Shown: positions 1-64,000 of the stretch, one piece after another
How the letters are laid out: every line of letters starts with the position of its first letter
Position numbering within the stretch: position 1 is the first letter of the stretch
Assembly: GCA_049599475.1 (NCBI GenBank)
Contig: JBMYOQ010000004.1
Location: 64,001-128,000 of the forward strand
Length of the DNA: 64,000 bases
Source: Opitutales bacterium
GTDB lineage: Bacteria; Verrucomicrobiota; Verrucomicrobiia; Opitutales; JABSRG01
Direction: 5' to 3'
Program-made: the position numbers and the translations under genes
The notes under the pieces: generated by a model
Database searches by the model: none
What the model saw: only the letters and a program-made list of their open reading frames with translations
What the model was told of the DNA's origin: nothing

Positions 1-2
1 CT

Positions 3-218
3 ATCCTGATTGCTGTGACTGCTGAAAATTCTGTGGTTTACGGCGGTGAGGAGGTAAGTGTCTTGGGCGTTCGCGGACTTGTTGACCGCTTGAAGCAACC
101 AGACACTCCAGTGATTCTTCAGGTTGACCAAGCATCGGATGCAAGTGTCGTGGCTCGAGTGATCGAACAAGCGGCCAATACGGGCTCACAGGTATTCGTG
201 GCAACTTCAACAGACTAA
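3..218 (+). CDS. exbD: ExbD/TolR family protein, 5'-truncated by window edge
   Basis: C-terminal ExbD-like periplasmic domain (PVILQVDQASDASVVARVIEQA); frame open back to window start; directly upstream of a second exbD and tonB. Confidence 0.7.
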   Translation: MLIAVTAENSVVYGGEEVSVLGVRGLVDRLKQPDTPVILQVDQASDASVVARVIEQAANTGSQVFVATSTD

Positions 219-224
219 TCTCGG

Positions 225-626
225 ATGAAAAAGAAAAGCTTTAGCAAATCTCAGAAGGGGGACGAGGTCGATATCTCTCCATTGATTGATATGGTCTTCA
301 TCCTTTTGATTTTCTTTATTGTCACGACGGTGTTCATTGATGAACGCGGTTTTGAAACACCTGGTTCGAGTAACGCTCCAGACCAGCCGGATGAACCTAC
401 AGAGCCAGTCATTTTCCGTATCACACGTGATGGAAATATCATGTTCGAAGATGCTCAGGTATCCATCGGAGCTATCCGACGAACCATTATTAATCGAAGC
501 CAGCGAGAAGCTGTTCCAGTGATTGTGGAAGTCGAGAAGGGATCACGCTCGGGTTTGGCTCTACGAGTTTACGACGAGGCGCTTATTGCAGGTGCAGATT
601 CTCCAACCCTTAAAATTGCAGAGTAA
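225..626 (+). CDS. exbD: Biopolymer transport protein ExbD
   Basis: VDISPLIDMVFILLIFFIVTT transmembrane motif with the conserved Asp. Confidence 0.92.
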   Translation: MKKKSFSKSQKGDEVDISPLIDMVFILLIFFIVTTVFIDERGFETPGSSNAPDQPDEPTEPVIFRITRDGNIMFEDAQVSIGAIRRTIINRSQREAVPVIVEVEKGSRSGLALRVYDEALIAGADSPTLKIAE

Positions 627-1279
627 TGACTACAAACACCTACCGTTTATCGACTCTCAATAAATCTCCCCTCCCGATAATCGTCGGAGGGCTGGTCTCC
701 GCGTCATTATTTTTCTTGCTCCCACTCACACAGTATTTTGCAGGAGGGAGTAACGACGATAATGATGTACGTAAGGTAGCCGTAACGCCGCCACCGCCAC
801 CTGTTGAATTTGAAGAACCGCCACCAATCGAGGAGCCTCCACCTGAGGTCCAGGTTGAGCAGCTTGAAACGCCACCACCAGAGATAAGCCTTTCTGCTAT
901 TGGCGCATCGCTTGCAGTGAATGCAGGGGCTGGAGGCATTTCTGTGGGCCTTGATGATTTCAACACTAAAGTAAACGCAGCCGATGAGATGATATTCTCT
1001 TTGGCCGAATTGGATAGGGTGCCTCGACGTCTTTCGGGTCGAAAGCCGGAGTATCCCTATGAGCTCAGAAGAAATAAAATTGAGGGCCACGTTCGCCTTG
1101 AAGTCCTGATTGACGAACAAGGTCGTGTAGAAGTTTTAGGCGTTTTAGAATCTACTCATCGCGAATTCGAGCGCCCGGCTATCGAGTCCGCAGAATCTTG
1201 TATCTTTGAAAAACCGATGAAAGACGGGAAAGCGGTGAAGACGAAATTCATTTTCCCATTCCCATTCACTATCAATTAA
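626..1279 (+). CDS. tonB: Energy transducer TonB
   Basis: N-terminal TM, Pro/Glu-rich linker, C-terminal PEYPYELRRNKIEGHVRLEVLIDEQGRV TonB-C motif; start overlaps exbD stop (TAATG). Confidence 0.92.
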   Translation: MTTNTYRLSTLNKSPLPIIVGGLVSASLFFLLPLTQYFAGGSNDDNDVRKVAVTPPPPPVEFEEPPPIEEPPPEVQVEQLETPPPEISLSAIGASLAVNAGAGGISVGLDDFNTKVNAADEMIFSLAELDRVPRRLSGRKPEYPYELRRNKIEGHVRLEVLIDEQGRVEVLGVLESTHREFERPAIESAESCIFEKPMKDGKAVKTKFIFPFPFTIN

Positions 1280-1312
1280 CAAATTTTAAGAACCCGGAAA
1301 TCATTTCCCAGT

Positions 1313-2689
1313 ATGAAACACACAATATTGATTCTATTAGCCGCGCTCACCAGCGCCTCTTACTCTTACGGGCAGAATACTTTTGGGCTGACCCAAAATT
1401 ATTGGTCTAGCAAGGGGTTCTTGGATCGCTTGATGGGCTCATATGGATTCTCAGGCGAAATTGAGCCGTCAATCAGTGAAGAAGAGGCGGCATTGTTTCG
1501 CGATCAAATCGTCCCTATGATGCAGGCAGGGCAGGTGGATTCTGCGATCCAAACGCTCGCTACCGCCTTGACTCCAGAATCGAGTGCTCAGTTGGATTTT
1601 AATTTGGGAAATTTATTTTTCCAAAGAGAGAATTTCCCGAGGGCACTACAGTATTACAACCAGGCTGTAGGAAAATTCGAAAACTTCCTCCGGGTGTATC
1701 GAAACATGGGTTTTGTTCATGTTCGGAGCGAGCAGTTCGACGAAGCGGTTGTCTCTCTGCTTAAAGTTATTGAATTGGGAGAAGGCGATGGTGACACCTA
1801 CGGTCTCCTCGCTTTTTGCTACATGAATCGAGAGCAATACGGGGCTGCTGAATCTGCTTATCGCAACGCAATTCTTTTAGATCCTAATTCCGTAGATTGG
1901 CGCAACGGGCTCATTCAGTGTCTTGTTCAAGCAGGACGAAGCGACGAGGCCATCATCTTGCTTGAGGATGCTATACTTGCTGATCCAAAGGAAGCGGCCT
2001 ATTGGCAGCTGCAAACCGACGCTTTTGTATCAACTCGTCAATACGACCGCGCAATTGGTAACTTGGAGATGTTGAAGCGGTTAGGCTTGTCGGATGCTGT
2101 CACGATGAAACTTCTTGGCGAACTCTACATGCGCGAGAGATTACCTGAATCTGCCTTAGGAGCATTTAAGCTAGCGCTTGAGGCAGAATCGAAGCTGTCG
2201 ACTGAAGACTATGTGAGAATTGCTCAGACTTTTCTCGTGCAAGGAAATTACGATGAGACTGAGTCATTTGTAGAGCAAATGGAGTCAACTGTAGACCTCA
2301 GTAGCACTGAGAAAATCGAAATTCTTAACCTCAAGAGTAAGCTCTACCTGAATACTGGCAGAACTGACGAAGCGGCAAAGATCCTTCAGCAACTCATTGA
2401 CCGTGACCCCAACAACGGAGAAGCGCTAATTTTGCTCGCAGAGTATAATGCAGATAAGGAACAGTTCGAGAAAGCGGGCTTTTTATATGAGAGAGCAACT
2501 AAAGTGGACGATTACGCCGCTGAAGCATATCTTGATTATGCTCAGATGCGTGTAACGCAGAAGCAATACGCTAAAGCTGTGCCTCTACTCCGCTCTTACT
2601 TACGGTTAAAGCCATCAAATCGGGTTGAACGTTACCTGGAATCAGTAGAGCGAGCGGCGGCTCAGGCGGCAGCAAATGAGAATATCTGA
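1313..2689 (+). CDS. Secreted tetratricopeptide-repeat protein (TonB system accessory)
   Basis: Signal peptide; many TPR-like repeats (FNLGNLFFQRENFPRALQYYNQAV...); follows tonB. Confidence 0.85.
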   Translation: MKHTILILLAALTSASYSYGQNTFGLTQNYWSSKGFLDRLMGSYGFSGEIEPSISEEEAALFRDQIVPMMQAGQVDSAIQTLATALTPESSAQLDFNLGNLFFQRENFPRALQYYNQAVGKFENFLRVYRNMGFVHVRSEQFDEAVVSLLKVIELGEGDGDTYGLLAFCYMNREQYGAAESAYRNAILLDPNSVDWRNGLIQCLVQAGRSDEAIILLEDAILADPKEAAYWQLQTDAFVSTRQYDRAIGNLEMLKRLGLSDAVTMKLLGELYMRERLPESALGAFKLALEAESKLSTEDYVRIAQTFLVQGNYDETESFVEQMESTVDLSSTEKIEILNLKSKLYLNTGRTDEAAKILQQLIDRDPNNGEALILLAEYNADKEQFEKAGFLYERATKVDDYAAEAYLDYAQMRVTQKQYAKAVPLLRSYLRLKPSNRVERYLESVERAAAQAAANENI

Positions 2690-2715
2690 GTAGGTCGCAC
2701 TAATTACTATTTTGG

Positions 2716-2751
2716 ATACCACACTTAGGATATTAAGTGTGGTATTTTTTT
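2716..2751 (+). terminator. Rho-independent terminator of the tonB cluster
   Basis: Perfect 12-bp stem ATACCACACTTA/TAAGTGTGGTAT, 6-nt loop, followed by a T run. Confidence 0.88.
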
Positions 2752-2843
2752 GTTGCTAAAGGACGTTTACTGAAAGTCAGCAATGTGTGCAGTTTTGTCC
2801 CGCTTTTTCTGGCAAAACAGGGAGGATCTGCTTTTTTCGAAGG

Positions 2844-4274
2844 ATGTCTGCATCTCTGCTGATAGTTGACGACGAAAAACACACGCGCGAGGGGCTTGGG
2901 CTTGCGCTCGAGGATAAATACGAAGTCTTTCTAGCGGGCAACGCTCAGGAAGCCTTTAACTTAATGGATTCCGAGGAGTTCGATGTCGTGTTGACGGATT
3001 TGCGAATGGCCGGCAAGAGCGGGCTTACGGTGATTGATCGATGCCTCAAAATGAGTCCGAGTCCGATCTGTATCATGATGACTGCCTATGGCTCTGTGGA
3101 TACGGCAGTTAAGGCTATGAAGCGAGGTGCTTTCGACTTCATGACTAAGCCGGTGAATCTAGAAAAGCTTGAGATTCTCGTTGCCCGAGCGCTCGAGTCG
3201 CGAAGCCTTAAGCAGGAAAATACCGAGCTGCATGAGCGCCTCGATAAAAAGTATCAATTCAGCGCAATAATTGGTAATTCCGATGCCTTGGGTCGGGTTA
3301 TTGATCGAGTGAAACAGGTGGCACCGACCAAGGCCACGGTACTGATCACGGGCGAAACAGGAACGGGTAAAGAGCTCATAGCCCAAGCCATTCACCAAAA
3401 TAGCGATCGCGCGCGTGCGCCATTTATCCCGGTAAACTGCGCAGCTTTGGCGGCCAATCTATTGGAGAGTGAATTGTTTGGACATGAGAAGGGAGCTTTC
3501 ACGGGGGCGTCTGAGAAACGGATAGGGCGGTTTGAAGCGGCCGACGGAGGTACCCTGTTTTTAGATGAAATTGGAGAAATCGACGCGTCGACGCAGGTGA
3601 AGCTCCTACGCTTTTTGGAGAGCAAGCAATTTGAACGCTTGGGAAGCTCGAAACCGATCGAAGTGGACGTACGTCTTGTATTCGCGACGAATCGAGATTT
3701 GGAAGAAATGGTCCGCAAGGGAGATTTCAGGGAGGACTTATATTACCGCCTAAATGTGGTTCCGATTCATTTGCCGCCATTGAGAGAGCGCAAGGACGAT
3801 CTCATTCTTTTGCTGAATCACTACGTTCGTTATTTCGCTGAAGAGAACCGCGTGAAACCCGCGCAGTTGTCCGAGGGCGCAATCCGAGTGCTTTCGGAAT
3901 ATCCGTGGCCGGGTAACATTCGAGAATTACGGAATTTCGCGGAAAATATCGTAGTACTTAAAGGCGGTCAGACTGTCCAAGAGTTCGATCTCGACGAGCG
4001 TTACCTGGGCAAAGGTTTGGTCATCCCTCGGCAGACATCTGTTTCAGATTCGGATTTTGATTCTCCGGGAACACTTCCGCATAGCTATGAAGGCCTTCAA
4101 GGGCGGTCGCAATCTACACCCTCACTCTCCAAGGAAGATAGCGAAAAGAGATTGTTGAGGAACGCGCTCGTGCAAGCAAAGGGGAACCGGACTAAGGCTG
4201 CGCAGTTAATGGGGATCAGCCGGAGGACTCTTCACCGGAAACTGGGACAGTGGCCGGAGTTAGATACAAAATAG
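2844..4274 (+). CDS. Sigma54-dependent response regulator (NtrC/AtoC family: REC-AAA+-Fis HTH)
   Basis: LIVDDE...TDLRM receiver, GETGTGKE Walker A, GAFTGA, LFLDEIGE, WPGNIREL, C-terminal HTH; ATG at 2844 preferred over ORF-track start 2787. Confidence 0.93.
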   Translation: MSASLLIVDDEKHTREGLGLALEDKYEVFLAGNAQEAFNLMDSEEFDVVLTDLRMAGKSGLTVIDRCLKMSPSPICIMMTAYGSVDTAVKAMKRGAFDFMTKPVNLEKLEILVARALESRSLKQENTELHERLDKKYQFSAIIGNSDALGRVIDRVKQVAPTKATVLITGETGTGKELIAQAIHQNSDRARAPFIPVNCAALAANLLESELFGHEKGAFTGASEKRIGRFEAADGGTLFLDEIGEIDASTQVKLLRFLESKQFERLGSSKPIEVDVRLVFATNRDLEEMVRKGDFREDLYYRLNVVPIHLPPLRERKDDLILLLNHYVRYFAEENRVKPAQLSEGAIRVLSEYPWPGNIRELRNFAENIVVLKGGQTVQEFDLDERYLGKGLVIPRQTSVSDSDFDSPGTLPHSYEGLQGRSQSTPSLSKEDSEKRLLRNALVQAKGNRTKAAQLMGISRRTLHRKLGQWPELDTK

Positions 4275-4308
4275 GGTTGAAGCGAATTAATTTAGGGTCG
4301 TTATTTCC

Positions 4309-5199
4309 ATGGTGCCTCAAAAAACTCAAGTGTACCCCCTTATTTGGTTTGTAATATCTGTTTTATCAACGGTGCCTGCGGCTGCGAATAGTATCGATTT
4401 GGTAGGTTCTGATTTTATGTGGCCGTGGATCGAGGACGCCTTGGGTCCGCTCGACGCGGCTAATGACTCCATTGACATCGCGTATTCCATGAAGGGCAGC
4501 TTCCCTGGGCTTACCGATATCAGATTAGACGATGCCAACCTCGGAATCATCGCAATTGCTCCCGGAGAATCGGTTCCGGAGCGGCCTTTGGTATCTATCC
4601 CGATAGGGTATCATGTGGCGTATATTTTGGTCCATAAATCGAACCAGTTGCGTGAAATTTCAAGCAATAGACTCGCCGGCATTTTTGGGGCAAACGAGGA
4701 GACGGATTATGGTCAATGGGGCCAATTGGGATTGCTTGAGTGGGAGGCCCGCACCATCAACCCGGCGATACATTCAGGGGAGAATTCTTTGGCAGATAGT
4801 ATTTTCAGATATACTGTTTTGCGCACGCCTGAGTTGAAGGGTGGGGTCGCGGAGCACCTCAACGCGGAAGAATTGGAAAGCTTTATCTCGAAAAACGAAA
4901 ACGTTATCGCGGTCTCCAGCCGTTCTCCAAACCCGAACGGTCAGGTCCGGGCTTTGCCGGTCGCTCTCGATATCGATTCACCTGGATATGTGCCGACTCC
5001 TGAGACTGTGCATTTTCGGGATTACCAAATGGTCCTACCTTACTATCTCGTGTTCCCGGAGTCTGAGCGCAGTGTGGTAGAGCCGATTGTCAGGTATTTG
5101 CTGAGTGACCGCTTCGCTTCTAGGTTGGAGCAAGAGGGATTCATGCCCCTGCCTCAAAGAGAACGTCAACGGCTTGGTATTACACTTGGTCGCCAGTAG
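4309..5199 (+). CDS. PstS-like periplasmic substrate-binding domain protein
   Basis: Signal peptide; IDLVGSD, MKGSFPGL and VHKSNQLREISSNRLAGIF resemble the PBP_like_2/PstS fold; ligand unknown. Confidence 0.65.
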   Translation: MVPQKTQVYPLIWFVISVLSTVPAAANSIDLVGSDFMWPWIEDALGPLDAANDSIDIAYSMKGSFPGLTDIRLDDANLGIIAIAPGESVPERPLVSIPIGYHVAYILVHKSNQLREISSNRLAGIFGANEETDYGQWGQLGLLEWEARTINPAIHSGENSLADSIFRYTVLRTPELKGGVAEHLNAEELESFISKNENVIAVSSRSPNPNGQVRALPVALDIDSPGYVPTPETVHFRDYQMVLPYYLVFPESERSVVEPIVRYLLSDRFASRLEQEGFMPLPQRERQRLGITLGRQ

Positions 5200-5246
5200 T
5201 GTTTGCCTTCGGGTTCCAAGAGGGATTCTAAACTGCAGGTAGATAG

Positions 5247-6194
5247 CTAAAAAAGAGCTTTTGCGGCTATCGTGCATTTTCGCCAAAAAGGGACAAATGC
5301 CCGGCCCGCGAAGGGATTGTTGTCTTGGAGCTGTATGGAATCGAGTATCCCTGCGTAGACCCGCGACATGATAAGCGCGCATTTCTGGGACCCGTCAGAC
5401 GGGATCGCCTTCAACCCCATTTCACCCCTTGTGTAAAATTCCTGGGCTCTGCTTATTTCGCGTGCCATGAGATCTTTCCAACGTGCATCGTGCTTCCGTT
5501 CGTCTAAATCCTGGTAGGATAAGGAAAATTCCTTCAGAAAATCGAGAGGTAGGTAGCAACGCTCTTTTCGCCAATCTTCATGGACATCACGCAGGATATT
5601 CGTGAGTTGCAGCGCGATGCCCATCTCTATGGCTTGGGGAAGTGCTTTATGGTCTTTTACTCCAAAAACACAGCACATGATGAGGCCTACAACACTGGCT
5701 ACATAGTAACAATAGAGCTCAAGCTCTTCGTAGGTCTGAAGCTTTTGAGGCTGCCTGTCCAAGCAGCAGCCATGGATTAAATCGTGCCAAAACGGAACCG
5801 GGATACCGAACTCATTGTGGGCTTTTTGGAGTGCGGGAGCGAAATCATGTGTGGATTCGCCCTTCAAAATTTCTGCCAATTCCTTTCTCAAAAAATCCTC
5901 GGTGGGGGCGAGATCTGCAACCGGGGCGTCGTCGATGATATCATCAATATATCGGCAATAGGCGTAGACTACAAAGGCTCCGAGTCGCTTGTATTTCGGA
6001 AGGGGGAAGGATGCAAAATAGAAGGACTTGGCGTGGTGCCGCGTCGTTTCGCGGCAAGCATCTAGAGAGACTTTTAAGTGAGCCGACTTCCACCAATCAG
6101 GGTCTGGATCTTTTAGGTTCCACACCTCGGGTATTTTTGAAGCGACGTCAGGAGTCATATAAGTCCCATACAGTTCCGGGTGCGGTGCGTCCAA
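5247..6194 (-). CDS. Phytoene/squalene synthase family protein (CrtB/HpnD-like)
   Basis: AKSFYFAS, YAYCRYIDDIIDD, YCYYVASVVG, ALQLTNILRDVHED motifs. Confidence 0.9.
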   Translation of the reverse strand: MDAPHPELYGTYMTPDVASKIPEVWNLKDPDPDWWKSAHLKVSLDACRETTRHHAKSFYFASFPLPKYKRLGAFVVYAYCRYIDDIIDDAPVADLAPTEDFLRKELAEILKGESTHDFAPALQKAHNEFGIPVPFWHDLIHGCCLDRQPQKLQTYEELELYCYYVASVVGLIMCCVFGVKDHKALPQAIEMGIALQLTNILRDVHEDWRKERCYLPLDFLKEFSLSYQDLDERKHDARWKDLMAREISRAQEFYTRGEMGLKAIPSDGSQKCALIMSRVYAGILDSIQLQDNNPFAGRAFVPFWRKCTIAAKALF

Positions 6195-6292
6195 GAAGAA
6201 ATTGATGAATCGTGACGATCTATAATTTTTGTATCTACGAGGAAAAAGAGACTGGTCATTTTACTGCATTCATAGAGTAGTTTATCACCCTT

Positions 6293-6655
6293 ATGAATCC
6301 TCTCAACCTACGCTTGCTTTGGAAAGGACTCACGGGCCGTAGCCTCGTGTTTTCGCTCCTGTTTGCGACTGCGGTTCTGGGGTATTCAGGAGCCGGGGCT
6401 ATCCGTGACATCTTCGGGGCGATTGGCGTGCCGTGGTGGTTGGTCTGGATTGTGCCATTTGTTTTGATAGGCGCGATTGCTAAACGAGAAGAGAAGTGGC
6501 TTCCCAATGAAAAATATCGGAAGTGGGTCAGCTACGGGATTGTGGCATTTTCGATAGGGTTTGGCTACTTGCTTTGGAGCATGGAACAGGATGCGAAGCA
6601 GTATGATCCGCCGAAGGAAATTAGGCGACCAAAGGGACGAGCGGGAGAGCGCTAA
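6293..6655 (+). CDS. Hypothetical membrane protein (about 3 TM)
   Basis: Hydrophobic helices; 2 bp from the downstream ClC gene. Confidence 0.7.
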   Translation: MNPLNLRLLWKGLTGRSLVFSLLFATAVLGYSGAGAIRDIFGAIGVPWWLVWIVPFVLIGAIAKREEKWLPNEKYRKWVSYGIVAFSIGFGYLLWSMEQDAKQYDPPKEIRRPKGRAGER

Positions 6656-6657
6656 AA

Positions 6658-8463
6658 ATGGCCAATGGATTAGTAAACAAATTTTCGCTGTGGCTCAGAG
6701 GTAGGTTCAGCGATGCTCAACGCTTTCTCATCCTCTGCATCGTTGCTGGTATTCTGTGTGGCTTGGTGGGAGTCGGTTTCCACTTTTCCATCGAATTCGT
6801 GTATCACCTCGTGTTCCACGTATCCGTTGATCCAGAGACGGGAGAGTATGCAACAATTCCTATTTGGGTCTTAGTCGCGGCGCCTACTTTTGGTGGATTA
6901 ATCGTCGGCCTCGTGCTCGATAAGCTAGCACCGCGGGCGGCGGGTTCGGGAATTCCGCAGACCAAGGAAGCCTACCATAATCACTTTGGGCTCATTCGGA
7001 TCCGAGATGGGATCTATCGCTTTATCGTGGGTTCGATTTCTGTAGGTATGGGAAACAGCTTAGGACGTGAGGGGCCGACGGTCCATATTTGCTCGGCGGT
7101 TGCGTCCAAGATAGGACAAGCGATGGGGCTTGCTAAGTCGCGTATCCAAGCGATGGTCCCAGTCGGAATGGGCGCGGGTATCGCTGCAGCCTTCAATACG
7201 CCATTGGCTGCGATCTTTTTCGTCTTCGAGGAACTCTTGGGCGACTTTTCGAGTAAAGCATTAGGTGGACTGGTTGTGGCAGTTGTCGTAGCCGCGACGG
7301 TGGAGCGGAGCATCCTTGGGGAGCATGCCGCATTGCAGGTCGATACCACTCAGTTTCTAACTGACACCTGGATGCTCATCAGCTTGCCAATGGGAATTGC
7401 TGCTGCGCTTCTGGGAACGCTGTTTGTTAAATCGATTCTTTCTCTGCGGCAGAAGTTTAAAGACAACGAAAACATTCCCCGGTGGCTACGTCCGGCCTTG
7501 GGAGGCTTGGGAGTCGGGGTGATTGGAGCTGGGGCTTACCTGATTTTGCAGCAACAGCATATTGGAGTCTTTGGAGTAGGGTATGCCGATCTGAATTCGG
7601 CGCTGGCAGGATCGCTCCCGTTTCTCGTTTTGTTCGTCCTGTTTATCGGAAAGTTCGGTGCTACCATTGTCTGCTATTCATCTGGGGCCAGTGGCGGTAT
7701 TTTCGCTCCTGTATTGTTCTTAGGAAGTATGCTTGGGGGAATGTTTGGAGTGCCTCTGGTATACGCATTTAATCTGGATACATCGATACTTGCGGCGTGT
7801 GCCCTTCTCGGGATGGGAGCATTCTTTGCGGCTGTCATACGGTGTCCGATGACCTCGATCCTGATCATCTTCGAGATGACGCGCAATTACTCGCTAATCC
7901 TGCCTTTGATGGCTGGAAATATTTTAGCCTATTTTATCGCACGAAGGCTTCAACCGATTCCCATCTACGATGCGCTCCTGATTCAGGACAATGTAAGCCT
8001 TAAAAAACTACCCACCTATCGTGGGGATAAGGATTGGAAAAATCTCCCGATTAGCACCATCACCACTTACGAGACAATACGTATCGCCTCTGACCTGACG
8101 GTTCGTGAGGCATTGGAGGGATTGAATGGGAAAAAGCATCACGCATATCCGGTGATGGTGTTTAATAAGGAAAGCAATCGTCGTGAGCTGCTTGCTATGG
8201 TGACTCACCATGAACTCATAGAGACCGAACGAATCAATCCTGAGAAGCGGGTAAGCTCTATTATTGAAGGACAAAAGGTCGTCTCAGTATACCCCAGAGC
8301 CTCGATACGAGACGTAGCGAATACACTGGTGGTCGAAGATAAAATGCAAGTTCCTGTTGTCTCAAAGACGGACCCTAAGCGACTGATCGGTATTGTGACG
8401 CTCCACGATATCGCGAGACAGCAGAATGCGATCGAGGATCGATTTCACGGACAAGAAAGCTGA
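6658..8463 (+). CDS. ClC family H+/Cl- antiporter with C-terminal CBS pair
   Basis: GSGIP, GREGP (gating Glu), FVFEE (proton Glu), GGIFAP; CBS-like C-terminus. Confidence 0.92.
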   Translation: MANGLVNKFSLWLRGRFSDAQRFLILCIVAGILCGLVGVGFHFSIEFVYHLVFHVSVDPETGEYATIPIWVLVAAPTFGGLIVGLVLDKLAPRAAGSGIPQTKEAYHNHFGLIRIRDGIYRFIVGSISVGMGNSLGREGPTVHICSAVASKIGQAMGLAKSRIQAMVPVGMGAGIAAAFNTPLAAIFFVFEELLGDFSSKALGGLVVAVVVAATVERSILGEHAALQVDTTQFLTDTWMLISLPMGIAAALLGTLFVKSILSLRQKFKDNENIPRWLRPALGGLGVGVIGAGAYLILQQQHIGVFGVGYADLNSALAGSLPFLVLFVLFIGKFGATIVCYSSGASGGIFAPVLFLGSMLGGMFGVPLVYAFNLDTSILAACALLGMGAFFAAVIRCPMTSILIIFEMTRNYSLILPLMAGNILAYFIARRLQPIPIYDALLIQDNVSLKKLPTYRGDKDWKNLPISTITTYETIRIASDLTVREALEGLNGKKHHAYPVMVFNKESNRRELLAMVTHHELIETERINPEKRVSSIIEGQKVVSVYPRASIRDVANTLVVEDKMQVPVVSKTDPKRLIGIVTLHDIARQQNAIEDRFHGQES

Positions 8464-8475
8464 GTCGGCTTTCTT
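8453..8475. terminator. Possible bidirectional terminator between convergent genes
   Basis: AAGAAAGC/GCTTTCTT 8-bp stem overlapping the ClC stop codon. Confidence 0.4.
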
Positions 8476-8496
8476 CAAACGAGGTGCCTAATCTGC

Positions 8497-9762
8497 CTAG
8501 CGGTTGATAAGCGGCAGTAGCTTGTCGGGCACGAAAGATAGGCGTAGGTGCGCTTGAGCCTTGGCTGTTGCGTCCACCACTAAGAGGGTTTCTTCCTCAG
8601 CGTCATTGCTCGTTTGATGGGTGGCAATTTTCAAGGCGCCGTCTGCCTCTACCCATTCTGGTTGACTCGAATCACTGTGTGTGATCCCGAATCGATTGAA
8701 TGCTAACTCCCCAGAATCGGTTTCGGACGGAAGCATTAGGTAGTCCTCAAACTGGCCCTGATTCAAATGTGCGTATTCGATCTGGTCAGAAATTTTAAGG
8801 AGCTCGATCAGGGAGTATGTTTGCTCTGAAGATAGCAGGGCTGCATCGTTTGTATTTAGATTCTCTGACCCGAACGCATGGATATTGAGAGCTCGATTTA
8901 TCTCAGTTGCGGAAATGAATAAGCCGCCTTCCCCAAGGCTTGAATCGGATTCTACATAGACAAAGGTAATGCCGCTTGGGCTGACATAGAGGTCTCCAGA
9001 TGCGTAATAGGAACTTTCAAAGAAATCAGCAGCGGCTTCATTCGAAGGCTTTAGAACCTGCAGGTCTGCGAAAAGTGGGGCTGCGGCTTGGAGTCTGCCT
9101 GCTGATAGAGCTGCGCTAGCACTCTGACTTAACTCATTGTAAAGGTCCATAAGCCCTCCCGTCGCTACTTCGCAGAGCTCACTTTGGGCCGTTACAAAGG
9201 TATCGAACTTTCGTGCCTTGAGTGACTTCTCAATGAAATTTTGTTGTTCGTTTAGTTTTGTGGACAGCGATGGATTATACCTCGCTAGAACGTGCCTTTT
9301 ATCCGAAGGCATCAGCATACTGTATTGACGCTCCAGGATGCCTCCCAACTGAAGGCCTAGCTTCTCGGCGGAAAGATCGTAGATACTTGTTGCGTTATAA
9401 AAATCGGATTGCTCGAGAGCGTTGAGGGCTTCGCGTCCTCGGGCGTCGATCTCGGAGAAATCAAGCTGGGCAGTCGTGATATTCGAGGTTGCCCAAGCGT
9501 ATAGATTGTTAAACTTGGTCTGAGCTTGGCTCGCTGTTTCAAGGTTGGACTTGAGGTAGGGATCTACTGGCTTTTTTGGGGCAGCAGCTTGTTTATCGAG
9601 AAAAAACAACGAAGCGCAACCAACGGCGATGACCACAAGGGCAACAGTTCGTAGGGCCTTTTTCGAACGGGGCGCGTTGGTGCCGAGATCCTCTATCTTG
9701 CCGGAGTCAACGGAGCTGGCCTCCATGCGGAAGAGGCCAATTTTTGTCTGTGTATTACTCAT
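8497..9762 (-). CDS. Membrane-anchored hypothetical protein; helical middle, degenerate FGE/SUMF1-like C-terminal domain
   Basis: One TM (VALVVIAVGCASLFFL); C-terminal SGITFVYV..FISATEI..NRFGITH..EWV..HLRL follows FGE-sulfatase motif order; ATGA overlap with upstream gene. Confidence 0.65.
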   Translation of the reverse strand: MSNTQTKIGLFRMEASSVDSGKIEDLGTNAPRSKKALRTVALVVIAVGCASLFFLDKQAAAPKKPVDPYLKSNLETASQAQTKFNNLYAWATSNITTAQLDFSEIDARGREALNALEQSDFYNATSIYDLSAEKLGLQLGGILERQYSMLMPSDKRHVLARYNPSLSTKLNEQQNFIEKSLKARKFDTFVTAQSELCEVATGGLMDLYNELSQSASAALSAGRLQAAAPLFADLQVLKPSNEAAADFFESSYYASGDLYVSPSGITFVYVESDSSLGEGGLFISATEINRALNIHAFGSENLNTNDAALLSSEQTYSLIELLKISDQIEYAHLNQGQFEDYLMLPSETDSGELAFNRFGITHSDSSQPEWVEADGALKIATHQTSNDAEEETLLVVDATAKAQAHLRLSFVPDKLLPLINR

Positions 9763-10775
9763 TTTCCGCTAAAAAATCCGAATACTTTTTTGAAAAATCC
9801 ACCTTCCTTCTCGGTGGAGCCCGTGGCTTCTTTTGAGGTGGATTTATCATCCGATTCCTCAGAAAGCTCAGATGGCTCTTCGCCGTGTTTCATTCTGACA
9901 ATTTTGAAAAGGATATAGGAAGACGTTGGTTCTTCGATATGGCGTGTTGAGCGTTCGAAGACAGTAAAATCATGGACAGCCGAATACAGGTCGGCATCGC
10001 CTTCAGGAAAATACTTTGCCGCGCGCTCGTAGTATTCGAGCATTTCGTTGATGAATTCCTGCAACACTTTCTGGGATGCCGGTTCGGTATCGCTGGGAAT
10101 TGAGGAATCGAAGCCAAGCCCAAGAGCAATGGACTCAAGTGGGGCGTATGACGGGGCTCTAAACTCGAAAAAGCCACGCATCAGAGTTTGCAAGCTTGTG
10201 CCTTTTCCATTCGGGTTGAGTGGAAGGAATTTCCCGACGCGGCTTGGAGAGGCAGATAGGAACGCACGCTCGATATCTGCGAGCTCTTGGTTCTTCCCAA
10301 GCACCTTCGTGAAACGAGCGGAGACCTCGAAGAAATTTCTTAGATTCGTTACGCCTTCGGCATCTACGAGTGTTTTCAGCGTAGATGAGATCGTCATCAA
10401 GTTCGGAGGGAAATCTTGAGGGATATCCGAGACTTTTAGCTGGTTCAGAATGGTTTGGGCAGCGCTGTCATTACGGCCCACTTTGCTTGAGATCCCTTCC
10501 AAGGACATATCGTATCCCGCGGTTTCGCGGAAAAGTCGGATAAGGCGTTGGACCTTCTCAGGATCATCTTTGAAGTCAGGATGCTCGCAAAGCTCTTCAT
10601 AGCCCATGTAGGCAAAATCCGAGGCCAGATACTCCTTTTTGTCCTTCACGCTGAATATGGGCTTGTAGCCGATGCTCAGTGCGAGGTCTCTGATCGAGAG
10701 GTCGGCACACGGTCCGACGCTGACTGACTTTCGGACTTCTTCCCAGGTCTCATCTAAAGATTGCTTTGTGCTCAT
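9759..10775 (-). CDS. Hypothetical cytoplasmic protein with RNAP alpha-CTD-like segments
   Basis: 338-aa ORF inside the operon; LMTISSTLKTLVDAEGVTNLRNF resembles alpha-CTD; amphipathic C-terminal tail GGFFKKVFGFFSGK. Confidence 0.65.
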   Translation of the reverse strand: MSTKQSLDETWEEVRKSVSVGPCADLSIRDLALSIGYKPIFSVKDKKEYLASDFAYMGYEELCEHPDFKDDPEKVQRLIRLFRETAGYDMSLEGISSKVGRNDSAAQTILNQLKVSDIPQDFPPNLMTISSTLKTLVDAEGVTNLRNFFEVSARFTKVLGKNQELADIERAFLSASPSRVGKFLPLNPNGKGTSLQTLMRGFFEFRAPSYAPLESIALGLGFDSSIPSDTEPASQKVLQEFINEMLEYYERAAKYFPEGDADLYSAVHDFTVFERSTRHIEEPTSSYILFKIVRMKHGEEPSELSEESDDKSTSKEATGSTEKEGGFFKKVFGFFSGK

Positions 10776-10821
10776 TCAGGGTGGGGTGTGTTTGCAGTGT
10801 GAAATATATATCGGTGGAGGC

Positions 10822-11763
10822 TCAGTACTCTGGAACGTTTCCTGGGAGCATTGAATACTCTTTGTCCAGAGGAATAGGGAAACCTGCATTGATCGCGAGT
10901 TCCTTCGCTACGTTTGCGTAATCCTCGACGACATTGCCCGTGAGCTCTTGTTTATCCAGCATCGCGACCGGCAATCCCGCAGTGACCGCCCGTTTTACGA
11001 CGATAGCGTCTCGGATTGTGCACGGTAAAATATTGGCATTTTCGCTCACGCTCTCACTGAAGCGGAGTTGGTTGAGCTGCATCTGCATCCGGATCTTCGG
11101 TAGGGTGTAATCCGATCCCGATTTTATAGAATTGAAAACGAGATCTCTAACCACGGTGGGCTCTGTTTTCGATTCGAAAAGGAAGGGCTCGCTGAGCGCG
11201 CGGAATTCATCCAGCTTTTCGACAAGGAGAATCAAGCCTATCTGGCTCAATGCGTCCGGATTGGAAGGGACGACAATTGAGTCGGAGGAAAAGATCCCAC
11301 AGCGTGAAGCCTCCAATAGATTCGGCGGGCAATCGTAGATTACAAAATCGTAGTCATCGATAAACTCCTGTTGCTCCAGGAAGAAATCGTAGAAAATTGG
11401 ATTGTTTGAACGCTGTCTGAACGAGCGATCTTCGATTTCAATCAGATTGAAATTACAGGGAATGAGATCCAGTGGGATGTCCGCAAATGTATCCTCACGA
11501 GTACGGAATACGTTGGTGAAGAGGGCCTCTTTCAACGGAAAATCTGGTTCCGTGAGATAGGTGCAAATGGATGGGATCTCATCGTTTTGGACTTCTCTCC
11601 ATGTCGCCAGGCCCATCAACCATACGCTTGAGTTGGACTGTGTGTCTAAATCGACGAGGAGTGTGCGTTTTCCAGCAAGAGCCAAATATGCGGCTACGTT
11701 GACAGCCATAGAGGTCTTTCCGACCCCTCCCTTATAGTTTATGAAGGCGAATTTGTGTGGCAT
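10822..11763 (-). CDS. ParA/MinD family ATPase (orphan)
   Basis: Deviant Walker A NYKGGVGKTS, LLVDLDTQSN, YDFVIYDCPP. Confidence 0.92.
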   Translation of the reverse strand: MPHKFAFINYKGGVGKTSMAVNVAAYLALAGKRTLLVDLDTQSNSSVWLMGLATWREVQNDEIPSICTYLTEPDFPLKEALFTNVFRTREDTFADIPLDLIPCNFNLIEIEDRSFRQRSNNPIFYDFFLEQQEFIDDYDFVIYDCPPNLLEASRCGIFSSDSIVVPSNPDALSQIGLILLVEKLDEFRALSEPFLFESKTEPTVVRDLVFNSIKSGSDYTLPKIRMQMQLNQLRFSESVSENANILPCTIRDAIVVKRAVTAGLPVAMLDKQELTGNVVEDYANVAKELAINAGFPIPLDKEYSMLPGNVPEY

Positions 11764-11785
11764 TAAATTATTAGCGTGCAGGGTG

Positions 11786-12244
11786 TTAGGCGATCTCCTC
11801 GCGAGCTAAGTCTTCCATTTGCTGCTCTGCAATTCGTTTTAATTCTTCCTCGGATTCATTCAGCTGCTTTTCACGCATTTTCAATGTCGCTTCCATGCGC
11901 TGGATACGCTCTTCACGTGCGTCGAGCGCCTTCTCGCGATCAGGGTCGGACGGAATGGATGATTGAACACTCGGCGCTGGATCTGCATTGGAATCTGTCA
12001 CCTCTCGATCCAAGAGTGTGACTGCGAGGATGTCTTGGCCTTCTATTTGAGATTCGTTTATCAAAGTATAGATGTTGGGGCAGGGATAATCCTTACCGAC
12101 GGCTACCATAAAAAATTCCTTTTGTTGTGGCGAATGCGTCACAAAAAAGCCCTGTGCGTCCGGATCTTCTGAAATTTCATCAATGCGATCATCGAGTCTG
12201 TTCTTAAAGAACGACTTTAGCTCACTGATGTTAAAGTACTTCAT
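11786..12244 (-). CDS. Hypothetical protein with C-terminal coiled coil
   Basis: REKALDAREERIQRMEATLKMREKQLNESEEELKRIAEQQ heptad-like charged helix; first gene of the operon. Confidence 0.75.
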   Translation of the reverse strand: MKYFNISELKSFFKNRLDDRIDEISEDPDAQGFFVTHSPQQKEFFMVAVGKDYPCPNIYTLINESQIEGQDILAVTLLDREVTDSNADPAPSVQSSIPSDPDREKALDAREERIQRMEATLKMREKQLNESEEELKRIAEQQMEDLAREEIA

Positions 12245-12257
12245 TTGGGATCAAAAA

Positions 12258-12272
12258 GTATAATGATTATAC
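12258..12272. promoter_or_regulatory. 7-1-7 palindrome, candidate repressor operator
   Basis: GTATAAT-G-ATTATAC perfect inverted repeat overlapping the -10; geometry like Fur/PerR boxes. Confidence 0.5.
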
Positions 12273-12294
12273 AAGTGTGGGTCTATACTGTCTA
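12266..12294 (-). promoter_or_regulatory. Sigma70-type promoter of the ParA operon
   Basis: Minus strand TAGACA-17 nt-TATAAT; -10 lies about 22 nt above the ATG at 12244. Confidence 0.75.
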
Positions 12295-12368
12295 TCACGT
12301 AGCCACTTGGACGCGAGGGGGGTTGGGTTTGGATGGATTATGATAGACAGGTCGTCAAGCAAAGGTCC

Positions 12369-12384
12369 TGCAAAACACATGCCA
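12369..12384 (-). promoter_or_regulatory. Sigma54 (-24/-12) promoter of the ParA operon
   Basis: Minus strand TGGCATGTGTTTTGCA: GG-N10-GC, close to consensus TGGCACG-N4-TTGCW. Confidence 0.75.
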
Positions 12385-12403
12385 TTGAAAATTATTCTAT
12401 AAA

Positions 12404-13330
12404 TTAATTTTTGATACTTTCTTCACTATTTTCACCCTCAACTTTGGCGTTATTGTGCTCCTCAGTTGCTGGTTCGGCTTTCTCTGCTTCATCGAAGGCC
12501 TTTTTGATTTCCTCGAGAATTTTGGCTGACTCCTCTTCTCCGTAGGGGGTGGGGGTGAATTTCTCGATCTTCTTAAGATCGGCTTTAAAACTCCCCACGC
12601 GTACCTTGCTTTTAAGCCTTACTGGGATGCGTCGTTCGTCGTCGGAGAACCAGATGTCGAGGGCAGCATTCTTACTTTTTCGGAATACGCCGCCTAGATC
12701 TTTCATATTGGGTTGGACCTTGTAAGCCTTAAACCTCCCCGCTGGGACCTTGATTGACTCTTTATCTGAGACGCTCGCGTCCACATTGATTAGCTTTTTA
12801 CCGTCGGTAGCGGGGAGCGGTAAGAACGCCCCCTCAGCGAGCTCGATGGTTCTGAAGTAGAATAGGATCGATAACGGATCATGCATGGGGCCTTCTGGGA
12901 TGAGCGGCTCACGCAGGATACCGTTCTCTACCCGCGTGATTTCGTTCGCCTCCCAATCCATCATCACGATAAAGGATTTTTCGCGTTTGCCCTCCTGTTG
13001 ATCCGAACGGTAGTGGAGACTGCGCTCCAAATTGGTAGCGGGAAACGACTCGATCGAGGTGCGCACTTTGTAGAAATTGTCCGCGAACTCGTTGGTTCTC
13101 ACCTTGAATCGGATGTGATAACCGTCTTCGCCGAAAAGTGTGTTTTCATTCAAAATCTCGAGTATAGCCTCGCCCACTGAAAAAGGCCCCCACTTGAGGG
13201 TGTATATGAGCCTTTCACCAGCTGCAAAAGGAGCCGACGCGTCTTCCGAGGAGACGGCTTGCTCTTCTGCTGAAATTGGCAGGTTAAAAAGTGCAAATGA
13301 GGCTAGGATGGCGAGGAACCTGAAAGGCAT
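12404..13330 (-). CDS. DUF3108-like secreted protein
   Basis: Signal peptide; PFAAGERLIYTLKWG, DPLSILFYFR, IKVPAGRFKA, IWFSDDERRIPVRL. Confidence 0.8.
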   Translation of the reverse strand: MPFRFLAILASFALFNLPISAEEQAVSSEDASAPFAAGERLIYTLKWGPFSVGEAILEILNENTLFGEDGYHIRFKVRTNEFADNFYKVRTSIESFPATNLERSLHYRSDQQEGKREKSFIVMMDWEANEITRVENGILREPLIPEGPMHDPLSILFYFRTIELAEGAFLPLPATDGKKLINVDASVSDKESIKVPAGRFKAYKVQPNMKDLGGVFRKSKNAALDIWFSDDERRIPVRLKSKVRVGSFKADLKKIEKFTPTPYGEEESAKILEEIKKAFDEAEKAEPATEEHNNAKVEGENSEESIKN

Positions 13331-13455
13331 CGTATCGTGGAGGAGAGAGGAGTGTGTGAGTGAAAGGAAAAATCAAGTTCCCGCCTTAAGAGACATGCGA
13401 AGCTTAAAATCGTTCATTAACTCTATAAGCTAATAGTTATTATTTAGTTAAGCGT

Positions 13456-13767
13456 TCAGGATGCTCCCTGATTTGCGCGGGCAATTTCGTGTAAAAATCC
13501 AAAACTATAGATTCCGGTGGAATGACCGTCACTGAAATAGAGGCGGATGGCATAGCCGCCAACCCATTGCCAATTGATGATTTTTACTTTTGAATAATCT
13601 TTCCCGTGTTCTCCTCCAGCGACATTCCCAAACAGGTCCGCTTCTCCCCGTCGTTCCGCGCTCGGTGAAGCGTTTCTCAAGGTGGGGCCATCCAGGAAGG
13701 CTTCGACTTGATCTTCGAAACGAATCGCCAATGTATTGCCTATGAGCTCTATGAAAGGACGCTGCAT
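13456..13767 (-). CDS. DUF971 / gamma-butyrobetaine hydroxylase N-terminal-like protein
   Basis: LRNASPSAE, VGGYAIRLYFSDGHSTGIYSF. Confidence 0.85.
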   Translation of the reverse strand: MQRPFIELIGNTLAIRFEDQVEAFLDGPTLRNASPSAERRGEADLFGNVAGGEHGKDYSKVKIINWQWVGGYAIRLYFSDGHSTGIYSFGFLHEIARANQGAS

Positions 13768-13873
13768 CCCTCGAAAGAAATCGGGTGGTCGCCATTAGCA
13801 AGATACAATGCGATTAGAAATGGTATGTTTTTCCGCTTTGACCTTTAAATGGCGGCAGGTCATCTCAGTATTT

Positions 13874-16800
13874 ATGATCCTAGCACGGATTACTCGCATA
13901 GTTCTCTTTCCCCTCAGCGCGGTCTTGCTCTCGCTGTGCCTCCTTTCTGCTCAAGAGGCGAGCCTGTTGCGAGTTGGGGATTTAATTGAAGAGCCGCTTG
14001 TTCCAGAGTCTACGGAACTGTCTTCGATTGAGAATTTTGGAAGCCAAAATGTTCTCGAGTTTGAGGTGAAAGCAGCCATTGAGCGCTTGGCTGTGCTCAA
14101 GAATAGTTCGCCTGCTTTGGGCGGAGAGCTCGTTGTCGCGCGGACTGATCTCCAGGCGCTTATCGAAGAATACCTCGGATCCGGCTTTGCTCAAATAGAC
14201 GGTGAAATGTTGATCAGTGCGTATCAGGCACTCGGAGACTCCTGGGTGCTCGTTGAGGGAATGGGTGATTTTCCATCGGCTTGGAGCTACTATGTGAACG
14301 GGCTTAATTGGTTAGCAGGTCAACCGCGCAGTGCCTGGGCGGCCAATGCTTACGTAGAGATGTTCACACGTACCTTCGAGGATCCGTTTTACCTTCAGCG
14401 TGTGAGCGATCGCGACCAAGTAACAGTCATGTCTCAACCGTGGATTGGGCATCTTCGTGATCTTCTGCAGTTGACCGATGAAAGCCAAACCGGGCTCTAT
14501 TTGTTGGCTTTGTTTGATCAGTATAATCCGGAGACTACGCTTACCGAACGTTTGCGGATTCGTGAGACCTACGAGCGTGCTTTGGAGGGTGCTGAGGAGC
14601 AGGCCTGGTATCACTCGGCTAGATTTCACTATGCACTTTGGCTTCAGGAGATCGGTAATGCTTCCCTGGATGAGAGTGGGGCGTTCATTGCGAACCCAGA
14701 TCTACCGACGGCAGTATCCGTCTTTCGAGACTTAATCGATTCAGGCCAGGTTTCAGACACGCGACGTGATGAGATATTGAATCGTTTGCAGGATCTAGAA
14801 TCGCCAGATGTCACCCTTGAGATCGGGCAAGCCTATCTGCCAGGAGCGGATGTCGACGTAGACCTAATTTGGAAGAATGCCACGGGCGGCTCAGTCCGGA
14901 TCTTTGAAATAAGTCCAGCGACCGGTTTCAACTTTGCAGGTCTGGGAGTCGACGCCTCAATTGCGGAGGCAGCCTCCGTAGATCCGACTTTAGAGATTCT
15001 GGAAATTCCGGTGAGCCGGGATAATTTAGATAATCCCTATGTTTATGAGACTAAGACGATCCAGCTTCCCTTGGCGCTCGATCTTGGGGCCTATCTCGTC
15101 GAACTAGAAATCGAAGATGGTGAGACCGCGCGAGAAATCCTTTGGGTAACAGATATTGCTCAGATTAATTCGATTTCTGAGACCCACCAGACACTTACTA
15201 TCGTGAATACAGAGGAGGCACGTCTCTTCGAAGATAGTCTGGACGTAGTCCGCTGGGTTTGGGATGAATCCACACTCAGTTGGAGAGAGGAAACAACTGT
15301 CTTTCCTGTGAATGAATCACGCTTGCGCCTGGAGCATGAACCCACCGATTCTGTGTTTTGGGTGTTGGCTTACAGGGATCGCCGGATCTCGTTTTCCAAG
15401 GCGACATTGGGAGCTGTTGAGAGTATGCCAGAGGATTCCCTTTACTGGGCGATTTCTGATAAGACGTTTCTGGATCTAGGTGAAACCGCTCGGATCGCTT
15501 ATCATATTCAAGTCAGCGACGAGCGCGTCGAGAACTTGTCGCTCGGCTACCGTCTCCTCGATAGTGACGGTAAGCTGCTGACTATAGGGCAAATTGAGCA
15601 GGAGTTTCCGGCCTCGGGCTTCGTAGATTATACAGTCGGCGAAAATACCTCACACGGGGCCTTGAATTGGGAGGTTTTCGAAATCGATTCTGATAAATCA
15701 GTGTTTTCGATGCCGATTGCTCAAGTAGCTCCTCAAGCTCTCGAAACCTTATCTCTCGAGCTTCAGGTCAACAATCAGAATATTCGCGAGAACAATCAGT
15801 GGAGTTTTCCGAAGGGGGGAACCGTAGACATTTCAGGGGAGTTTTCCGATCTATTTACAGACTCGGCGAAGCAGGTGCTTTACCGATTGAACGCTTACAG
15901 GAGTCCATTAGACGATGCGCAAAGCGGAAACTCCGGTATGCATTCGACTGCGCCTTCGACTCTGATGCGTGGCCTGCACACGCAGTCATCTCGTTGGGAG
16001 AGTGCTTATAATCAAGAGAATACGACCGATGAATTTGGGCGATTTCGGGACTTGATCCCCGTGGTTGAAGCCTTCGATTCCGAACATAAACGTTACCAAT
16101 ATTGGGTTGATTTTTTATACTACGAAGAGGGGTCCGGCGCTTGGGTTTCAGCAGGATGGATGGCCTTTGTGGTATCCGAACATGCTTACATCGGCCGTTT
16201 AGGGGTAAGCTCCACTATTGTAGAACCGGGTGGTAGCGTATTGATGCGTTTCAGTGCGGAGTCTCCCTTTCGGTCTCCGGTTGCGGTCGATGGGCAAATT
16301 CGGGTTGAGCGCAAGGAATGGGAGGAGACTTGGATCGATTCCAGAGGGCGCCAGTTGAGTGGCACGGAGTATCGCGAGACGCGTTCAAGGCGGGGTTTTT
16401 TTAGATCTTGGGCTGAAGGGGATCGAGCTTACCGCCTTTTGGATTCGGGCTTTCGCCAGGAACCCATTTTTGCGCGCCGCCTAAACCTGAGGGCAGGTAA
16501 TTCTTTTCAACGACAATTCCGCCTGGATGAGCCAGGCATATACGAATTCTCCTGGATGGATATTGATGCGGCAGGACGCCCTATTGTTGAGACGCAGACG
16601 GTCTACTGCATCGACCTAGATTCAGGATCCACGGCAACTTGGAATTTACAGGATATTATTTGGGTGTCACCGGACGCCTTTCGCCCGAATGGGAGCGGGG
16701 ACAGCGGTGTCATATTATTTCCCGACGAAGTTAAGCGAGCCTGGGTAGAGATACAGAGCCGGAATGGTCGAGAAATGAAAGTGTATGAAGTCGGGCGCGG

Positions 16801-19315
16801 TCTCATACAAATCGCAGAAGCTGATTTTTCGAATCTATGGGCGGAAGCCACGGAGATTAAAATAGGTTTTTTAGAGGGGACTGAATTTCAAACTATGGCG
16901 ATGCCGTTTGGCTCGATGAGCGCTGGGCAAGGCCTTGAAATAAATCTCTCACGAAGCCAGTTGGGCCCTCTGGATTCATTTGAGATATCCGCCTTCAATC
17001 TAAAAGAAAAGGAATCTCACAACCTTTGGTATATACTATCGCCAGAGTTGGATACTTCTCTTCAAGATAATCTGAGTTGGACACAAAATGCTCAAGGAAG
17101 GGAGCAGCAAGCTTCGTCTTGGACTACCTCATTTGATGCGATTCCCTATTATTTTCCGAAAAGCCCTCTTTCAGGCCAGGAACAAGAGGCCCGAGAAAGT
17201 AGTTCGTTGTTGGCTGCAGATCTCGAAGAGCATGCTCTATATCCTCTCGCAATAGGAGAGTGGCTCCATCAAATCGAATTACTGAATGACCGTGACGGCG
17301 TTGTTTCAATGACCGCGCGAGCCCCCGATCAATCTGCTGAGTATCGGGTGCAGTTCTTGGAATTTGATCCGGGAGGAGATGCAGATGTCGGTGTAAGTAA
17401 TATTTCCGTACGAGCTCCTGTGGATGTAGACATCCGGGCACCAGAATGGGCGAGGAAAGGAGACCGCATTATTGCGGTAACGAAGATCTCGAACAACGAC
17501 GAGAGTCCACAAACTGAAGTCTTTGAAACACGCTTATCCTTCGGGTCAGAATCGGAATTTAGCAGCTTAAACAGAATGGATCTTGAGCCTGAAATCGATT
17601 ATTCTCTTCGATCCTATTTTGATATCCCGAATATCTCTGACTCTGACGATAATTTAGCTTCAATCAGTTTTAGGAGGGAGGGTAAACCTTGGAAGGTGGC
17701 CGTGGACCTAGAGCTGCATCCGAATGAATCGCTGGCAAAATACTTCTCCTCTGTAGATCAACTCCAGGCGGGTCTATGGAAAAACGAATCTGTTGATTTC
17801 GCTCGTTTGGACGCCGTTTATTTCGCATTCGGGTATGAACATTTGATTGAAATGTTAGGAGAAGTTTCGGAGCAAAGTGCCCCGGAATTCGTATTAGCGC
17901 ATCTACGCAATTTGCTCTTTGAGCTGCTCTCTGGAGATGCAGACCTCGCGAAGATACGCCAAGAAATCGATCATTTGGAGAGATTTCTTACGTCTGACGG
18001 AGGTATTTCGTTCTACGAGAACTCTCAGAAGGATATCTTTTGGTCTGCCTTTATTTATTTATTATTGAGCGAAGTGCGGACCGAATTCGGAGTCGATTCG
18101 CCTCTGGATGATGCGGTGAGTGGCTATCTGTCGAGTATCATTTCGGACGGCACTCAGAAGGCTTCGGCGCGCATATGGTCTCTCTATGCGCTATCGACTC
18201 GCTTCGTGGGGACAGACGCCACCGCAAGTAAGTCTGAACTATCGGCTTATCAACGCATGTGGAGGATTCGAGCCACATTGCCTCCGTATAGTTTACGGAT
18301 GCTGAGTGTCGTGGCGGATCGCTTTGGTCTCGTCGAAGATCGCAAGCTATGGGAGGATTTGGCGACGAGGCGTGAGGAGACTCCGACGGAAATTAAAGTA
18401 AATGATCGCCTACGCATCGGCTTGGCTAGTGCAACGACGCCTTTCTTCTCCAACTCGGAACAGACTATGATTAATGAGCTATTCAAGTCAGGCTCTGAGA
18501 CTGCCGGGGGTGCGTTTCAATTTTCGATCTCTGGTGATGCGTTAGATCGGACGTTTCTTTTGAAAATGCTTTTGGCTTTAAACTCTGTGCAGGGTGTGAG
18601 CTCGAAGGAGACCGTTGGTTTTCCCGATTTGGATGCATTTAGAAATGCACTACAAGTGAGAGTGTCGGATCGTATCTTGAGTCCGGAAGAGTTCGAATTG
18701 GCGCGATCGGAGTCGGGTTATTTTATGCTGATACTGGATCCTTCAGTAGGCTTAGCAAATCCACAAGGCTCACTCACGTTGTCGATCCAGGGATCTGTGC
18801 AGCCGTTGTGGGTGCTCAAAGGAATAGATGATCTTCGGAAAGCAGGAGATGGTGTTTTCCTGAGCCGAGACCTGAAGCGTATTAGCCGCGTGCAGACCCT
18901 ATTGCGCGGAGTTGTCGAAAAGTCCGAATCGGTTAAATCTGAGCAGGTTGTGCTCAATCCAGAGGATCGATTGCTCGTTGGTGTGAAAATCAACACAGAC
19001 CGTGCTCTGAGATCGCTTGTATTAAGAGAGCCCTTACCTGCAGGGATGCGCTTGGTTTCATCGGATCTTAAGCTAGTAGGCCGCTCGGGCCGTGAGCTGC
19101 CAGTGGAAGATGTAGAATGGTATGTCGATCCTTATGGAATCGAAGCCCGTATACGTAACTTGCCGGAAGGGGAATGGTCGATGGCTTATCGGCTCGGCCC
19201 TGATTTTGAGGGGGAATACCACTCCGGAAATTTTTCACTCTTTGGCAATGAACCAGAATTTCAGAAAGCGTACCTTCCGAAATACTCAGTCAAAATTTCT
19301 GAGGAACTGGAGTAG
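13874..19315 (+). CDS. Alpha-2-macroglobulin-like large exported protein (no thioester Cys)
   Basis: Signal peptide from ATG 13874; MG-like motifs (GAYLVE, SDKTFLDLGE, APEWARKGD), TED-like SDGGISFY, C-terminal REPLPAGM; ORF-track start 13808. Confidence 0.72.
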   Translation: MILARITRIVLFPLSAVLLSLCLLSAQEASLLRVGDLIEEPLVPESTELSSIENFGSQNVLEFEVKAAIERLAVLKNSSPALGGELVVARTDLQALIEEYLGSGFAQIDGEMLISAYQALGDSWVLVEGMGDFPSAWSYYVNGLNWLAGQPRSAWAANAYVEMFTRTFEDPFYLQRVSDRDQVTVMSQPWIGHLRDLLQLTDESQTGLYLLALFDQYNPETTLTERLRIRETYERALEGAEEQAWYHSARFHYALWLQEIGNASLDESGAFIANPDLPTAVSVFRDLIDSGQVSDTRRDEILNRLQDLESPDVTLEIGQAYLPGADVDVDLIWKNATGGSVRIFEISPATGFNFAGLGVDASIAEAASVDPTLEILEIPVSRDNLDNPYVYETKTIQLPLALDLGAYLVELEIEDGETAREILWVTDIAQINSISETHQTLTIVNTEEARLFEDSLDVVRWVWDESTLSWREETTVFPVNESRLRLEHEPTDSVFWVLAYRDRRISFSKATLGAVESMPEDSLYWAISDKTFLDLGETARIAYHIQVSDERVENLSLGYRLLDSDGKLLTIGQIEQEFPASGFVDYTVGENTSHGALNWEVFEIDSDKSVFSMPIAQVAPQALETLSLELQVNNQNIRENNQWSFPKGGTVDISGEFSDLFTDSAKQVLYRLNAYRSPLDDAQSGNSGMHSTAPSTLMRGLHTQSSRWESAYNQENTTDEFGRFRDLIPVVEAFDSEHKRYQYWVDFLYYEEGSGAWVSAGWMAFVVSEHAYIGRLGVSSTIVEPGGSVLMRFSAESPFRSPVAVDGQIRVERKEWEETWIDSRGRQLSGTEYRETRSRRGFFRSWAEGDRAYRLLDSGFRQEPIFARRLNLRAGNSFQRQFRLDEPGIYEFSWMDIDAAGRPIVETQTVYCIDLDSGSTATWNLQDIIWVSPDAFRPNGSGDSGVILFPDEVKRAWVEIQSRNGREMKVYEVGRGLIQIAEADFSNLWAEATEIKIGFLEGTEFQTMAMPFGSMSAGQGLEINLSRSQLGPLDSFEISAFNLKEKESHNLWYILSPELDTSLQDNLSWTQNAQGREQQASSWTTSFDAIPYYFPKSPLSGQEQEARESSSLLAADLEEHALYPLAIGEWLHQIELLNDRDGVVSMTARAPDQSAEYRVQFLEFDPGGDADVGVSNISVRAPVDVDIRAPEWARKGDRIIAVTKISNNDESPQTEVFETRLSFGSESEFSSLNRMDLEPEIDYSLRSYFDIPNISDSDDNLASISFRREGKPWKVAVDLELHPNESLAKYFSSVDQLQAGLWKNESVDFARLDAVYFAFGYEHLIEMLGEVSEQSAPEFVLAHLRNLLFELLSGDADLAKIRQEIDHLERFLTSDGGISFYENSQKDIFWSAFIYLLLSEVRTEFGVDSPLDDAVSGYLSSIISDGTQKASARIWSLYALSTRFVGTDATASKSELSAYQRMWRIRATLPPYSLRMLSVVADRFGLVEDRKLWEDLATRREETPTEIKVNDRLRIGLASATTPFFSNSEQTMINELFKSGSETAGGAFQFSISGDALDRTFLLKMLLALNSVQGVSSKETVGFPDLDAFRNALQVRVSDRILSPEEFELARSESGYFMLILDPSVGLANPQGSLTLSIQGSVQPLWVLKGIDDLRKAGDGVFLSRDLKRISRVQTLLRGVVEKSESVKSEQVVLNPEDRLLVGVKINTDRALRSLVLREPLPAGMRLVSSDLKLVGRSGRELPVEDVEWYVDPYGIEARIRNLPEGEWSMAYRLGPDFEGEYHSGNFSLFGNEPEFQKAYLPKYSVKISEELE

Positions 19316-19345
19316 GCGAGGTCTTAGCTCGTATCAGCTTCACTA

Positions 19346-21082
19346 TTACGCCGAAGGTAGCCAAAATTCAAAAGTCGTGCCCTCAGGGCCGGACTGGAGG
19401 AGTTGAATGTCGCCACGGTGGCTTTTCAAAATCCGTTTGCTGATGGCTAGGCCAAGACCTGTTCCGTCTTTTTTACCGGTAAGGAAAGAATCGAAAATAT
19501 GCTCCTGAATCTCGCGTGCAACGCCCGCTCCGGAGTCGGACACACTGACAACTACGCGATTGCTTGAGCCCACATCGCGATTGTCGGTTGAGATGCGAAT
19601 AGTCTGTGGCTCATCTTTATCTACGGAAGAGAGCTTTTTTTGAATGATGGCCTCCATCGCATTGATCATCAAGTTCAGCAAGAGCTGTTGTATTTGTCCC
19701 TTATTACAGTTTACATACACTGATTTTGGGGCGCTTTGGTGGACTATATTGATCTGGTTTTGCTTCAGTTTCAGGCGAACCAGTAAAATAGAATCTTCAA
19801 TCAGGCGGTCGATATTGCAGCGGGCGTGCATATCTTGCCGGGCTTTTCCAAACTGGAGAACTCTGGAGACAATGTCTTCGAGTTGGTTCAGTTTTTCATG
19901 GATGACTTCAACATCCTTCCCTCGCATATCACCCTCTGGAAATTTGAGATCCATGGCATCAAATAAAAGCCGGATAACAGTGAGCGGATTCCGGATTTCG
20001 TGTGCAATCTCAGCCGCGAGTAGACCCAGCGTTGTCAGTTTCTCTGTCTTACGCAGGCTCTCCTCAGAGGAGAATACGCGAGCATAGAGACGGGCGTTTT
20101 GAATGGCGACTGCTCCCATCCTTGCCATAGTCTCCAGAAGCTTCTTTTCGTCGTTATTGAAGCGATGATGTGTATCCGTATACGCGTTTAAAACGCCAAT
20201 TGGCTCGTCTTCGTAGGTGATCGGTACGGACAGCATGCTTACCAGGTTTTCCTGCCGAATAAGCTCTGTAAAATGATGCTCTTCACTTCTTGAGATGTCC
20301 GGTGCTTCAATGGATTTCTGGTGTTGGACCACCGTCCCCATGGAGCAATCTGCAGTCTGGATGGCTTCTTGATAGCGAATCGGTTTACCATCCGGACCAA
20401 TGAGCGAGGCCAGGCGAAGAGTCTTCTGGTCTTTACTCAATAGGAAGAGGGCGCACATTCGGCTTCCGAGTAGGCTGCGGGACTCGCGTACGACATCGAC
20501 CAGCACCTCGGGCAACTCGATCTTGCTTACAATGCGGCCGGTGACATTTACCAAGCTCTGCAATTGTCCCGCCTTGGTTTTCAATTGGCGAATGAGCCAC
20601 AGTCGGGACACGACCTTGGCTGCTTCATTGGTGAGCAGAGTCAGGCTCTTGAGGTTATGATCATCAAATGCGCCGACTTCTTCCGAGTCTACATTTACAA
20701 CACCGATCACTGTGCCCTGTTCCTCTAGGGGCACTGCCATTTCCGATCGAATGCTCGATTTGATACGCACGTATCTCGGATCCTTTGTAACATCTGGAAC
20801 GACTAGAGATTTTCCTCGCTGAGCTACCCATCCTGTGATGCCGCGACCGAGAGGTAGTTGTAATGAATTGGTATCCGCCGGGAGTCCCGAATAGACCTCA
20901 ATGTTTAGAGTATTTGTCTCAGGATTGATCATCGAGATGGATGCGCTACTGGCATCCAGCACACGGACCATCTCATCCAAAATTATCTGTAAAGCCTCGC
21001 TTGGATCGTCGGTGCTGCTGGTTAAGCTGCTTATTCTGTAAAGGGCATCGATCGCTGTGATGTCTCGGGACTCTAAGGACAT
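19346..21082 (-). CDS. Cytoplasmic GAF-GAF sensor histidine kinase
   Basis: Two GAF domains (GRGITGWVA, SEMAVPL, SMLSVPI), H-box AHEIRNPL, NLMINAMEA, DSGAG, GTGLGL; no TM. Confidence 0.92.
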   Translation of the reverse strand: MSLESRDITAIDALYRISSLTSSTDDPSEALQIILDEMVRVLDASSASISMINPETNTLNIEVYSGLPADTNSLQLPLGRGITGWVAQRGKSLVVPDVTKDPRYVRIKSSIRSEMAVPLEEQGTVIGVVNVDSEEVGAFDDHNLKSLTLLTNEAAKVVSRLWLIRQLKTKAGQLQSLVNVTGRIVSKIELPEVLVDVVRESRSLLGSRMCALFLLSKDQKTLRLASLIGPDGKPIRYQEAIQTADCSMGTVVQHQKSIEAPDISRSEEHHFTELIRQENLVSMLSVPITYEDEPIGVLNAYTDTHHRFNNDEKKLLETMARMGAVAIQNARLYARVFSSEESLRKTEKLTTLGLLAAEIAHEIRNPLTVIRLLFDAMDLKFPEGDMRGKDVEVIHEKLNQLEDIVSRVLQFGKARQDMHARCNIDRLIEDSILLVRLKLKQNQINIVHQSAPKSVYVNCNKGQIQQLLLNLMINAMEAIIQKKLSSVDKDEPQTIRISTDNRDVGSSNRVVVSVSDSGAGVAREIQEHIFDSFLTGKKDGTGLGLAISKRILKSHRGDIQLLQSGPEGTTFEFWLPSA

Positions 21083-21287
21083 ACGTTAAAATTCTAGAGG
21101 GTTACTCAAAAGTCTCTTCATCTATAAGAGACGAAGTTCTTAGCGCTAGGCTATATCAGTTGGGCGAACCGCGATTTAAAGGTCTTTCGCAAAAGTTACT
21201 AACTCCTTCAGCCTATCGATTATTCGCGAAGAAAGTAAAGCTCTTCGCATCGAGGAGAGAAAATCATCTATATCGTCGAACTGCGTG

Positions 21288-24119
21288 TTACTCGCTCGTT
21301 CCGGTGCGGGTCTGCTCTTCGATGATTTGATTCAAGGTCTCGCGCAGTGAAAGGAGGTTATTCGTATCCGCGCTGGTTTCTTGATTGATGCGCTCGATGT
21401 AGAAGGTGTCCATGGCGACGCTGCGCTCGGTTGCGATTCGGGCAAATGCTATATCGAAACCGTGCTTATAAATGGCGTGCGCTATGAGATATAGCAGTCC
21501 GATTTTGTCACTGGCTTGAATCTCAAGAATCGTCCTCTGTAGAGACAATTCGTGATAGACGTCCACGCGAGGCGGAATGGCGGCTTGAAGCTGATTATCG
21601 TTGTTAATTGAGAATAGCTTACGCTTCTCTTGTTTGCGGGCTTGGGCGAGAATCTCTGGGTAGAGATCCTTGTTTAGCATCAATGCATCATTGACCGCTT
21701 TGGAGAAAATCTTGCGTGCCTTCGGGTTTTCCACAACTCCACCGCGTGGCTCGGAAACAAAGAAGGTATCGATCGTGATGTGGTCACTGCGTGAGATCGC
21801 TTTGGAGCTGAGGATATTCAACCCAGCAAGAGCAAATGCACCGGCGAGGCGGTAAAATAGCCCCGCTCGGTCCCATGTCACGATATTGACGACTGTCATG
21901 CTGCGCTCCAAATCGTCGTGCCAATCAATAATTGGGACGAGGGATCCTAGGGACTCCGCTTCGTGGATATTCGTCAAGAGTTGGTTGATCATCCGGATGT
22001 GCAACTCAATCTCCGGAATCGTGTGATGGATGAAGTAGCGCTCAGGCAGCAGACTGAAATGTGCTTCGATTTCGTCGGCCGAGATATCTGTTATCCCACG
22101 TTCTTTTATTGATTCGTAGGCAGACATTTTTCTTTCGCGACTCTGATCGCTGAGAGTCGACTTATTTTTAAGAACTTCGAAAGTTTCACGGTAAAGGCGT
22201 GTGTGAAGTGTGTTTTTATATTCGTTCCAAAGGCCTTCTGAGGTTCCGCAAGCATCGCAATATGTGTGCACATACAGTAACGAGAGCTGGTTGGCATCAC
22301 GTATAAATTCTGCGAAAGACTCTGGAGTTTTGGGGTCATCTAGATCAAATCTTTGCCAGAAGCGTGCCATTTCCAAATGGTGCCTTATAATGAACAATAT
22401 TTGTCCCCGTAAATCCTCTGGGATATCTAGCCGTTGGAGGATGGGTTCGGCGATCGCAACGCCGTTCAAAGCGTGGTTTTTGATCGCGATACCTTTACCG
22501 ATGTCGTGCAACAGGAGAATCAAGTAAAGCAGGTTGGGGTATTGTGCTTGTCGCAGAGCATTGCGATAGAGATCTGCCAGACGGTCCCGTTCATTGAATA
22601 CTCTATCCAGCTCTTTGATGGTATTTAGAGTGTGGATATCCGCAGTGTAGCGGTGATAGTATTCGTGTTGTACTAAGCAGGTGAGCTTTTGCCACTCGGG
22701 TATAAATCTGCCAAGAACGCGCGTGTCGTGCATCTCTATAAGTGCCCGGTGAACATCGCCCGCGCTTTGGAGAATAGCGCGCATCGCAGAGCTGGCTGAT
22801 GGGTCGTCAATAACGTGTCTTGTTATCAACGGTACGCTCTCGGAAATAAGGTTCTTAAGATCAAGATCGAGCTTCATCTTGTACTGTTGCATGTGTCGAA
22901 ACACACGAATCAGGCGGACGGGATCTCGTTTAAATACGTTCTTGTTTTGAGGGGTGATGAGTCCGTCCTGGAATACAAATCCATCGATGACACGTGGTTT
23001 CTCGCTCAACCCCTTATGGGCTCGAATGACATCCATGAACTTGATCGGAGTCTTGTCGGGGAGATTTGAACGTGCGAGCTTGGCCTCCAGGTATCGTGAA
23101 ACATTGAGGATCACGTCCGCGTGCCCATAGAAAACCTGCATAAAGGACTCTACGCGATCGAAGATGTTTTTTTGGCGGTAGCCTAAATTCCACGCAACCA
23201 AGGGTTGTGCCTCGAGATCCAGGAGGTCAGTGGGGCGTGAGCTTCGAAAGTGGATTTCGTTCCGGACTCTCAAGAGGAAGCTATATGCCTCTTTAAGTCG
23301 CTTCGCTTTCGAGCGTTTGAGATAGCCATTTTTGATGATGCTCGAGAAATCTCCTTTCCCGAATCGCACTCTAGACATCCACAAAATATTTTGAAAATCT
23401 CTCAAGCAGCCTACGCCGCTTTTCACATCGGGCTCTTGGACGTAGACAGAATCTCCCTGTCGCTTGCGTCGCGCTGTCTGAGATGCGAAGCGTTCCTGCA
23501 GATATTTGGAAGTATCTTCTTTCTTGAGGAATTTTTCGATGGCGCGTTCGAATCGTTGGAAGAGCTTTGCATCTCCGATGATGAGTCGTGTATCCAAGAT
23601 AGCATTCTTGGATTTTACCTCCGATTTTGCCTCGATGAGGGTTTCTTTGATTGAGCGAGAAGCGTGGCCTACTTTCAGTCCCAGGTCCCAGAGAGGGTAG
23701 AGGATGGCTTCGGTAAGTTTCTCCTGATATTTCTGGGCCGACTCGCCGCGGAGTGTATCTGGATAGAGAAAGAGCAGGTCGATATCGCTGAACGGACACA
23801 ATTCGCAGCGTCCATATCCGCCCGTCGCTATCACCGAAATTTTATAGGGTGGCTTGGCCTCTTTGGAGGCTTCGGTGATCGCATCTTTGTAGATTGTCTC
23901 AATCAAGACATCGATGATGATCGCGCGACTACGGGTAACGCGTATGCCACTATCGCCCTGGCGATGGTAGCGACGAAGCATTTTATCCTCGAGCGCGAGG
24001 AAGCGTTTATAAGCCTTAGTTCGGGTGCCCCGGTCTTCTTTCGATATTTTCGCTAAGCGTTGCTTTGCGTGCTTACGAATTCTTCGAAAGAGAGGATCTT
24101 CTGTGAACAGGGTCGCCAT
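21288..24119 (-). CDS. glnD: [Protein-PII] uridylyltransferase
   Basis: ATGGYGRCELCPFSDIDL nucleotidyltransferase motif, YHRYTADIH, LLHDIGKG (HD), two ACT domains. Confidence 0.95.
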   Translation of the reverse strand: MATLFTEDPLFRRIRKHAKQRLAKISKEDRGTRTKAYKRFLALEDKMLRRYHRQGDSGIRVTRSRAIIIDVLIETIYKDAITEASKEAKPPYKISVIATGGYGRCELCPFSDIDLLFLYPDTLRGESAQKYQEKLTEAILYPLWDLGLKVGHASRSIKETLIEAKSEVKSKNAILDTRLIIGDAKLFQRFERAIEKFLKKEDTSKYLQERFASQTARRKRQGDSVYVQEPDVKSGVGCLRDFQNILWMSRVRFGKGDFSSIIKNGYLKRSKAKRLKEAYSFLLRVRNEIHFRSSRPTDLLDLEAQPLVAWNLGYRQKNIFDRVESFMQVFYGHADVILNVSRYLEAKLARSNLPDKTPIKFMDVIRAHKGLSEKPRVIDGFVFQDGLITPQNKNVFKRDPVRLIRVFRHMQQYKMKLDLDLKNLISESVPLITRHVIDDPSASSAMRAILQSAGDVHRALIEMHDTRVLGRFIPEWQKLTCLVQHEYYHRYTADIHTLNTIKELDRVFNERDRLADLYRNALRQAQYPNLLYLILLLHDIGKGIAIKNHALNGVAIAEPILQRLDIPEDLRGQILFIIRHHLEMARFWQRFDLDDPKTPESFAEFIRDANQLSLLYVHTYCDACGTSEGLWNEYKNTLHTRLYRETFEVLKNKSTLSDQSRERKMSAYESIKERGITDISADEIEAHFSLLPERYFIHHTIPEIELHIRMINQLLTNIHEAESLGSLVPIIDWHDDLERSMTVVNIVTWDRAGLFYRLAGAFALAGLNILSSKAISRSDHITIDTFFVSEPRGGVVENPKARKIFSKAVNDALMLNKDLYPEILAQARKQEKRKLFSINNDNQLQAAIPPRVDVYHELSLQRTILEIQASDKIGLLYLIAHAIYKHGFDIAFARIATERSVAMDTFYIERINQETSADTNNLLSLRETLNQIIEEQTRTGTSE

Positions 24120-24133
24120 GCGTCCGGGACTCC

Positions 24134-24433
24134 TTAGGCCTCCGCCTTCTGTTGTTTAGGACGATAAAATGTCGCTGAGAAACCCACTCTAGAAACGCAG
24201 ATTGATCGAGTTTTAGTCTCGAGGTCGGCCACTTGCTCCGTCATCACCTTGCGGTCCTTCACAAATTTCACTTTGACCAACTCTTCCTTCAAAAGAGCGG
24301 TCTCCATTTCGGTTAAAACGGTTTCCGAGATCCCGCTCTTTCCGAGGAGGACAGACGCCTTCAAACGTTGAGCAATGCCTCGCAGGGCTTTCTTTTCTTT
24401 TTGGCTAAGACTCTCTGTCTCTGATGATTCCAT
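24134..24433 (-). CDS. yhbY: YhbY/CRM-domain RNA-binding protein
   Basis: LSQKEKKALRGIAQRLK, LGKSG, EELVKVK, VGFSATFYR. Confidence 0.85.
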   Translation of the reverse strand: MESSETESLSQKEKKALRGIAQRLKASVLLGKSGISETVLTEMETALLKEELVKVKFVKDRKVMTEQVADLETKTRSICVSRVGFSATFYRPKQQKAEA

Positions 24434-24511
24434 GTATAATAATTAAGTGTCGCCCGCTGGACTCATATATTCAGCTTTGCTACGGGCTTATCGATAATTG
24501 TTTCGCAGTTT

Positions 24512-27187
24512 CTAGGCCGTAATTTCGAAATCCTGGAGAGTTTCCGCGACTTTGCCATTGTCCACGCCGCCACCCATGGCGAAATCAGGTTTGCCTCCGC
24601 CTTTGCCGTCGAAGGCTGGTGCGAGTTTACGAATGATGTCTCCTGCCTTGTATCCGGCAGCGATCGCTTCCTTTGAAGATAACGCAGCGATAGATACCTT
24701 GTTCTTGGAGGCAGTAGCGAGGACCACGAGTCCAGAGTCGAGTTTTCCAAGAACTTGTGCTCCGAGTGTGCGCAATTCCTTAGGGTTCTCAATGCTGACC
24801 GCCTTTTTCACGAGCTGGATGCCTCCCATTTCTGCTGCACCAGCAGCTAGGGTATCCGCAAGAGCTGCAGCATCTTTTTGCTCGGCAGCTTTAAGCTTCT
24901 GCTCGGCAGCCTTCTTATCGCTCAATAGGCTTTCAATGCGGGTGATCAATTGGTCTGGACGGCAATTCAAGGCCGCGGATGCTCCAGAAAGGTGAGTGAG
25001 CTGATTGTCGATCCAGGACTTCGCCGGAGCGCCTGCGACCGCCTCGATTCTCCGCACACCCGCAGCGATCGCCGATTCGCCGACGATTTTTATAGTTCCG
25101 ATTTCACCCGCGCTGGATACGTGCGTGCCTCCACATAATTCCTTGGAAAAGCCTCCGATGTCTACCACGCGAACACGGTCGCCATACTTTTCTCCAAAGA
25201 CAGCGACTACGTCTTCTGGCTTATCCTCGATTGCGATCTCGGAGGTTTGAACCGGGCCATTTTCTAGGGTCCGGGCATTCACGAGATTTTCGATGGTCTC
25301 AATCTGGTCCGAAGTCAGAGCTTCGAAGTGTGCAAAATCAAAGCGGAGGCGTTCGGGAGTGACCAAAGAACCTGCTTGGCGCACGTGGGTGCCAAGCACT
25401 TCACGAAGGGCCCAATTTAAAATGTGAGTGGCGGAGTGGTGGCGCTCAATAGGAGTGCGACGCTCATTGTCTACGGTCAGAGTGACGGCGCATCCAGCCG
25501 AAGCCTCAACAGACTCTTCGAGGAAATGTAAGAACCTGCCGTGTGCGTCCTTTTGCGTGTCGACTATTTTGAGTGGCTTGTCATCGATAATCGCGGTGCC
25601 GGTATCGCCGACCTGGCCGCCCATTTCCGCATAAAAGGGTGTCTTCTCTACGATAATGGCGTGTTTGTCTTCTTCGACAGATACGACTTCCACTAGCGTG
25701 GTTTCAATTTCACTCAGCGAACCTTCGAAGCCTACGAATTCAGTCGCTGCAGCGTCGTCGTCTTCGGATCTTACGGTAATCGTGGTTTTCTTTTGAGCTG
25801 CTCTAGCGCGTTGGCGTTGAGCCTCCATGGCAACTTCGAAGCCTTCCGAATCGACTGTCCAGCCACGCTCGCGAGCGATCAACTCAGTCAAGTCAACCGG
25901 GAAGCCGTAGGTGTCGTATAAGGTGAAGGTCTCTTCTCCCGAGATGGTTTTGGACGCATCTTCTGTCTTCGAGAAAATGCCGTTTAGCAGCTGAAGGCCT
26001 CGGTCAATCGTCTTATCGAAGGCATTTTCTTCTGCAGTGATGACCTTTTTGATCACCTCGCGCTGCTTCTCAAGCTCGGGGAAGAAAGGGCCCATCTTAT
26101 CCACCAATGGATCTGCCAGCTTCGCAAAGAATCCAGCGGGTAAATCGAGCTTTTTCCCAAACATCACTGCACGGCGCAAGATGCGACGGAGGACGTAATT
26201 GCGGCCTTCATTGCCTGGAAGAATGCCATCAGCGATTGAGAAGGAGAGGGTTCGGATATGGTCCGCAATCACGCGGAAGGCACAGTCCTTTTTCTCTTCA
26301 GTGGTTGGCTCTTCACCCACTTCCGGCAGTGTGCTGGTGTAACTCTCAGAGCAGAGCGCTGAGATCGATTTGAAAATGTCCTGAAACAGGTCGCTCTCGT
26401 AGTTGGAGGGCGGAGCCGAGAAATTGGTAAAGCCCTGGGTCGTGGCAATAATGCCTGCAACGCGCTCAAACCCCATGCCCGTATCGACGTGCTTCGAGGG
26501 GAGCGGGCTGAAGCTGCCGTCTTCTCCGGCATTGAATTGGATAAATACTAGATTCCAGATCTCGATGCACCAAGGAGAGTCCTCGTTTACGAGCGAGCCT
26601 TTCGTGTCTCCCTCAGGTGTTAGATCGATGTGTAACTCCGAACAAGGACCACAAGGTCCTGTGTCGCCCATCATCCAGAAATTGTCCTTCTTGTTTCCGT
26701 TGACGATGTGGACGTCAGGATCGAGGCCTGCCTTTTCGAAGATAGCCTTCCAATAGTCGTAGGCTTCTTGATCAAATTCGGATGGGTCACCAGGGCCCGG
26801 TTTGTAGACCGTGGCGTAAAGGCGCTCCTTGGGAAATTTCCAGACCTCAGTAATCAGTTCCCACGCCCAAGAAATCGCTTCTTGCTTAAAATAGTCGCCG
26901 AAAGACCAGTTCCCGAGCATTTCGAAGAAGGTCTGGTGATAGGCGTCGAAGCCGACATCTTCGAGATCGTTGTGCTTTCCCCCAGCTCGAATACATTTTT
27001 GTGTGTCTGCCGCGCGTGTGAATGCGGGAGTCCGTTCTCCGAGGAAATAGGGCACAAACTGGTTCATCCCCGCGTTCGTGAACAGGAGATTCGGCGCGTC
27101 GGGCATCAGAGAAGCTGATGGAACAACGCGGTGCTGTTTCGAAGCGAAGAAGTCGAGGAAGGATTGTCGGATCTCGGCGGACGTCAT
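24512..27187 (-). CDS. alaS: Alanine--tRNA ligase
   Basis: LLFTNAGMNQF, FFEMLGNWSFGDYFK, HHSATH, ELCGGTH, GKGGGKPDFAMGG. Confidence 0.98.
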   Translation of the reverse strand: MTSAEIRQSFLDFFASKQHRVVPSASLMPDAPNLLFTNAGMNQFVPYFLGERTPAFTRAADTQKCIRAGGKHNDLEDVGFDAYHQTFFEMLGNWSFGDYFKQEAISWAWELITEVWKFPKERLYATVYKPGPGDPSEFDQEAYDYWKAIFEKAGLDPDVHIVNGNKKDNFWMMGDTGPCGPCSELHIDLTPEGDTKGSLVNEDSPWCIEIWNLVFIQFNAGEDGSFSPLPSKHVDTGMGFERVAGIIATTQGFTNFSAPPSNYESDLFQDIFKSISALCSESYTSTLPEVGEEPTTEEKKDCAFRVIADHIRTLSFSIADGILPGNEGRNYVLRRILRRAVMFGKKLDLPAGFFAKLADPLVDKMGPFFPELEKQREVIKKVITAEENAFDKTIDRGLQLLNGIFSKTEDASKTISGEETFTLYDTYGFPVDLTELIARERGWTVDSEGFEVAMEAQRQRARAAQKKTTITVRSEDDDAAATEFVGFEGSLSEIETTLVEVVSVEEDKHAIIVEKTPFYAEMGGQVGDTGTAIIDDKPLKIVDTQKDAHGRFLHFLEESVEASAGCAVTLTVDNERRTPIERHHSATHILNWALREVLGTHVRQAGSLVTPERLRFDFAHFEALTSDQIETIENLVNARTLENGPVQTSEIAIEDKPEDVVAVFGEKYGDRVRVVDIGGFSKELCGGTHVSSAGEIGTIKIVGESAIAAGVRRIEAVAGAPAKSWIDNQLTHLSGASAALNCRPDQLITRIESLLSDKKAAEQKLKAAEQKDAAALADTLAAGAAEMGGIQLVKKAVSIENPKELRTLGAQVLGKLDSGLVVLATASKNKVSIAALSSKEAIAAGYKAGDIIRKLAPAFDGKGGGKPDFAMGGGVDNGKVAETLQDFEITA

Positions 27188-27311
27188 GGCAAACCAGATA
27201 GAAACGCCCCGAATTGGCTAAAATTCAACGCTAAATCGCTGATCGTTACGGTATTCATTTAGGTCGAAAAAAGCCCTCGACCTCTAGGAGAAGTGTTTGA
27301 AGATACCCAGC

Positions 27312-28379
27312 ATGGATTTAAAGCGGACACCTCTCTATGCATTACACAAGGAACGTGGGGGACGCATGGTCCCGTTTGCCGGTTGGGAAATGCCGGTCCA
27401 ATATACGAGTATTTTGGAAGAACACAGCCGTGTCCGTTCAGAGGTAGGCCTATTCGATGTTAGTCACATGGGGCAATTTCACCTTACGGGTGAGGAATCT
27501 GCGGCCTTTCTAGACTACACGTGCAGCGCGAATATGAGTTCTGCCGAGATTGGTCAGGCAAAATACGCGATTCTTTGCAACGATGAGGGCGGGGCGGTTG
27601 ATGATTTGATCGTCTATCGCTTGGCCGAAGCGGAGTGGCTGTTGATCGTAAACGCTTCGAACATTGATAAAGATTTCGAGTGGCTGAGCAGCTTTGTCTC
27701 AAGGTATCGTGTGGAGCTCAAAAATGTCTCGGAAGACTGGGCTCTTGTGGCGGTTCAAGGCCCTAAGGCGATCGCGGCACTCGAAAAAGCAGGGTATTCG
27801 GTGCCTGAAAAGCGCTTCTTTCATGAGGAATGTGTTTGGGAGGGACACACCATACGCGTGTGTCGTACTGGATACACCGGAGAAGATGGAGTCGAATGTC
27901 TGGTGGCGGCGGATTCTGCGGAGACCTTTGCGAAAGTCTTCGAGGAATGTTTTGGGACGGGGGCCTGGTGCGGTCTGGGTGCCAGAGATTCTTTGCGCCT
28001 TGAAGCAGGATTACCTCTTTACGGCCACGAGCTGACTGATGAACTCGGTCCTCTCGAAGCGCGCATGAAGTGGGCTGTTGACTTCGGTAAGCCCGATTTT
28101 GCCGGAAAATCGGCGATGGAGGCGCGATTGGCGTCGACTGAGCGAAGAATCGTCCGTCTGTTCACGATGCAAGATCGTCGCATTGCGCGAGCCGGTACTT
28201 CGGTGGTCGATGCTTCGGGGAATACGATTGGCGAAGTGCTTTCTGGCTCAATGTCGCCCGGTTTACAGCTCGGAATTGGTTCAGCGATCGTGCCCTTTGG
28301 CTGGAAAGGGGAGGCTTTCGTCGCAGTGCGCGGGAAGTCTTTACCGATCTCTTGGAAGAAGTCCCTGATCGCGAGTTAG
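27312..28379 (+). CDS. gcvT: Glycine cleavage system aminomethyltransferase T
   Basis: LKRTPL, FAGWEMPVQY, LFDVSHMG, RTGYTGEDG, GLGARDSLRLEAG; ATG 27312. Confidence 0.95.
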   Translation: MDLKRTPLYALHKERGGRMVPFAGWEMPVQYTSILEEHSRVRSEVGLFDVSHMGQFHLTGEESAAFLDYTCSANMSSAEIGQAKYAILCNDEGGAVDDLIVYRLAEAEWLLIVNASNIDKDFEWLSSFVSRYRVELKNVSEDWALVAVQGPKAIAALEKAGYSVPEKRFFHEECVWEGHTIRVCRTGYTGEDGVECLVAADSAETFAKVFEECFGTGAWCGLGARDSLRLEAGLPLYGHELTDELGPLEARMKWAVDFGKPDFAGKSAMEARLASTERRIVRLFTMQDRRIARAGTSVVDASGNTIGEVLSGSMSPGLQLGIGSAIVPFGWKGEAFVAVRGKSLPISWKKSLIAS

Positions 28380-28433
28380 GCGTCCCTCTGGACCTTTGAA
28401 AATTCCGATGGCTGCCGATTCTGGAAACAGAAT

Positions 28434-28449
28434 TGGTCATTCCGTTGCG
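28434..28449 (+). promoter_or_regulatory. Candidate sigma54 promoter of cheV
   Basis: TGGTCATTCCGTTGCG: GG-N10-GC with TTGC, about 115 nt above the cheV ATG. Confidence 0.5.
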
Positions 28450-28562
28450 TATTCTGCGGAAAATCGTTATCTCGAGCCCAATAATTGAAGGCAAGGGCTC
28501 AAGAATCGGGTTGGCTCAGCGATCTCTGTAGGGAGCCCTTTTTTAATAACTTATATATCGTT

Positions 28563-29549
28563 ATGCTTGCTGCCGCCAAAAACGAAAATCAAGGAATCCT
28601 TCTCACCTCTGGAACAAATGAAGTAGAGTTCATCGAGTTCTACATCGGCGAGGAGTGCTATGGGATAAATGTCTCGAAGGTTCAGCGAGTAATCGCACGC
28701 AAGAGTATCAAGATTACTCCGGCGGTCAAAGCGCCTGAGGGCGTGCTCGGCACGATCTACATTCAGGATCAAGCTGTCATGCTTCTCGATTTACGGACTT
28801 CGCTCAATTTAAAAGGCGAGGCCTCGGACCCCGAGCGCCAACTGATCCTGGTGACAAGCTTTAATCAGACAGTGACGGCGTTCATGATCGACAGCGTAAA
28901 CAAGATCCACCGAACCGCATGGACTGAGTTTGACGCGGTGCAGAACGATTTCGGAGGGGAAGCAGGTTATTCTACCGGCACGGTTCGCCTGGAAGATCGA
29001 GTCGTAACCATTCTAGACCTCGAGCGCTTGCTTTTGGATTATCAGCCACAACGTGATGAGAATCAGGCGATATCTCACCCAGAGAGGACCCAAGAACGCG
29101 GGCGGGTTAAAATCATTTATGCGGAAGATTCGAAAATGATCCGCAATGTTACCACGAAAACGCTCGCGAAGGCTGGGTATGGCCAAGTCGTATCATTCGA
29201 CAATGGTCGTGATTGCCTCGATTACCTAGAGCATGCGTGGGAAGAATGTGATACCTCAGGAGATTCATTTAAGGACTTTGCTGATATTATTCTGACTGAC
29301 ATCGAAATGCCTAAAATGGACGGTCTTACTTTGTGTAAGCAGATAAAGGAGAATCCTCATTGTCGCGGTAAGACCCCGGTGGTCGTCTATTCGTCTTTGA
29401 TTAGTAAGGAAATGGCGTCGAAATGTGAACTTGTTGGCGCTGACAAGTGGATCGCGAAGCCTCGAGGTGATGAAATTATCGGAGTCATCGACGAGTTGGT
29501 GCTTAAGGTCGCAGACCACGGTAAGGGCCATAAGATCGTCTCGGGCTAA
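28563..29549 (+). CDS. cheV: Chemotaxis protein CheV (CheW + receiver)
   Basis: GTNEVEFIEF..YGINVSKV CheW domain; AEDS, TDIEMPKMDG, VVVYSSL receiver; ATG 28563. Confidence 0.92.
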   Translation: MLAAAKNENQGILLTSGTNEVEFIEFYIGEECYGINVSKVQRVIARKSIKITPAVKAPEGVLGTIYIQDQAVMLLDLRTSLNLKGEASDPERQLILVTSFNQTVTAFMIDSVNKIHRTAWTEFDAVQNDFGGEAGYSTGTVRLEDRVVTILDLERLLLDYQPQRDENQAISHPERTQERGRVKIIYAEDSKMIRNVTTKTLAKAGYGQVVSFDNGRDCLDYLEHAWEECDTSGDSFKDFADIILTDIEMPKMDGLTLCKQIKENPHCRGKTPVVVYSSLISKEMASKCELVGADKWIAKPRGDEIIGVIDELVLKVADHGKGHKIVSG

Positions 29550-30238
29550 AAGCCGCGATCGATTACGGTCTTCTTCGTTGCTAGATCCATCTTATGGACC
29601 TTCACTGTTGCGGGGCAATGGTCAAGCTGTGTCATTATATGGAAGCTGGAAAGGCTACCGAACGACCACAGAAATAGCCGAAAAATTCTCCTTTATTTCC
29701 GAGAATCTTATCTCTGCGAGCCTTGAGTTATAGGTCTTCTTCAAAGCATCCAGCTTGTGCCACTCGGTGCTAGTTTGTTTACCAACACTATGTAGCTAAA
29801 TGGAATCGGTGGTATAAAACCTAACCATCGCAACGCCACTACGCTCTAGCGCCAACACTTCAGTCTGCTTGAAAATTTGAGAGCATGCGAGTGAGGTGAT
29901 AGCAGTTTGTTACCCGCTTTAGGTCTTCCTAGATAAAGTGAACATTCGTTTAAATTGAACGTAACCTCGAAAGCTCAAAACCTGCGCACCGCGACAAAAA
30001 TCCTCTAACCAGTGCCTCGTCTGATTGAAAAATGTGTCGGCTTCAGTTTTGGGAGAGTGGAGCGCTCGGAACATTAACCATCATTCCTCAAAGGTTCGTG
30101 CTTCTCGAGTCTATAAGAATATTGTTTTAATGTATTGGGTCTGTTTATTTAGAAAATGTCAGGAAAATTAAGGGTTTTGTAAAGTCGTTGTGAAAAGGCT
30201 TGCTAAAGCGCCGTGTAACAAGCATGGAACGGCCTTAT

Positions 30239-30424
30239 ATGAAAATGTTTGCCGCTCTAATATCGTCGTTTCTTGTATTTACGCCAACGTGTCTCACTGC
30301 AAGTGAGCCCTCGAATGGGACTTTGATCATGTTGGGATCTTTGAGTGGTTGGATGGTTCTCTCCACAGCTTTTGTCCTCAAAAAGAAGTCTGCTCTTCAG
30401 GTTGGCAAGGGAGAGAAACAGTAA
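30239..30424 (+). CDS. Small protein: signal peptide plus PEP-CTERM-like tail
   Basis: MKMFAALISSFLVFTPTCLTA then SEPSNGTLIMLG-hydrophobic-KKK; 22 bp before the next gene. Confidence 0.55.
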   Translation: MKMFAALISSFLVFTPTCLTASEPSNGTLIMLGSLSGWMVLSTAFVLKKKSALQVGKGEKQ

Positions 30425-30446
30425 TTCATATCTGAAAGGATTCTAG

Positions 30447-33400
30447 ATGTACATTTTAGGTAGTGGACTCTCCTGGTCTAGAGGTTATGTCCATGGGACT
30501 CTTTTGATTCTTTGTTCTCTGGTTAATGCATCTGAAGCGGGTGTCGGATTACCGTATGAGAACGATTTCGAAAATTCCGATGGGGTTGGGATCGGACTAG
30601 TCTCCGAACTATTGAATTGGTCGAAGACCGAAGGGCTTTCTGTTTCCGCAACTGACGACGCTGCATCCGGAGTTCAGGCGCTTGAACTATCATATGGTGG
30701 TGACTTTGGGCTCGAAATTCTGCCCTATCCCGAGCTAGATACTGTAGGCTGGGTCGATTTTTACCTTAAGCCCTCTGTAATAAATCAAGATGAGTTCCCC
30801 TCTTGGATTCCTCCCTATAAATCGGCGGTTACAGGCTTTGGTGAAATGGAAGGCCAGGGTGAGGTTTATGCTATCGACGGCGATGGGTTTGGAAGCGGGA
30901 AATGGCTCCCGTCTGGGGCATCCTTTGACATAGAGAGTAAGCAGGCAAAAGAATGGATGCGGTTGACCTACAGGCTCGATTTCGCGAGGAAGTCTTGGGA
31001 TCTGTTTGTTGATGGTCAGTTTATTTACGCAGGTCTTGGGTTTCTAGACGATACAGTAAGCTCATTGGGGAGTTTTACGTTAAGATCTGGGATCGAAGAT
31101 TCTACGAATTTTGATTTCTTCTATGCTGGATTCGAAAACCCAATATATCTGGATAGTTCAAACGATGGATTACCAGACGCCTGGCTTGAGGCCCAGGGAT
31201 TGAGCGTTTCTGAAAGTCAACGTTATAGCGATTTAGATTTCGATGGTTTGGATGCTGCAGCGGAATATATAAATCAAACATTTGTCCATAATCCGGACTC
31301 TGATGGAGATGGTGTCTCCGATGGAATGGAGGTTTCTTACAATAACGACCCATCCGTTGCTGATAGTTATATTTTAGGTGTCTTACCGTTTAGTGAAGAT
31401 TTTGAGTCTTATTTTGAGGGGAGTTTTTTCGATACGGAGAACTGGATTGTTACAGGGGGCGCCAATGTCTCTTCCAAATCACATTCTGGATCTCTCGCTC
31501 TCGATGTTGAACCGATTTCCTCCGTCAAGAGTTGGATTGCGGGATCTTCTTATGGAATCGTTTGGGTTGATGTCTGGATCGAAAATCAAAGTGAATTACA
31601 GCCATCCGTATCGTTAGATCAAAGTGTCGTTTACAGCTTTGACTTGGAGAATCGCCTGAGGGTTCGGGCTTCAAATAATCAATGGACCCAGGCTGATGTC
31701 TCGTCCCGGGTAGGATGGCGACGATACACCGTAAAGAATGACTACTCTTTGCAGTCGTCTGATATATACGTTGATGGCCTAAGGGTTCTGAGAGAAATCC
31801 CGTTTTCGGCTCCCTCTCCATTTTTGAATCAAGTTGAATTTCTAGGGCCGATAGCAATTGATGAATACTCTGTTCTGGGGACCAAGCCGGTAGGTTTGGA
31901 TGACGACGCTGATGGCTTGGACAATGAATCCGAAATTTTACAGGGCACAGATCCGGAACTGTTCGATTCGGATAATGATGGAATGGGTGATCTGTCTGAA
32001 ATTGTTCATGGCTTCGATCCATTAGCTGCTAACTCAGAGTTCTCATCATTTCAGGCTAGCTCCGAGAACCCGTTTTGGGTTTCTCAATTTTCTGTATTGG
32101 AGGGATTCCAAGCGGGAGACCTTGCTGGGCAAATGAATTGGTTGAGCTCCGGTGCCGCGTCGGTTTCCACTGAAGAAATGCTTGAAATAACAGACTCTAT
32201 TGAGGGTCTAGTGCAGGTGTCCCACGGGTTTGGAATCGAAGAAATTAAAAGAGTCTGGGTCGCTTTTGATGCGGAAATGATTCCAGGATCTCTTCCTGAA
32301 ACCCCAGATTCTGCTTTTGCATTCGCGATGGCGATGCGAAGTGTGGATTCTGTTTCGATTTGGAATGCTCAGGAGAATATGTGGAAGAATTACTATTCGG
32401 ATCACCTTCGGGAAGGAATGAATACCTACGCATTTCATTTAGACTTCATTGAGAAAGCCTCGAGTGTGTATGCGAATGGAGTCCTTCTTGCCGATAACAT
32501 TCCATTTTTAAACTCTCAGTTGGAGGCGTTCTCGAGACTTATGATTAGACAGGAACCCGCCGCCGACCGGGATCCTGGTGAGCCGTCTGAAATGGCATTG
32601 TTCGACAATTTTTATGTGTCGGCCGCCGAGCCAGCTGATATGGATTTTGATGGCGATGGTTTAGTGAACGAAATAGAGCGCCAGGAGGGAACGGACCTAT
32701 ATTCTGTAGACTCGGACGGTGACGGTCTGGATGATCTATGGGAATATCAGAATGGCTTGGATGCCAGTGACCCTGAGGATGTTTATTCAGATTCAGATGG
32801 AGACTTTATTCCTGCTATTTATGAAATGAAGTATGGTTTGGATCCTAATTTTAAGGATTCGCATCCTATTTCAGGTATTGTAATGATGGACCAGTGGTGG
32901 GGGGCCAAAAGCAAGATCTCAAGTCTTACTGCAAAGAGCACCTTTCCTCTTAGTCCCGATAGGCGATTGGTGAATGATTCTCTGAACCTCGATGGAATTG
33001 CGTCTAACCTCATATTGGGCACATCTCTGCGTGTTAGAGGATATTTGAGCCCTCTTGAGACCGGGGATCATGAATTCTGGATCAAAGGCGAGAATCAAGC
33101 TCAACTATGGTTGAGTGACGATGATTCGCCTTTTGAGATGAGAAATGTGGCGCAGATCATGACGCAGAAGTATCGAGCTGAGGGATACGATGTTTACGCA
33201 GAGCAGAAGTCTCAGCCTATATACTTAGAAGCGGGGAAGCATTACTATTTTGAAGTCTTACAATCATCTACATCGAGTGAAGGGAACTTCTCTGTTTCTT
33301 GGAAATATGGTGCGGGTCCACGAGCTGAAATTCCATCATCAGCTCTTTCTTCAGCTGGACCATTTGCGGAGGAAGATAGTAACGACAATGGTTTGAAAGA

Positions 33401-35105
33401 TTCGTGGGAATCTAACTATCCCGCGATATCTCTTGATGGCTATTGGTCTGATTCAGATGCCGATGGCCTTTTAGACATACTGGAATATCAGATAGGAACC
33501 TCTCCTGTTTTATTTGATTCGGACGGTGATGGTTTCAGCGATTATGTAGAATATACTTATTTGATGAGTGATCCATCCACGGGAGATGTTATTTTGGATG
33601 CTGACAATCATGTAGTAATCATTCCTTCGAACTATATATCCTCGTCTGCCGATTGGCTACCCTCCGGAGATGAAGTCTACTCGACTAATTCCACCGGATC
33701 GCTCGGGTATGAGCTGAACTTGCTCTCAGATGGTGTATATTATCTAGAGATTGAAATTGCTGAGCAATCCAACGTCAAAACAACATCTTCGGAATTTGAA
33801 GTGAGAGCCAGTCTGAACGGAGTCTCCTATGGTATCGACAAATCTAGAGTCCCAGCTGGAGATGTTGGTAAGCTCGAATTCTATCTTCCTTACTTATCAT
33901 TAGGGGCCTATACTCTTGATCTTGACTGGATTAACGGGTTCTCTGGATCTCAGATCCGCATAAAGGCTATTCATTTGTATCGACTTACGGGAGAAGACGA
34001 TGACGCATCAGGTGTCGCTGATTGGGTTGAGAGTCGTGCGCTAACCTTCTCTTCTGCTCCGATCGACGCGACTGTTTATACCTCACCGTTTCCAGTCGAA
34101 GGGGAGAGTTTCTCTCCTGAGCTAGTCGCAGTTTCCAGTTTTGTGGAGTCTGCCCCAGGCATTATCACCGCGGCGGAAACAAAGTTAGCCTTGTCGGGTG
34201 AGTATTTCGCTGAGGTATTGCTAAGCCCCGAGGAGCCCACGGTTGTAAATGTCATTGATGGAATAGCGAGTGTCTCCAGCCAGTTGCAGCTAACGTGGGC
34301 TGTATTTAATGTATTTGAGAATGCATCAATCGATGTTCGACTTAATGACTCGCTCCTCCTCGGCTTGTTTGATCCGGAGAAATCCGAACAATCTAATTAC
34401 GAGCTTACACTATTCGCTCCTGATGGTTCCAGCGAGATGTATTCTATTTTTGGGAGCAACAATCTTCAGGTTTTATTTGATCAACCGGGTGATTGGGTAA
34501 TTACCGGAACAATTGACCAAGGAGAGGGGGTCGACCCACTCGTCTTTACGTCCAATATACGGGTTATGGAGGCAGACCTCAGCCCTACTCCTATCATTGT
34601 CGATAATGTTCAGAGAGACTGGCAGCCTAATGTATCAGCGCCAGATATCGAGTTGTCTTCAGATGCTGGAGTGATGCTTTATGAGCCGGATATCGGTTCT
34701 ATGCCGCGCTCATTCAGGCTATCTAGTGGTGTGAATCGTGGCCGTATTTTGGCGAGACTTCCGAATGAGGGCCCGATCATATCGTCCACCGGGACGACAG
34801 TGATTCGAGACTACACCCGTACGCAGACGCATGATACAATCGTAGAGACATTTGAAGATGGTACCGTTATGGTCAGCGCCTACATCATCCTTAATGAAGT
34901 TCCCGAAGATCTCTCTTTGGAGATTACAATCTTTAAATCGGGGGTTACTTTCGATGATGGCACTATCACTCGGACCGTAACGGCTGAAGATTTTGATGAA
35001 TCAGGAAGATACCGGTTCTACATGTTGCGTTCACCGAGTGTTAAAGGCGGAAATTGCCATCGGTATTTCTATTTTCAGGACGACACCCAAATTTCAACTT
35101 GGTAG
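30447..35105 (+). CDS. Large secreted protein: 3 LamG/ConA-like repeats, bacterial TSP3-like DxDxDG repeats, PA14 domain, beta-rich C-terminus
   Basis: Signal peptide; repeats at about 30549, 31383 and 32070 (W-V-D..D-F..D-l-y-V-D-G); many DSDGDG motifs; PA14 RVRGYL..GDHEFWI..IYLEAGKHYYFE. Confidence 0.85.
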   Translation: MYILGSGLSWSRGYVHGTLLILCSLVNASEAGVGLPYENDFENSDGVGIGLVSELLNWSKTEGLSVSATDDAASGVQALELSYGGDFGLEILPYPELDTVGWVDFYLKPSVINQDEFPSWIPPYKSAVTGFGEMEGQGEVYAIDGDGFGSGKWLPSGASFDIESKQAKEWMRLTYRLDFARKSWDLFVDGQFIYAGLGFLDDTVSSLGSFTLRSGIEDSTNFDFFYAGFENPIYLDSSNDGLPDAWLEAQGLSVSESQRYSDLDFDGLDAAAEYINQTFVHNPDSDGDGVSDGMEVSYNNDPSVADSYILGVLPFSEDFESYFEGSFFDTENWIVTGGANVSSKSHSGSLALDVEPISSVKSWIAGSSYGIVWVDVWIENQSELQPSVSLDQSVVYSFDLENRLRVRASNNQWTQADVSSRVGWRRYTVKNDYSLQSSDIYVDGLRVLREIPFSAPSPFLNQVEFLGPIAIDEYSVLGTKPVGLDDDADGLDNESEILQGTDPELFDSDNDGMGDLSEIVHGFDPLAANSEFSSFQASSENPFWVSQFSVLEGFQAGDLAGQMNWLSSGAASVSTEEMLEITDSIEGLVQVSHGFGIEEIKRVWVAFDAEMIPGSLPETPDSAFAFAMAMRSVDSVSIWNAQENMWKNYYSDHLREGMNTYAFHLDFIEKASSVYANGVLLADNIPFLNSQLEAFSRLMIRQEPAADRDPGEPSEMALFDNFYVSAAEPADMDFDGDGLVNEIERQEGTDLYSVDSDGDGLDDLWEYQNGLDASDPEDVYSDSDGDFIPAIYEMKYGLDPNFKDSHPISGIVMMDQWWGAKSKISSLTAKSTFPLSPDRRLVNDSLNLDGIASNLILGTSLRVRGYLSPLETGDHEFWIKGENQAQLWLSDDDSPFEMRNVAQIMTQKYRAEGYDVYAEQKSQPIYLEAGKHYYFEVLQSSTSSEGNFSVSWKYGAGPRAEIPSSALSSAGPFAEEDSNDNGLKDSWESNYPAISLDGYWSDSDADGLLDILEYQIGTSPVLFDSDGDGFSDYVEYTYLMSDPSTGDVILDADNHVVIIPSNYISSSADWLPSGDEVYSTNSTGSLGYELNLLSDGVYYLEIEIAEQSNVKTTSSEFEVRASLNGVSYGIDKSRVPAGDVGKLEFYLPYLSLGAYTLDLDWINGFSGSQIRIKAIHLYRLTGEDDDASGVADWVESRALTFSSAPIDATVYTSPFPVEGESFSPELVAVSSFVESAPGIITAAETKLALSGEYFAEVLLSPEEPTVVNVIDGIASVSSQLQLTWAVFNVFENASIDVRLNDSLLLGLFDPEKSEQSNYELTLFAPDGSSEMYSIFGSNNLQVLFDQPGDWVITGTIDQGEGVDPLVFTSNIRVMEADLSPTPIIVDNVQRDWQPNVSAPDIELSSDAGVMLYEPDIGSMPRSFRLSSGVNRGRILARLPNEGPIISSTGTTVIRDYTRTQTHDTIVETFEDGTVMVSAYIILNEVPEDLSLEITIFKSGVTFDDGTITRTVTAEDFDESGRYRFYMLRSPSVKGGNCHRYFYFQDDTQISTW

Positions 35106-35111
35106 ATCGAA

Positions 35112-35999
35112 ATGTTTGGCCAATTAAATTTCTGCTCCTTATCCGGGAAGATTCTTTCTAAACTGCCAATTCTTTTGGGGCTGCTGTCATTCGTCCAAAT
35201 TGTTCATCTGAGAGCTGAATTTTCCGTTGAAGATATTACAAACCTGTCGAGTGAGCCCTCGTTTGAAGAGCGCCATCATGCTCTTCATCGCCTATCAGGC
35301 GATCAGCTCTCCGATGGCTATCGTTGGTTATTCTCGTTTATGAAAGACGAGAATGTTCCTGAAGGAATGCGGCGAGTAGACTACATGTCCCTCGTAAATG
35401 ATATTTTTAATGTCCTGCTGGAGAATGATTTGAAGGCTCAAGATCTATTGGAGCTTTCAATAGATACGATACCTAAAATGGATGCGGACTTAGTCTGGCG
35501 GGACTATTGCGTTCAGAAATTTGGTTACTTGCTTGGCCGGAGTGACTTGTCCCCAGCTTCTGTTCATCGTGCGCTATCCCTTTTGGATAATGCTACTTCG
35601 GGAGCGTTCCCAGGATTGCAAGGTACTGCCCTTATTGTGGCTTGTAAGGTTATAGAAAGGCACCCTGAGATCGAATCATATTTCCTTGATAAAGGAAAAA
35701 TCGGCATGCGGGCAATTAAGTCCGCTCAGTCGTTGGAGGCATCTCTTCTCGATAGAGTGACGGCCTTACAGGTTGCTGCGCGTTACCGTGCTGAGGGTAC
35801 ACTCGCTTACTCGATTAAATTGATCGAAGAGTCTCTTTCGAAGGAATTGGATACGATGCTTTTGGTGTCCGCTATAGCTGCTCTAGGAGAGCTTGGAGAT
35901 CTTTCTCACGAGTCATTGCTAAAAGAACACAGATTCTCTCCCGATGTCCGTTTGCGAAGTGCAAGCCGAAGAGCACTGAATGAAATTTCAACAAAATAG
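35112..35999 (+). CDS. Secreted HEAT/ARM-like helical repeat protein
   Basis: Signal peptide; DRVTALQVAA, VSAIAALGELG, DVRLRSASRRAL HEAT-like repeats. Confidence 0.75.
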   Translation: MFGQLNFCSLSGKILSKLPILLGLLSFVQIVHLRAEFSVEDITNLSSEPSFEERHHALHRLSGDQLSDGYRWLFSFMKDENVPEGMRRVDYMSLVNDIFNVLLENDLKAQDLLELSIDTIPKMDADLVWRDYCVQKFGYLLGRSDLSPASVHRALSLLDNATSGAFPGLQGTALIVACKVIERHPEIESYFLDKGKIGMRAIKSAQSLEASLLDRVTALQVAARYRAEGTLAYSIKLIEESLSKELDTMLLVSAIAALGELGDLSHESLLKEHRFSPDVRLRSASRRALNEISTK

Positions 36000-36015
36000 A
36001 TAAAGATTTATTACA

Positions 36016-39000
36016 ATGTTTTCTCCATTTTCAGGTTATAGGCATACTCATATTTTGCGGTATATATTGCCGATTCTCTTCGCGCTTCTATGTGTCGGAT
36101 TACCGGGAACACTTTTGGCAAATCGGGGCCCTTCTGATTCTTCTGGTACTGAAGATGATGGAAATGAAGAAGAGCTCTCTGGATGCGATTCATCGTCTGG
36201 AAGTGATAACGGAAGTGTGAGTTTTGCTGTCCCGTTTCCTATTCTTCCTCTAGAAGAAGACTTAGGCGGACGGAAATTTCATATACTTGAGAGCGAGCCA
36301 TCTCCGCTTCTGTTTACGCCCGCTTCCCTGAACCACACTTCTCGCGCATTCACATATGTGAGCGCTATTATAGATCCCTCTGACCTGCCAGAAGGGTTTT
36401 CTCACGAATTCGAAATTACAAATATTCAGAGTGAACCTATTAATTTTCTTGTTAGGCATGGCTCATCGATTGGAGTTATTGGAGGAGAGTTTACCGGATC
36501 GGGTGAAGTTGCGGAGTTGCTGGATTCTAGTTTTGCTCCGACGCAGGGGGTCCCAGCATATTATCGTGTCTATCTTGGTAGTGGTGGTTATATTGACTAT
36601 CCGGCTAATCGGGGAGCGACACCTGATGCAGTCGTTACCCAAAGTGGTCGAAGTTTAAACCTGTCGACCGGAAAGGATGAGATTTTTGACGTCTCATATG
36701 ACGGCGGTGCATTTAGACAGATTCGTTCACCCTATGGTTTGGCAGATATTGTAGTGGTAGACGACTTCGGATATGAGATTAGATTTTATACTCCTGGTCA
36801 GGTTCTAGAGAAAGCTGGTGGAGAATACCCAGTAAACGGAGAACCATATCGAGTCATAGCGGTACGCAATCCGACGGGTCAAATTCAGAACAATTCGATT
36901 GTTCGAATTACCGATACTCACGGTGATTACGAGTCGGTGTCTCAGTGGACATATGTATCAGGAGCCGAGGAGTGGGTCATGTCATCAGGCTATGATGCGG
37001 AGGCAGACGAATTCTTACTGCACGAATACAAGACCGCAGAAGAGGTCTCGCCCGAAGAAAAATTGGTTTTAAGTGAGCTCTTAGATTCCGATTTAAATCT
37101 AGTTCAGAGGAAACAGGCTCTCCATACCACGGATAGTAATGGAAAAGTCTATATTACAGTCGAAACAGAGAGTCACAACGAAGAGAACTATGTAACGACG
37201 TATGATTATTACTTCGAGGTTCAAGAGTCTGAGTCAGAGTCAGAGTCTGAGGCCCCAGATAGTGAAACAGACTCTGGCAGTGACAAGACGTTGACCTTTG
37301 GTAAACTGAAATCTGTAGAGTACCCAAATGGCTCATGGGAACGTTATGTCTATGACGAAGCAAATAGGCGTTCCACTGTCGCGCGCCCCTGGTTAGATAG
37401 CGCGTTTAGTTCAACGGATGATGAAGCGAGGCTTACCGAATACTCATATGTCCCGGTACATCCGTTGGATATTTTGAACCCATTTGATAGTAGGCCGAGG
37501 ACGACGATCGAATATACTTTAGGAATAGAGACGGGACGTGCATACAATGCCTTTTTCGTCGACTCCATAACTGGCGAGTACACGGAGATTATGGAAGTAG
37601 CGACAGTCGCTGGCGCACAATTTGGAGATTCAGCGAACTTACGTACAAAGCATACCTATTACCCTATCAGTGCGGATGCAGCATCAGCGGGACGTTTAAA
37701 GACTGTCGAAACTCCAGATGGTGTTGTGCGGATCTATAGCTATGGGCAGGCTACATCTTCCGACAATTTTATTGAGACTGTAGATACAGTAGGTGTTGAT
37801 GGTCCGGTAAATGGTAAGTCCATGCGTATCCAAACAACTCGTAATACACGTGGTTTGGCTATCGCGGAGGCATCTTATGTGTATGCTTTGGATACATGGA
37901 ATTTACTTTCGACAACATTCTTTGAATATACGGACGAGGTTTCGTCTTCGGGTGCGCAACTAAAGGTGTCTCGAAAAGACGGTAGGGTATTATTAGAGCA
38001 ATCATGGTCAGGTCCAAACATTGCCTCTGTGATAGATGCGTTTGGAGTAGAGACACATTTTTTCTACGACCCTTTGGATCGCCTTGAGAGGGAAGTCAAA
38101 ATCGGCGCCGAGGGGCGAGAGGATATTGTAACCACCTATAATAGAACACTTGGGGCAATCGATTGTGGCTGTGACGGAAAGCTCTCCATCAAGCGTACAG
38201 CTGGAGGGTTGACGCTGGAAGAGAAAAAGGACACAGACTCCGTCGGTAGGTTGTCTAGTACCCAAACTATTGATGGTTATCAGACTTCGTATTCATATTT
38301 TAATTACGATTTGGAAACAACTGAGACTCTGCCGACTGGTGAGACGCGAACAACGTCGAATCATTTAGATGGTCAACTGAAGGCAACCTTGGGCAGTTCG
38401 GTTATTCACGAGTTTTATACTTACGAAATCAATTCAGATGGGCACCGTATAGTCACCGTTTCAATAGGCACTCAAAATTCTCCGCGCTACAAGAAGACGA
38501 CTTACGATTTTGCGGGAAGATTGATAAGTGAGACTACGCCGACGACCACTGGTGGCACATACACTCGTACTTATACCTATGATGAGAGGGGGCTATTGGT
38601 GACTCAGTCAGAGCCTGGATTGGCGAGCACGGTATTTGAGTATGACTCTCTCGCAAACTCGGTACGCACAGGTTTGGATGTCGATGGTGATGGTGTGCTA
38701 CAGTTACTGTCAGTAGATCGTATTACCGATAATGACACGTTTTTTGAGCAAGATGCTAGTCGTGATAACGCATGGTACGAGGTGTCCACCGTTACAACCT
38801 ATCCTGACGAAAACAGCGACCGGTCAGTCATTGTTTCTCGTATGGCTGAAAAGAGTTCAGGTTTTACGCTTGCGACGGAGCACGGGGACCTGGTTTCGGA
38901 GACTATTGCTAGAGATATTCATGGAAACGAAACTGTCGTCACCACCTACGCTGAACGCTCGACGAAGACAGCCAAAGCTATCACCAATTCTCCCGGCTCT

Positions 39001-42000
39001 ACGATCGATTCAGTAAGGACAGTAGTAAACACCTTACTCATCTCAGAGAATTCGCATACCTCGACTGAGGCTGTCATTTTCTATTACGACGCTCTGGATC
39101 GCCCTACGGGTATGCTTGACCCGAGAAATGCTCAGCCATCTCGGATTATATATGTCCCGAGGACCAGCCTTGTCGCATCGGAAATAGATGCGGCTCAAAA
39201 CCTTACCACATATACCTACTATCCTCAAAATTCCCTTGGCGCCGGTCTCGTACACTCGGTAACGGATGCCCTCGGAAAAAAAAGCTTTCGCGCCTATGAT
39301 GAATTAGGGCGAGAAGAATACATCTGGGGAGAGACTGTATACCCGCAAAGATTTACTTATGATGAATATGGCCAGACAGAGACCCTCTCCACATGGCGCG
39401 AGGCTACCTACGATCCTTTGTCGGATTCTTGGCCCGGTCTGACAGGGGGCGATACGACTACCTGGGATTATAATGCAGCCACTGGTCTGTTAATGCGCAA
39501 GGAATACGCAGACGGAAAAGGGACGGACTATACCTACAACGCCTCGAATCGCTTAGAGAAACGGGTCTGGGCTCGAGGCATCATCACCACCTATGTATAT
39601 GATCAATCCACGGGGGAGCTGCTATTAACCGATTATTCGGATACAACACCTGATGTTACTAATACCTATGATCGTATGGGGCGTTCTGATACAGTTACTG
39701 ATACATCGGGTTTACGCACATATGCTTACCGCGATGCGGATTTACTATTAGAGAGCGAAACTCTTCCACACGTTTCAGGGCACGTCTTAGAGCGCCGCTA
39801 CACGACCACTGATCAGGTCGGGCGCTTGGAAGGGACGGATCTCGACCTAAGTGGTGCGCATTTGCATACCTATTCATACGCGTACACATCCCATGGGCAG
39901 TTAGATACAGTGTCGGATGCGTCGGATATATTTACCTATCAATACCATCCCCAGTATGGCCATCGCACCGGGCGCTCAGGTGGAAAGGTAAATGTGACCT
40001 ACACATACGAGGCCAATCGTATGCTTAAGACTCAAGTTGCCAATACCGACACGTCGGGTCAGGCCATCAGTACCTATTCCTATTCCTATGATGCGTTGGC
40101 TCGACGAGATAGTCGTAGCCAGTCTGGGCTCTCGCAAAGCACAGATTCTGTCGATGTTTTTGAATACAATGATCGCTCCGAGCTTGAGGGGTGGGAGCGC
40201 TTCTCGGGCCTCGACCCCGAAAATCCGGGAGCAGCAATTCCCTATTTTAGCAGTGCATACACATATGATGAGTTGGGGAATCGAAAGACTAGTGCGGGCG
40301 GGTATCCCGCGCCAATTTCATCTACGTTCTCAGCCACCTATATGGTGAATGCACTGAACCAGTATGACGAGATCTCGAATAATGGGGTCACCCAAAGTCC
40401 TGAGTACGATTTAGATGGCAATCTCCTCAATGATGGGAAGTGGTCTTACGTGTGGAGTGCTGAAAATCGCCTGATAGGCTTAGAGCCTACATCTGCTATA
40501 GCTGGCGACCAGCGATTCGAATATGCTTACGATGCGATGGGGCGCCGTTTCGCCAAAGAGACATATACGATGAACAGCCAAGGCGGTTGGAGCCTCACCG
40601 AAGACCGCCGCTTTGTCTACGATTCATGGAATCTCATCGCAGAATATGTAATCGATGCGTCTCTTGTTCCTCAGCCCGCAACCTTCCACACTTGGGGCCT
40701 CGACTTACGCAATTCCATGCAAGAAGCCGGAGGGATTGGAGGTCTACTAAAAACAAGAGTCATCGAGGATTCATCCCTCATCCCGTATCTCTCTTCACTT
40801 TACTACCCAGCGCACGATGCCAACGGAAATATCACCGAATATCTTGACGAGTCTGGAAATATTGCGCAATCCACGACCTACTCGCCCTTCGGCAGAACGC
40901 TCGATGAAGTGTCACCTAGCGGCTTTCATCCCAGCTTTGGCTTCTCATCTAAATATAGAGAGAATGAATCGGGCCTACTCTATTATGGCCTAAGATATTA
41001 CGATCCAGAGACGGGGCGATGGCTCAGCCGAGACCCCACGGGCGAACTGGGTGGCCTCAACTTGCTCTATGGCTTCGTGGGCAATGACCCATTAAATCTG
41101 ACCGATGCGTTCGGACTTCTCGACTGTGAGACACAGGCTGTCATCAGCGAAGTCCTTGGCATCCTGACGGATCTCCTGATGGAGCTGGGGCCAGATATCC
41201 TGGATGCTATCATTCCCGGAGCAGGCTTAATCATTCAGGCACTTTCCGGAGATATCGAGGGAGCCGTGATTGGCTTAGCTATTGAAGCTGTAGCTGGACT
41301 CACCCTCGCTGTCTTGACGGGCGGTGGTTCTATCCTGGCACGCGGGGGACTTCGCGTTCTATTGAACTCAAGGAGAATTTTTGGGGCATTGAGCAATGCG
41401 GCTTCTAGGGTTATGGATGTCGCCCGGCGAGTTTTGAATGGGCCAGCCACAAACAGAGTAGACAACATTGTTCCATGTTTTATTGCCGGAACTCTTGTTG
41501 CGACACCAAATGGTGACGTTGAAATTCAAGACATCGAAGTCGGCGATATTGTTTATGCTTATAACTTCGAAACTGGTGAGGTCGTCGAACAAGAGATTCT
41601 ACAAACGTATAAGAATTTCACTTACTACTGGGTCGATATCGATGTTGGCGATGAGGTAATTACTGCTACCAGAAAGCATCGCTTCTGGGTTGAAAGTGAA
41701 GAAACCTGGATTCCTGCTATCGACTTGAAAGAGGGGATGTCTGTCCTTAGCCAAAATGGGGAAGAGTTAGAGATCTTTAGCGTTAATCTTCGGCAAATTG
41801 ACGACCCTCAGGACACTTTCAATTTGGAGGTGGAAGGTGATCATAATTACTTCGTTGGCACTTCAGGGACTTTGGTTCATAATGGTTATCCAGAATCACC
41901 TCAATATCCGCCACCAACTCAAGTCGGGGAGAACTTCCAATTTAACTTTGATGATTCTCCCGGGCGTCGAAACTCTCGTTCAGCAGGAGTTCGCCGAGCT

Positions 42001-42186
42001 CAACAAGCAGGAAACATCCAACCAGGAGAGATTGGGCACCACATCAATAGCGTTCAAAGTCATCCGCATTTGGCGGCTGAGCCGGATAATATTGAAGGTA
42101 TTCAAACAGAACCTGAGCATAGAGCTAGACATGGAGGTAATTATCGGAATCCTACGTCTGGACCACTTAGAACACCTGGTTGTTGA
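36016..42186 (+). CDS. RHS/YD-repeat polymorphic toxin with signal peptide, HINT domain and GHH (HNH-fold) nuclease tip
   Basis: YD repeats; core YYGLRYYDPETGRWLSRDP..GNDPLNLTDAFGL; HINT CFIAGT..VHN at 41476-41883; tip GHHINSVQSHPHLAAEPDNI..EHRARHGG. Confidence 0.93.
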   Translation: MFSPFSGYRHTHILRYILPILFALLCVGLPGTLLANRGPSDSSGTEDDGNEEELSGCDSSSGSDNGSVSFAVPFPILPLEEDLGGRKFHILESEPSPLLFTPASLNHTSRAFTYVSAIIDPSDLPEGFSHEFEITNIQSEPINFLVRHGSSIGVIGGEFTGSGEVAELLDSSFAPTQGVPAYYRVYLGSGGYIDYPANRGATPDAVVTQSGRSLNLSTGKDEIFDVSYDGGAFRQIRSPYGLADIVVVDDFGYEIRFYTPGQVLEKAGGEYPVNGEPYRVIAVRNPTGQIQNNSIVRITDTHGDYESVSQWTYVSGAEEWVMSSGYDAEADEFLLHEYKTAEEVSPEEKLVLSELLDSDLNLVQRKQALHTTDSNGKVYITVETESHNEENYVTTYDYYFEVQESESESESEAPDSETDSGSDKTLTFGKLKSVEYPNGSWERYVYDEANRRSTVARPWLDSAFSSTDDEARLTEYSYVPVHPLDILNPFDSRPRTTIEYTLGIETGRAYNAFFVDSITGEYTEIMEVATVAGAQFGDSANLRTKHTYYPISADAASAGRLKTVETPDGVVRIYSYGQATSSDNFIETVDTVGVDGPVNGKSMRIQTTRNTRGLAIAEASYVYALDTWNLLSTTFFEYTDEVSSSGAQLKVSRKDGRVLLEQSWSGPNIASVIDAFGVETHFFYDPLDRLEREVKIGAEGREDIVTTYNRTLGAIDCGCDGKLSIKRTAGGLTLEEKKDTDSVGRLSSTQTIDGYQTSYSYFNYDLETTETLPTGETRTTSNHLDGQLKATLGSSVIHEFYTYEINSDGHRIVTVSIGTQNSPRYKKTTYDFAGRLISETTPTTTGGTYTRTYTYDERGLLVTQSEPGLASTVFEYDSLANSVRTGLDVDGDGVLQLLSVDRITDNDTFFEQDASRDNAWYEVSTVTTYPDENSDRSVIVSRMAEKSSGFTLATEHGDLVSETIARDIHGNETVVTTYAERSTKTAKAITNSPGSTIDSVRTVVNTLLISENSHTSTEAVIFYYDALDRPTGMLDPRNAQPSRIIYVPRTSLVASEIDAAQNLTTYTYYPQNSLGAGLVHSVTDALGKKSFRAYDELGREEYIWGETVYPQRFTYDEYGQTETLSTWREATYDPLSDSWPGLTGGDTTTWDYNAATGLLMRKEYADGKGTDYTYNASNRLEKRVWARGIITTYVYDQSTGELLLTDYSDTTPDVTNTYDRMGRSDTVTDTSGLRTYAYRDADLLLESETLPHVSGHVLERRYTTTDQVGRLEGTDLDLSGAHLHTYSYAYTSHGQLDTVSDASDIFTYQYHPQYGHRTGRSGGKVNVTYTYEANRMLKTQVANTDTSGQAISTYSYSYDALARRDSRSQSGLSQSTDSVDVFEYNDRSELEGWERFSGLDPENPGAAIPYFSSAYTYDELGNRKTSAGGYPAPISSTFSATYMVNALNQYDEISNNGVTQSPEYDLDGNLLNDGKWSYVWSAENRLIGLEPTSAIAGDQRFEYAYDAMGRRFAKETYTMNSQGGWSLTEDRRFVYDSWNLIAEYVIDASLVPQPATFHTWGLDLRNSMQEAGGIGGLLKTRVIEDSSLIPYLSSLYYPAHDANGNITEYLDESGNIAQSTTYSPFGRTLDEVSPSGFHPSFGFSSKYRENESGLLYYGLRYYDPETGRWLSRDPTGELGGLNLLYGFVGNDPLNLTDAFGLLDCETQAVISEVLGILTDLLMELGPDILDAIIPGAGLIIQALSGDIEGAVIGLAIEAVAGLTLAVLTGGGSILARGGLRVLLNSRRIFGALSNAASRVMDVARRVLNGPATNRVDNIVPCFIAGTLVATPNGDVEIQDIEVGDIVYAYNFETGEVVEQEILQTYKNFTYYWVDIDVGDEVITATRKHRFWVESEETWIPAIDLKEGMSVLSQNGEELEIFSVNLRQIDDPQDTFNLEVEGDHNYFVGTSGTLVHNGYPESPQYPPPTQVGENFQFNFDDSPGRRNSRSAGVRRAQQAGNIQPGEIGHHINSVQSHPHLAAEPDNIEGIQTEPEHRARHGGNYRNPTSGPLRTPGC
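37225..37251 (+). repeat. Hexamer tandem repeat GAGTCW x4.5 encoding ESESESESE inside the RHS gene
   Basis: GAGTCT GAGTCA GAGTCA GAGTCT GAG. Confidence 0.8.
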
Positions 42187-42188
42187 CG

Positions 42189-42695
42189 ATGGACTCATTT
42201 GAAGACTTTGATTTAGAAACATGGCTAGAAGCTCGATCGGATAAGAATGAGCTATCCGATGGTGAACTTCGCTTCTATCATAAAGATAACACGACTAGTG
42301 TTCTTATACCACGGAACGATAATGATGGTTTGGATCCGAAGCTATTGTCTTCACCCCTTTCATGGTTTTATAAGAAGTATTTATGCGGCAGTATTGGGAA
42401 TAGCCACATAATCATTGGTTCTTCAAAGGTAGATGGTGTCGAAATTAGTCATCGATATAAAGTCCCTGGTCGCTTGGAAATGACTGACGTTCTAAAGAGG
42501 GTTGATGTGACGAGCGAGGTAGGTGATTATTTTTTTGCAGTGGAGTCTGCTTGGATGTTTGCCTATGCTGTTAGGCCTGTTGATAATGGCTTCGAGCTGA
42601 TTCGTTTTGATCGAGACATGCAGACTTCAGAAGTTGTTTTTTCGATAAAGTCGATCTTTGATGACTGGTGGAATCTTGTTTCTGAGGACTTTTAG
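42189..42695 (+). CDS. Cognate immunity protein, SUKH (SMI1/KNR4)-like
   Basis: ATG 2 bp after the toxin stop; AT-rich; LSWFYKKYLCGSIG and C-terminal SIKSIFDDWW echo SUKH motifs; no signal peptide, fitting a cytoplasmic nuclease. Confidence 0.7.
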   Translation: MDSFEDFDLETWLEARSDKNELSDGELRFYHKDNTTSVLIPRNDNDGLDPKLLSSPLSWFYKKYLCGSIGNSHIIIGSSKVDGVEISHRYKVPGRLEMTDVLKRVDVTSEVGDYFFAVESAWMFAYAVRPVDNGFELIRFDRDMQTSEVVFSIKSIFDDWWNLVSEDF

Positions 42696-42863
42696 ATAGC
42701 CGACTACGGGCACATGCAGTGCCAGATGCGTTGCATCTGATCACAGCATCTGCTGATCCGCTGCCACCAGGCAGCCCACGGCGGGTCTGCTATTGGTTCT
42801 GCGGATTAACTAGAACCCGCACGGCGCATGAAACCTCGCTAAGGCTCGGGCGCCTACTGCACA

Positions 42864-43180
42864 GTAAGCGTCACACGAAGCACCGTCATTTAGCTATGTA
42901 ACCAATGAATGGATATCATAAATATGGTATCTATGACATCTACGACCTATACCGATACTGAAGCAGTCTTCCTAAAAACAGATCGTCTGGGGCGTGTCCA
43001 CGTGCCGGCCGAGAAGCGCAAGTTGATTTTGAACCGTTTTGAATCGAGTGGTCTGAGTGGTCAGGCCTTTGCCGCTCAGATTGGCGTAAAATATCCGACT
43101 TTTGCCAATTGGGTTCAAAGGCGCCGAAGGGCTCAAGGCGGATATACCAACCGGGAGCTAGCGTCCGCAAAAGCTCCGCA
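42864..43180 (+). mobile_element. IS66-family remnant (left end plus partial tnpA)
   Basis: Begins GTAAGCGTC, typical of IS66 termini, about 70 bp before a TnpA-like HTH ORF; no tnpB/tnpC; right boundary approximate. Confidence 0.7.
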
Positions 43181-43223
43181 TAGAATTTCTTGTTGTATAG
43201 AAATACAGTGTATCTATTTTTAA
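42933..43223 (+). pseudogene. Truncated IS66 accessory protein TnpA
   Basis: KTDRLGRV..FESSGLSGQAFAAQIGVKYPTFANWV HTH; then runs into unrelated AT-rich sequence. Confidence 0.7.
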
Positions 43224-43278
43224 CAGGTCACTTGCATTTAAATTTGCCTAATGAGTGCGGTTTCTTGTTTATACGATT

Positions 43279-43743
43279 ATGGAATTTGCAAGGGTTGTAT
43301 TCATCGCATTTGTTTTTAGTTTGAGCCTAGTGTCTGAGGCTAAACAAATTAAAGGGGAGTCTCTTATATTTGATATCCCGGGCAACATAAACTACCAGAG
43401 TGTTGATGGGGTGGAGGGCTATATTTTTGAGTGGAAGGAAAAACAATCGGAAATCCAATTCTATATAGGCCGTAATGAATTAGGTCTTTCTATGGACAAA
43501 TTGGAAAGTATGGCAGATCTTTTAGTTAAGTTACAGGGAGCTGTGAAGGAGGAGGTTCGAATCGGAGTTTTCGAAGGGTTCGTGGTTAAGGTTAAGGAAA
43601 CTGATATTTCCGGAGTAGAACAAAATCAGTGGAATTTCACGTTGACTACTGGGGATACCATTTGGGGAGGTTCACTTTCTGGAGCAGGCAAGAAGTCTCA
43701 ACGCATCGTAAATTCCATTCTTGAGAATGCGAAAAAGCGCTAA
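43279..43743 (+). CDS. Secreted hypothetical protein, possible orphan immunity protein (PsbP/DcrB-like topology)
   Basis: Signal peptide MEFARVVFIAFVFSLSLVSEA; AT-rich; beta-rich with terminal helix RIVNSIL. Confidence 0.65.
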   Translation: MEFARVVFIAFVFSLSLVSEAKQIKGESLIFDIPGNINYQSVDGVEGYIFEWKEKQSEIQFYIGRNELGLSMDKLESMADLLVKLQGAVKEEVRIGVFEGFVVKVKETDISGVEQNQWNFTLTTGDTIWGGSLSGAGKKSQRIVNSILENAKKR

Positions 43744-44026
43744 TGAAGTATACTTATTTGTAATTATGGGACGATTTGACGTCTCCTTACTGTCTAACTT
43801 AGAAGAGCGTTTAAAAAGGTTTTTGATCGTTGTCCTGGAAAGCCACTCTTATAATGAGTTTGCAGGCGATTTAGAAGATGTTGATTGAAGGCTCTCTATT
43901 CATGGGGACTTTTGAAGATTTGAGGCGCTGGTGTTTATGGCCCTGCTTAAGTGGCTTCGCCGAGCGGCACGGCAACCAGATTGCAGTGGCCTATAGCAAT
44001 GACTCTCAAAATGAATGCGAATCGGT

Positions 44027-44743
44027 CTAATCGGAGAAATAGAGGTATCCGAATTTTTTGTATTCGTGGAAGCGTTTTTCGAAAGGTTTCCATGCCCATA
44101 TGGCTCGTTCTCCTGTGTCGCGATCCGCTCGGTAAAAGTTTGCGCGCCAGTGGGTTCCCGGTTCAGCGGGGACGTTTTGGAGCGGTTTGAATAGAGCGTA
44201 GGGGATGAAGAACTCAGCGGTCCAATGAGTAACCTGTCCCTCGCTATCAGAGTGAATCTGGGTTTCGTGTCGTGTCTCACGATCTTCCCTGACTCGCCAC
44301 GGGCGCCAGCCGTGAAAGTCTCCATCGTAATTGGGAACCAGGAGAATCAATTCATAGTTTGCAGGAGAGATTTCGTATTCGAAATAGATATTGCTGGACT
44401 CGTCTGGCCAAATGAAGATCTCTACGGCGTCCTCTCTAAAGATGTCTGCGTAATCCTCTTGAAGGGTCGAAGTGATGGTGTCGTCTTCGCAATGGAAAAG
44501 GAAATATACCCCGGTCTCCGAATGTAGCATCTTGAAACGGGTATCGAAGTCCTGACCCAATTCATTGTATTTTGGGACATCTACCCAGTTCGCATTCTCC
44601 CATAACGGCGAGGTGCCTGAGCCATCCAGAGCGAAATCTGCGGATTTCTTTATGTGCAGCGCCGACGCTTTAAGAGGATCCGCAGATGCGAGGTTGTAGA
44701 TAAAAAGAATCAGCAGCAGAGAACAGGAGATCGATCTATTCAT
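44027..44743 (-). CDS. CBM9-like / DOMON-like carbohydrate-binding protein
   Basis: Signal peptide; LDG..W, EDAVEIF, YFEYEISP, WTAEFFIP, WRANFYR. Confidence 0.82.
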   Translation of the reverse strand: MNRSISCSLLLILFIYNLASADPLKASALHIKKSADFALDGSGTSPLWENANWVDVPKYNELGQDFDTRFKMLHSETGVYFLFHCEDDTITSTLQEDYADIFREDAVEIFIWPDESSNIYFEYEISPANYELILLVPNYDGDFHGWRPWRVREDRETRHETQIHSDSEGQVTHWTAEFFIPYALFKPLQNVPAEPGTHWRANFYRADRDTGERAIWAWKPFEKRFHEYKKFGYLYFSD

Positions 44744-47375
44744 TAGAGCCAGTAGTTTCGCCCATGTTTATATTTCTCTGATTAAAAACGCCTCCATTGA
44801 TGTCCACCGAGGCCTTGGCGTAGCTATGCTCTTGCTCGATTTGCTTGAAGGTCAGAGAGCCTCCCAGCAGATCGAACCCTACATCGACTTCTCCGCGTGC
44901 ATAGAATTTCGAGATCGCCATATCAATCTTTCCACTATCTGGAACGCTTGGATCGATGCGCATTACCATGCCCTTAGGAAGTTGACCTTCAGGAATGTCT
45001 TCTGGCTGCACATAGGGCAGTCGAGTCATTGGGTTGAAGCTGAAGTTCACTATATTTGCGCCCTTGTTTCCGAGTGCTTTGACCCAGGCTCCCCAACCAG
45101 CTTCGCTCCCTCCAATAAGGATGTTCGCATTTCCTCCACCAGTTCCATTTTGGTCAATGAAATCGAAGGCCCGCGTGCTGCCGTTGGTGAAAAAACCGGT
45201 GATCTGCTCGTTCGCTCCGCTGGCAATAGTGATTGTCCCAGCGCCGCGCATGTTCGGGATTAGGCTGTGTTCCGTGCCGCGGAAAATGTCGTCCTTGGTC
45301 GGTTTGTTTTTCCGATCGCCTGGGAATTGAAAGCGAAGATTTCTCCCTGTACTTAGAGACCAGTCTTGGGGGCGAATGTGGCAATTGTCGATCCAGCCGA
45401 TCGTCTTGGTATTGCCGACCATGAACCCTATGTTCAGTGCGGACCCATTGACGCGCGAGAGGACGTGATAGTTGTTGTCGTATGTGGCGAAATCTACGGC
45501 GTTGTAAGTATTGCCTAAATACAAACGCCTTGCCCAGCATCCAGGGCCCTTACTCTGAATCGTGAACGGGTAGGGCTGGATGTTTGTGAAGTCTTGATGC
45601 AAATACCAAATTGTAAGACCCGTGATTCCTGATCCGCGCAGCTCTGGCGTGGACTCAAGTGTGATCAAAGGTGGGTTCTGAGGATTGCCCATATCCTGCG
45701 GGATATCGGCTATAAGCATGGCGCGCACTTGTCGGCCGCGTGGCATGAAGTCGTTTACACCACGAAGCTCGACTCCTGATGGGATCGTGAGATGCCTCTT
45801 GAGTAGATAGCGTCCTTGAGGCAGGTAGACGGTCCCTCCTCCGTTTTCCCCCGCCTTGTCTAGAGCGGATTGAATCGCTAGTGAAGCATCGGTTTCACCA
45901 TCTGTCGGTGCATTAAATGGAGGTGCTGTTACGACGTAAAGTGACTCCGGATCGAGGCGGGCCGGAAGGGTGTCCGGGACTTGGATAATCTCGGGAAGTG
46001 AGCGGCCAGCATAGGAGGTAGGAGAATGGTCGATTTCGTTTTTGGAGGAGCCCGTTGTTTTAATATCAGGCTGGCTTGGAAAAGTATTTCCTTTGGCTGT
46101 GAGCGGAGAGCGACTGCTCTTAAAGCGAATGTGTCGGTTGGACTGCAGAAACTTGGAGTCATAGACATCGACATAAGCATTTTCGGCATCTATCGCGTAG
46201 TCATCCTTTCCGGAGCCCCAGTTGGCGAATGTGCAGCTGTGCGCGTCGAACATTTGGCTGTATGAGCCATCAAGTCGGACTGCCGTGCCTGAGACATCGA
46301 ACGTGCACTCAAATAGCCGAAGCTCGGCGTAGTCACGTCTGGAGCCGAATGGCTTGCCGGATTTACTCAGTTTAATCCAGTTCTCCTGCCACCCGGTTTT
46401 ATCCATTTGCATCAGGATTCCGTATTTCGACGCAGAAATGGATGTCCCGGTGACGTATACCCGGTGGTTGCTGCCTCCGGTAAAAAACATCCCAATCTCC
46501 GCATTCGTGATTTTGACGTTGTGCCAGTAGGTCCATCCGTGTGGAGGCATGACCTTCACCCCAATCGGGTAATGGTCGATTTCTACATCGATGAAAATCC
46601 CGGCGTCCTGGCGGTTTAGCTGAATTGCGAATGATTGCTCGCGCTTTAGGGCTGCTGTGAGTTCTTCAAAGCTCGGGGCTCCTGGGAATCGGCTTTCCGC
46701 CCAATAACGTGGGGAGAAGCGCAAGTCGGTGCAGCGCGGCACCGCCACCGCTTTTAGCATGATGATCCCAGTTTTGAGAGGCGACCCACAGACATCTAGC
46801 ACGGTAGAAAAGGATCCGGTAATGACGCCGATGTATGGGTTTACCAGATTGACGTGTTTAATCGCAGAATTGCCAGCAAGGAGAACGCAAGCGGGATAGG
46901 GAACGATGTTGTCCACAGTCTGTTCTGGGTAGACGATACTCAGGTCGCGCAGGCCCCCTTCGTTGATCGTGATAAAGGGTTTCGCGCTGGGATCACCTCT
47001 GCCTGCGTAGGCCATAAGAACAGTTCCGAGTGTGATGGGATCGGCTCCGGTGGGGCGTCTCCAGTCGCCACGTAGGGTGACACCTGCGGGGATCGACAGA
47101 TTGCCGCCGATGCGATACCGGCCTGAAGGCGCGTAGACCGTGCCACCAAACTTATCAGCGTCATTGATGGCCGCTTGAATCGCCTCAGTGCTGTCTGTGC
47201 GGCCCAAGCGATCGGCATTGTAGGGCGGAGCCGTGACGTCGAACGAGACTACGGGTACGAGCCCCTCTGAATCGTAAACAATCGGTGTAATCCACGGAGT
47301 GGGTGGTTCGTCTGCCTGGACGAACGTGGTGTGTGCGATGAAAAGAGAAAGGAAGACTGGGAAAAGTCTATTCAT
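44736..47375 (-). CDS. Secreted polysaccharide-active enzyme with two pectate-lyase-3-like beta-helix domains
   Basis: Signal peptide; motif (D/V)VTAPP.NA..G.TD...AIQ.A...GGTVY.P.GRY occurs twice. Confidence 0.8.
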   Translation of the reverse strand: MNRLFPVFLSLFIAHTTFVQADEPPTPWITPIVYDSEGLVPVVSFDVTAPPYNADRLGRTDSTEAIQAAINDADKFGGTVYAPSGRYRIGGNLSIPAGVTLRGDWRRPTGADPITLGTVLMAYAGRGDPSAKPFITINEGGLRDLSIVYPEQTVDNIVPYPACVLLAGNSAIKHVNLVNPYIGVITGSFSTVLDVCGSPLKTGIIMLKAVAVPRCTDLRFSPRYWAESRFPGAPSFEELTAALKREQSFAIQLNRQDAGIFIDVEIDHYPIGVKVMPPHGWTYWHNVKITNAEIGMFFTGGSNHRVYVTGTSISASKYGILMQMDKTGWQENWIKLSKSGKPFGSRRDYAELRLFECTFDVSGTAVRLDGSYSQMFDAHSCTFANWGSGKDDYAIDAENAYVDVYDSKFLQSNRHIRFKSSRSPLTAKGNTFPSQPDIKTTGSSKNEIDHSPTSYAGRSLPEIIQVPDTLPARLDPESLYVVTAPPFNAPTDGETDASLAIQSALDKAGENGGGTVYLPQGRYLLKRHLTIPSGVELRGVNDFMPRGRQVRAMLIADIPQDMGNPQNPPLITLESTPELRGSGITGLTIWYLHQDFTNIQPYPFTIQSKGPGCWARRLYLGNTYNAVDFATYDNNYHVLSRVNGSALNIGFMVGNTKTIGWIDNCHIRPQDWSLSTGRNLRFQFPGDRKNKPTKDDIFRGTEHSLIPNMRGAGTITIASGANEQITGFFTNGSTRAFDFIDQNGTGGGNANILIGGSEAGWGAWVKALGNKGANIVNFSFNPMTRLPYVQPEDIPEGQLPKGMVMRIDPSVPDSGKIDMAISKFYARGEVDVGFDLLGGSLTFKQIEQEHSYAKASVDINGGVFNQRNINMGETTGSNE

Positions 47376-47672
47376 ATAGTGCCAATAGAATGGGGGGGCA
47401 GGCTTGGGCTGGTCTGCAGAGGGATAACCTGTCTAGGGAACGTGTGGTTACTCCCCTGCGATTGAATAGGTGTTTGAATAAACGTTTTACTAACTTATTA
47501 CAAGGCCGAATCACAGGTGCAGGTGATGCCTGAGAATCGGGAAATCTTCCGGCCGGAAGGCGACTCAGAAAGAAAGCTCTCGCCTAGATTATCGGTAAGC
47601 GGACTAGCCGTGTGGGCTGCTACGGATTTAAGAGTGCGCAGGGAATGGTCGTTTCACGCGCCAGAAAACACC

Positions 47673-49040
47673 TCAATCGACGTATACATTCTTCACGTTT
47701 GCGAAGGAAAGGAACCCAAACTCGCCGAGTTCTCTTCCGTATCCGCTTGATTTGACGCCGCCAAAGGGCGCTACGTAGCTACTCGCGACCTGCGCGTTTA
47801 CGAAGCAAGAGCCGGCTTCTAGTTGATTGCGTGCAATCTCCTCGGCACACGTTGTGTCTGAGGAAAAAATGGCAGCGCCGAGGCCGTAGCGTGATGCGTT
47901 GGCCAGGCGGATCGCGTCTTCAGTATCCTTTGCCTGGATAAGGGGAACCACGGGCCCGAAGGTTTCATCGTCGAAAATGGGCATGCCCGGCGTGACGTCC
48001 GTCAACATGGTGGCTGGGTAAAAAAATCCTGGGCCTTCAGGGATTTGGCCGCCCATCACGAGCTTGGCCCCTGTTTGGACACTGAGGTCGACTTGGCGTT
48101 GTAGGTTGGCTCTGAGGTCTTCGCGGGCCAGAGGGCCCATTCCGCTGGACTCGAGCATAGGATCCCCGAATGGGAAATCCCAAAAAATGTCTTCGAAGGT
48201 TGCAGCGAAGTCTTTGTAGATCCCAGGCGTCACGATCAGCCGCTTCGCGGCGATACACGTCTGCCCGGCATTCTTGACGCGAGCAGTCGCGCAGGTCCGC
48301 ACAGCGAGGTCGAGATCGGCATCATCTAAGACGATGTAAGGGTCACTTCCTCCCAATTCGAGAACGGATGGTTTGAGGTATTTGCCCGCTAGCTGTCCGA
48401 TGGCCTTTCCGGCACGCTCGCTGCCAGTGAGCGCGACGCCTTGGACCGCGGGGTGCGCGACCACTTGCTCGATCTGTGAAATCTCGATAATCAGTGTCTG
48501 GAAAACGCCTTCTGGGAAGCCTGATCGCTCAAACAGTTTCTCGATTTCTAAGGCGCAACCACAGACATTTTCCGAATGTTTGAGCAATATGGTATTGCCG
48601 ACTAGCAGGGCTGTGATTGCAAAACGGATGGTCTGCCAAAAAGGATAGTTCCAAGGCATGATCCCAAGGACTGTTCCAAGAGGACGTATCGCAATGTAGC
48701 TTTTGATCGCTTCAGTCACCGTTACCCGATCTGCGAGCTGCTCTTCGATCGTTGCGGCAAAATGACGGCAGCTAGCTACGCACTTATCGATTTCCTTTTC
48801 GGAGTCTTCAAGAAGCTTGCCCATTTCTAATGAAATCAAGCGGGCGAGCCTCGATTTGTCTTCCTCGAGGACTTTTGCCAGATTGAGGACGGCCTGGATC
48901 CGTGTATCCAGATCGAGCTGTCCCCAGTGTTTATTGGCTAGTGCGCTTTTTTCGATGCGCTCCGAGAGCTCGGCATCCGTCAAAACGGTGTAGGTGTCAA
49001 ACGCTTCACCGTTTGCTGGATTGATAGAATGAAATTCCAT
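47673..49040 (-). CDS. NAD(P)-dependent aldehyde dehydrogenase, succinate-semialdehyde dehydrogenase (Sad-like)
   Basis: SINPANGE, IMPWNYP, LTGSERAG, LELGGSD, NAGQTC, ETFGP, GGVKSSGYGRELG; ATG 49040. Confidence 0.92.
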   Translation of the reverse strand: MEFHSINPANGEAFDTYTVLTDAELSERIEKSALANKHWGQLDLDTRIQAVLNLAKVLEEDKSRLARLISLEMGKLLEDSEKEIDKCVASCRHFAATIEEQLADRVTVTEAIKSYIAIRPLGTVLGIMPWNYPFWQTIRFAITALLVGNTILLKHSENVCGCALEIEKLFERSGFPEGVFQTLIIEISQIEQVVAHPAVQGVALTGSERAGKAIGQLAGKYLKPSVLELGGSDPYIVLDDADLDLAVRTCATARVKNAGQTCIAAKRLIVTPGIYKDFAATFEDIFWDFPFGDPMLESSGMGPLAREDLRANLQRQVDLSVQTGAKLVMGGQIPEGPGFFYPATMLTDVTPGMPIFDDETFGPVVPLIQAKDTEDAIRLANASRYGLGAAIFSSDTTCAEEIARNQLEAGSCFVNAQVASSYVAPFGGVKSSGYGRELGEFGFLSFANVKNVYVD

Positions 49041-49044
49041 CTTA

Positions 49045-49362
49045 CTAAATTCCAGCTGGAGGTTTCTTGAAGGTCTCGGGGGCGTTGCGATCCGATCCAG
49101 CAACTTTGTGGTAGGTGCCGGTGAGTTTGTCTCTCTCGTATTTGGTAAAGCCGTGCTTTTCTACGTTCGAATTTTCTAGCTTATTCTTTGTGCTACCGGG
49201 GGTGTAGCGAGTCGCTAAATTGGGTGCAGAGTAGACGCGTTTGACAGGTTTTTGGGTAATTGGGTGTTCGGTGAGCGCGGGATCGGTCATGCGCTGCTCG
49301 ATTTCGAAAATCAACCCGCCGCTTCCGTCGTCATTGATTACCTGGTATTGGTAAATGGGCAT
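49045..49362 (-). CDS. FmdB-family zinc-ribbon-like protein, cysteine-free variant
   Basis: MPIYQY..FEIEQRMTD..LTEHP..PVKRVYSAP pattern with no Cys in the ORF. Confidence 0.75.
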   Translation of the reverse strand: MPIYQYQVINDDGSGGLIFEIEQRMTDPALTEHPITQKPVKRVYSAPNLATRYTPGSTKNKLENSNVEKHGFTKYERDKLTGTYHKVAGSDRNAPETFKKPPAGI

Positions 49363-49398
49363 TGTTGGATGTCTGATTCGTGTAGTTGTGGAGAGAGG

Positions 49399-50160
49399 CT
49401 ATTTTATTGAGATCCCTACGGGGCAGTGGTCGCTCCCCAGGATTTCCGGCCGAATGAAAGCATCAGCAATTTTCGGGGTAAATCGATCCGAGACGCAAAA
49501 ATAATCAATGCGCCACCCTACATTTTTGGCTCGAGCTCCCGCGCGGTAGCTCCACCAGGAGTAGTGATCGGGCTCTCCAGGGTGTTGGGCGCGGAAGGTG
49601 TCGGTGAATCCGGAATCGAGGATTGAGGACAGACTGTTGCGCTCATCATCAGTAAACCCGGCGTTTTTACGGTTGGTCTTCGGGTTCTTGAGATCGATTT
49701 CTTCGTGTGCCACGTTGAGGTCGCCGCAGAAGATCACGGGTTTCTTCTGGTCCAAGGCCTCGACATAGCTTTGAAATGCGCGGTCCCAGGTATCTATCCG
49801 ATAGGGGAGACGCGCTAGTCCACTTTGAGAATTAGGCGTGTAGACTGTGACAAGAAAGTAAGCCTCATACTCAAAGGTGACCACTCGGCCTTCGTTGTCC
49901 TCTGTGTATTCGCCCAATCCAGTCGTGATGGATAAGGGGGCCGTTTTCGACAGAATTGCGGTGCCCGAATAGCCTTTTTTCTCGGCGTAATTCCATTTTT
50001 GAAACGGGTATAGGTCGTCCAAAACCTCAGGCTGAGTCGCTTCGTTTACCTTCGTTTCTTGAAGGCAGACGATGTCCGCATCTTCCGATTTAAAATAGTC
50101 TTCGGCGCCTTTTTTCAAAACGGCACGGATCCCGTTAATATTCCAAGATATAAGCTTCAT
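49399..50160 (-). CDS. xth: Exodeoxyribonuclease III / AP endonuclease
   Basis: MKLISWNINGIRA, CLQETK, GDLNVAH, GWRIDY, GSDHCP; ATG 50160. Confidence 0.95.
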   Translation of the reverse strand: MKLISWNINGIRAVLKKGAEDYFKSEDADIVCLQETKVNEATQPEVLDDLYPFQKWNYAEKKGYSGTAILSKTAPLSITTGLGEYTEDNEGRVVTFEYEAYFLVTVYTPNSQSGLARLPYRIDTWDRAFQSYVEALDQKKPVIFCGDLNVAHEEIDLKNPKTNRKNAGFTDDERNSLSSILDSGFTDTFRAQHPGEPDHYSWWSYRAGARAKNVGWRIDYFCVSDRFTPKIADAFIRPEILGSDHCPVGISIK

Positions 50161-50179
50161 AGAAATTGGTTTGCTTAGA

Positions 50180-50845
50180 TTAGAGGCGCTCAACGAGGAT
50201 CTTCTCGGCGGCACCCATGCCCAAGGTGAGAGATTGATCCCGATCATCGATATTGAGGACAACGCACTCCGCGCTCATATTGCGCTCAATAACATTTACC
50301 CGGGTTCCAGGCATAAGGCCCGATGTCTCTGCAAATTTCAAAAACTCAGCGTCTTGGTCTTTCACGCGCGCAATTTTCACTGCGATCTGAGAATCGACCT
50401 CTGATAACGGTTCTAAAACCCGCTTCTTCCATTCTCCGTTGGCGGAGGGTATAATGTCCCCATGTGGGTCGGTGGTCGGGTGGCCTAGAAAGGCGTCAAT
50501 GTGGTTGAGCACACGATCAGATATGGCGTGCTCCAGATCCTCAGCCTCTTCGTGTATTTCAGACCAGTCCATTCCTAAGGTTTCGACGAGGAAATATTCG
50601 ATGAGGCGATGTCGTCTAAGCATTTGAATGGCAATCGCTTCGCCTTCTTGAGTCAGCGATACGCCGATTCTCGGCGTGTACTCGACCAGGCCTGATTTTG
50701 CGAGGCTCTTGATCATCGTCGTCGCAGTGCCAGGTACGACCTGCATCGCCTGTGCTACCTGTCCCATCGGTACGCAGCTCTCCTCGGATTCACGAGCGGT
50801 GAGGAAGATCTGCTTTAAATAGTTTTCAACCGTGGACGAAGGCAT
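50180..50845 (-). CDS. DtxR/MntR family metal-dependent regulator with C-terminal FeoA domain
   Basis: STVENYLK, RRHRLIE, HEEAEDLEH, DPHG, GLMPGT; ATG 50845. Confidence 0.92.
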   Translation of the reverse strand: MPSSTVENYLKQIFLTARESEESCVPMGQVAQAMQVVPGTATTMIKSLAKSGLVEYTPRIGVSLTQEGEAIAIQMLRRHRLIEYFLVETLGMDWSEIHEEAEDLEHAISDRVLNHIDAFLGHPTTDPHGDIIPSANGEWKKRVLEPLSEVDSQIAVKIARVKDQDAEFLKFAETSGLMPGTRVNVIERNMSAECVVLNIDDRDQSLTLGMGAAEKILVERL

Positions 50846-50868
50846 GGATTCACAATTTTGAAAAAGTG

Positions 50869-50886
50869 ATTTTGATAAAACAAAAT
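50869..50886. promoter_or_regulatory. Candidate DtxR/MntR operator
   Basis: ATTTTG-ATAAAA-CAAAAT palindrome 24 bp above the regulator start, between divergent genes. Confidence 0.55.
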
Positions 50887-50984
50887 TGAGAAAAACCAAA
50901 ATGAGAAATTTCATGAGCTTTGGGTTGCAGTTTCCGAATACATGCCTGTGCATTCTTAGACGCATCCACTATCCCCCACGCCAC

Positions 50985-51812
50985 ATGAATCTTCGCAGCT
51001 ACATTTTACCATCGATCCCCTTGGCCCTCTTTGTGGTTATTGGGGTGGCATGCTCCTCGAAGCCGAAGACGAATGAGGATGTAGCTGAAAGTACGGATAA
51101 TTTGGGAAAGACCCTGGTCATGGAATCCATTGAGGCGCACGGGGGTAAAGAGGCTTGGTATTCAGCCGGCTTATTGCAATTCCGTTGGCGCTATCACATG
51201 AGTGATTTGGGGCCGACCGCGATTGTCGATACCTTGCAGGTGATCGATCCTCAGGGCTTGAATGTCGTCCACGAAGTTCCAGGGGGGGAGACTCGTTTTG
51301 GATGGAATTCCGGCGAGAGTTGGATCATGCCGAAGGATGCTTCTTTCAGTCCTCCGCCGAAGTTTTGGGCGCTTACTCCCATATACTTTTTAGGGATCCC
51401 CTTTGTGTTCGACGATCCGAATGCTCGGTTTGAGCTGCTACCAGAGGTCATTCCCTTTGAGGGCAATTACTTTTCTCAGGTCAAAATCACATTCACTGCC
51501 GAAGCTGGTGACACTCCAGATGATACCTATATTTTGTTGATCGATCCCGTATCGAAGATCACCCGAGGGGCGATTTATACGGTGACCAGTCCTCTAGTTG
51601 CGCCGGATGGTCCGACCGATCCCAAGCTGATCACTCTAGACGATTTGAAATCGGTGGGAGGCGTATTACTCGCACGTGTTCACCGAACATACAGCATTGA
51701 TGATACACTCGTAGGCGACCAGATGAGATTTACCGAGGTCTCGGAAGTCGAATGGCTCGAGCGGGGTTCTGTCGATTTGGGCATTCCTGAGGGGGCTCTC
51801 GTGATCGAATAA
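50985..51812 (+). CDS. Putative lipoprotein (DUF6503-like)
   Basis: Lipobox IGVAC; SIEAHGGKEAW, GDTPDDTY motifs; ATG 50985. Confidence 0.7.
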   Translation: MNLRSYILPSIPLALFVVIGVACSSKPKTNEDVAESTDNLGKTLVMESIEAHGGKEAWYSAGLLQFRWRYHMSDLGPTAIVDTLQVIDPQGLNVVHEVPGGETRFGWNSGESWIMPKDASFSPPPKFWALTPIYFLGIPFVFDDPNARFELLPEVIPFEGNYFSQVKITFTAEAGDTPDDTYILLIDPVSKITRGAIYTVTSPLVAPDGPTDPKLITLDDLKSVGGVLLARVHRTYSIDDTLVGDQMRFTEVSEVEWLERGSVDLGIPEGALVIE

Positions 51813-51824
51813 TTTTTTGGGAGC

Positions 51825-52526
51825 ATGGTTAATTTTGAAGAATTTGAGAAGAATGTAGCGACAATCCAGGGACGTGTTTCGCAGGCATGCCAGCAAGCAG
51901 GGCGAGCCCAGGGTTCGGTATCGATTCTACCGGTTACTAAGACGCATCCAGCCGAGGCAGTGAGCTTTGCGGCGGATCTGGCTTATAAGTCTGTGGGCGA
52001 AAATCGGGTCCAGGAAGTCCTTGAAAAACAATCGACAGGTGAAGCGCGCGGAGTGGGATTTGAGCTTATTGGGCACCTGCAATCAAACAAAGCGAAACAA
52101 GCGGTTGAGACCTGTGAACGTATTCAATCTGTCGATTCAGAAAAGTTGATGCGCCGCATCGACCGCCTAGCTGGAGAAATCGGCAAGACACAGCGTATTT
52201 TAGTTCAGGTAAACGCGGGTGAGGATCCGGCTAAATTTGGAATTCGCTGTGAGGAGTTAGAGGCTTTTTTGAAGGTCGGCGTGTCGCTTGAAAACATCAA
52301 AATTGAAGGTCTGATGACGATCGCACCCTTGGATGATGATCCAGAAGTTGCGCGGATGACCTTTCGTCGGCTACGTGAAATCAGGGATGCCATGGAAGCA
52401 GAGCTCGGATTGGCGTTACCAGAACTTTCCATGGGCATGACTGGCGATCTGGAAATCGCAATTGCCGAAGGGAGCACGCAAATACGCGTGGGTTCAGCTC
52501 TTTATGGCGCCAGAAATTACGGGTAG
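51825..52526 (+). CDS. yggS: YggS family PLP homeostasis protein
   Basis: VTKT, GENRVQE, IGHLQSNK, LSMGM, GSTQIRVG. Confidence 0.95.
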   Translation: MVNFEEFEKNVATIQGRVSQACQQAGRAQGSVSILPVTKTHPAEAVSFAADLAYKSVGENRVQEVLEKQSTGEARGVGFELIGHLQSNKAKQAVETCERIQSVDSEKLMRRIDRLAGEIGKTQRILVQVNAGEDPAKFGIRCEELEAFLKVGVSLENIKIEGLMTIAPLDDDPEVARMTFRRLREIRDAMEAELGLALPELSMGMTGDLEIAIAEGSTQIRVGSALYGARNYG

Positions 52527-52529
52527 AGT

Positions 52530-53381
52530 TTAATAGCCCAGTATCCGGATGCTGGCAGCGTTGGCCGCTTCTAGAACCTTGTCCTTATCGAGCATAAGTG
52601 TTTTACCGGATTCTAGGGCGACGTGCTTAATCCCATTTTCTTTCAGGGTCTCGACAGTCTTTAAGCCAAAAACCGGGACATCGTATCGATAATCCTGGGC
52701 CGGTTTTACGGTTTTGATGAATAGGGGAGTTTTGGTTTGAAAACCACCAGCACGCTTTAGCATTTCATCCGTGCCTTCGAAGGCCTCGACGGCTAGGACG
52801 GTGCCTCCATTGACGACCACTCCCTGGCCAATATCAAGGCGAGCGACTTCTTTCGCGATGGAGATGCCGTAGTCTACAGAGCTTTGATCGATTCCGAAAG
52901 AGCGTTGCCCCGTCATGATCCCAGGGGAAGCTATATGATCGTCCAAGAAGGAACGTCCATCAAGCATATGCATATCTCGTTTCTCGATCTCTTCCCCGAT
53001 CGCGCTGAAAATAGATTCGGCATTCTTTTCCTTTAAACGTGCTAAGATTTGCACGGCCATGAAATCTGGATGCAGGCCGTTGAAGAGCTTACGCGGTGTA
53101 ATGGAGCCCGCCATCATAGCGTGGGTAGCTCCCATTTGTTTCAGCGCTTTGACTGTCTTGCCGACCTGACCAACTTTAAAAATTTTAAAGTCTGCCTCCT
53201 CGAACTTCGATACAAATTCTTCAGAGGTCTCATTTGCATATCCCACAATAACGCATCGCGCTCCCAAGGATATGATCTTCTCGCGTAGAAGTTCAGGATA
53301 GCGTCCCTGGCCAGCGATGATTCCGATGCATGCCGAAGAAGGATCGAAGCCTTCCGGGAGAAATTGAAATGAAGCATCCAT
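52530..53381 (-). CDS. lpxI: UDP-2,3-diacylglucosamine diphosphatase LpxI
   Basis: GIIAGQGRYP, DIGQGVVV, AVEAFEGTD, QDYRYDVPVFG. Confidence 0.92.
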   Translation of the reverse strand: MDASFQFLPEGFDPSSACIGIIAGQGRYPELLREKIISLGARCVIVGYANETSEEFVSKFEEADFKIFKVGQVGKTVKALKQMGATHAMMAGSITPRKLFNGLHPDFMAVQILARLKEKNAESIFSAIGEEIEKRDMHMLDGRSFLDDHIASPGIMTGQRSFGIDQSSVDYGISIAKEVARLDIGQGVVVNGGTVLAVEAFEGTDEMLKRAGGFQTKTPLFIKTVKPAQDYRYDVPVFGLKTVETLKENGIKHVALESGKTLMLDKDKVLEAANAASIRILGY

Positions 53382-53385
53382 CCAG

Positions 53386-54183
53386 CTATTGATTCTGCTT
53401 GCGCTCGGGTGTGATCCACACGACGTCCGTCAAATCGGTTCCGAGGAGTGTCGCGTTATTGCTGTTTTGGGTAAAGTAGACGCGCTTCGCGTTGGCTCGT
53501 GCGATCTCGATTTGGCGCACGTGAATAGGGTCTTGTTCCCAGGTCTTGCGAGAGAGTGAATTCAGGCGGATGGCAGATGTATCAGAAAGTTCGATGCACC
53601 TGCCCTCTGAAATCATTAACGGGTTTTGAGTGTATTCGTTTTCAAAATATACTTGGCCCGATTCGATTCCAACCATGACGAATCCGCTGAATACTTTCAC
53701 AACGCCAGTGGCCCGCTGGACTCGTAGATCGCCTAGATGAGTTTTTATGGTAAAGGTTGACTCGTCATTGAGGTGATCCGCTCTGAATGCGAAGGAGCCT
53801 TGTCTTACCCGAATAATTGTCTGGCTGCGCGTCGTCTCGCGCTCCCAGGGAAGGGTGTCTCGGAAGCGTAGATTGCCAGAGAGTTGTTCGATCTCCCAGC
53901 GAGCTCCCTCCATGGCGTGCACGCTAATTTGGTTTCCCAATACGATGCCAATATCATCCTGATAGCCTTGATGGAATTTGACTGCGTTTGGGTCGAAGAC
54001 TTCACGGAGCGATACGCGTTTGCCTTCCATCTGTGGCGAGCCAGATAGGGTGACCACCGCAGCCAGGGCCTGCATCTCGCGGCTGCTCCCAAAGCCATGC
54101 AGGTTGGTCTGTCCATTCAGAGCACTAGCCAGGCAAAGGCAAGTAAGCGCGACTAGCTTTCTGATGATGGAGGTAGCTTGCAT
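53386..54183 (-). CDS. Secreted hypothetical protein, FecR-like beta domain
   Basis: Signal peptide; VRQGSF, STFTIKTHLGDLRV, ESGQV resemble FecR. Confidence 0.6.
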   Translation of the reverse strand: MQATSIIRKLVALTCLCLASALNGQTNLHGFGSSREMQALAAVVTLSGSPQMEGKRVSLREVFDPNAVKFHQGYQDDIGIVLGNQISVHAMEGARWEIEQLSGNLRFRDTLPWERETTRSQTIIRVRQGSFAFRADHLNDESTFTIKTHLGDLRVQRATGVVKVFSGFVMVGIESGQVYFENEYTQNPLMISEGRCIELSDTSAIRLNSLSRKTWEQDPIHVRQIEIARANAKRVYFTQNSNNATLLGTDLTDVVWITPERKQNQ

Positions 54184-54207
54184 CAAGGATCTGAGAGCGG
54201 GGAACAA

Positions 54208-56805
54208 TTAATTCGCAACGAGATTTACTAGTTTACCCGGGACATATATCTCACGACGGATTGTTTTACCGCTAATGTGTGAATCAATTTTGGGGTCAAC
54301 TTTGGCCATATTCAGGATCTCTTCTTTTGAGATGTCTTTGGACACATTGACCACATTGCGCGTCTTTCCGTTCACCTGAAATACAATTTTCATGGAATCT
54401 TCGACAAGTTTGCTCTCATCGAAGCTCGGCCAAGGCGCTTTGCAGACAGAAGGCTTATTCCCTAAACGCTCCCAAAGCTCTTCAGTGATATGCGGAGCAA
54501 AAGGGGCTAACAATTGGACAAAATTCGTGGCAAAAGAAGTTGGATAAGCCTCCGCCTTTTGCATCCGGTTGATGCATACCATGAGCTGGGAGATAGCGGT
54601 ATTGAATCTCAGCCCTTCGATATCCTCTGTCACTGATTTGATCGTTTGATGCAATACTTTCGCGGTCTCGGAGTCTGCTGAGGCATCGTCGCTGATCTTT
54701 GCGCTGATTTTTCCAGTCTCTGTATCAATGATTTCGGACCATACTTTCTTCAGAAAGCGGACCATACCTTGGATGCTCTGAGTGCTCCATGGTTTCATCG
54801 CTTCCAGAGGCCCCAGGAACATCTCATAGAGGCGCAGTGCATCCGCTCCGAAATCCTTTACGATATCGTCAGGGTTTACGACGTTGCCACGGCTCTTGGA
54901 CATCTTTTGCCCATCTTCTCCGAGAATGATGCCTTGGTGGAAAAGGCGTTTGTATGGCTCGGGCTGAGACAATACACCGATGTCGTAGAGGAAATGATGC
55001 CAGAAACGCGCGTACAGTAGGTGCAAGACCGCGTGCTCTGCGCCGCCAATATAGATGTCGGGAGTTTGCCAAATCTTCTCGGCTTCGGGTCCGACTAGAG
55101 CTTCCGCGTTTGCGGGATCCATGTAGCGCAGGTGATACCAGCAGGAGCCCGCCCATTGAGGCATGGTGTTTGTCTCCCGTACTGCAGAAACCCACGCATC
55201 GCCCGTCTCGACAGCTTCAGTCGCTGGGACGATCGTGCCTGTTTGGATGTTTACCTGGACTTCGAGCCAGGGTGAAATGGTGGCAAGAGGAGATTCTCCC
55301 GTTCCAGAAGGCTGGTAGCTCTCTGTTTTAGGCAGCTCTAGAGGTAGATGCTCAGGCAATACCGGAAGGGCATACTTAGTAACACCGTCTACCAAGCTCG
55401 TTACGGGCTCTTCTGGCATATAGTCTGAAAGTGCAGATCCTTCAGTGCTTTTTACCTTCTCAAAGTCTTCAAGGCTCACCCAAACCATCGGGATGGGCTC
55501 TCCCCAGTAGCGTTGGCGTGAGAAGATCCAGTCTCGAAGTTTGTAATTTACAGTGGCCTCTGCAGAGCCTGATTCGGCGAGTTCGCCAACGATTTGTTTC
55601 TTGGCCTCTTCGCTGGAAAGTCCGGTATATTTGCCGGAATTGATTAGAGAGCCTTTTCCGGAGAAAGGAAGCTTGGTTTCATTATCTTCCTTCTCAGAAC
55701 CTGGCGTAATTACCTGGATGATTGGAATCGAAAACTGTTCTGCGAATTCGAAGTCGCGCTCATCATGAGCAGGAACAGCCATGATGGCGCCTGTTCCGTA
55801 CGAGATCAGAACATAATCGGCGATCCATATCGGAATCTTGGCGCCGCTAGCAGGGTTTATGGCGTAGGCACCTGTGAACTCACCGGTCTTCTCTTTAGCT
55901 AGGTCAGTGCGATCGAGGTCGCTCTTCTTACTCGCAGTGTCCTGGTAGGCTCGAATGGCTTCAAGGCGATCCTCGGTGCAAATTTTATCAACGAGTGGGT
56001 GCTCCGGCGCGATTACCATGTATGTGGCGCCGAATAGGGTGTCGGGACGCGTCGTAAACACTCGGAGTGTTTCAGAGTCGTGACCGTCTACTGCGAAATC
56101 TATCTCCGCGCCTTCGGATCGACCGATCCAAGCCTTTTGCATGCGCTTGGTCGAATCGGGCCAATCAAGACCCTCCAAACCAGTCAAAAGTTTTTCTGCG
56201 TAAGCGGTGATTCTTAGAACGACCTGGCGAAGGTTGCGGCGCTCGACTGGATGGCCCCCGACTTCGCTCTTGCCATCAACCACTTCCTCATTCGCCAATA
56301 CGGCTTTTAGAGTATCGCACCACCAAACGGGTTTTTCATCCACATAGGCCAAGCCGTGCTTAAACATTTGGAGGAAGATCCACTGGGTCCACTTGAAGTA
56401 GTCGGGGGAGGTCGTGTTGATCTCGCGATCCCAGTCGTAGGCAAAGCCGATCTTTTTGATCTGCTTGCGAAAATTTTCGACATTTTCTTTGGTCGTGGTT
56501 GCGGGGTGTGTCCCGGTCTTAATCGCATATTGCTCAGCGGGTAATCCGAACGCATCCCAGCCCATCGGGTGCAGCACGTTGTAGCCGTTGGCCCACTTGA
56601 ATCGGCAGAGAATATCGGTGGCCGTGTAGCCCTCGGGGTGACCAATGTGCAGACCAGACCCAGACGGATAGGGGAACATGTCGAGGGCATAGTATTTGGG
56701 CTTCTCGGCTGTGTTTTCAGCGCCAAATGTTTTGTCTTGGGTCCAAAAATCTTGCCAATGCGGTTCGATCTCTGAGGGCTTATAATCTGAGCAGTCCGTT
56801 GCCAT
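54208..56805 (-). CDS. leuS: Leucine--tRNA ligase
   Basis: MFPYPSG.GLHIGH, FTTRPDT editing domain, KMSKS. Confidence 0.98.
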
Positions 56806-56992
56806 GTGTCTTGAAAATTTTAAAAGGGTCGGAGTGTGCCAAATTGAGCAGGGGCGTCAATAGTGCTGTCAATTGCGTTAGATTCTTCGCTTCTAAGGAG
56901 TGGCATCGCCGCACAGATGTTCTTCTAAGCCTGAAGCTAGGACCGTTAAATTGAAGCTGGAAGTGGCGGAGTAATTGCTAGAGTTCTGCGTC

Positions 56993-58075
56993 ATGGACTC
57001 TGATATGTTGATTGTTTCTATTGGCTATATTGCGGCGGGCATTTTGATCGGCTCTGTCTTGAAATACTTTTTCGGGATAGTCGAATCGAAGCAGGCTAGG
57101 GAGCATTGGCTGAGGAAAAGCCTGTTTATGGCGGCGAAGGACTCGGTCTTAATCATCGCAATAGGCTATGGCCTTCGTGGAGGCGTTGGGGCTTGGGAGT
57201 TCTCAGAGGCAATGGCGGGTATCGAAAGTATGCTGCTCGTCGCGATCAGTGTGATTGTCAGCGTTGGTTATGGGGTATTGGCCTACAAGCTGATTGATAT
57301 TCCAGATACCTTTTTGACGATACGAGCGGCCAAGACGCCGAGTAAGGTAGACGATATGCTCGCACCCATTTTGCGGCGAGTTTTGCACATTCTGGTCGTT
57401 GCCTTCGTGATTCTTCAGGTGGCTCATGTGGTGAGCGGCAAAGAAATCGGAGCCATAGTCGCAGGTCTTGGTATAGGAGGTTTAGCCATAGCGTTGGCTG
57501 CTCAGGATACGGTTAAGAATTTCTTCGGAGCCACTGTCATATTTGCTGAAAAGCCTTTCGATTTGGGAGAGCGGATAAACTTTGAAGGACATGACGGAGT
57601 TATTGAAAGCGTCGGATTGCGCTCCACACGCATGCGCAGGCTAGATGGACATTTGGTGACGATTCCAAATGCGAGTTTGGCTAATTCAGTGATCCACAAC
57701 ATCGCTAAGCGCCCCTACATCCGGCGGATTTTCAATATTGGAATCACCTATGATACGCCCCCTGAAAAGGTGAAGGAGGCGAAAGCTATTCTTGAGGATG
57801 TTCTCAAGGACCATGAAGGCATGGAGGCAGATTTCCCGCCTCGCGTTTATTTCAACAATTTTGAAGCCAGCTCGCTCAATTTTATTTGTATCTACTGGTA
57901 TCACCCGCCCGCATATTGGGATTACATGGCGTTCACGGAGTGGGTGAACACTGAGGTGCACCGCCGTTTTAACGAAGCTGGTATAGATTTCGCCTTCCCA
58001 ACCCAGACTGTTCACTTGGCTGGCGATCCTGATCGTCCATTGAACATTGGTGGCTCAGGCATGCCGCCTGTCTAG
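56993..58075 (+). CDS. MscS family mechanosensitive channel
   Basis: GLGIGGLAIALAAQDTVKN, GLRSTR, FAFPTQT. Confidence 0.92.
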   Translation: MDSDMLIVSIGYIAAGILIGSVLKYFFGIVESKQAREHWLRKSLFMAAKDSVLIIAIGYGLRGGVGAWEFSEAMAGIESMLLVAISVIVSVGYGVLAYKLIDIPDTFLTIRAAKTPSKVDDMLAPILRRVLHILVVAFVILQVAHVVSGKEIGAIVAGLGIGGLAIALAAQDTVKNFFGATVIFAEKPFDLGERINFEGHDGVIESVGLRSTRMRRLDGHLVTIPNASLANSVIHNIAKRPYIRRIFNIGITYDTPPEKVKEAKAILEDVLKDHEGMEADFPPRVYFNNFEASSLNFICIYWYHPPAYWDYMAFTEWVNTEVHRRFNEAGIDFAFPTQTVHLAGDPDRPLNIGGSGMPPV

Positions 58076-58248
58076 AGACAGTCTCAGATATTTGGCCGTT
58101 CACCAGAGGTATTGGGGAATTCACGATAGTAAAACCGGCTCTTAATTGGGGTCCGGGAAGTTCCACTGCTTTTCGGAATTGACCCTAAAGACCGGAGACT
58201 TTTATATCTGCCGGTTTTTCGACTTATCGACAAACCTACAAAGTCCGC

Positions 58249-59595
58249 GTGAATACTACTCTAGAGCCTATATCCTCTACCCGCAAACGAGTCATCGTCT
58301 CCGTATCTGGATCTGAAATTGCATCCGAGGAGAAGAAATTGATCAATAATTATGCCCGTCAGGCTAAGGTTCCTGGGTTTCGCCCTGGAAAGGCTCCTGC
58401 CAGCATCATCAAGTCTCGCTACAAAAAGGAAATCGCAGATGACCTTCTCGGAGCTATTCAACGCAATGCTTATCAGAGCGCTGTCAGTGAGAACGATCTC
58501 AAGGTAGCATCTGTTGTGGAGGCCGACGAACTTTCAGGTATTACGGGTGATCAGGACACCGAAGTCTCCTTCACGCTAGACATTTACCCAGAGATTACAC
58601 TCGCTGACTACAAGGGCCTCGAGGCTAAGAGCGGACCGACAAATGTCGAAGACGGCGAGGTCGACAAGGCTATCGATGAGATCCTTAACCAGCGCGCTGA
58701 GTATGATGTCGTAGAACGTGCTGCAGAGAAGGGTGATTATGTGCGCCTTGCTTACACCGGGAAAATTGACGATCAGTTGATCTCTGAAATTTCTGAAAAC
58801 AAGATGTATTCCGAGCAGTCGTCGACCTGGGAAGAAGCCGGATCCGATTCGGCTCCTGGAGTTCCCGCTGTTGTCGAAGGCATCATTGGCATGGCTAAGG
58901 ATGATAAGGCTACAGTGGAGTATGTTTTCCCAGAAGACTTCGAAGATGAAGCCTTGAAGGGAAAGACTGCTAGCTACGACATCGAAGTTTTCGAAGTCCG
59001 CGAAAAGAAGCTTCCCGAGTTGGACGACGCATTGCTCGAATCTATGGAAGTCGAGTCTGTCGAGCAGTTACGTGAGCGCGTTTCCGAGAACATCAAGCAG
59101 CAGAAGACCCAGCAAAACGGAAATGAAATCCGTCGCCAAATTCAGGACCAGCTTATCACTGCCAACGAGTTTGACCTTCCTGCCTCATTGATCGATCGCG
59201 AGCGCGACAGTATGCTTGTTGAGTTTATGCAAAAACAAGCGCAGCGCGGAGTGCCTCAAGAGGAGATCGAAGGTCGCCGCGAGGAGTTGATCTCTCAAGC
59301 AGAGGCTGCTGCGGTAAATCGCGTGAAACTGCAAAACATCCTTTCAGAAATCGCTGAAAAGGAGGAAATCAAGGTCGAGCAAAACGATATCGGCTCCATC
59401 ATCTACCAAGAAGCGATGGCTCGCCGCACGACTCCAGACGAGCTCGTAAAGGAACTTCAGAAGAATCGCGAGATGCTCAATGAGTTCCAGAGAGCTGCAC
59501 TTTTTAACAAAGTTCTCGAGTTTTTGGTGTCTGAAGCGAAAATTACTGAATCTGATAGCGATTTGAGTCCAGAAAGCGGCCACGATCACGATTAG
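58249..59595 (+). CDS. tig: Trigger factor
   Basis: PGFRPGKAP ribosome-binding motif; upstream of clpP-clpX; GTG start. Confidence 0.95.
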
Positions 59596-59642
59596 TAGAG
59601 GATTGCGTTGCAAACTCGAATAATTTTATAACCTACTCACAC

Positions 59643-60242
59643 ATGGGAGTCTATCTACCTTTACCTTACGTATACGAGCGCGACGGACGCCAGGAACGAG
59701 CTTGGGATATCTATAGCCGCCTGCTGAAGGACCGTATCGTTTTCATCGGTTCACCGATCGATGATTATGTTGCCAACTCGATTATCGCACAACTGCTCTT
59801 CCTCCAAATGGAAGACCCAAAACGTGATATCAATTTATACATCAATTCCCCAGGCGGAAGTGTTACGGATGGCATGGCTATCTACGATACCATCAATATG
59901 TTGAGCTGCGATGTTGTGACTTATTGTGTCGGTCTCGCTGCGAGCATGGGTACCGTTCTTCTCGCTGCGGGAACTAAGGGTAAGCGGTATGCTCTACCGA
60001 ATAGCCGGATTATGATCCACCAGCCTTCAGGAGGCGCGGGAGGTCAGACATCTGATATCGCCATCGCAGCCAAAGAAATTATGCGGTGGAGAAGCGCTAT
60101 CAATGAGCTCCTTGCAGAACGCTCTGGACAATCTGTTGAACAGATCGCCAAGGATTCTGATCGTGATTTCTACATGACTGCTCAAGAAGCCATGGACTAC
60201 GGTCTCGTGGACAAGGTATTTAAGAAAAACGAAGCAAACTAA
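59643..60242 (+). CDS. clpP: ATP-dependent Clp protease proteolytic subunit
   Basis: [28 protein letters not shown]. Confidence 0.98.
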
Positions 60243-60263
60243 AACGCTTCTCTAGTTTAAAAT

Positions 60264-61571
60264 ATGGCAAAATCTTCTCGAATGACATTCTGCTCATTCT
60301 GCGGCAAGTCCCAGAATGAGGTGCGCAAAATGATTGCTGGTCCTGCGGGCGTGCACATCTGTGATTCATGCGTGAATGTCTGCAAGACGATCATCGATCG
60401 CGAGATCAAGGAAGAAGATCCTGTCGTTGAGAATGAGAATGCGTTCAACCTGCTTCGTCCTTCGGAGATCAAGGGTAAGCTCGATGAGTATATCATTGGT
60501 CAGAGCGAAGCCAAAAAGGCACTCTCAGTTGCTGTTTACAACCATTACAAGCGTCTAGCTGGTGATATCAACCCCGATGCTGATGCGGCCTTTGCTGCGC
60601 GCGCAAAGGGGTATGAGGACGTCGATATTGAGAAGAGTAACATCCTCCTCATCGGACCTACGGGTTCCGGCAAGACGCTCCTCGCGCGGACCTTGGCTAA
60701 GATGCTGGATGTCCCGTTTGCGATCGCAGATGCGACTACTTTGACCGAAGCCGGCTACGTCGGCGAAGACGTCGAGAACATAGTTTTGCGCCTGCTCCAG
60801 GGAGCAAACTACGATGTTAAAAAGGCTGAGGTAGGCATTATCTACGTCGACGAAATTGATAAGATCGGCCGCAAGACCGACAACGTTTCGATCACGCGTG
60901 ATGTATCTGGAGAAGGTGTTCAGCAGGCACTGCTTAAAATTCTGGAAGGAACCACCTGTAACGTGCCGCCGCAAGGAGGACGCAAGCACCCGAATCAAGA
61001 GTACATTCAGGTGAGCACGCAGAACATTCTCTTTGTGGTCGGTGGAGCTTTCGTAGGACTTGATAAGATCATTCGAGACCGTATTGGCCTCAAGGTATTG
61101 GGATTCAAAAACGAGGATCCGGTTCCTGGAGAAGAAGAAGGAAATCGTTCTGAGAGCGATTATCTCCTTAGCCAAGTGCAGCCAGAGGACTTGGTGAACT
61201 TCGGAATGATTCCAGAATTTATTGGCCGCCTCCCAATGGTTTCCGTTCTCAATGAAATGACTTCAGGGGACCTGGAGCACATCTTGACTGAGACTAAGAA
61301 CTCTTTGGTGAAGCAATATGAAAAACTCTTCGCTATGGAGGGTGTGGAACTTCAGTTCACTAAGGATGCTGTCGCAGCTGTTGCAGAAAAAGCAATTGAG
61401 CTGAAGACCGGAGCCCGTGCACTGAGATCCATCATGGAGAAGGTCATGTTGGATATCATGTATGATATTCCCGAGGATAAGGCGATTCGCGAGGTGATCA
61501 TCAACCGCGCCGTAATCGAGGAAAATGCAGCTCCTGAAATCCGCAAGGTGGATAAGAAGTCTGCGGCTTAA
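60264..61571 (+). CDS. clpX: ATP-dependent Clp protease ATP-binding subunit
   Basis: CSFCGK..CDSC zinc finger, [19 protein letters not shown]. Confidence 0.98.
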
Positions 61572-61600
61572 TTCCTGGGGCTTTCAGGTTCAGGCTTTTC

Positions 61601-63442
61601 CTACTCCATTTCGAAGCGCATAGGCGCAGCTCCGATGCCGTCGATCAGAATCGAGTCTTTCTCGGTGGGTTGAGGCCAATGAATCGAAATTTTTCCGTCC
61701 ATGTGGGTAATCACGTCTGGAGTCGGGCGGTCTTGCTTAGGAGATAAACGCCAGACATGAACGGGTGAATTTTCTCCAATTCTGGAGCGTATTTGAAATG
61801 CGGGATACTTTACGTTGTAGTCGGGTGCAAACCATCCCGCGATGAAGGGCTCTTCTTGTCCCTTGAAGATCTGAAAATCTGCTTCGGCGGGATAAACCAG
61901 TTCGATTTCTCCCCGCACCTTTCCCGCTGAAAGGGTCCAACGGGATGCCTTCTCAGTTGGCTCTAACTCGCAATTTGGGTGAAAGCTCCAGTGGGTGTCG
62001 GATGCTCCGCCCTGAGTGCTATCTCTCTGATCTATCACAAGAATTTCTCCGGATTCGAATACGATGATTGTCCGATATACGACAACGATTCCGAAAAAAG
62101 TTTTAAATACCTTTGGAGCGACGGCCCACGACCAATCTGAATTGTGACCACTTAGGGTTTTAGATTCCGCTTGGGAAATTTCTCGGTTCCCCCAATCGGG
62201 TTGTAGATATCGAGCGCCCTCTAGGATAATTGTATTGTGGGCAGGTTGAGTCCTGAAATATTCCCGCCAGGCATCATTTCGGTAGTGATAGCGACCATTA
62301 TCGACCAGGATTGACTGGTAGTTCACGGCCCAGGAGACATGCAGCCGGTCTTCGTGTTGATGGTCCGTTCCATAGGGCCCAAAGTCAGCCATGATCCACC
62401 ACAGTAAAGACTTCGTGCGTTTACTGGCAATAAACTGTCCTGAGGGGCCAGGTTCCTTGAAAAACATGGATTTTGAGGGCCGCCTTTCTGGGACCCATTG
62501 GGCGTGCCGCTCAAGAAATTTAGAGTTCACTTCAATGTCACCGTCGTTGTTCAGGGGCCCCAGGCCATTGGGCTGAGTCATGTCGCGTATGGCTGTCCAT
62601 GCCGCCACCCATTTGGGATTCTTTGCGATCTGTTCAGGGGCAATTTCCGCGGCCATTACTAAGCCGTCTAGTGCAATGCGATGGTAATGGTTTGAAAGCT
62701 CGCGATGCATGCCATCACTGAAAAACTGTGTATCCAGCTGCTTCGACAATTTCATCAATGCGTATTCTTTCCATTCGGCGGCATCTGGAGAGTCATCCAA
62801 AAGGTGAGCCAAAAGGAGTAGGGCATTCATTTCAGTGATCAAATGATTGCCTTGGAAATGGTGGTGCTTGCGTAGATATTTCGCGTGATCGACGAGGCTG
62901 GGCAACCAGATTTCTCTAAGATCCGGGCTCACCCAAGCACCTATATCGTCTCGAGCTAAGAGAGGGCCCCACGACTGAACAATGCGTCGGGCGGCTTCCA
63001 GAGCGCGCCAAGAGTGACTGTAGCTCCAGAGTTTGGGTACAGGATTTGTGCGAATCCAGTCCGTCAACATATCATTGGCGCGTGTATAGGCTTCATGGTT
63101 ACCGGCCTTTCCCGCATCAACCAAAAATAGAAGGAACCGGTGGCGATTCATCAGCCAAGCCCATTCTTTATCGTTCTTTGGGCCCCTCCAGGCCCAATCC
63201 CAGGTGCCATCTTCAGAAGCTTGGAATACACCCTCGACCCCCTGGATATAAATTTTCCCGGTTTGGAAAAAAATCTCGCCCGCTTCTGCGTTGCCTTTGG
63301 TTGAACGTAGAGATTCTAGTTCGCTCGCTTTTGCACTGATTTGTTGGAGCGCATTTTGAGAGTTTAATTCGGTTGCTAACATGGAGGAATGTGCGGCACA
63401 GAGGTAAGATAGGAGGAGACACAGCGCACGATTCAACATCAC
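61601..63442 (-). CDS. Heparinase II/III-like polysaccharide lyase
   Basis: Signal peptide; WLMNRH, GNHLITE, DGMHRELSNHYH, HQHEDRL, DNGRYHY, AHNTI. Confidence 0.85.
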   Translation of the reverse strand: MMLNRALCLLLSYLCAAHSSMLATELNSQNALQQISAKASELESLRSTKGNAEAGEIFFQTGKIYIQGVEGVFQASEDGTWDWAWRGPKNDKEWAWLMNRHRFLLFLVDAGKAGNHEAYTRANDMLTDWIRTNPVPKLWSYSHSWRALEAARRIVQSWGPLLARDDIGAWVSPDLREIWLPSLVDHAKYLRKHHHFQGNHLITEMNALLLLAHLLDDSPDAAEWKEYALMKLSKQLDTQFFSDGMHRELSNHYHRIALDGLVMAAEIAPEQIAKNPKWVAAWTAIRDMTQPNGLGPLNNDGDIEVNSKFLERHAQWVPERRPSKSMFFKEPGPSGQFIASKRTKSLLWWIMADFGPYGTDHQHEDRLHVSWAVNYQSILVDNGRYHYRNDAWREYFRTQPAHNTIILEGARYLQPDWGNREISQAESKTLSGHNSDWSWAVAPKVFKTFFGIVVVYRTIIVFESGEILVIDQRDSTQGGASDTHWSFHPNCELEPTEKASRWTLSAGKVRGEIELVYPAEADFQIFKGQEEPFIAGWFAPDYNVKYPAFQIRSRIGENSPVHVWRLSPKQDRPTPDVITHMDGKISIHWPQPTEKDSILIDGIGAAPMRFEME

Positions 63443-63450
63443 TTAGATAT

Positions 63451-63693
63451 CTATTTGCTTAGCCATGTACCCAGAATTTTGGCACAACCAAAAAGGATGC
63501 AACCCAGAATAATAAATACAAGAGGTGCTACGAGTGCTTCGCGTACAAAGCTGCCTATATAGCTCCATGGGAGCCTGCCCCAGGCATTGATGACTCGTAT
63601 CAATAGAAGCCCGACGCCTCCAAGGACGCATAGAAAACCTACGATTTTTAGAATGAGCGTGGCGAGCTGTGGGGCGTCTAGATCGGCAGGCAT
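63451..63693 (-). CDS. Small 2-TM hypothetical membrane protein
   Basis: Two hydrophobic helices; tight spacing between cysS and the lyase gene. Confidence 0.6.
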   Translation of the reverse strand: MPADLDAPQLATLILKIVGFLCVLGGVGLLLIRVINAWGRLPWSYIGSFVREALVAPLVFIILGCILFGCAKILGTWLSK

Positions 63694-63700
63694 TTAAGAA

Positions 63701-64000
63701 TTATTTGTTCGGGCTTAGGTTGAATCCGTCTTTTGTATCTAGGACAGTCCATCCGGCTTCCGATATTTCAGCGCGTAGGGCGTCGGCTTTTGCAAAGTCT
63801 TTAGCTTGCTTGGCCTCCCAGCGGGCTTGGGCTAGGGCAGTGATCGATTCAGGGGCTTCGATGATCACCTCTTCTTCCTTTTGGATTATAGTAACTTTCC
63901 ACCCAAAGGCTGCGATGATAAAGGCCATTTGATCAAGGAGAACCGCCGCTTCATCTTCGCTGGTAGTTTTAGATTTGATACCTTTCTCAATCGGGCGCAA
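63701..64000 (-). CDS. cysS: Cysteine--tRNA ligase, C-terminal part (5'-truncated by window edge)
   Basis: ARWEAKQAKDFAKADALRAEI..GWTVLDTKDG anticodon-binding tail. Confidence 0.85.
   Translation of the reverse strand: MRPIEKGIKSKTTSEDEAAVLLDQMAFIIAAFGWKVTIIQKEEEVIIEAPESITALAQARWEAKQAKDFAKADALRAEISEAGWTVLDTKDGFNLSPNK

Follow-up and report, generated by a model that had tools for sequence, protein, structure and literature searches.

A cluster of five co-oriented genes was found in the 64,000-nt stretch of DNA that was analysed (the window), and all coordinates are positions within it, with every gene on the plus strand (Table 1). ORF mapping bore out the intergenic gaps of 22, 6, 16 and 2 bp given by an earlier reading of the sequence alone. 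The last ORF encodes 168 aa from its ATG, or 171 aa from a TTG at 42180. An IS66 remnant lies 3' of the cluster.

Table 1. Genes of the cluster and their parts
Feature	Positions	Strand	Basis
Mini-anchor, 61 aa	30239..30424	+	ORF
Scaffold, 1552 aa	30447..35105	+	ORF; Pfam domains
Scaffold constant C-terminus, ~500 aa	33600..35099	+	
Exported HEAT-repeat protein, 295 aa	35112..35999	+	Weak Pfam match, structure model
RHS protein, 2056 aa, whole ORF	36016..42186	+	ORF; Pfam domains
RHS: export signal, leader and RHS/YD cage	36016..41118	+	Pfam, AF2, fold search
RHS: encapsulated pre-toxin part (hydrophobic segment and HINT)	41119..41883	+	Hydropathy, Pfam
RHS: toxin tip, 100 aa, predicted HNH-fold nuclease	41884..42186	+	Sequence, homologues
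Immunity candidate, cytoplasmic, 168 aa	42189..42695	+	Position 2 bp after the toxin

Products of the cluster

The RHS protein matches the Pfam families RHS_repeat, PT-HINT and Rhs_assc_core (E 1e-20). No PAAR, VgrG, WXG100 or TpsA family was matched in it with Pfam or NCBIfam, in agreement with the sequence-only reading. Its export signal is followed by a short, disordered, acidic leader with a lone cysteine (Cys57), and all 48 leaders examined contain at least one Cys. An N-x-P motif common to payload N-termini was spotted by eye. In the AF2 model of aa 36-1186 (pLDDT 88.7), the first 29 residues score below 50 and are followed by continuous beta strands; a fold search with it ranked Rhs cages first (E 3e-28), and the closest solved folds are those of T6SS Rhs cages. 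The RHS-N profile and the tip gave no match among PDB sequences. At the sequence level, the cage ends in a DAFGL autoproteolysis motif (aa 1697-1701, in the form GRWLSRDP...DAFGL), and a hydrophobic segment (~aa 1706-1780, 19-residue hydropathy reaching 2.0) and a HINT autoprocessing domain with intact C...HN ends (aa 1821-1956, PT-HINT E 3e-18) come after it. A weak prePAAR_I match in the pre-toxin part (E 0.005) fell below the cut-off.

The tip is predicted to be an HNH-fold nuclease close to Tox-GHH. Its own Tox-GHH match (E 0.035) was below the cut-off, and among 22 longer homologues, PT-HINT is present in 21 and a precomputed Tox-GHH assignment (PF15636) in two. The Tox-GHH signature is given as WxxE, W, G[HQ]H, NIxF and [DE]H (PMC3482391, Table 2); GHH, NI and EH are present here, WxxE and W are absent, and the stretch GHHINSV, an N and an H are conserved. 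The 168-aa protein is a candidate immunity protein by its position. It has no hydrophobic N-terminus, three homologues at 57-65% and no Pfam family, and a four-sequence profile gave no SUKH match in Pfam or among PDB sequences.

The RHS N-terminal region (RHS-N) is conserved in 37-41 sequences, and the tips are unrelated among complete homologues. This pairing of a conserved carrier with a hypervariable tip, together with built-in processing and with orphan tip-immunity cassettes downstream in relatives (L127, L159, L230; none in the window), is characteristic of polymorphic toxins. Almost all RHS genes are followed by a small, tightly linked gene. Many tips in relatives are rich in Cys, and a hydrophobic N-terminus is present in 24 of 28 candidate immunity proteins encoded downstream, as expected for cargo passing an oxidising periplasm.

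The scaffold begins with a signal-like segment and three copies of a beta-rich domain (aa 35-210, 313-462 and 544-698), and further contains a PA14 domain (aa 810-962; Pfam, E 3e-6) and eight TSP3-type DxDxDG motifs (Pfam TSP3_bac). Family membership suggests that it may bind calcium and glycans. Homologues differ in their N-terminal content, which includes LamG, RCC1, PKD and Calx-beta domains. The C-terminal ~500 aa are constant and all-beta, with a jelly roll like those of CBM6/35/36, then beta-sandwich domains, and a Cys-His motif at the end. C1537 (codon 35055-35057) is 99% conserved and is the only Cys of the mature protein here. The fold-search matches listed were taken up by the CBM-like first domain, with none among them for the last, Cys-bearing one; the C-terminal profile found only weak PKD-like matches among PDB sequences, and Atlas feature matches were all <0.9. 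Fusion of this C-terminus to RHS or HEAT was seen in none of the best 150 matches. In C90 and L218, RHS and the N-terminal domain of the scaffold are fused in one protein.

The mini-anchor consists of a signal-like segment, the motif [SA]EPxxGT[LV]I, one membrane helix and a basic tail. Like most copies, it has no passenger domain. There are eight copies in the host genome, the gene was found in 18 of 251 genomes of the order, and E23, G27, T28 and I30 are invariant in 11 sequences. Outside the host genome it adjoins a protein with the scaffold N-terminal domain at 24 of 27 loci. The short motif, helix and basic tail resemble a PEP-CTERM/exosortase signal, as does the position of the motif at the C-terminal end of longer passenger proteins upstream of scaffolds at L167 and L126, and three exosortases are encoded in the host genome. 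The motif itself differs ([SA]E[PT]xxGT[LV]I, with variants SEPS/AEP/GET), most copies are passenger-less, and none of the 11 mini-anchors matched PEP-CTERM models at E<=10, a search in which HMMER filters drop most matches above 0.1. By its predicted layout it is a passenger-less membrane anchor and not a true PEP-CTERM protein.

The HEAT protein has a weak HEAT_2 match (Pfam, E 0.028), and its Atlas model is a HEAT solenoid (pTM 0.80). It is predicted to be a periplasmic adaptor or chaperone. N96, R130, Y132, Q135 and G171 are conserved in 106 sequences; an apparently invariant Cys was dropped, being present in 82 of 105 and imposed by the seed pattern. No relatives were found in viral contigs. 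Across 105 HEAT loci, which were seeded by one peptide pattern and include kin genomes that are not independent, the scaffold lies directly 5' in 38, and directly 3' are RHS genes (29), another large ORF (21) or the scaffold (7). At L100 the HEAT gene is repeated before each RHS gene, and at L100, L232 and L235 it is copied ahead of further payloads without a new scaffold. Immunity proteins with HEAT repeats are listed, verrucomicrobia included, in Table 3 of PMC3482391, and the HEAT gene does lie 3' of the toxin at L102 and L234. That it is an Imm-HEAT protein, with the scaffold incidental, is nevertheless very improbable: such a protein would lie downstream and be tied to one toxin type, whereas this one lies mostly 5' of the payload, carries an export signal despite the predicted nuclease tip and accompanies unrelated tips as a single family, and a separate small gene occupies the immunity position.

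Conservation of the cassette in Verrucomicrobiota

The anchor/scaffold/HEAT cassette is kept across Verrucomicrobiota, including Opitutales, Kiritimatiellia and Lentisphaeria. Among 400 genomes sampled without bias, 49 have the scaffold C-terminus, 46 have HEAT and 35 have both. A HEAT gene lies within 12 kb of 40 of the 64 scaffold places, an RHS N-terminus near 27, and either near 49. Contrary to the refuting conditions named with the sequence-only reading, homologues usually sit beside RHS genes and have conserved signal-like N-termini: where a HEAT gene is flanked by 3 kb or more in both directions (25 loci), RHS is present in 20, the scaffold in 19, both in 16 and either in 23. Among hand-picked scaffold loci, 4 of 14 were without RHS, and scaffolds located via the mini-anchor had RHS downstream in only 4 of 8. 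The genes occur in several orders (scaffold-HEAT-RHS, HEAT-scaffold-RHS, scaffold-RHS-immunity-HEAT) but remain grouped. When loci are compared in pairs, the identities of the scaffold, HEAT and RHS-N co-vary (rho 0.83 for scaffold-HEAT, 0.72 and 0.66 for the other pairs), which shared ancestry alone could cause. Many loci outside Opitutales also carry DUF1573 and a thioredoxin-membrane protein.

The earlier suggestion of a module dedicated to the RHS cage holds as far as synteny with RHS is concerned, but the module is not RHS-specific. In several copies of the cassette, the payload that follows is a secreted protein other than RHS with a toxin-like tip. The motifs of such tips, read by eye, suggest HExxH, AHH-like and EndoU-like types; a 'CcdA-like' label was also given by eye, and no Pfam match supported any of these labels. 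Nor is every signal-bearing RHS toxin tied to the conserved set: close relatives at L175, L176 and L238 have no cassette at the locus, the 18 genomes of family f60 have RHS-N in 10, scaffold in 2 and HEAT in 2, and the 31 genomes of family f43 have RHS-N in 20, scaffold in 2 and HEAT in none.

These solitary RHS relatives speak for a different reading, in which the scaffold acts by itself as a surface adhesin, served by an anchor and a HEAT chaperone of its own, the RHS protein is exported alone (by Sec, then T2SS or vesicles), and the operon reflects co-regulation during attachment. Scaffold and HEAT are the tightest pair in both co-occurrence and rho, the mini-protein tracks the scaffold N-terminal domain even with no toxin nearby (C26, C23, L223), and Akkermansia vesicles are described as enriched in Rhs proteins in a passage of PMC11923206. 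Conversely, the copying of HEAT before further payloads, its downstream neighbour being RHS more often than scaffold, and the scaffold-domain-RHS fusions argue against it, and we regard this reading as possible though not probable.

Export signals and secretion machinery

Export signals were approximated by the best 11-residue Kyte-Doolittle mean within the first 70 aa. Products 1-4 reached 2.4, 2.1, 2.5 and 3.1 and the immunity candidate 0.4, values that fit the earlier statement that only the latter lacks a signal, on a measure that cannot separate a cleaved signal from an N-terminal membrane anchor. In relatives, values of at least 2.0 were found for 124 of 141 HEAT, 37 of 45 scaffold and 40 of 43 RHS ORFs (duplicates partly removed), against a background of 44% of 2344 genome ORFs of at least 250 aa.

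The genome check proposed with the sequence-only reading gave no match to TssC, VgrG or PAAR in the host genome (96.6% complete; positive controls matched), which encodes four secretins and a T2SS cluster. TssC was matched in 3 of the 35 genomes with both scaffold and HEAT and not in the other 32. All 35 have secretins (3-16 each), which are common across the phylum. T2SS clusters flank the cassette at L159 and L232, a closeness that may be chance. The cassette contains no outer-membrane component. Secretin genes also lie near cassettes in G290, G313, G430 and G105 (twice); roughly 2-3 are expected by chance, and these cases are not taken as support. Loading of the toxin on a T6SS or other contractile system encoded elsewhere could appeal to the T6SS-like cage fold, the prePAAR_I match and the incomplete genome. 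Set against the missing T6SS matches here and in most cassette genomes, and the signal-like N-terminus of the toxin, it is hardly credible.

A candidate delivery route and known systems

We narrowly favour a polymorphic toxin-immunity operon in which an RHS-caged predicted nuclease would leave via Sec and then, probably, through a type II secretin, while anchor, scaffold and HEAT protein would serve as a dedicated loading and surface-display module. From gene order, domain content, cassette conservation, variable tips and the lack of T6SS matches, all computed, we infer the following steps. Sec would carry the four signal-bearing proteins over the inner membrane, and in the periplasm HEAT, often with one copy per payload, would keep hold of the payload in its folded form or of its leader. 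The payload would dock on the constant scaffold C-terminus, possibly through the conserved Cys and the Cys-bearing leader, and a secretin would pass the complex through the outer membrane. The mini-protein would tether the scaffold by its N-terminal domain, and the variable lectin-like domains could bind glycans of a target cell or particle. DAFGL and HINT cleavage would then release the hydrophobic segment and nuclease, the latter entering a rival bacterium, and the downstream protein would shield kin. Physical interaction, display and targeting of the cassette proteins are conjectural. A bolder version, which we hold to be rather doubtful, is a phylum-wide modular launcher: a split anchor would hold the lectin scaffold by its N-terminal domain, HEAT would load RHS cages of several types or non-RHS payloads by a disulphide from the lone scaffold Cys to the leader Cys, and lectins (choice of target) and tips (killing) would be swapped independently on separate chains.

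The target might instead be algae or protists, with the scaffold as the component that binds the receptor in a two-part toxin that is released. The PA14, LamG and CBM-like domains point this way, as do SpvB/FG-GAP (TcB-like) cages in the paralogues C59 and C90, among whose scanned neighbours no TcA family was found, and a related PVC lineage with large Rhs-bearing proteins has been proposed to attack algal cells (in part of PMC12057145). Linked small genes and orphan tip-immunity cassettes are rather a pattern of bacterial kin conflict, and the scaffold C-terminal model has no pore-forming helices; this reading appears unlikely.

On the favoured reading, the cassette would be a variant of polymorphic toxin systems with its own putative delivery mechanism. 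Polymorphic toxins are reported to use the general secretory route more often than any other, and 'T2SS/Sec-dependent' types, including Sec-signal RHS-HINT toxins, are already catalogued (Zhang et al. 2012, PMC3482391), so the novelty claimed earlier narrows to the conserved accessory cassette. In Table 1 of that catalogue, the class likewise combines a signal peptide and RHS repeats with HINT, a variable toxin at the C-terminus and an immunity gene downstream, whereas its entry for signature neighbourhood genes is '-'. A literature search found no description of an anchor/scaffold/HEAT cassette. According to a section of PMC13018210, it is unknown which machinery delivers YD-shell toxins that bear a signal; the cassette supplies three specific candidate components, present in roughly one of every eight Verrucomicrobiota genomes sampled, of which most have no T6SS match, and single deletions or a Cys-to-Ser substitution could be used to address the question. 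It also brings to light a large, as yet unnamed domain family (1121 clusters, E<=1e-30) and an anchor motif of non-PEP-CTERM type.

Bacterial teneurin-like proteins likewise combine a YD/RHS shell, Sec signal, adhesion modules, polymorphic tip and immunity, but as described in parts of PMC13018210 their adhesion and anchoring domains lie in the toxin chain; in the present cassette such domains sit on proteins apart from the toxin, and there is a HEAT partner. The phyla given there do not include Verrucomicrobiota. The RHS model matches 9ifo at TMq 0.43. Teneurin-like proteins would have adhesion or anchor domains and FN-plug-NHL in the chain of the YD shell; here the conserved RHS-N region is preceded by only ~30 disordered residues, and aa 66-365 may or may not form a plug. 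Several Rhs/WapA genes in the verrucomicrobium Akkermansia are proposed to serve competition, and their products are found in vesicles; the relevant passages of PMC11923206 and PMC8920140 do not mention accessory genes. The genus g101, which may be the Akkermansia group, gave distant RHS-N matches and no scaffold or HEAT match.

Rhs effectors of the T6SS work with PAAR/VgrG and EagR. Cage fold, C-terminal autoproteolysis motif and an accessory gene beside the toxin are shared with them, whereas here a signal peptide replaces PAAR/VgrG, the accessory proteins are exported, the hydrophobic segment lies inside the cage after the cleavage site, and the genome has no T6SS match. With a signal-like start, disordered leader and cage, and no PAAR/VgrG-binding N-terminal family, the protein was not classed as a T6SS Rhs effector; nor was it classed as a Tc (ABC) toxin, as Pfam found no SpvB/FG-GAP N-terminus or TcA in the window proteins. 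WapA of Bacillota is a Sec-exported YD-repeat toxin with a downstream immunity gene that acts from a monoderm and has its own wall-binding repeats, whereas the verrucomicrobial system must cross an outer membrane.

Conservation of the cassette

The accessory cassette that precedes the RHS payload, consisting of a 61-aa mini-protein, a 1552-aa lectin-like PA14/TSP3 scaffold and a 295-aa HEAT protein, is real and conserved. Alignment of the HEAT protein, with loci seeded by one peptide pattern, gave the best 80 of 102 metagenome loci, and 51 more from genomes of Opitutales, Kiritimatiellia, Lentisphaeria and a single Planctomycetaceae MAG. Removal of 11 duplicates by eye left 120, and among these, mostly short contigs, RHS was found at 51 and the scaffold at 47. 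At the 25 loci with at least 3 kb on each side, RHS lay beside HEAT in 20, the scaffold in 19, both in 16 and either in 23, which is in line with the synteny expected by the sequence-only reading. Among 400 genomes drawn evenly from the phylum, 49 held the scaffold, 46 HEAT and 35 both, although kin genomes are not independent and only three to six candidates were scored per genome. Within 12 kb of 64 scaffold places, a count that omits rows of the own genome and partial rows that were weak or repeats, HEAT occurred at 40, the conserved N-terminal RHS region (RHS-N) at 27 and either at 49. The other 15 include several at contig ends and two (L163 and L169) with an RHS of another subtype downstream. 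Gene order is variable between loci, and further HEAT copies precede extra payloads in L100, L232 and L235.

In the window, ORF reading reproduced the five genes and their gaps of 22, 6, 16 and 2 bp. A hydrophobicity proxy (best 11-residue Kyte-Doolittle mean within the first 70 aa, at least 2.0) agreed with the earlier assignment of signal-like starts to the first four products and none to the fifth. Homologues were positive for HEAT (124/141), scaffold (37/45) and RHS (40/43), against a background of 44% of 2344 genome ORFs. That the HEAT protein, so often with such a start, is instead an Imm-HEAT is very improbable; its nearest named relatives are in Opitutales/Puniceicoccaceae MAGs, which points to a verrucomicrobium of the Opitutales as the probable host. 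GC is 44-48% at 30-38 kb of the window versus 46-55% in the rest. The immunity candidate profile weakly matched two PDB chains, 8a2f (E 2e-4) and 7zua (E 0.024), both carrying the name '2A protein', over 40-60 residues and perhaps by chance. The 162-aa ORF behind it is possibly an orphan immunity gene, and transposase-like genes were also seen by eye behind other RHS loci (C59, C90, C11).

Features and loci, by position
Feature	Location	Strand	Remarks
Alpha-2-macroglobulin-like protein, divergent, bacterial, 1835 aa	window 13808-19315	+	A2M E 2e-4, bMG10 E 2e-5
Immunity candidate, 168 aa	window 42189-42695
IS66 TnpA-like remnant	window 42909-43223	+	NCBIfam E 1e-7; directly after immunity gene
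162-aa ORF	window 43255-43743	+	hydrophobic N-terminus, no family
Own-genome T2SS cluster	C1:88352-99060		reads as complete by eye
T2SS-like cluster incl. secretin	L159:1-4074		directly adjoins cassette
T2SS-like cluster incl. secretin	L232:1-8087		directly adjoins cassette; contains thioredoxin/membrane gene
Third arrangement	L005:162-9970		C112
Third arrangement	L006:1022-10264		C63
DUF1573 and CxxC thioredoxin-like/multi-membrane proteins	L061:9993-12169		adjoin HEAT
DUF1573 and CxxC thioredoxin-like/multi-membrane proteins	L079:1275-3512		adjoin HEAT
Second subtype	L003:2832-3869
Second subtype	L212:3207-4469		YadA-head repeats
Second subtype	L219:15929-16849
Second subtype	L222:11950-12699

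Cassette partners and payloads

The mini-protein is present in 18/251 genomes of the order. Next to it lies a protein bearing the N-terminal domain of the scaffold at 24/27 loci of other genomes (a 25th was found separately) and at six of its eight copies in the own genome; its partner is therefore the N-terminus of the scaffold, not the toxin. The same motif terminates longer versions that carry a passenger. Its sorting-signal layout resembles PEP-CTERM, and PEP-CTERM models gave no match to it. Some 25 ordinary PEP-CTERM proteins of 180-330 aa, which differ from the mini-anchor, are spread over many contigs of the own genome, which encodes three exosortases.

Several results loosen the link between cassette and RHS. 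Payloads other than RHS occur: TSP3 proteins of 2800-3300 aa with nuclease-like tips (by eye) and a smaller gene behind stand in L215 and L227, and L164, L170, L172, L178, L216 and L224 carry other secreted proteins, often Cys-rich. Of the eight scaffolds located by way of the mini-protein, only four have RHS downstream. L175, L176 and L238 hold signal-bearing RHS relatives with no cassette beside them, and RHS-N is far commoner than scaffold or HEAT in families f60 and f43. Among the best 150 scaffold C-termini, none was fused to RHS or HEAT. An independent adhesin that merely shares an operon with the toxin would fit the lone RHS relatives; we regard it as unlikely. Genus g101 has distant RHS-N relatives (L236, L237; up to five scored per genome). 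Neither scaffold nor HEAT was matched there, and the two relatives inspected lack a signal-like start.

The own genome has six RHS genes. C32 repeats the arrangement (mini-protein, scaffold, HEAT, an 83-aa ORF, RHS), and C12 has mini-protein and scaffold at a contig end. C59 encodes the mini-protein, proteins of 649 aa (carrying the scaffold N-terminal domain) and 345 aa, and a TcB-like RHS; in C90 that domain is fused to RHS. Upstream of RHS, C63 and C112 carry a TSP3 protein and further exported genes. This third arrangement, in which an exported protein of 267-294 aa and a TSP3/Ig protein come before a signal-peptide RHS whose N-terminus differs and looks helical, gave no HEAT or mini-protein match.

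Proposed export and action

From gene content we infer a route that is the most likely mechanism and somewhat favoured overall. Sec would export all four proteins, HEAT would serve as a periplasmic adaptor, outer passage would run through a secretin, the anchored scaffold would display the toxin, glycans would guide contact, and autoproteolysis would free a hydrophobic segment and the nuclease into a rival bacterium. The cassette itself includes no gene for an outer-membrane channel. Of the secretion systems raised by the sequence-only reading, T2SS is apparently present in the own genome (four secretins, one inside the C1 cluster), and T6SS drew no TssC, VgrG or PAAR match. Secretins occur in 35/35 cassette genomes and a TssC match in 3/35, and a hidden T6SS is scarcely credible.

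Payload tips are variable and often Cys-rich, and 24/28 immunity candidates have a hydrophobic N-terminus, which suggests an envelope site of action for most of the family. The window locus is in the minority, with HINT, a predicted nuclease and a cytoplasmic immunity candidate. Beside these immunity candidates, a two-part toxin directed at eukaryotes, for which the TcB-like RHS might speak, is improbable.

The cassette is apparently undescribed so far, within a known broad toxin class; no description was found in the literature searched, where most subscription papers fell outside coverage. Signal-peptide RHS/HINT toxins are catalogued in the main part of PMC3482391 without signature neighbours; PA14, TSP3 and thrombospondin are absent from that text, and its additional files could contain such neighbourhoods. 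In the portion consulted, PMC13018210 deals with teneurin-like toxins that have a Sec signal and adhesion domains in the same chain, states their delivery to be unknown and does not mention Verrucomicrobia. Akkermansia Rhs is covered in parts of PMC11923206 and PMC8920140, and sections of PMC12057145 report that a different PVC lineage has large Sec proteins containing RHS and TSP3.

DUF1573 neighbours and a second subtype

DUF1573 proteins and thioredoxin-plus-membrane proteins cluster at 50/143 loci (duplicates included) and are fused in L059 and L121. These proteins may handle disulphides of Cys-rich payloads. In the Atlas, a HEAT-like structure falls inside a 669-aa cluster with 77% DUF1573; the own genome has a DUF1573-like gene on C128, away from the cassette. 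A second cassette subtype runs mini-protein, shorter scaffold-N protein, an exported protein of 250-420 aa with a GD[IV]xM motif at its end, then large secreted proteins, with RHS among the latter at 3/4 loci.
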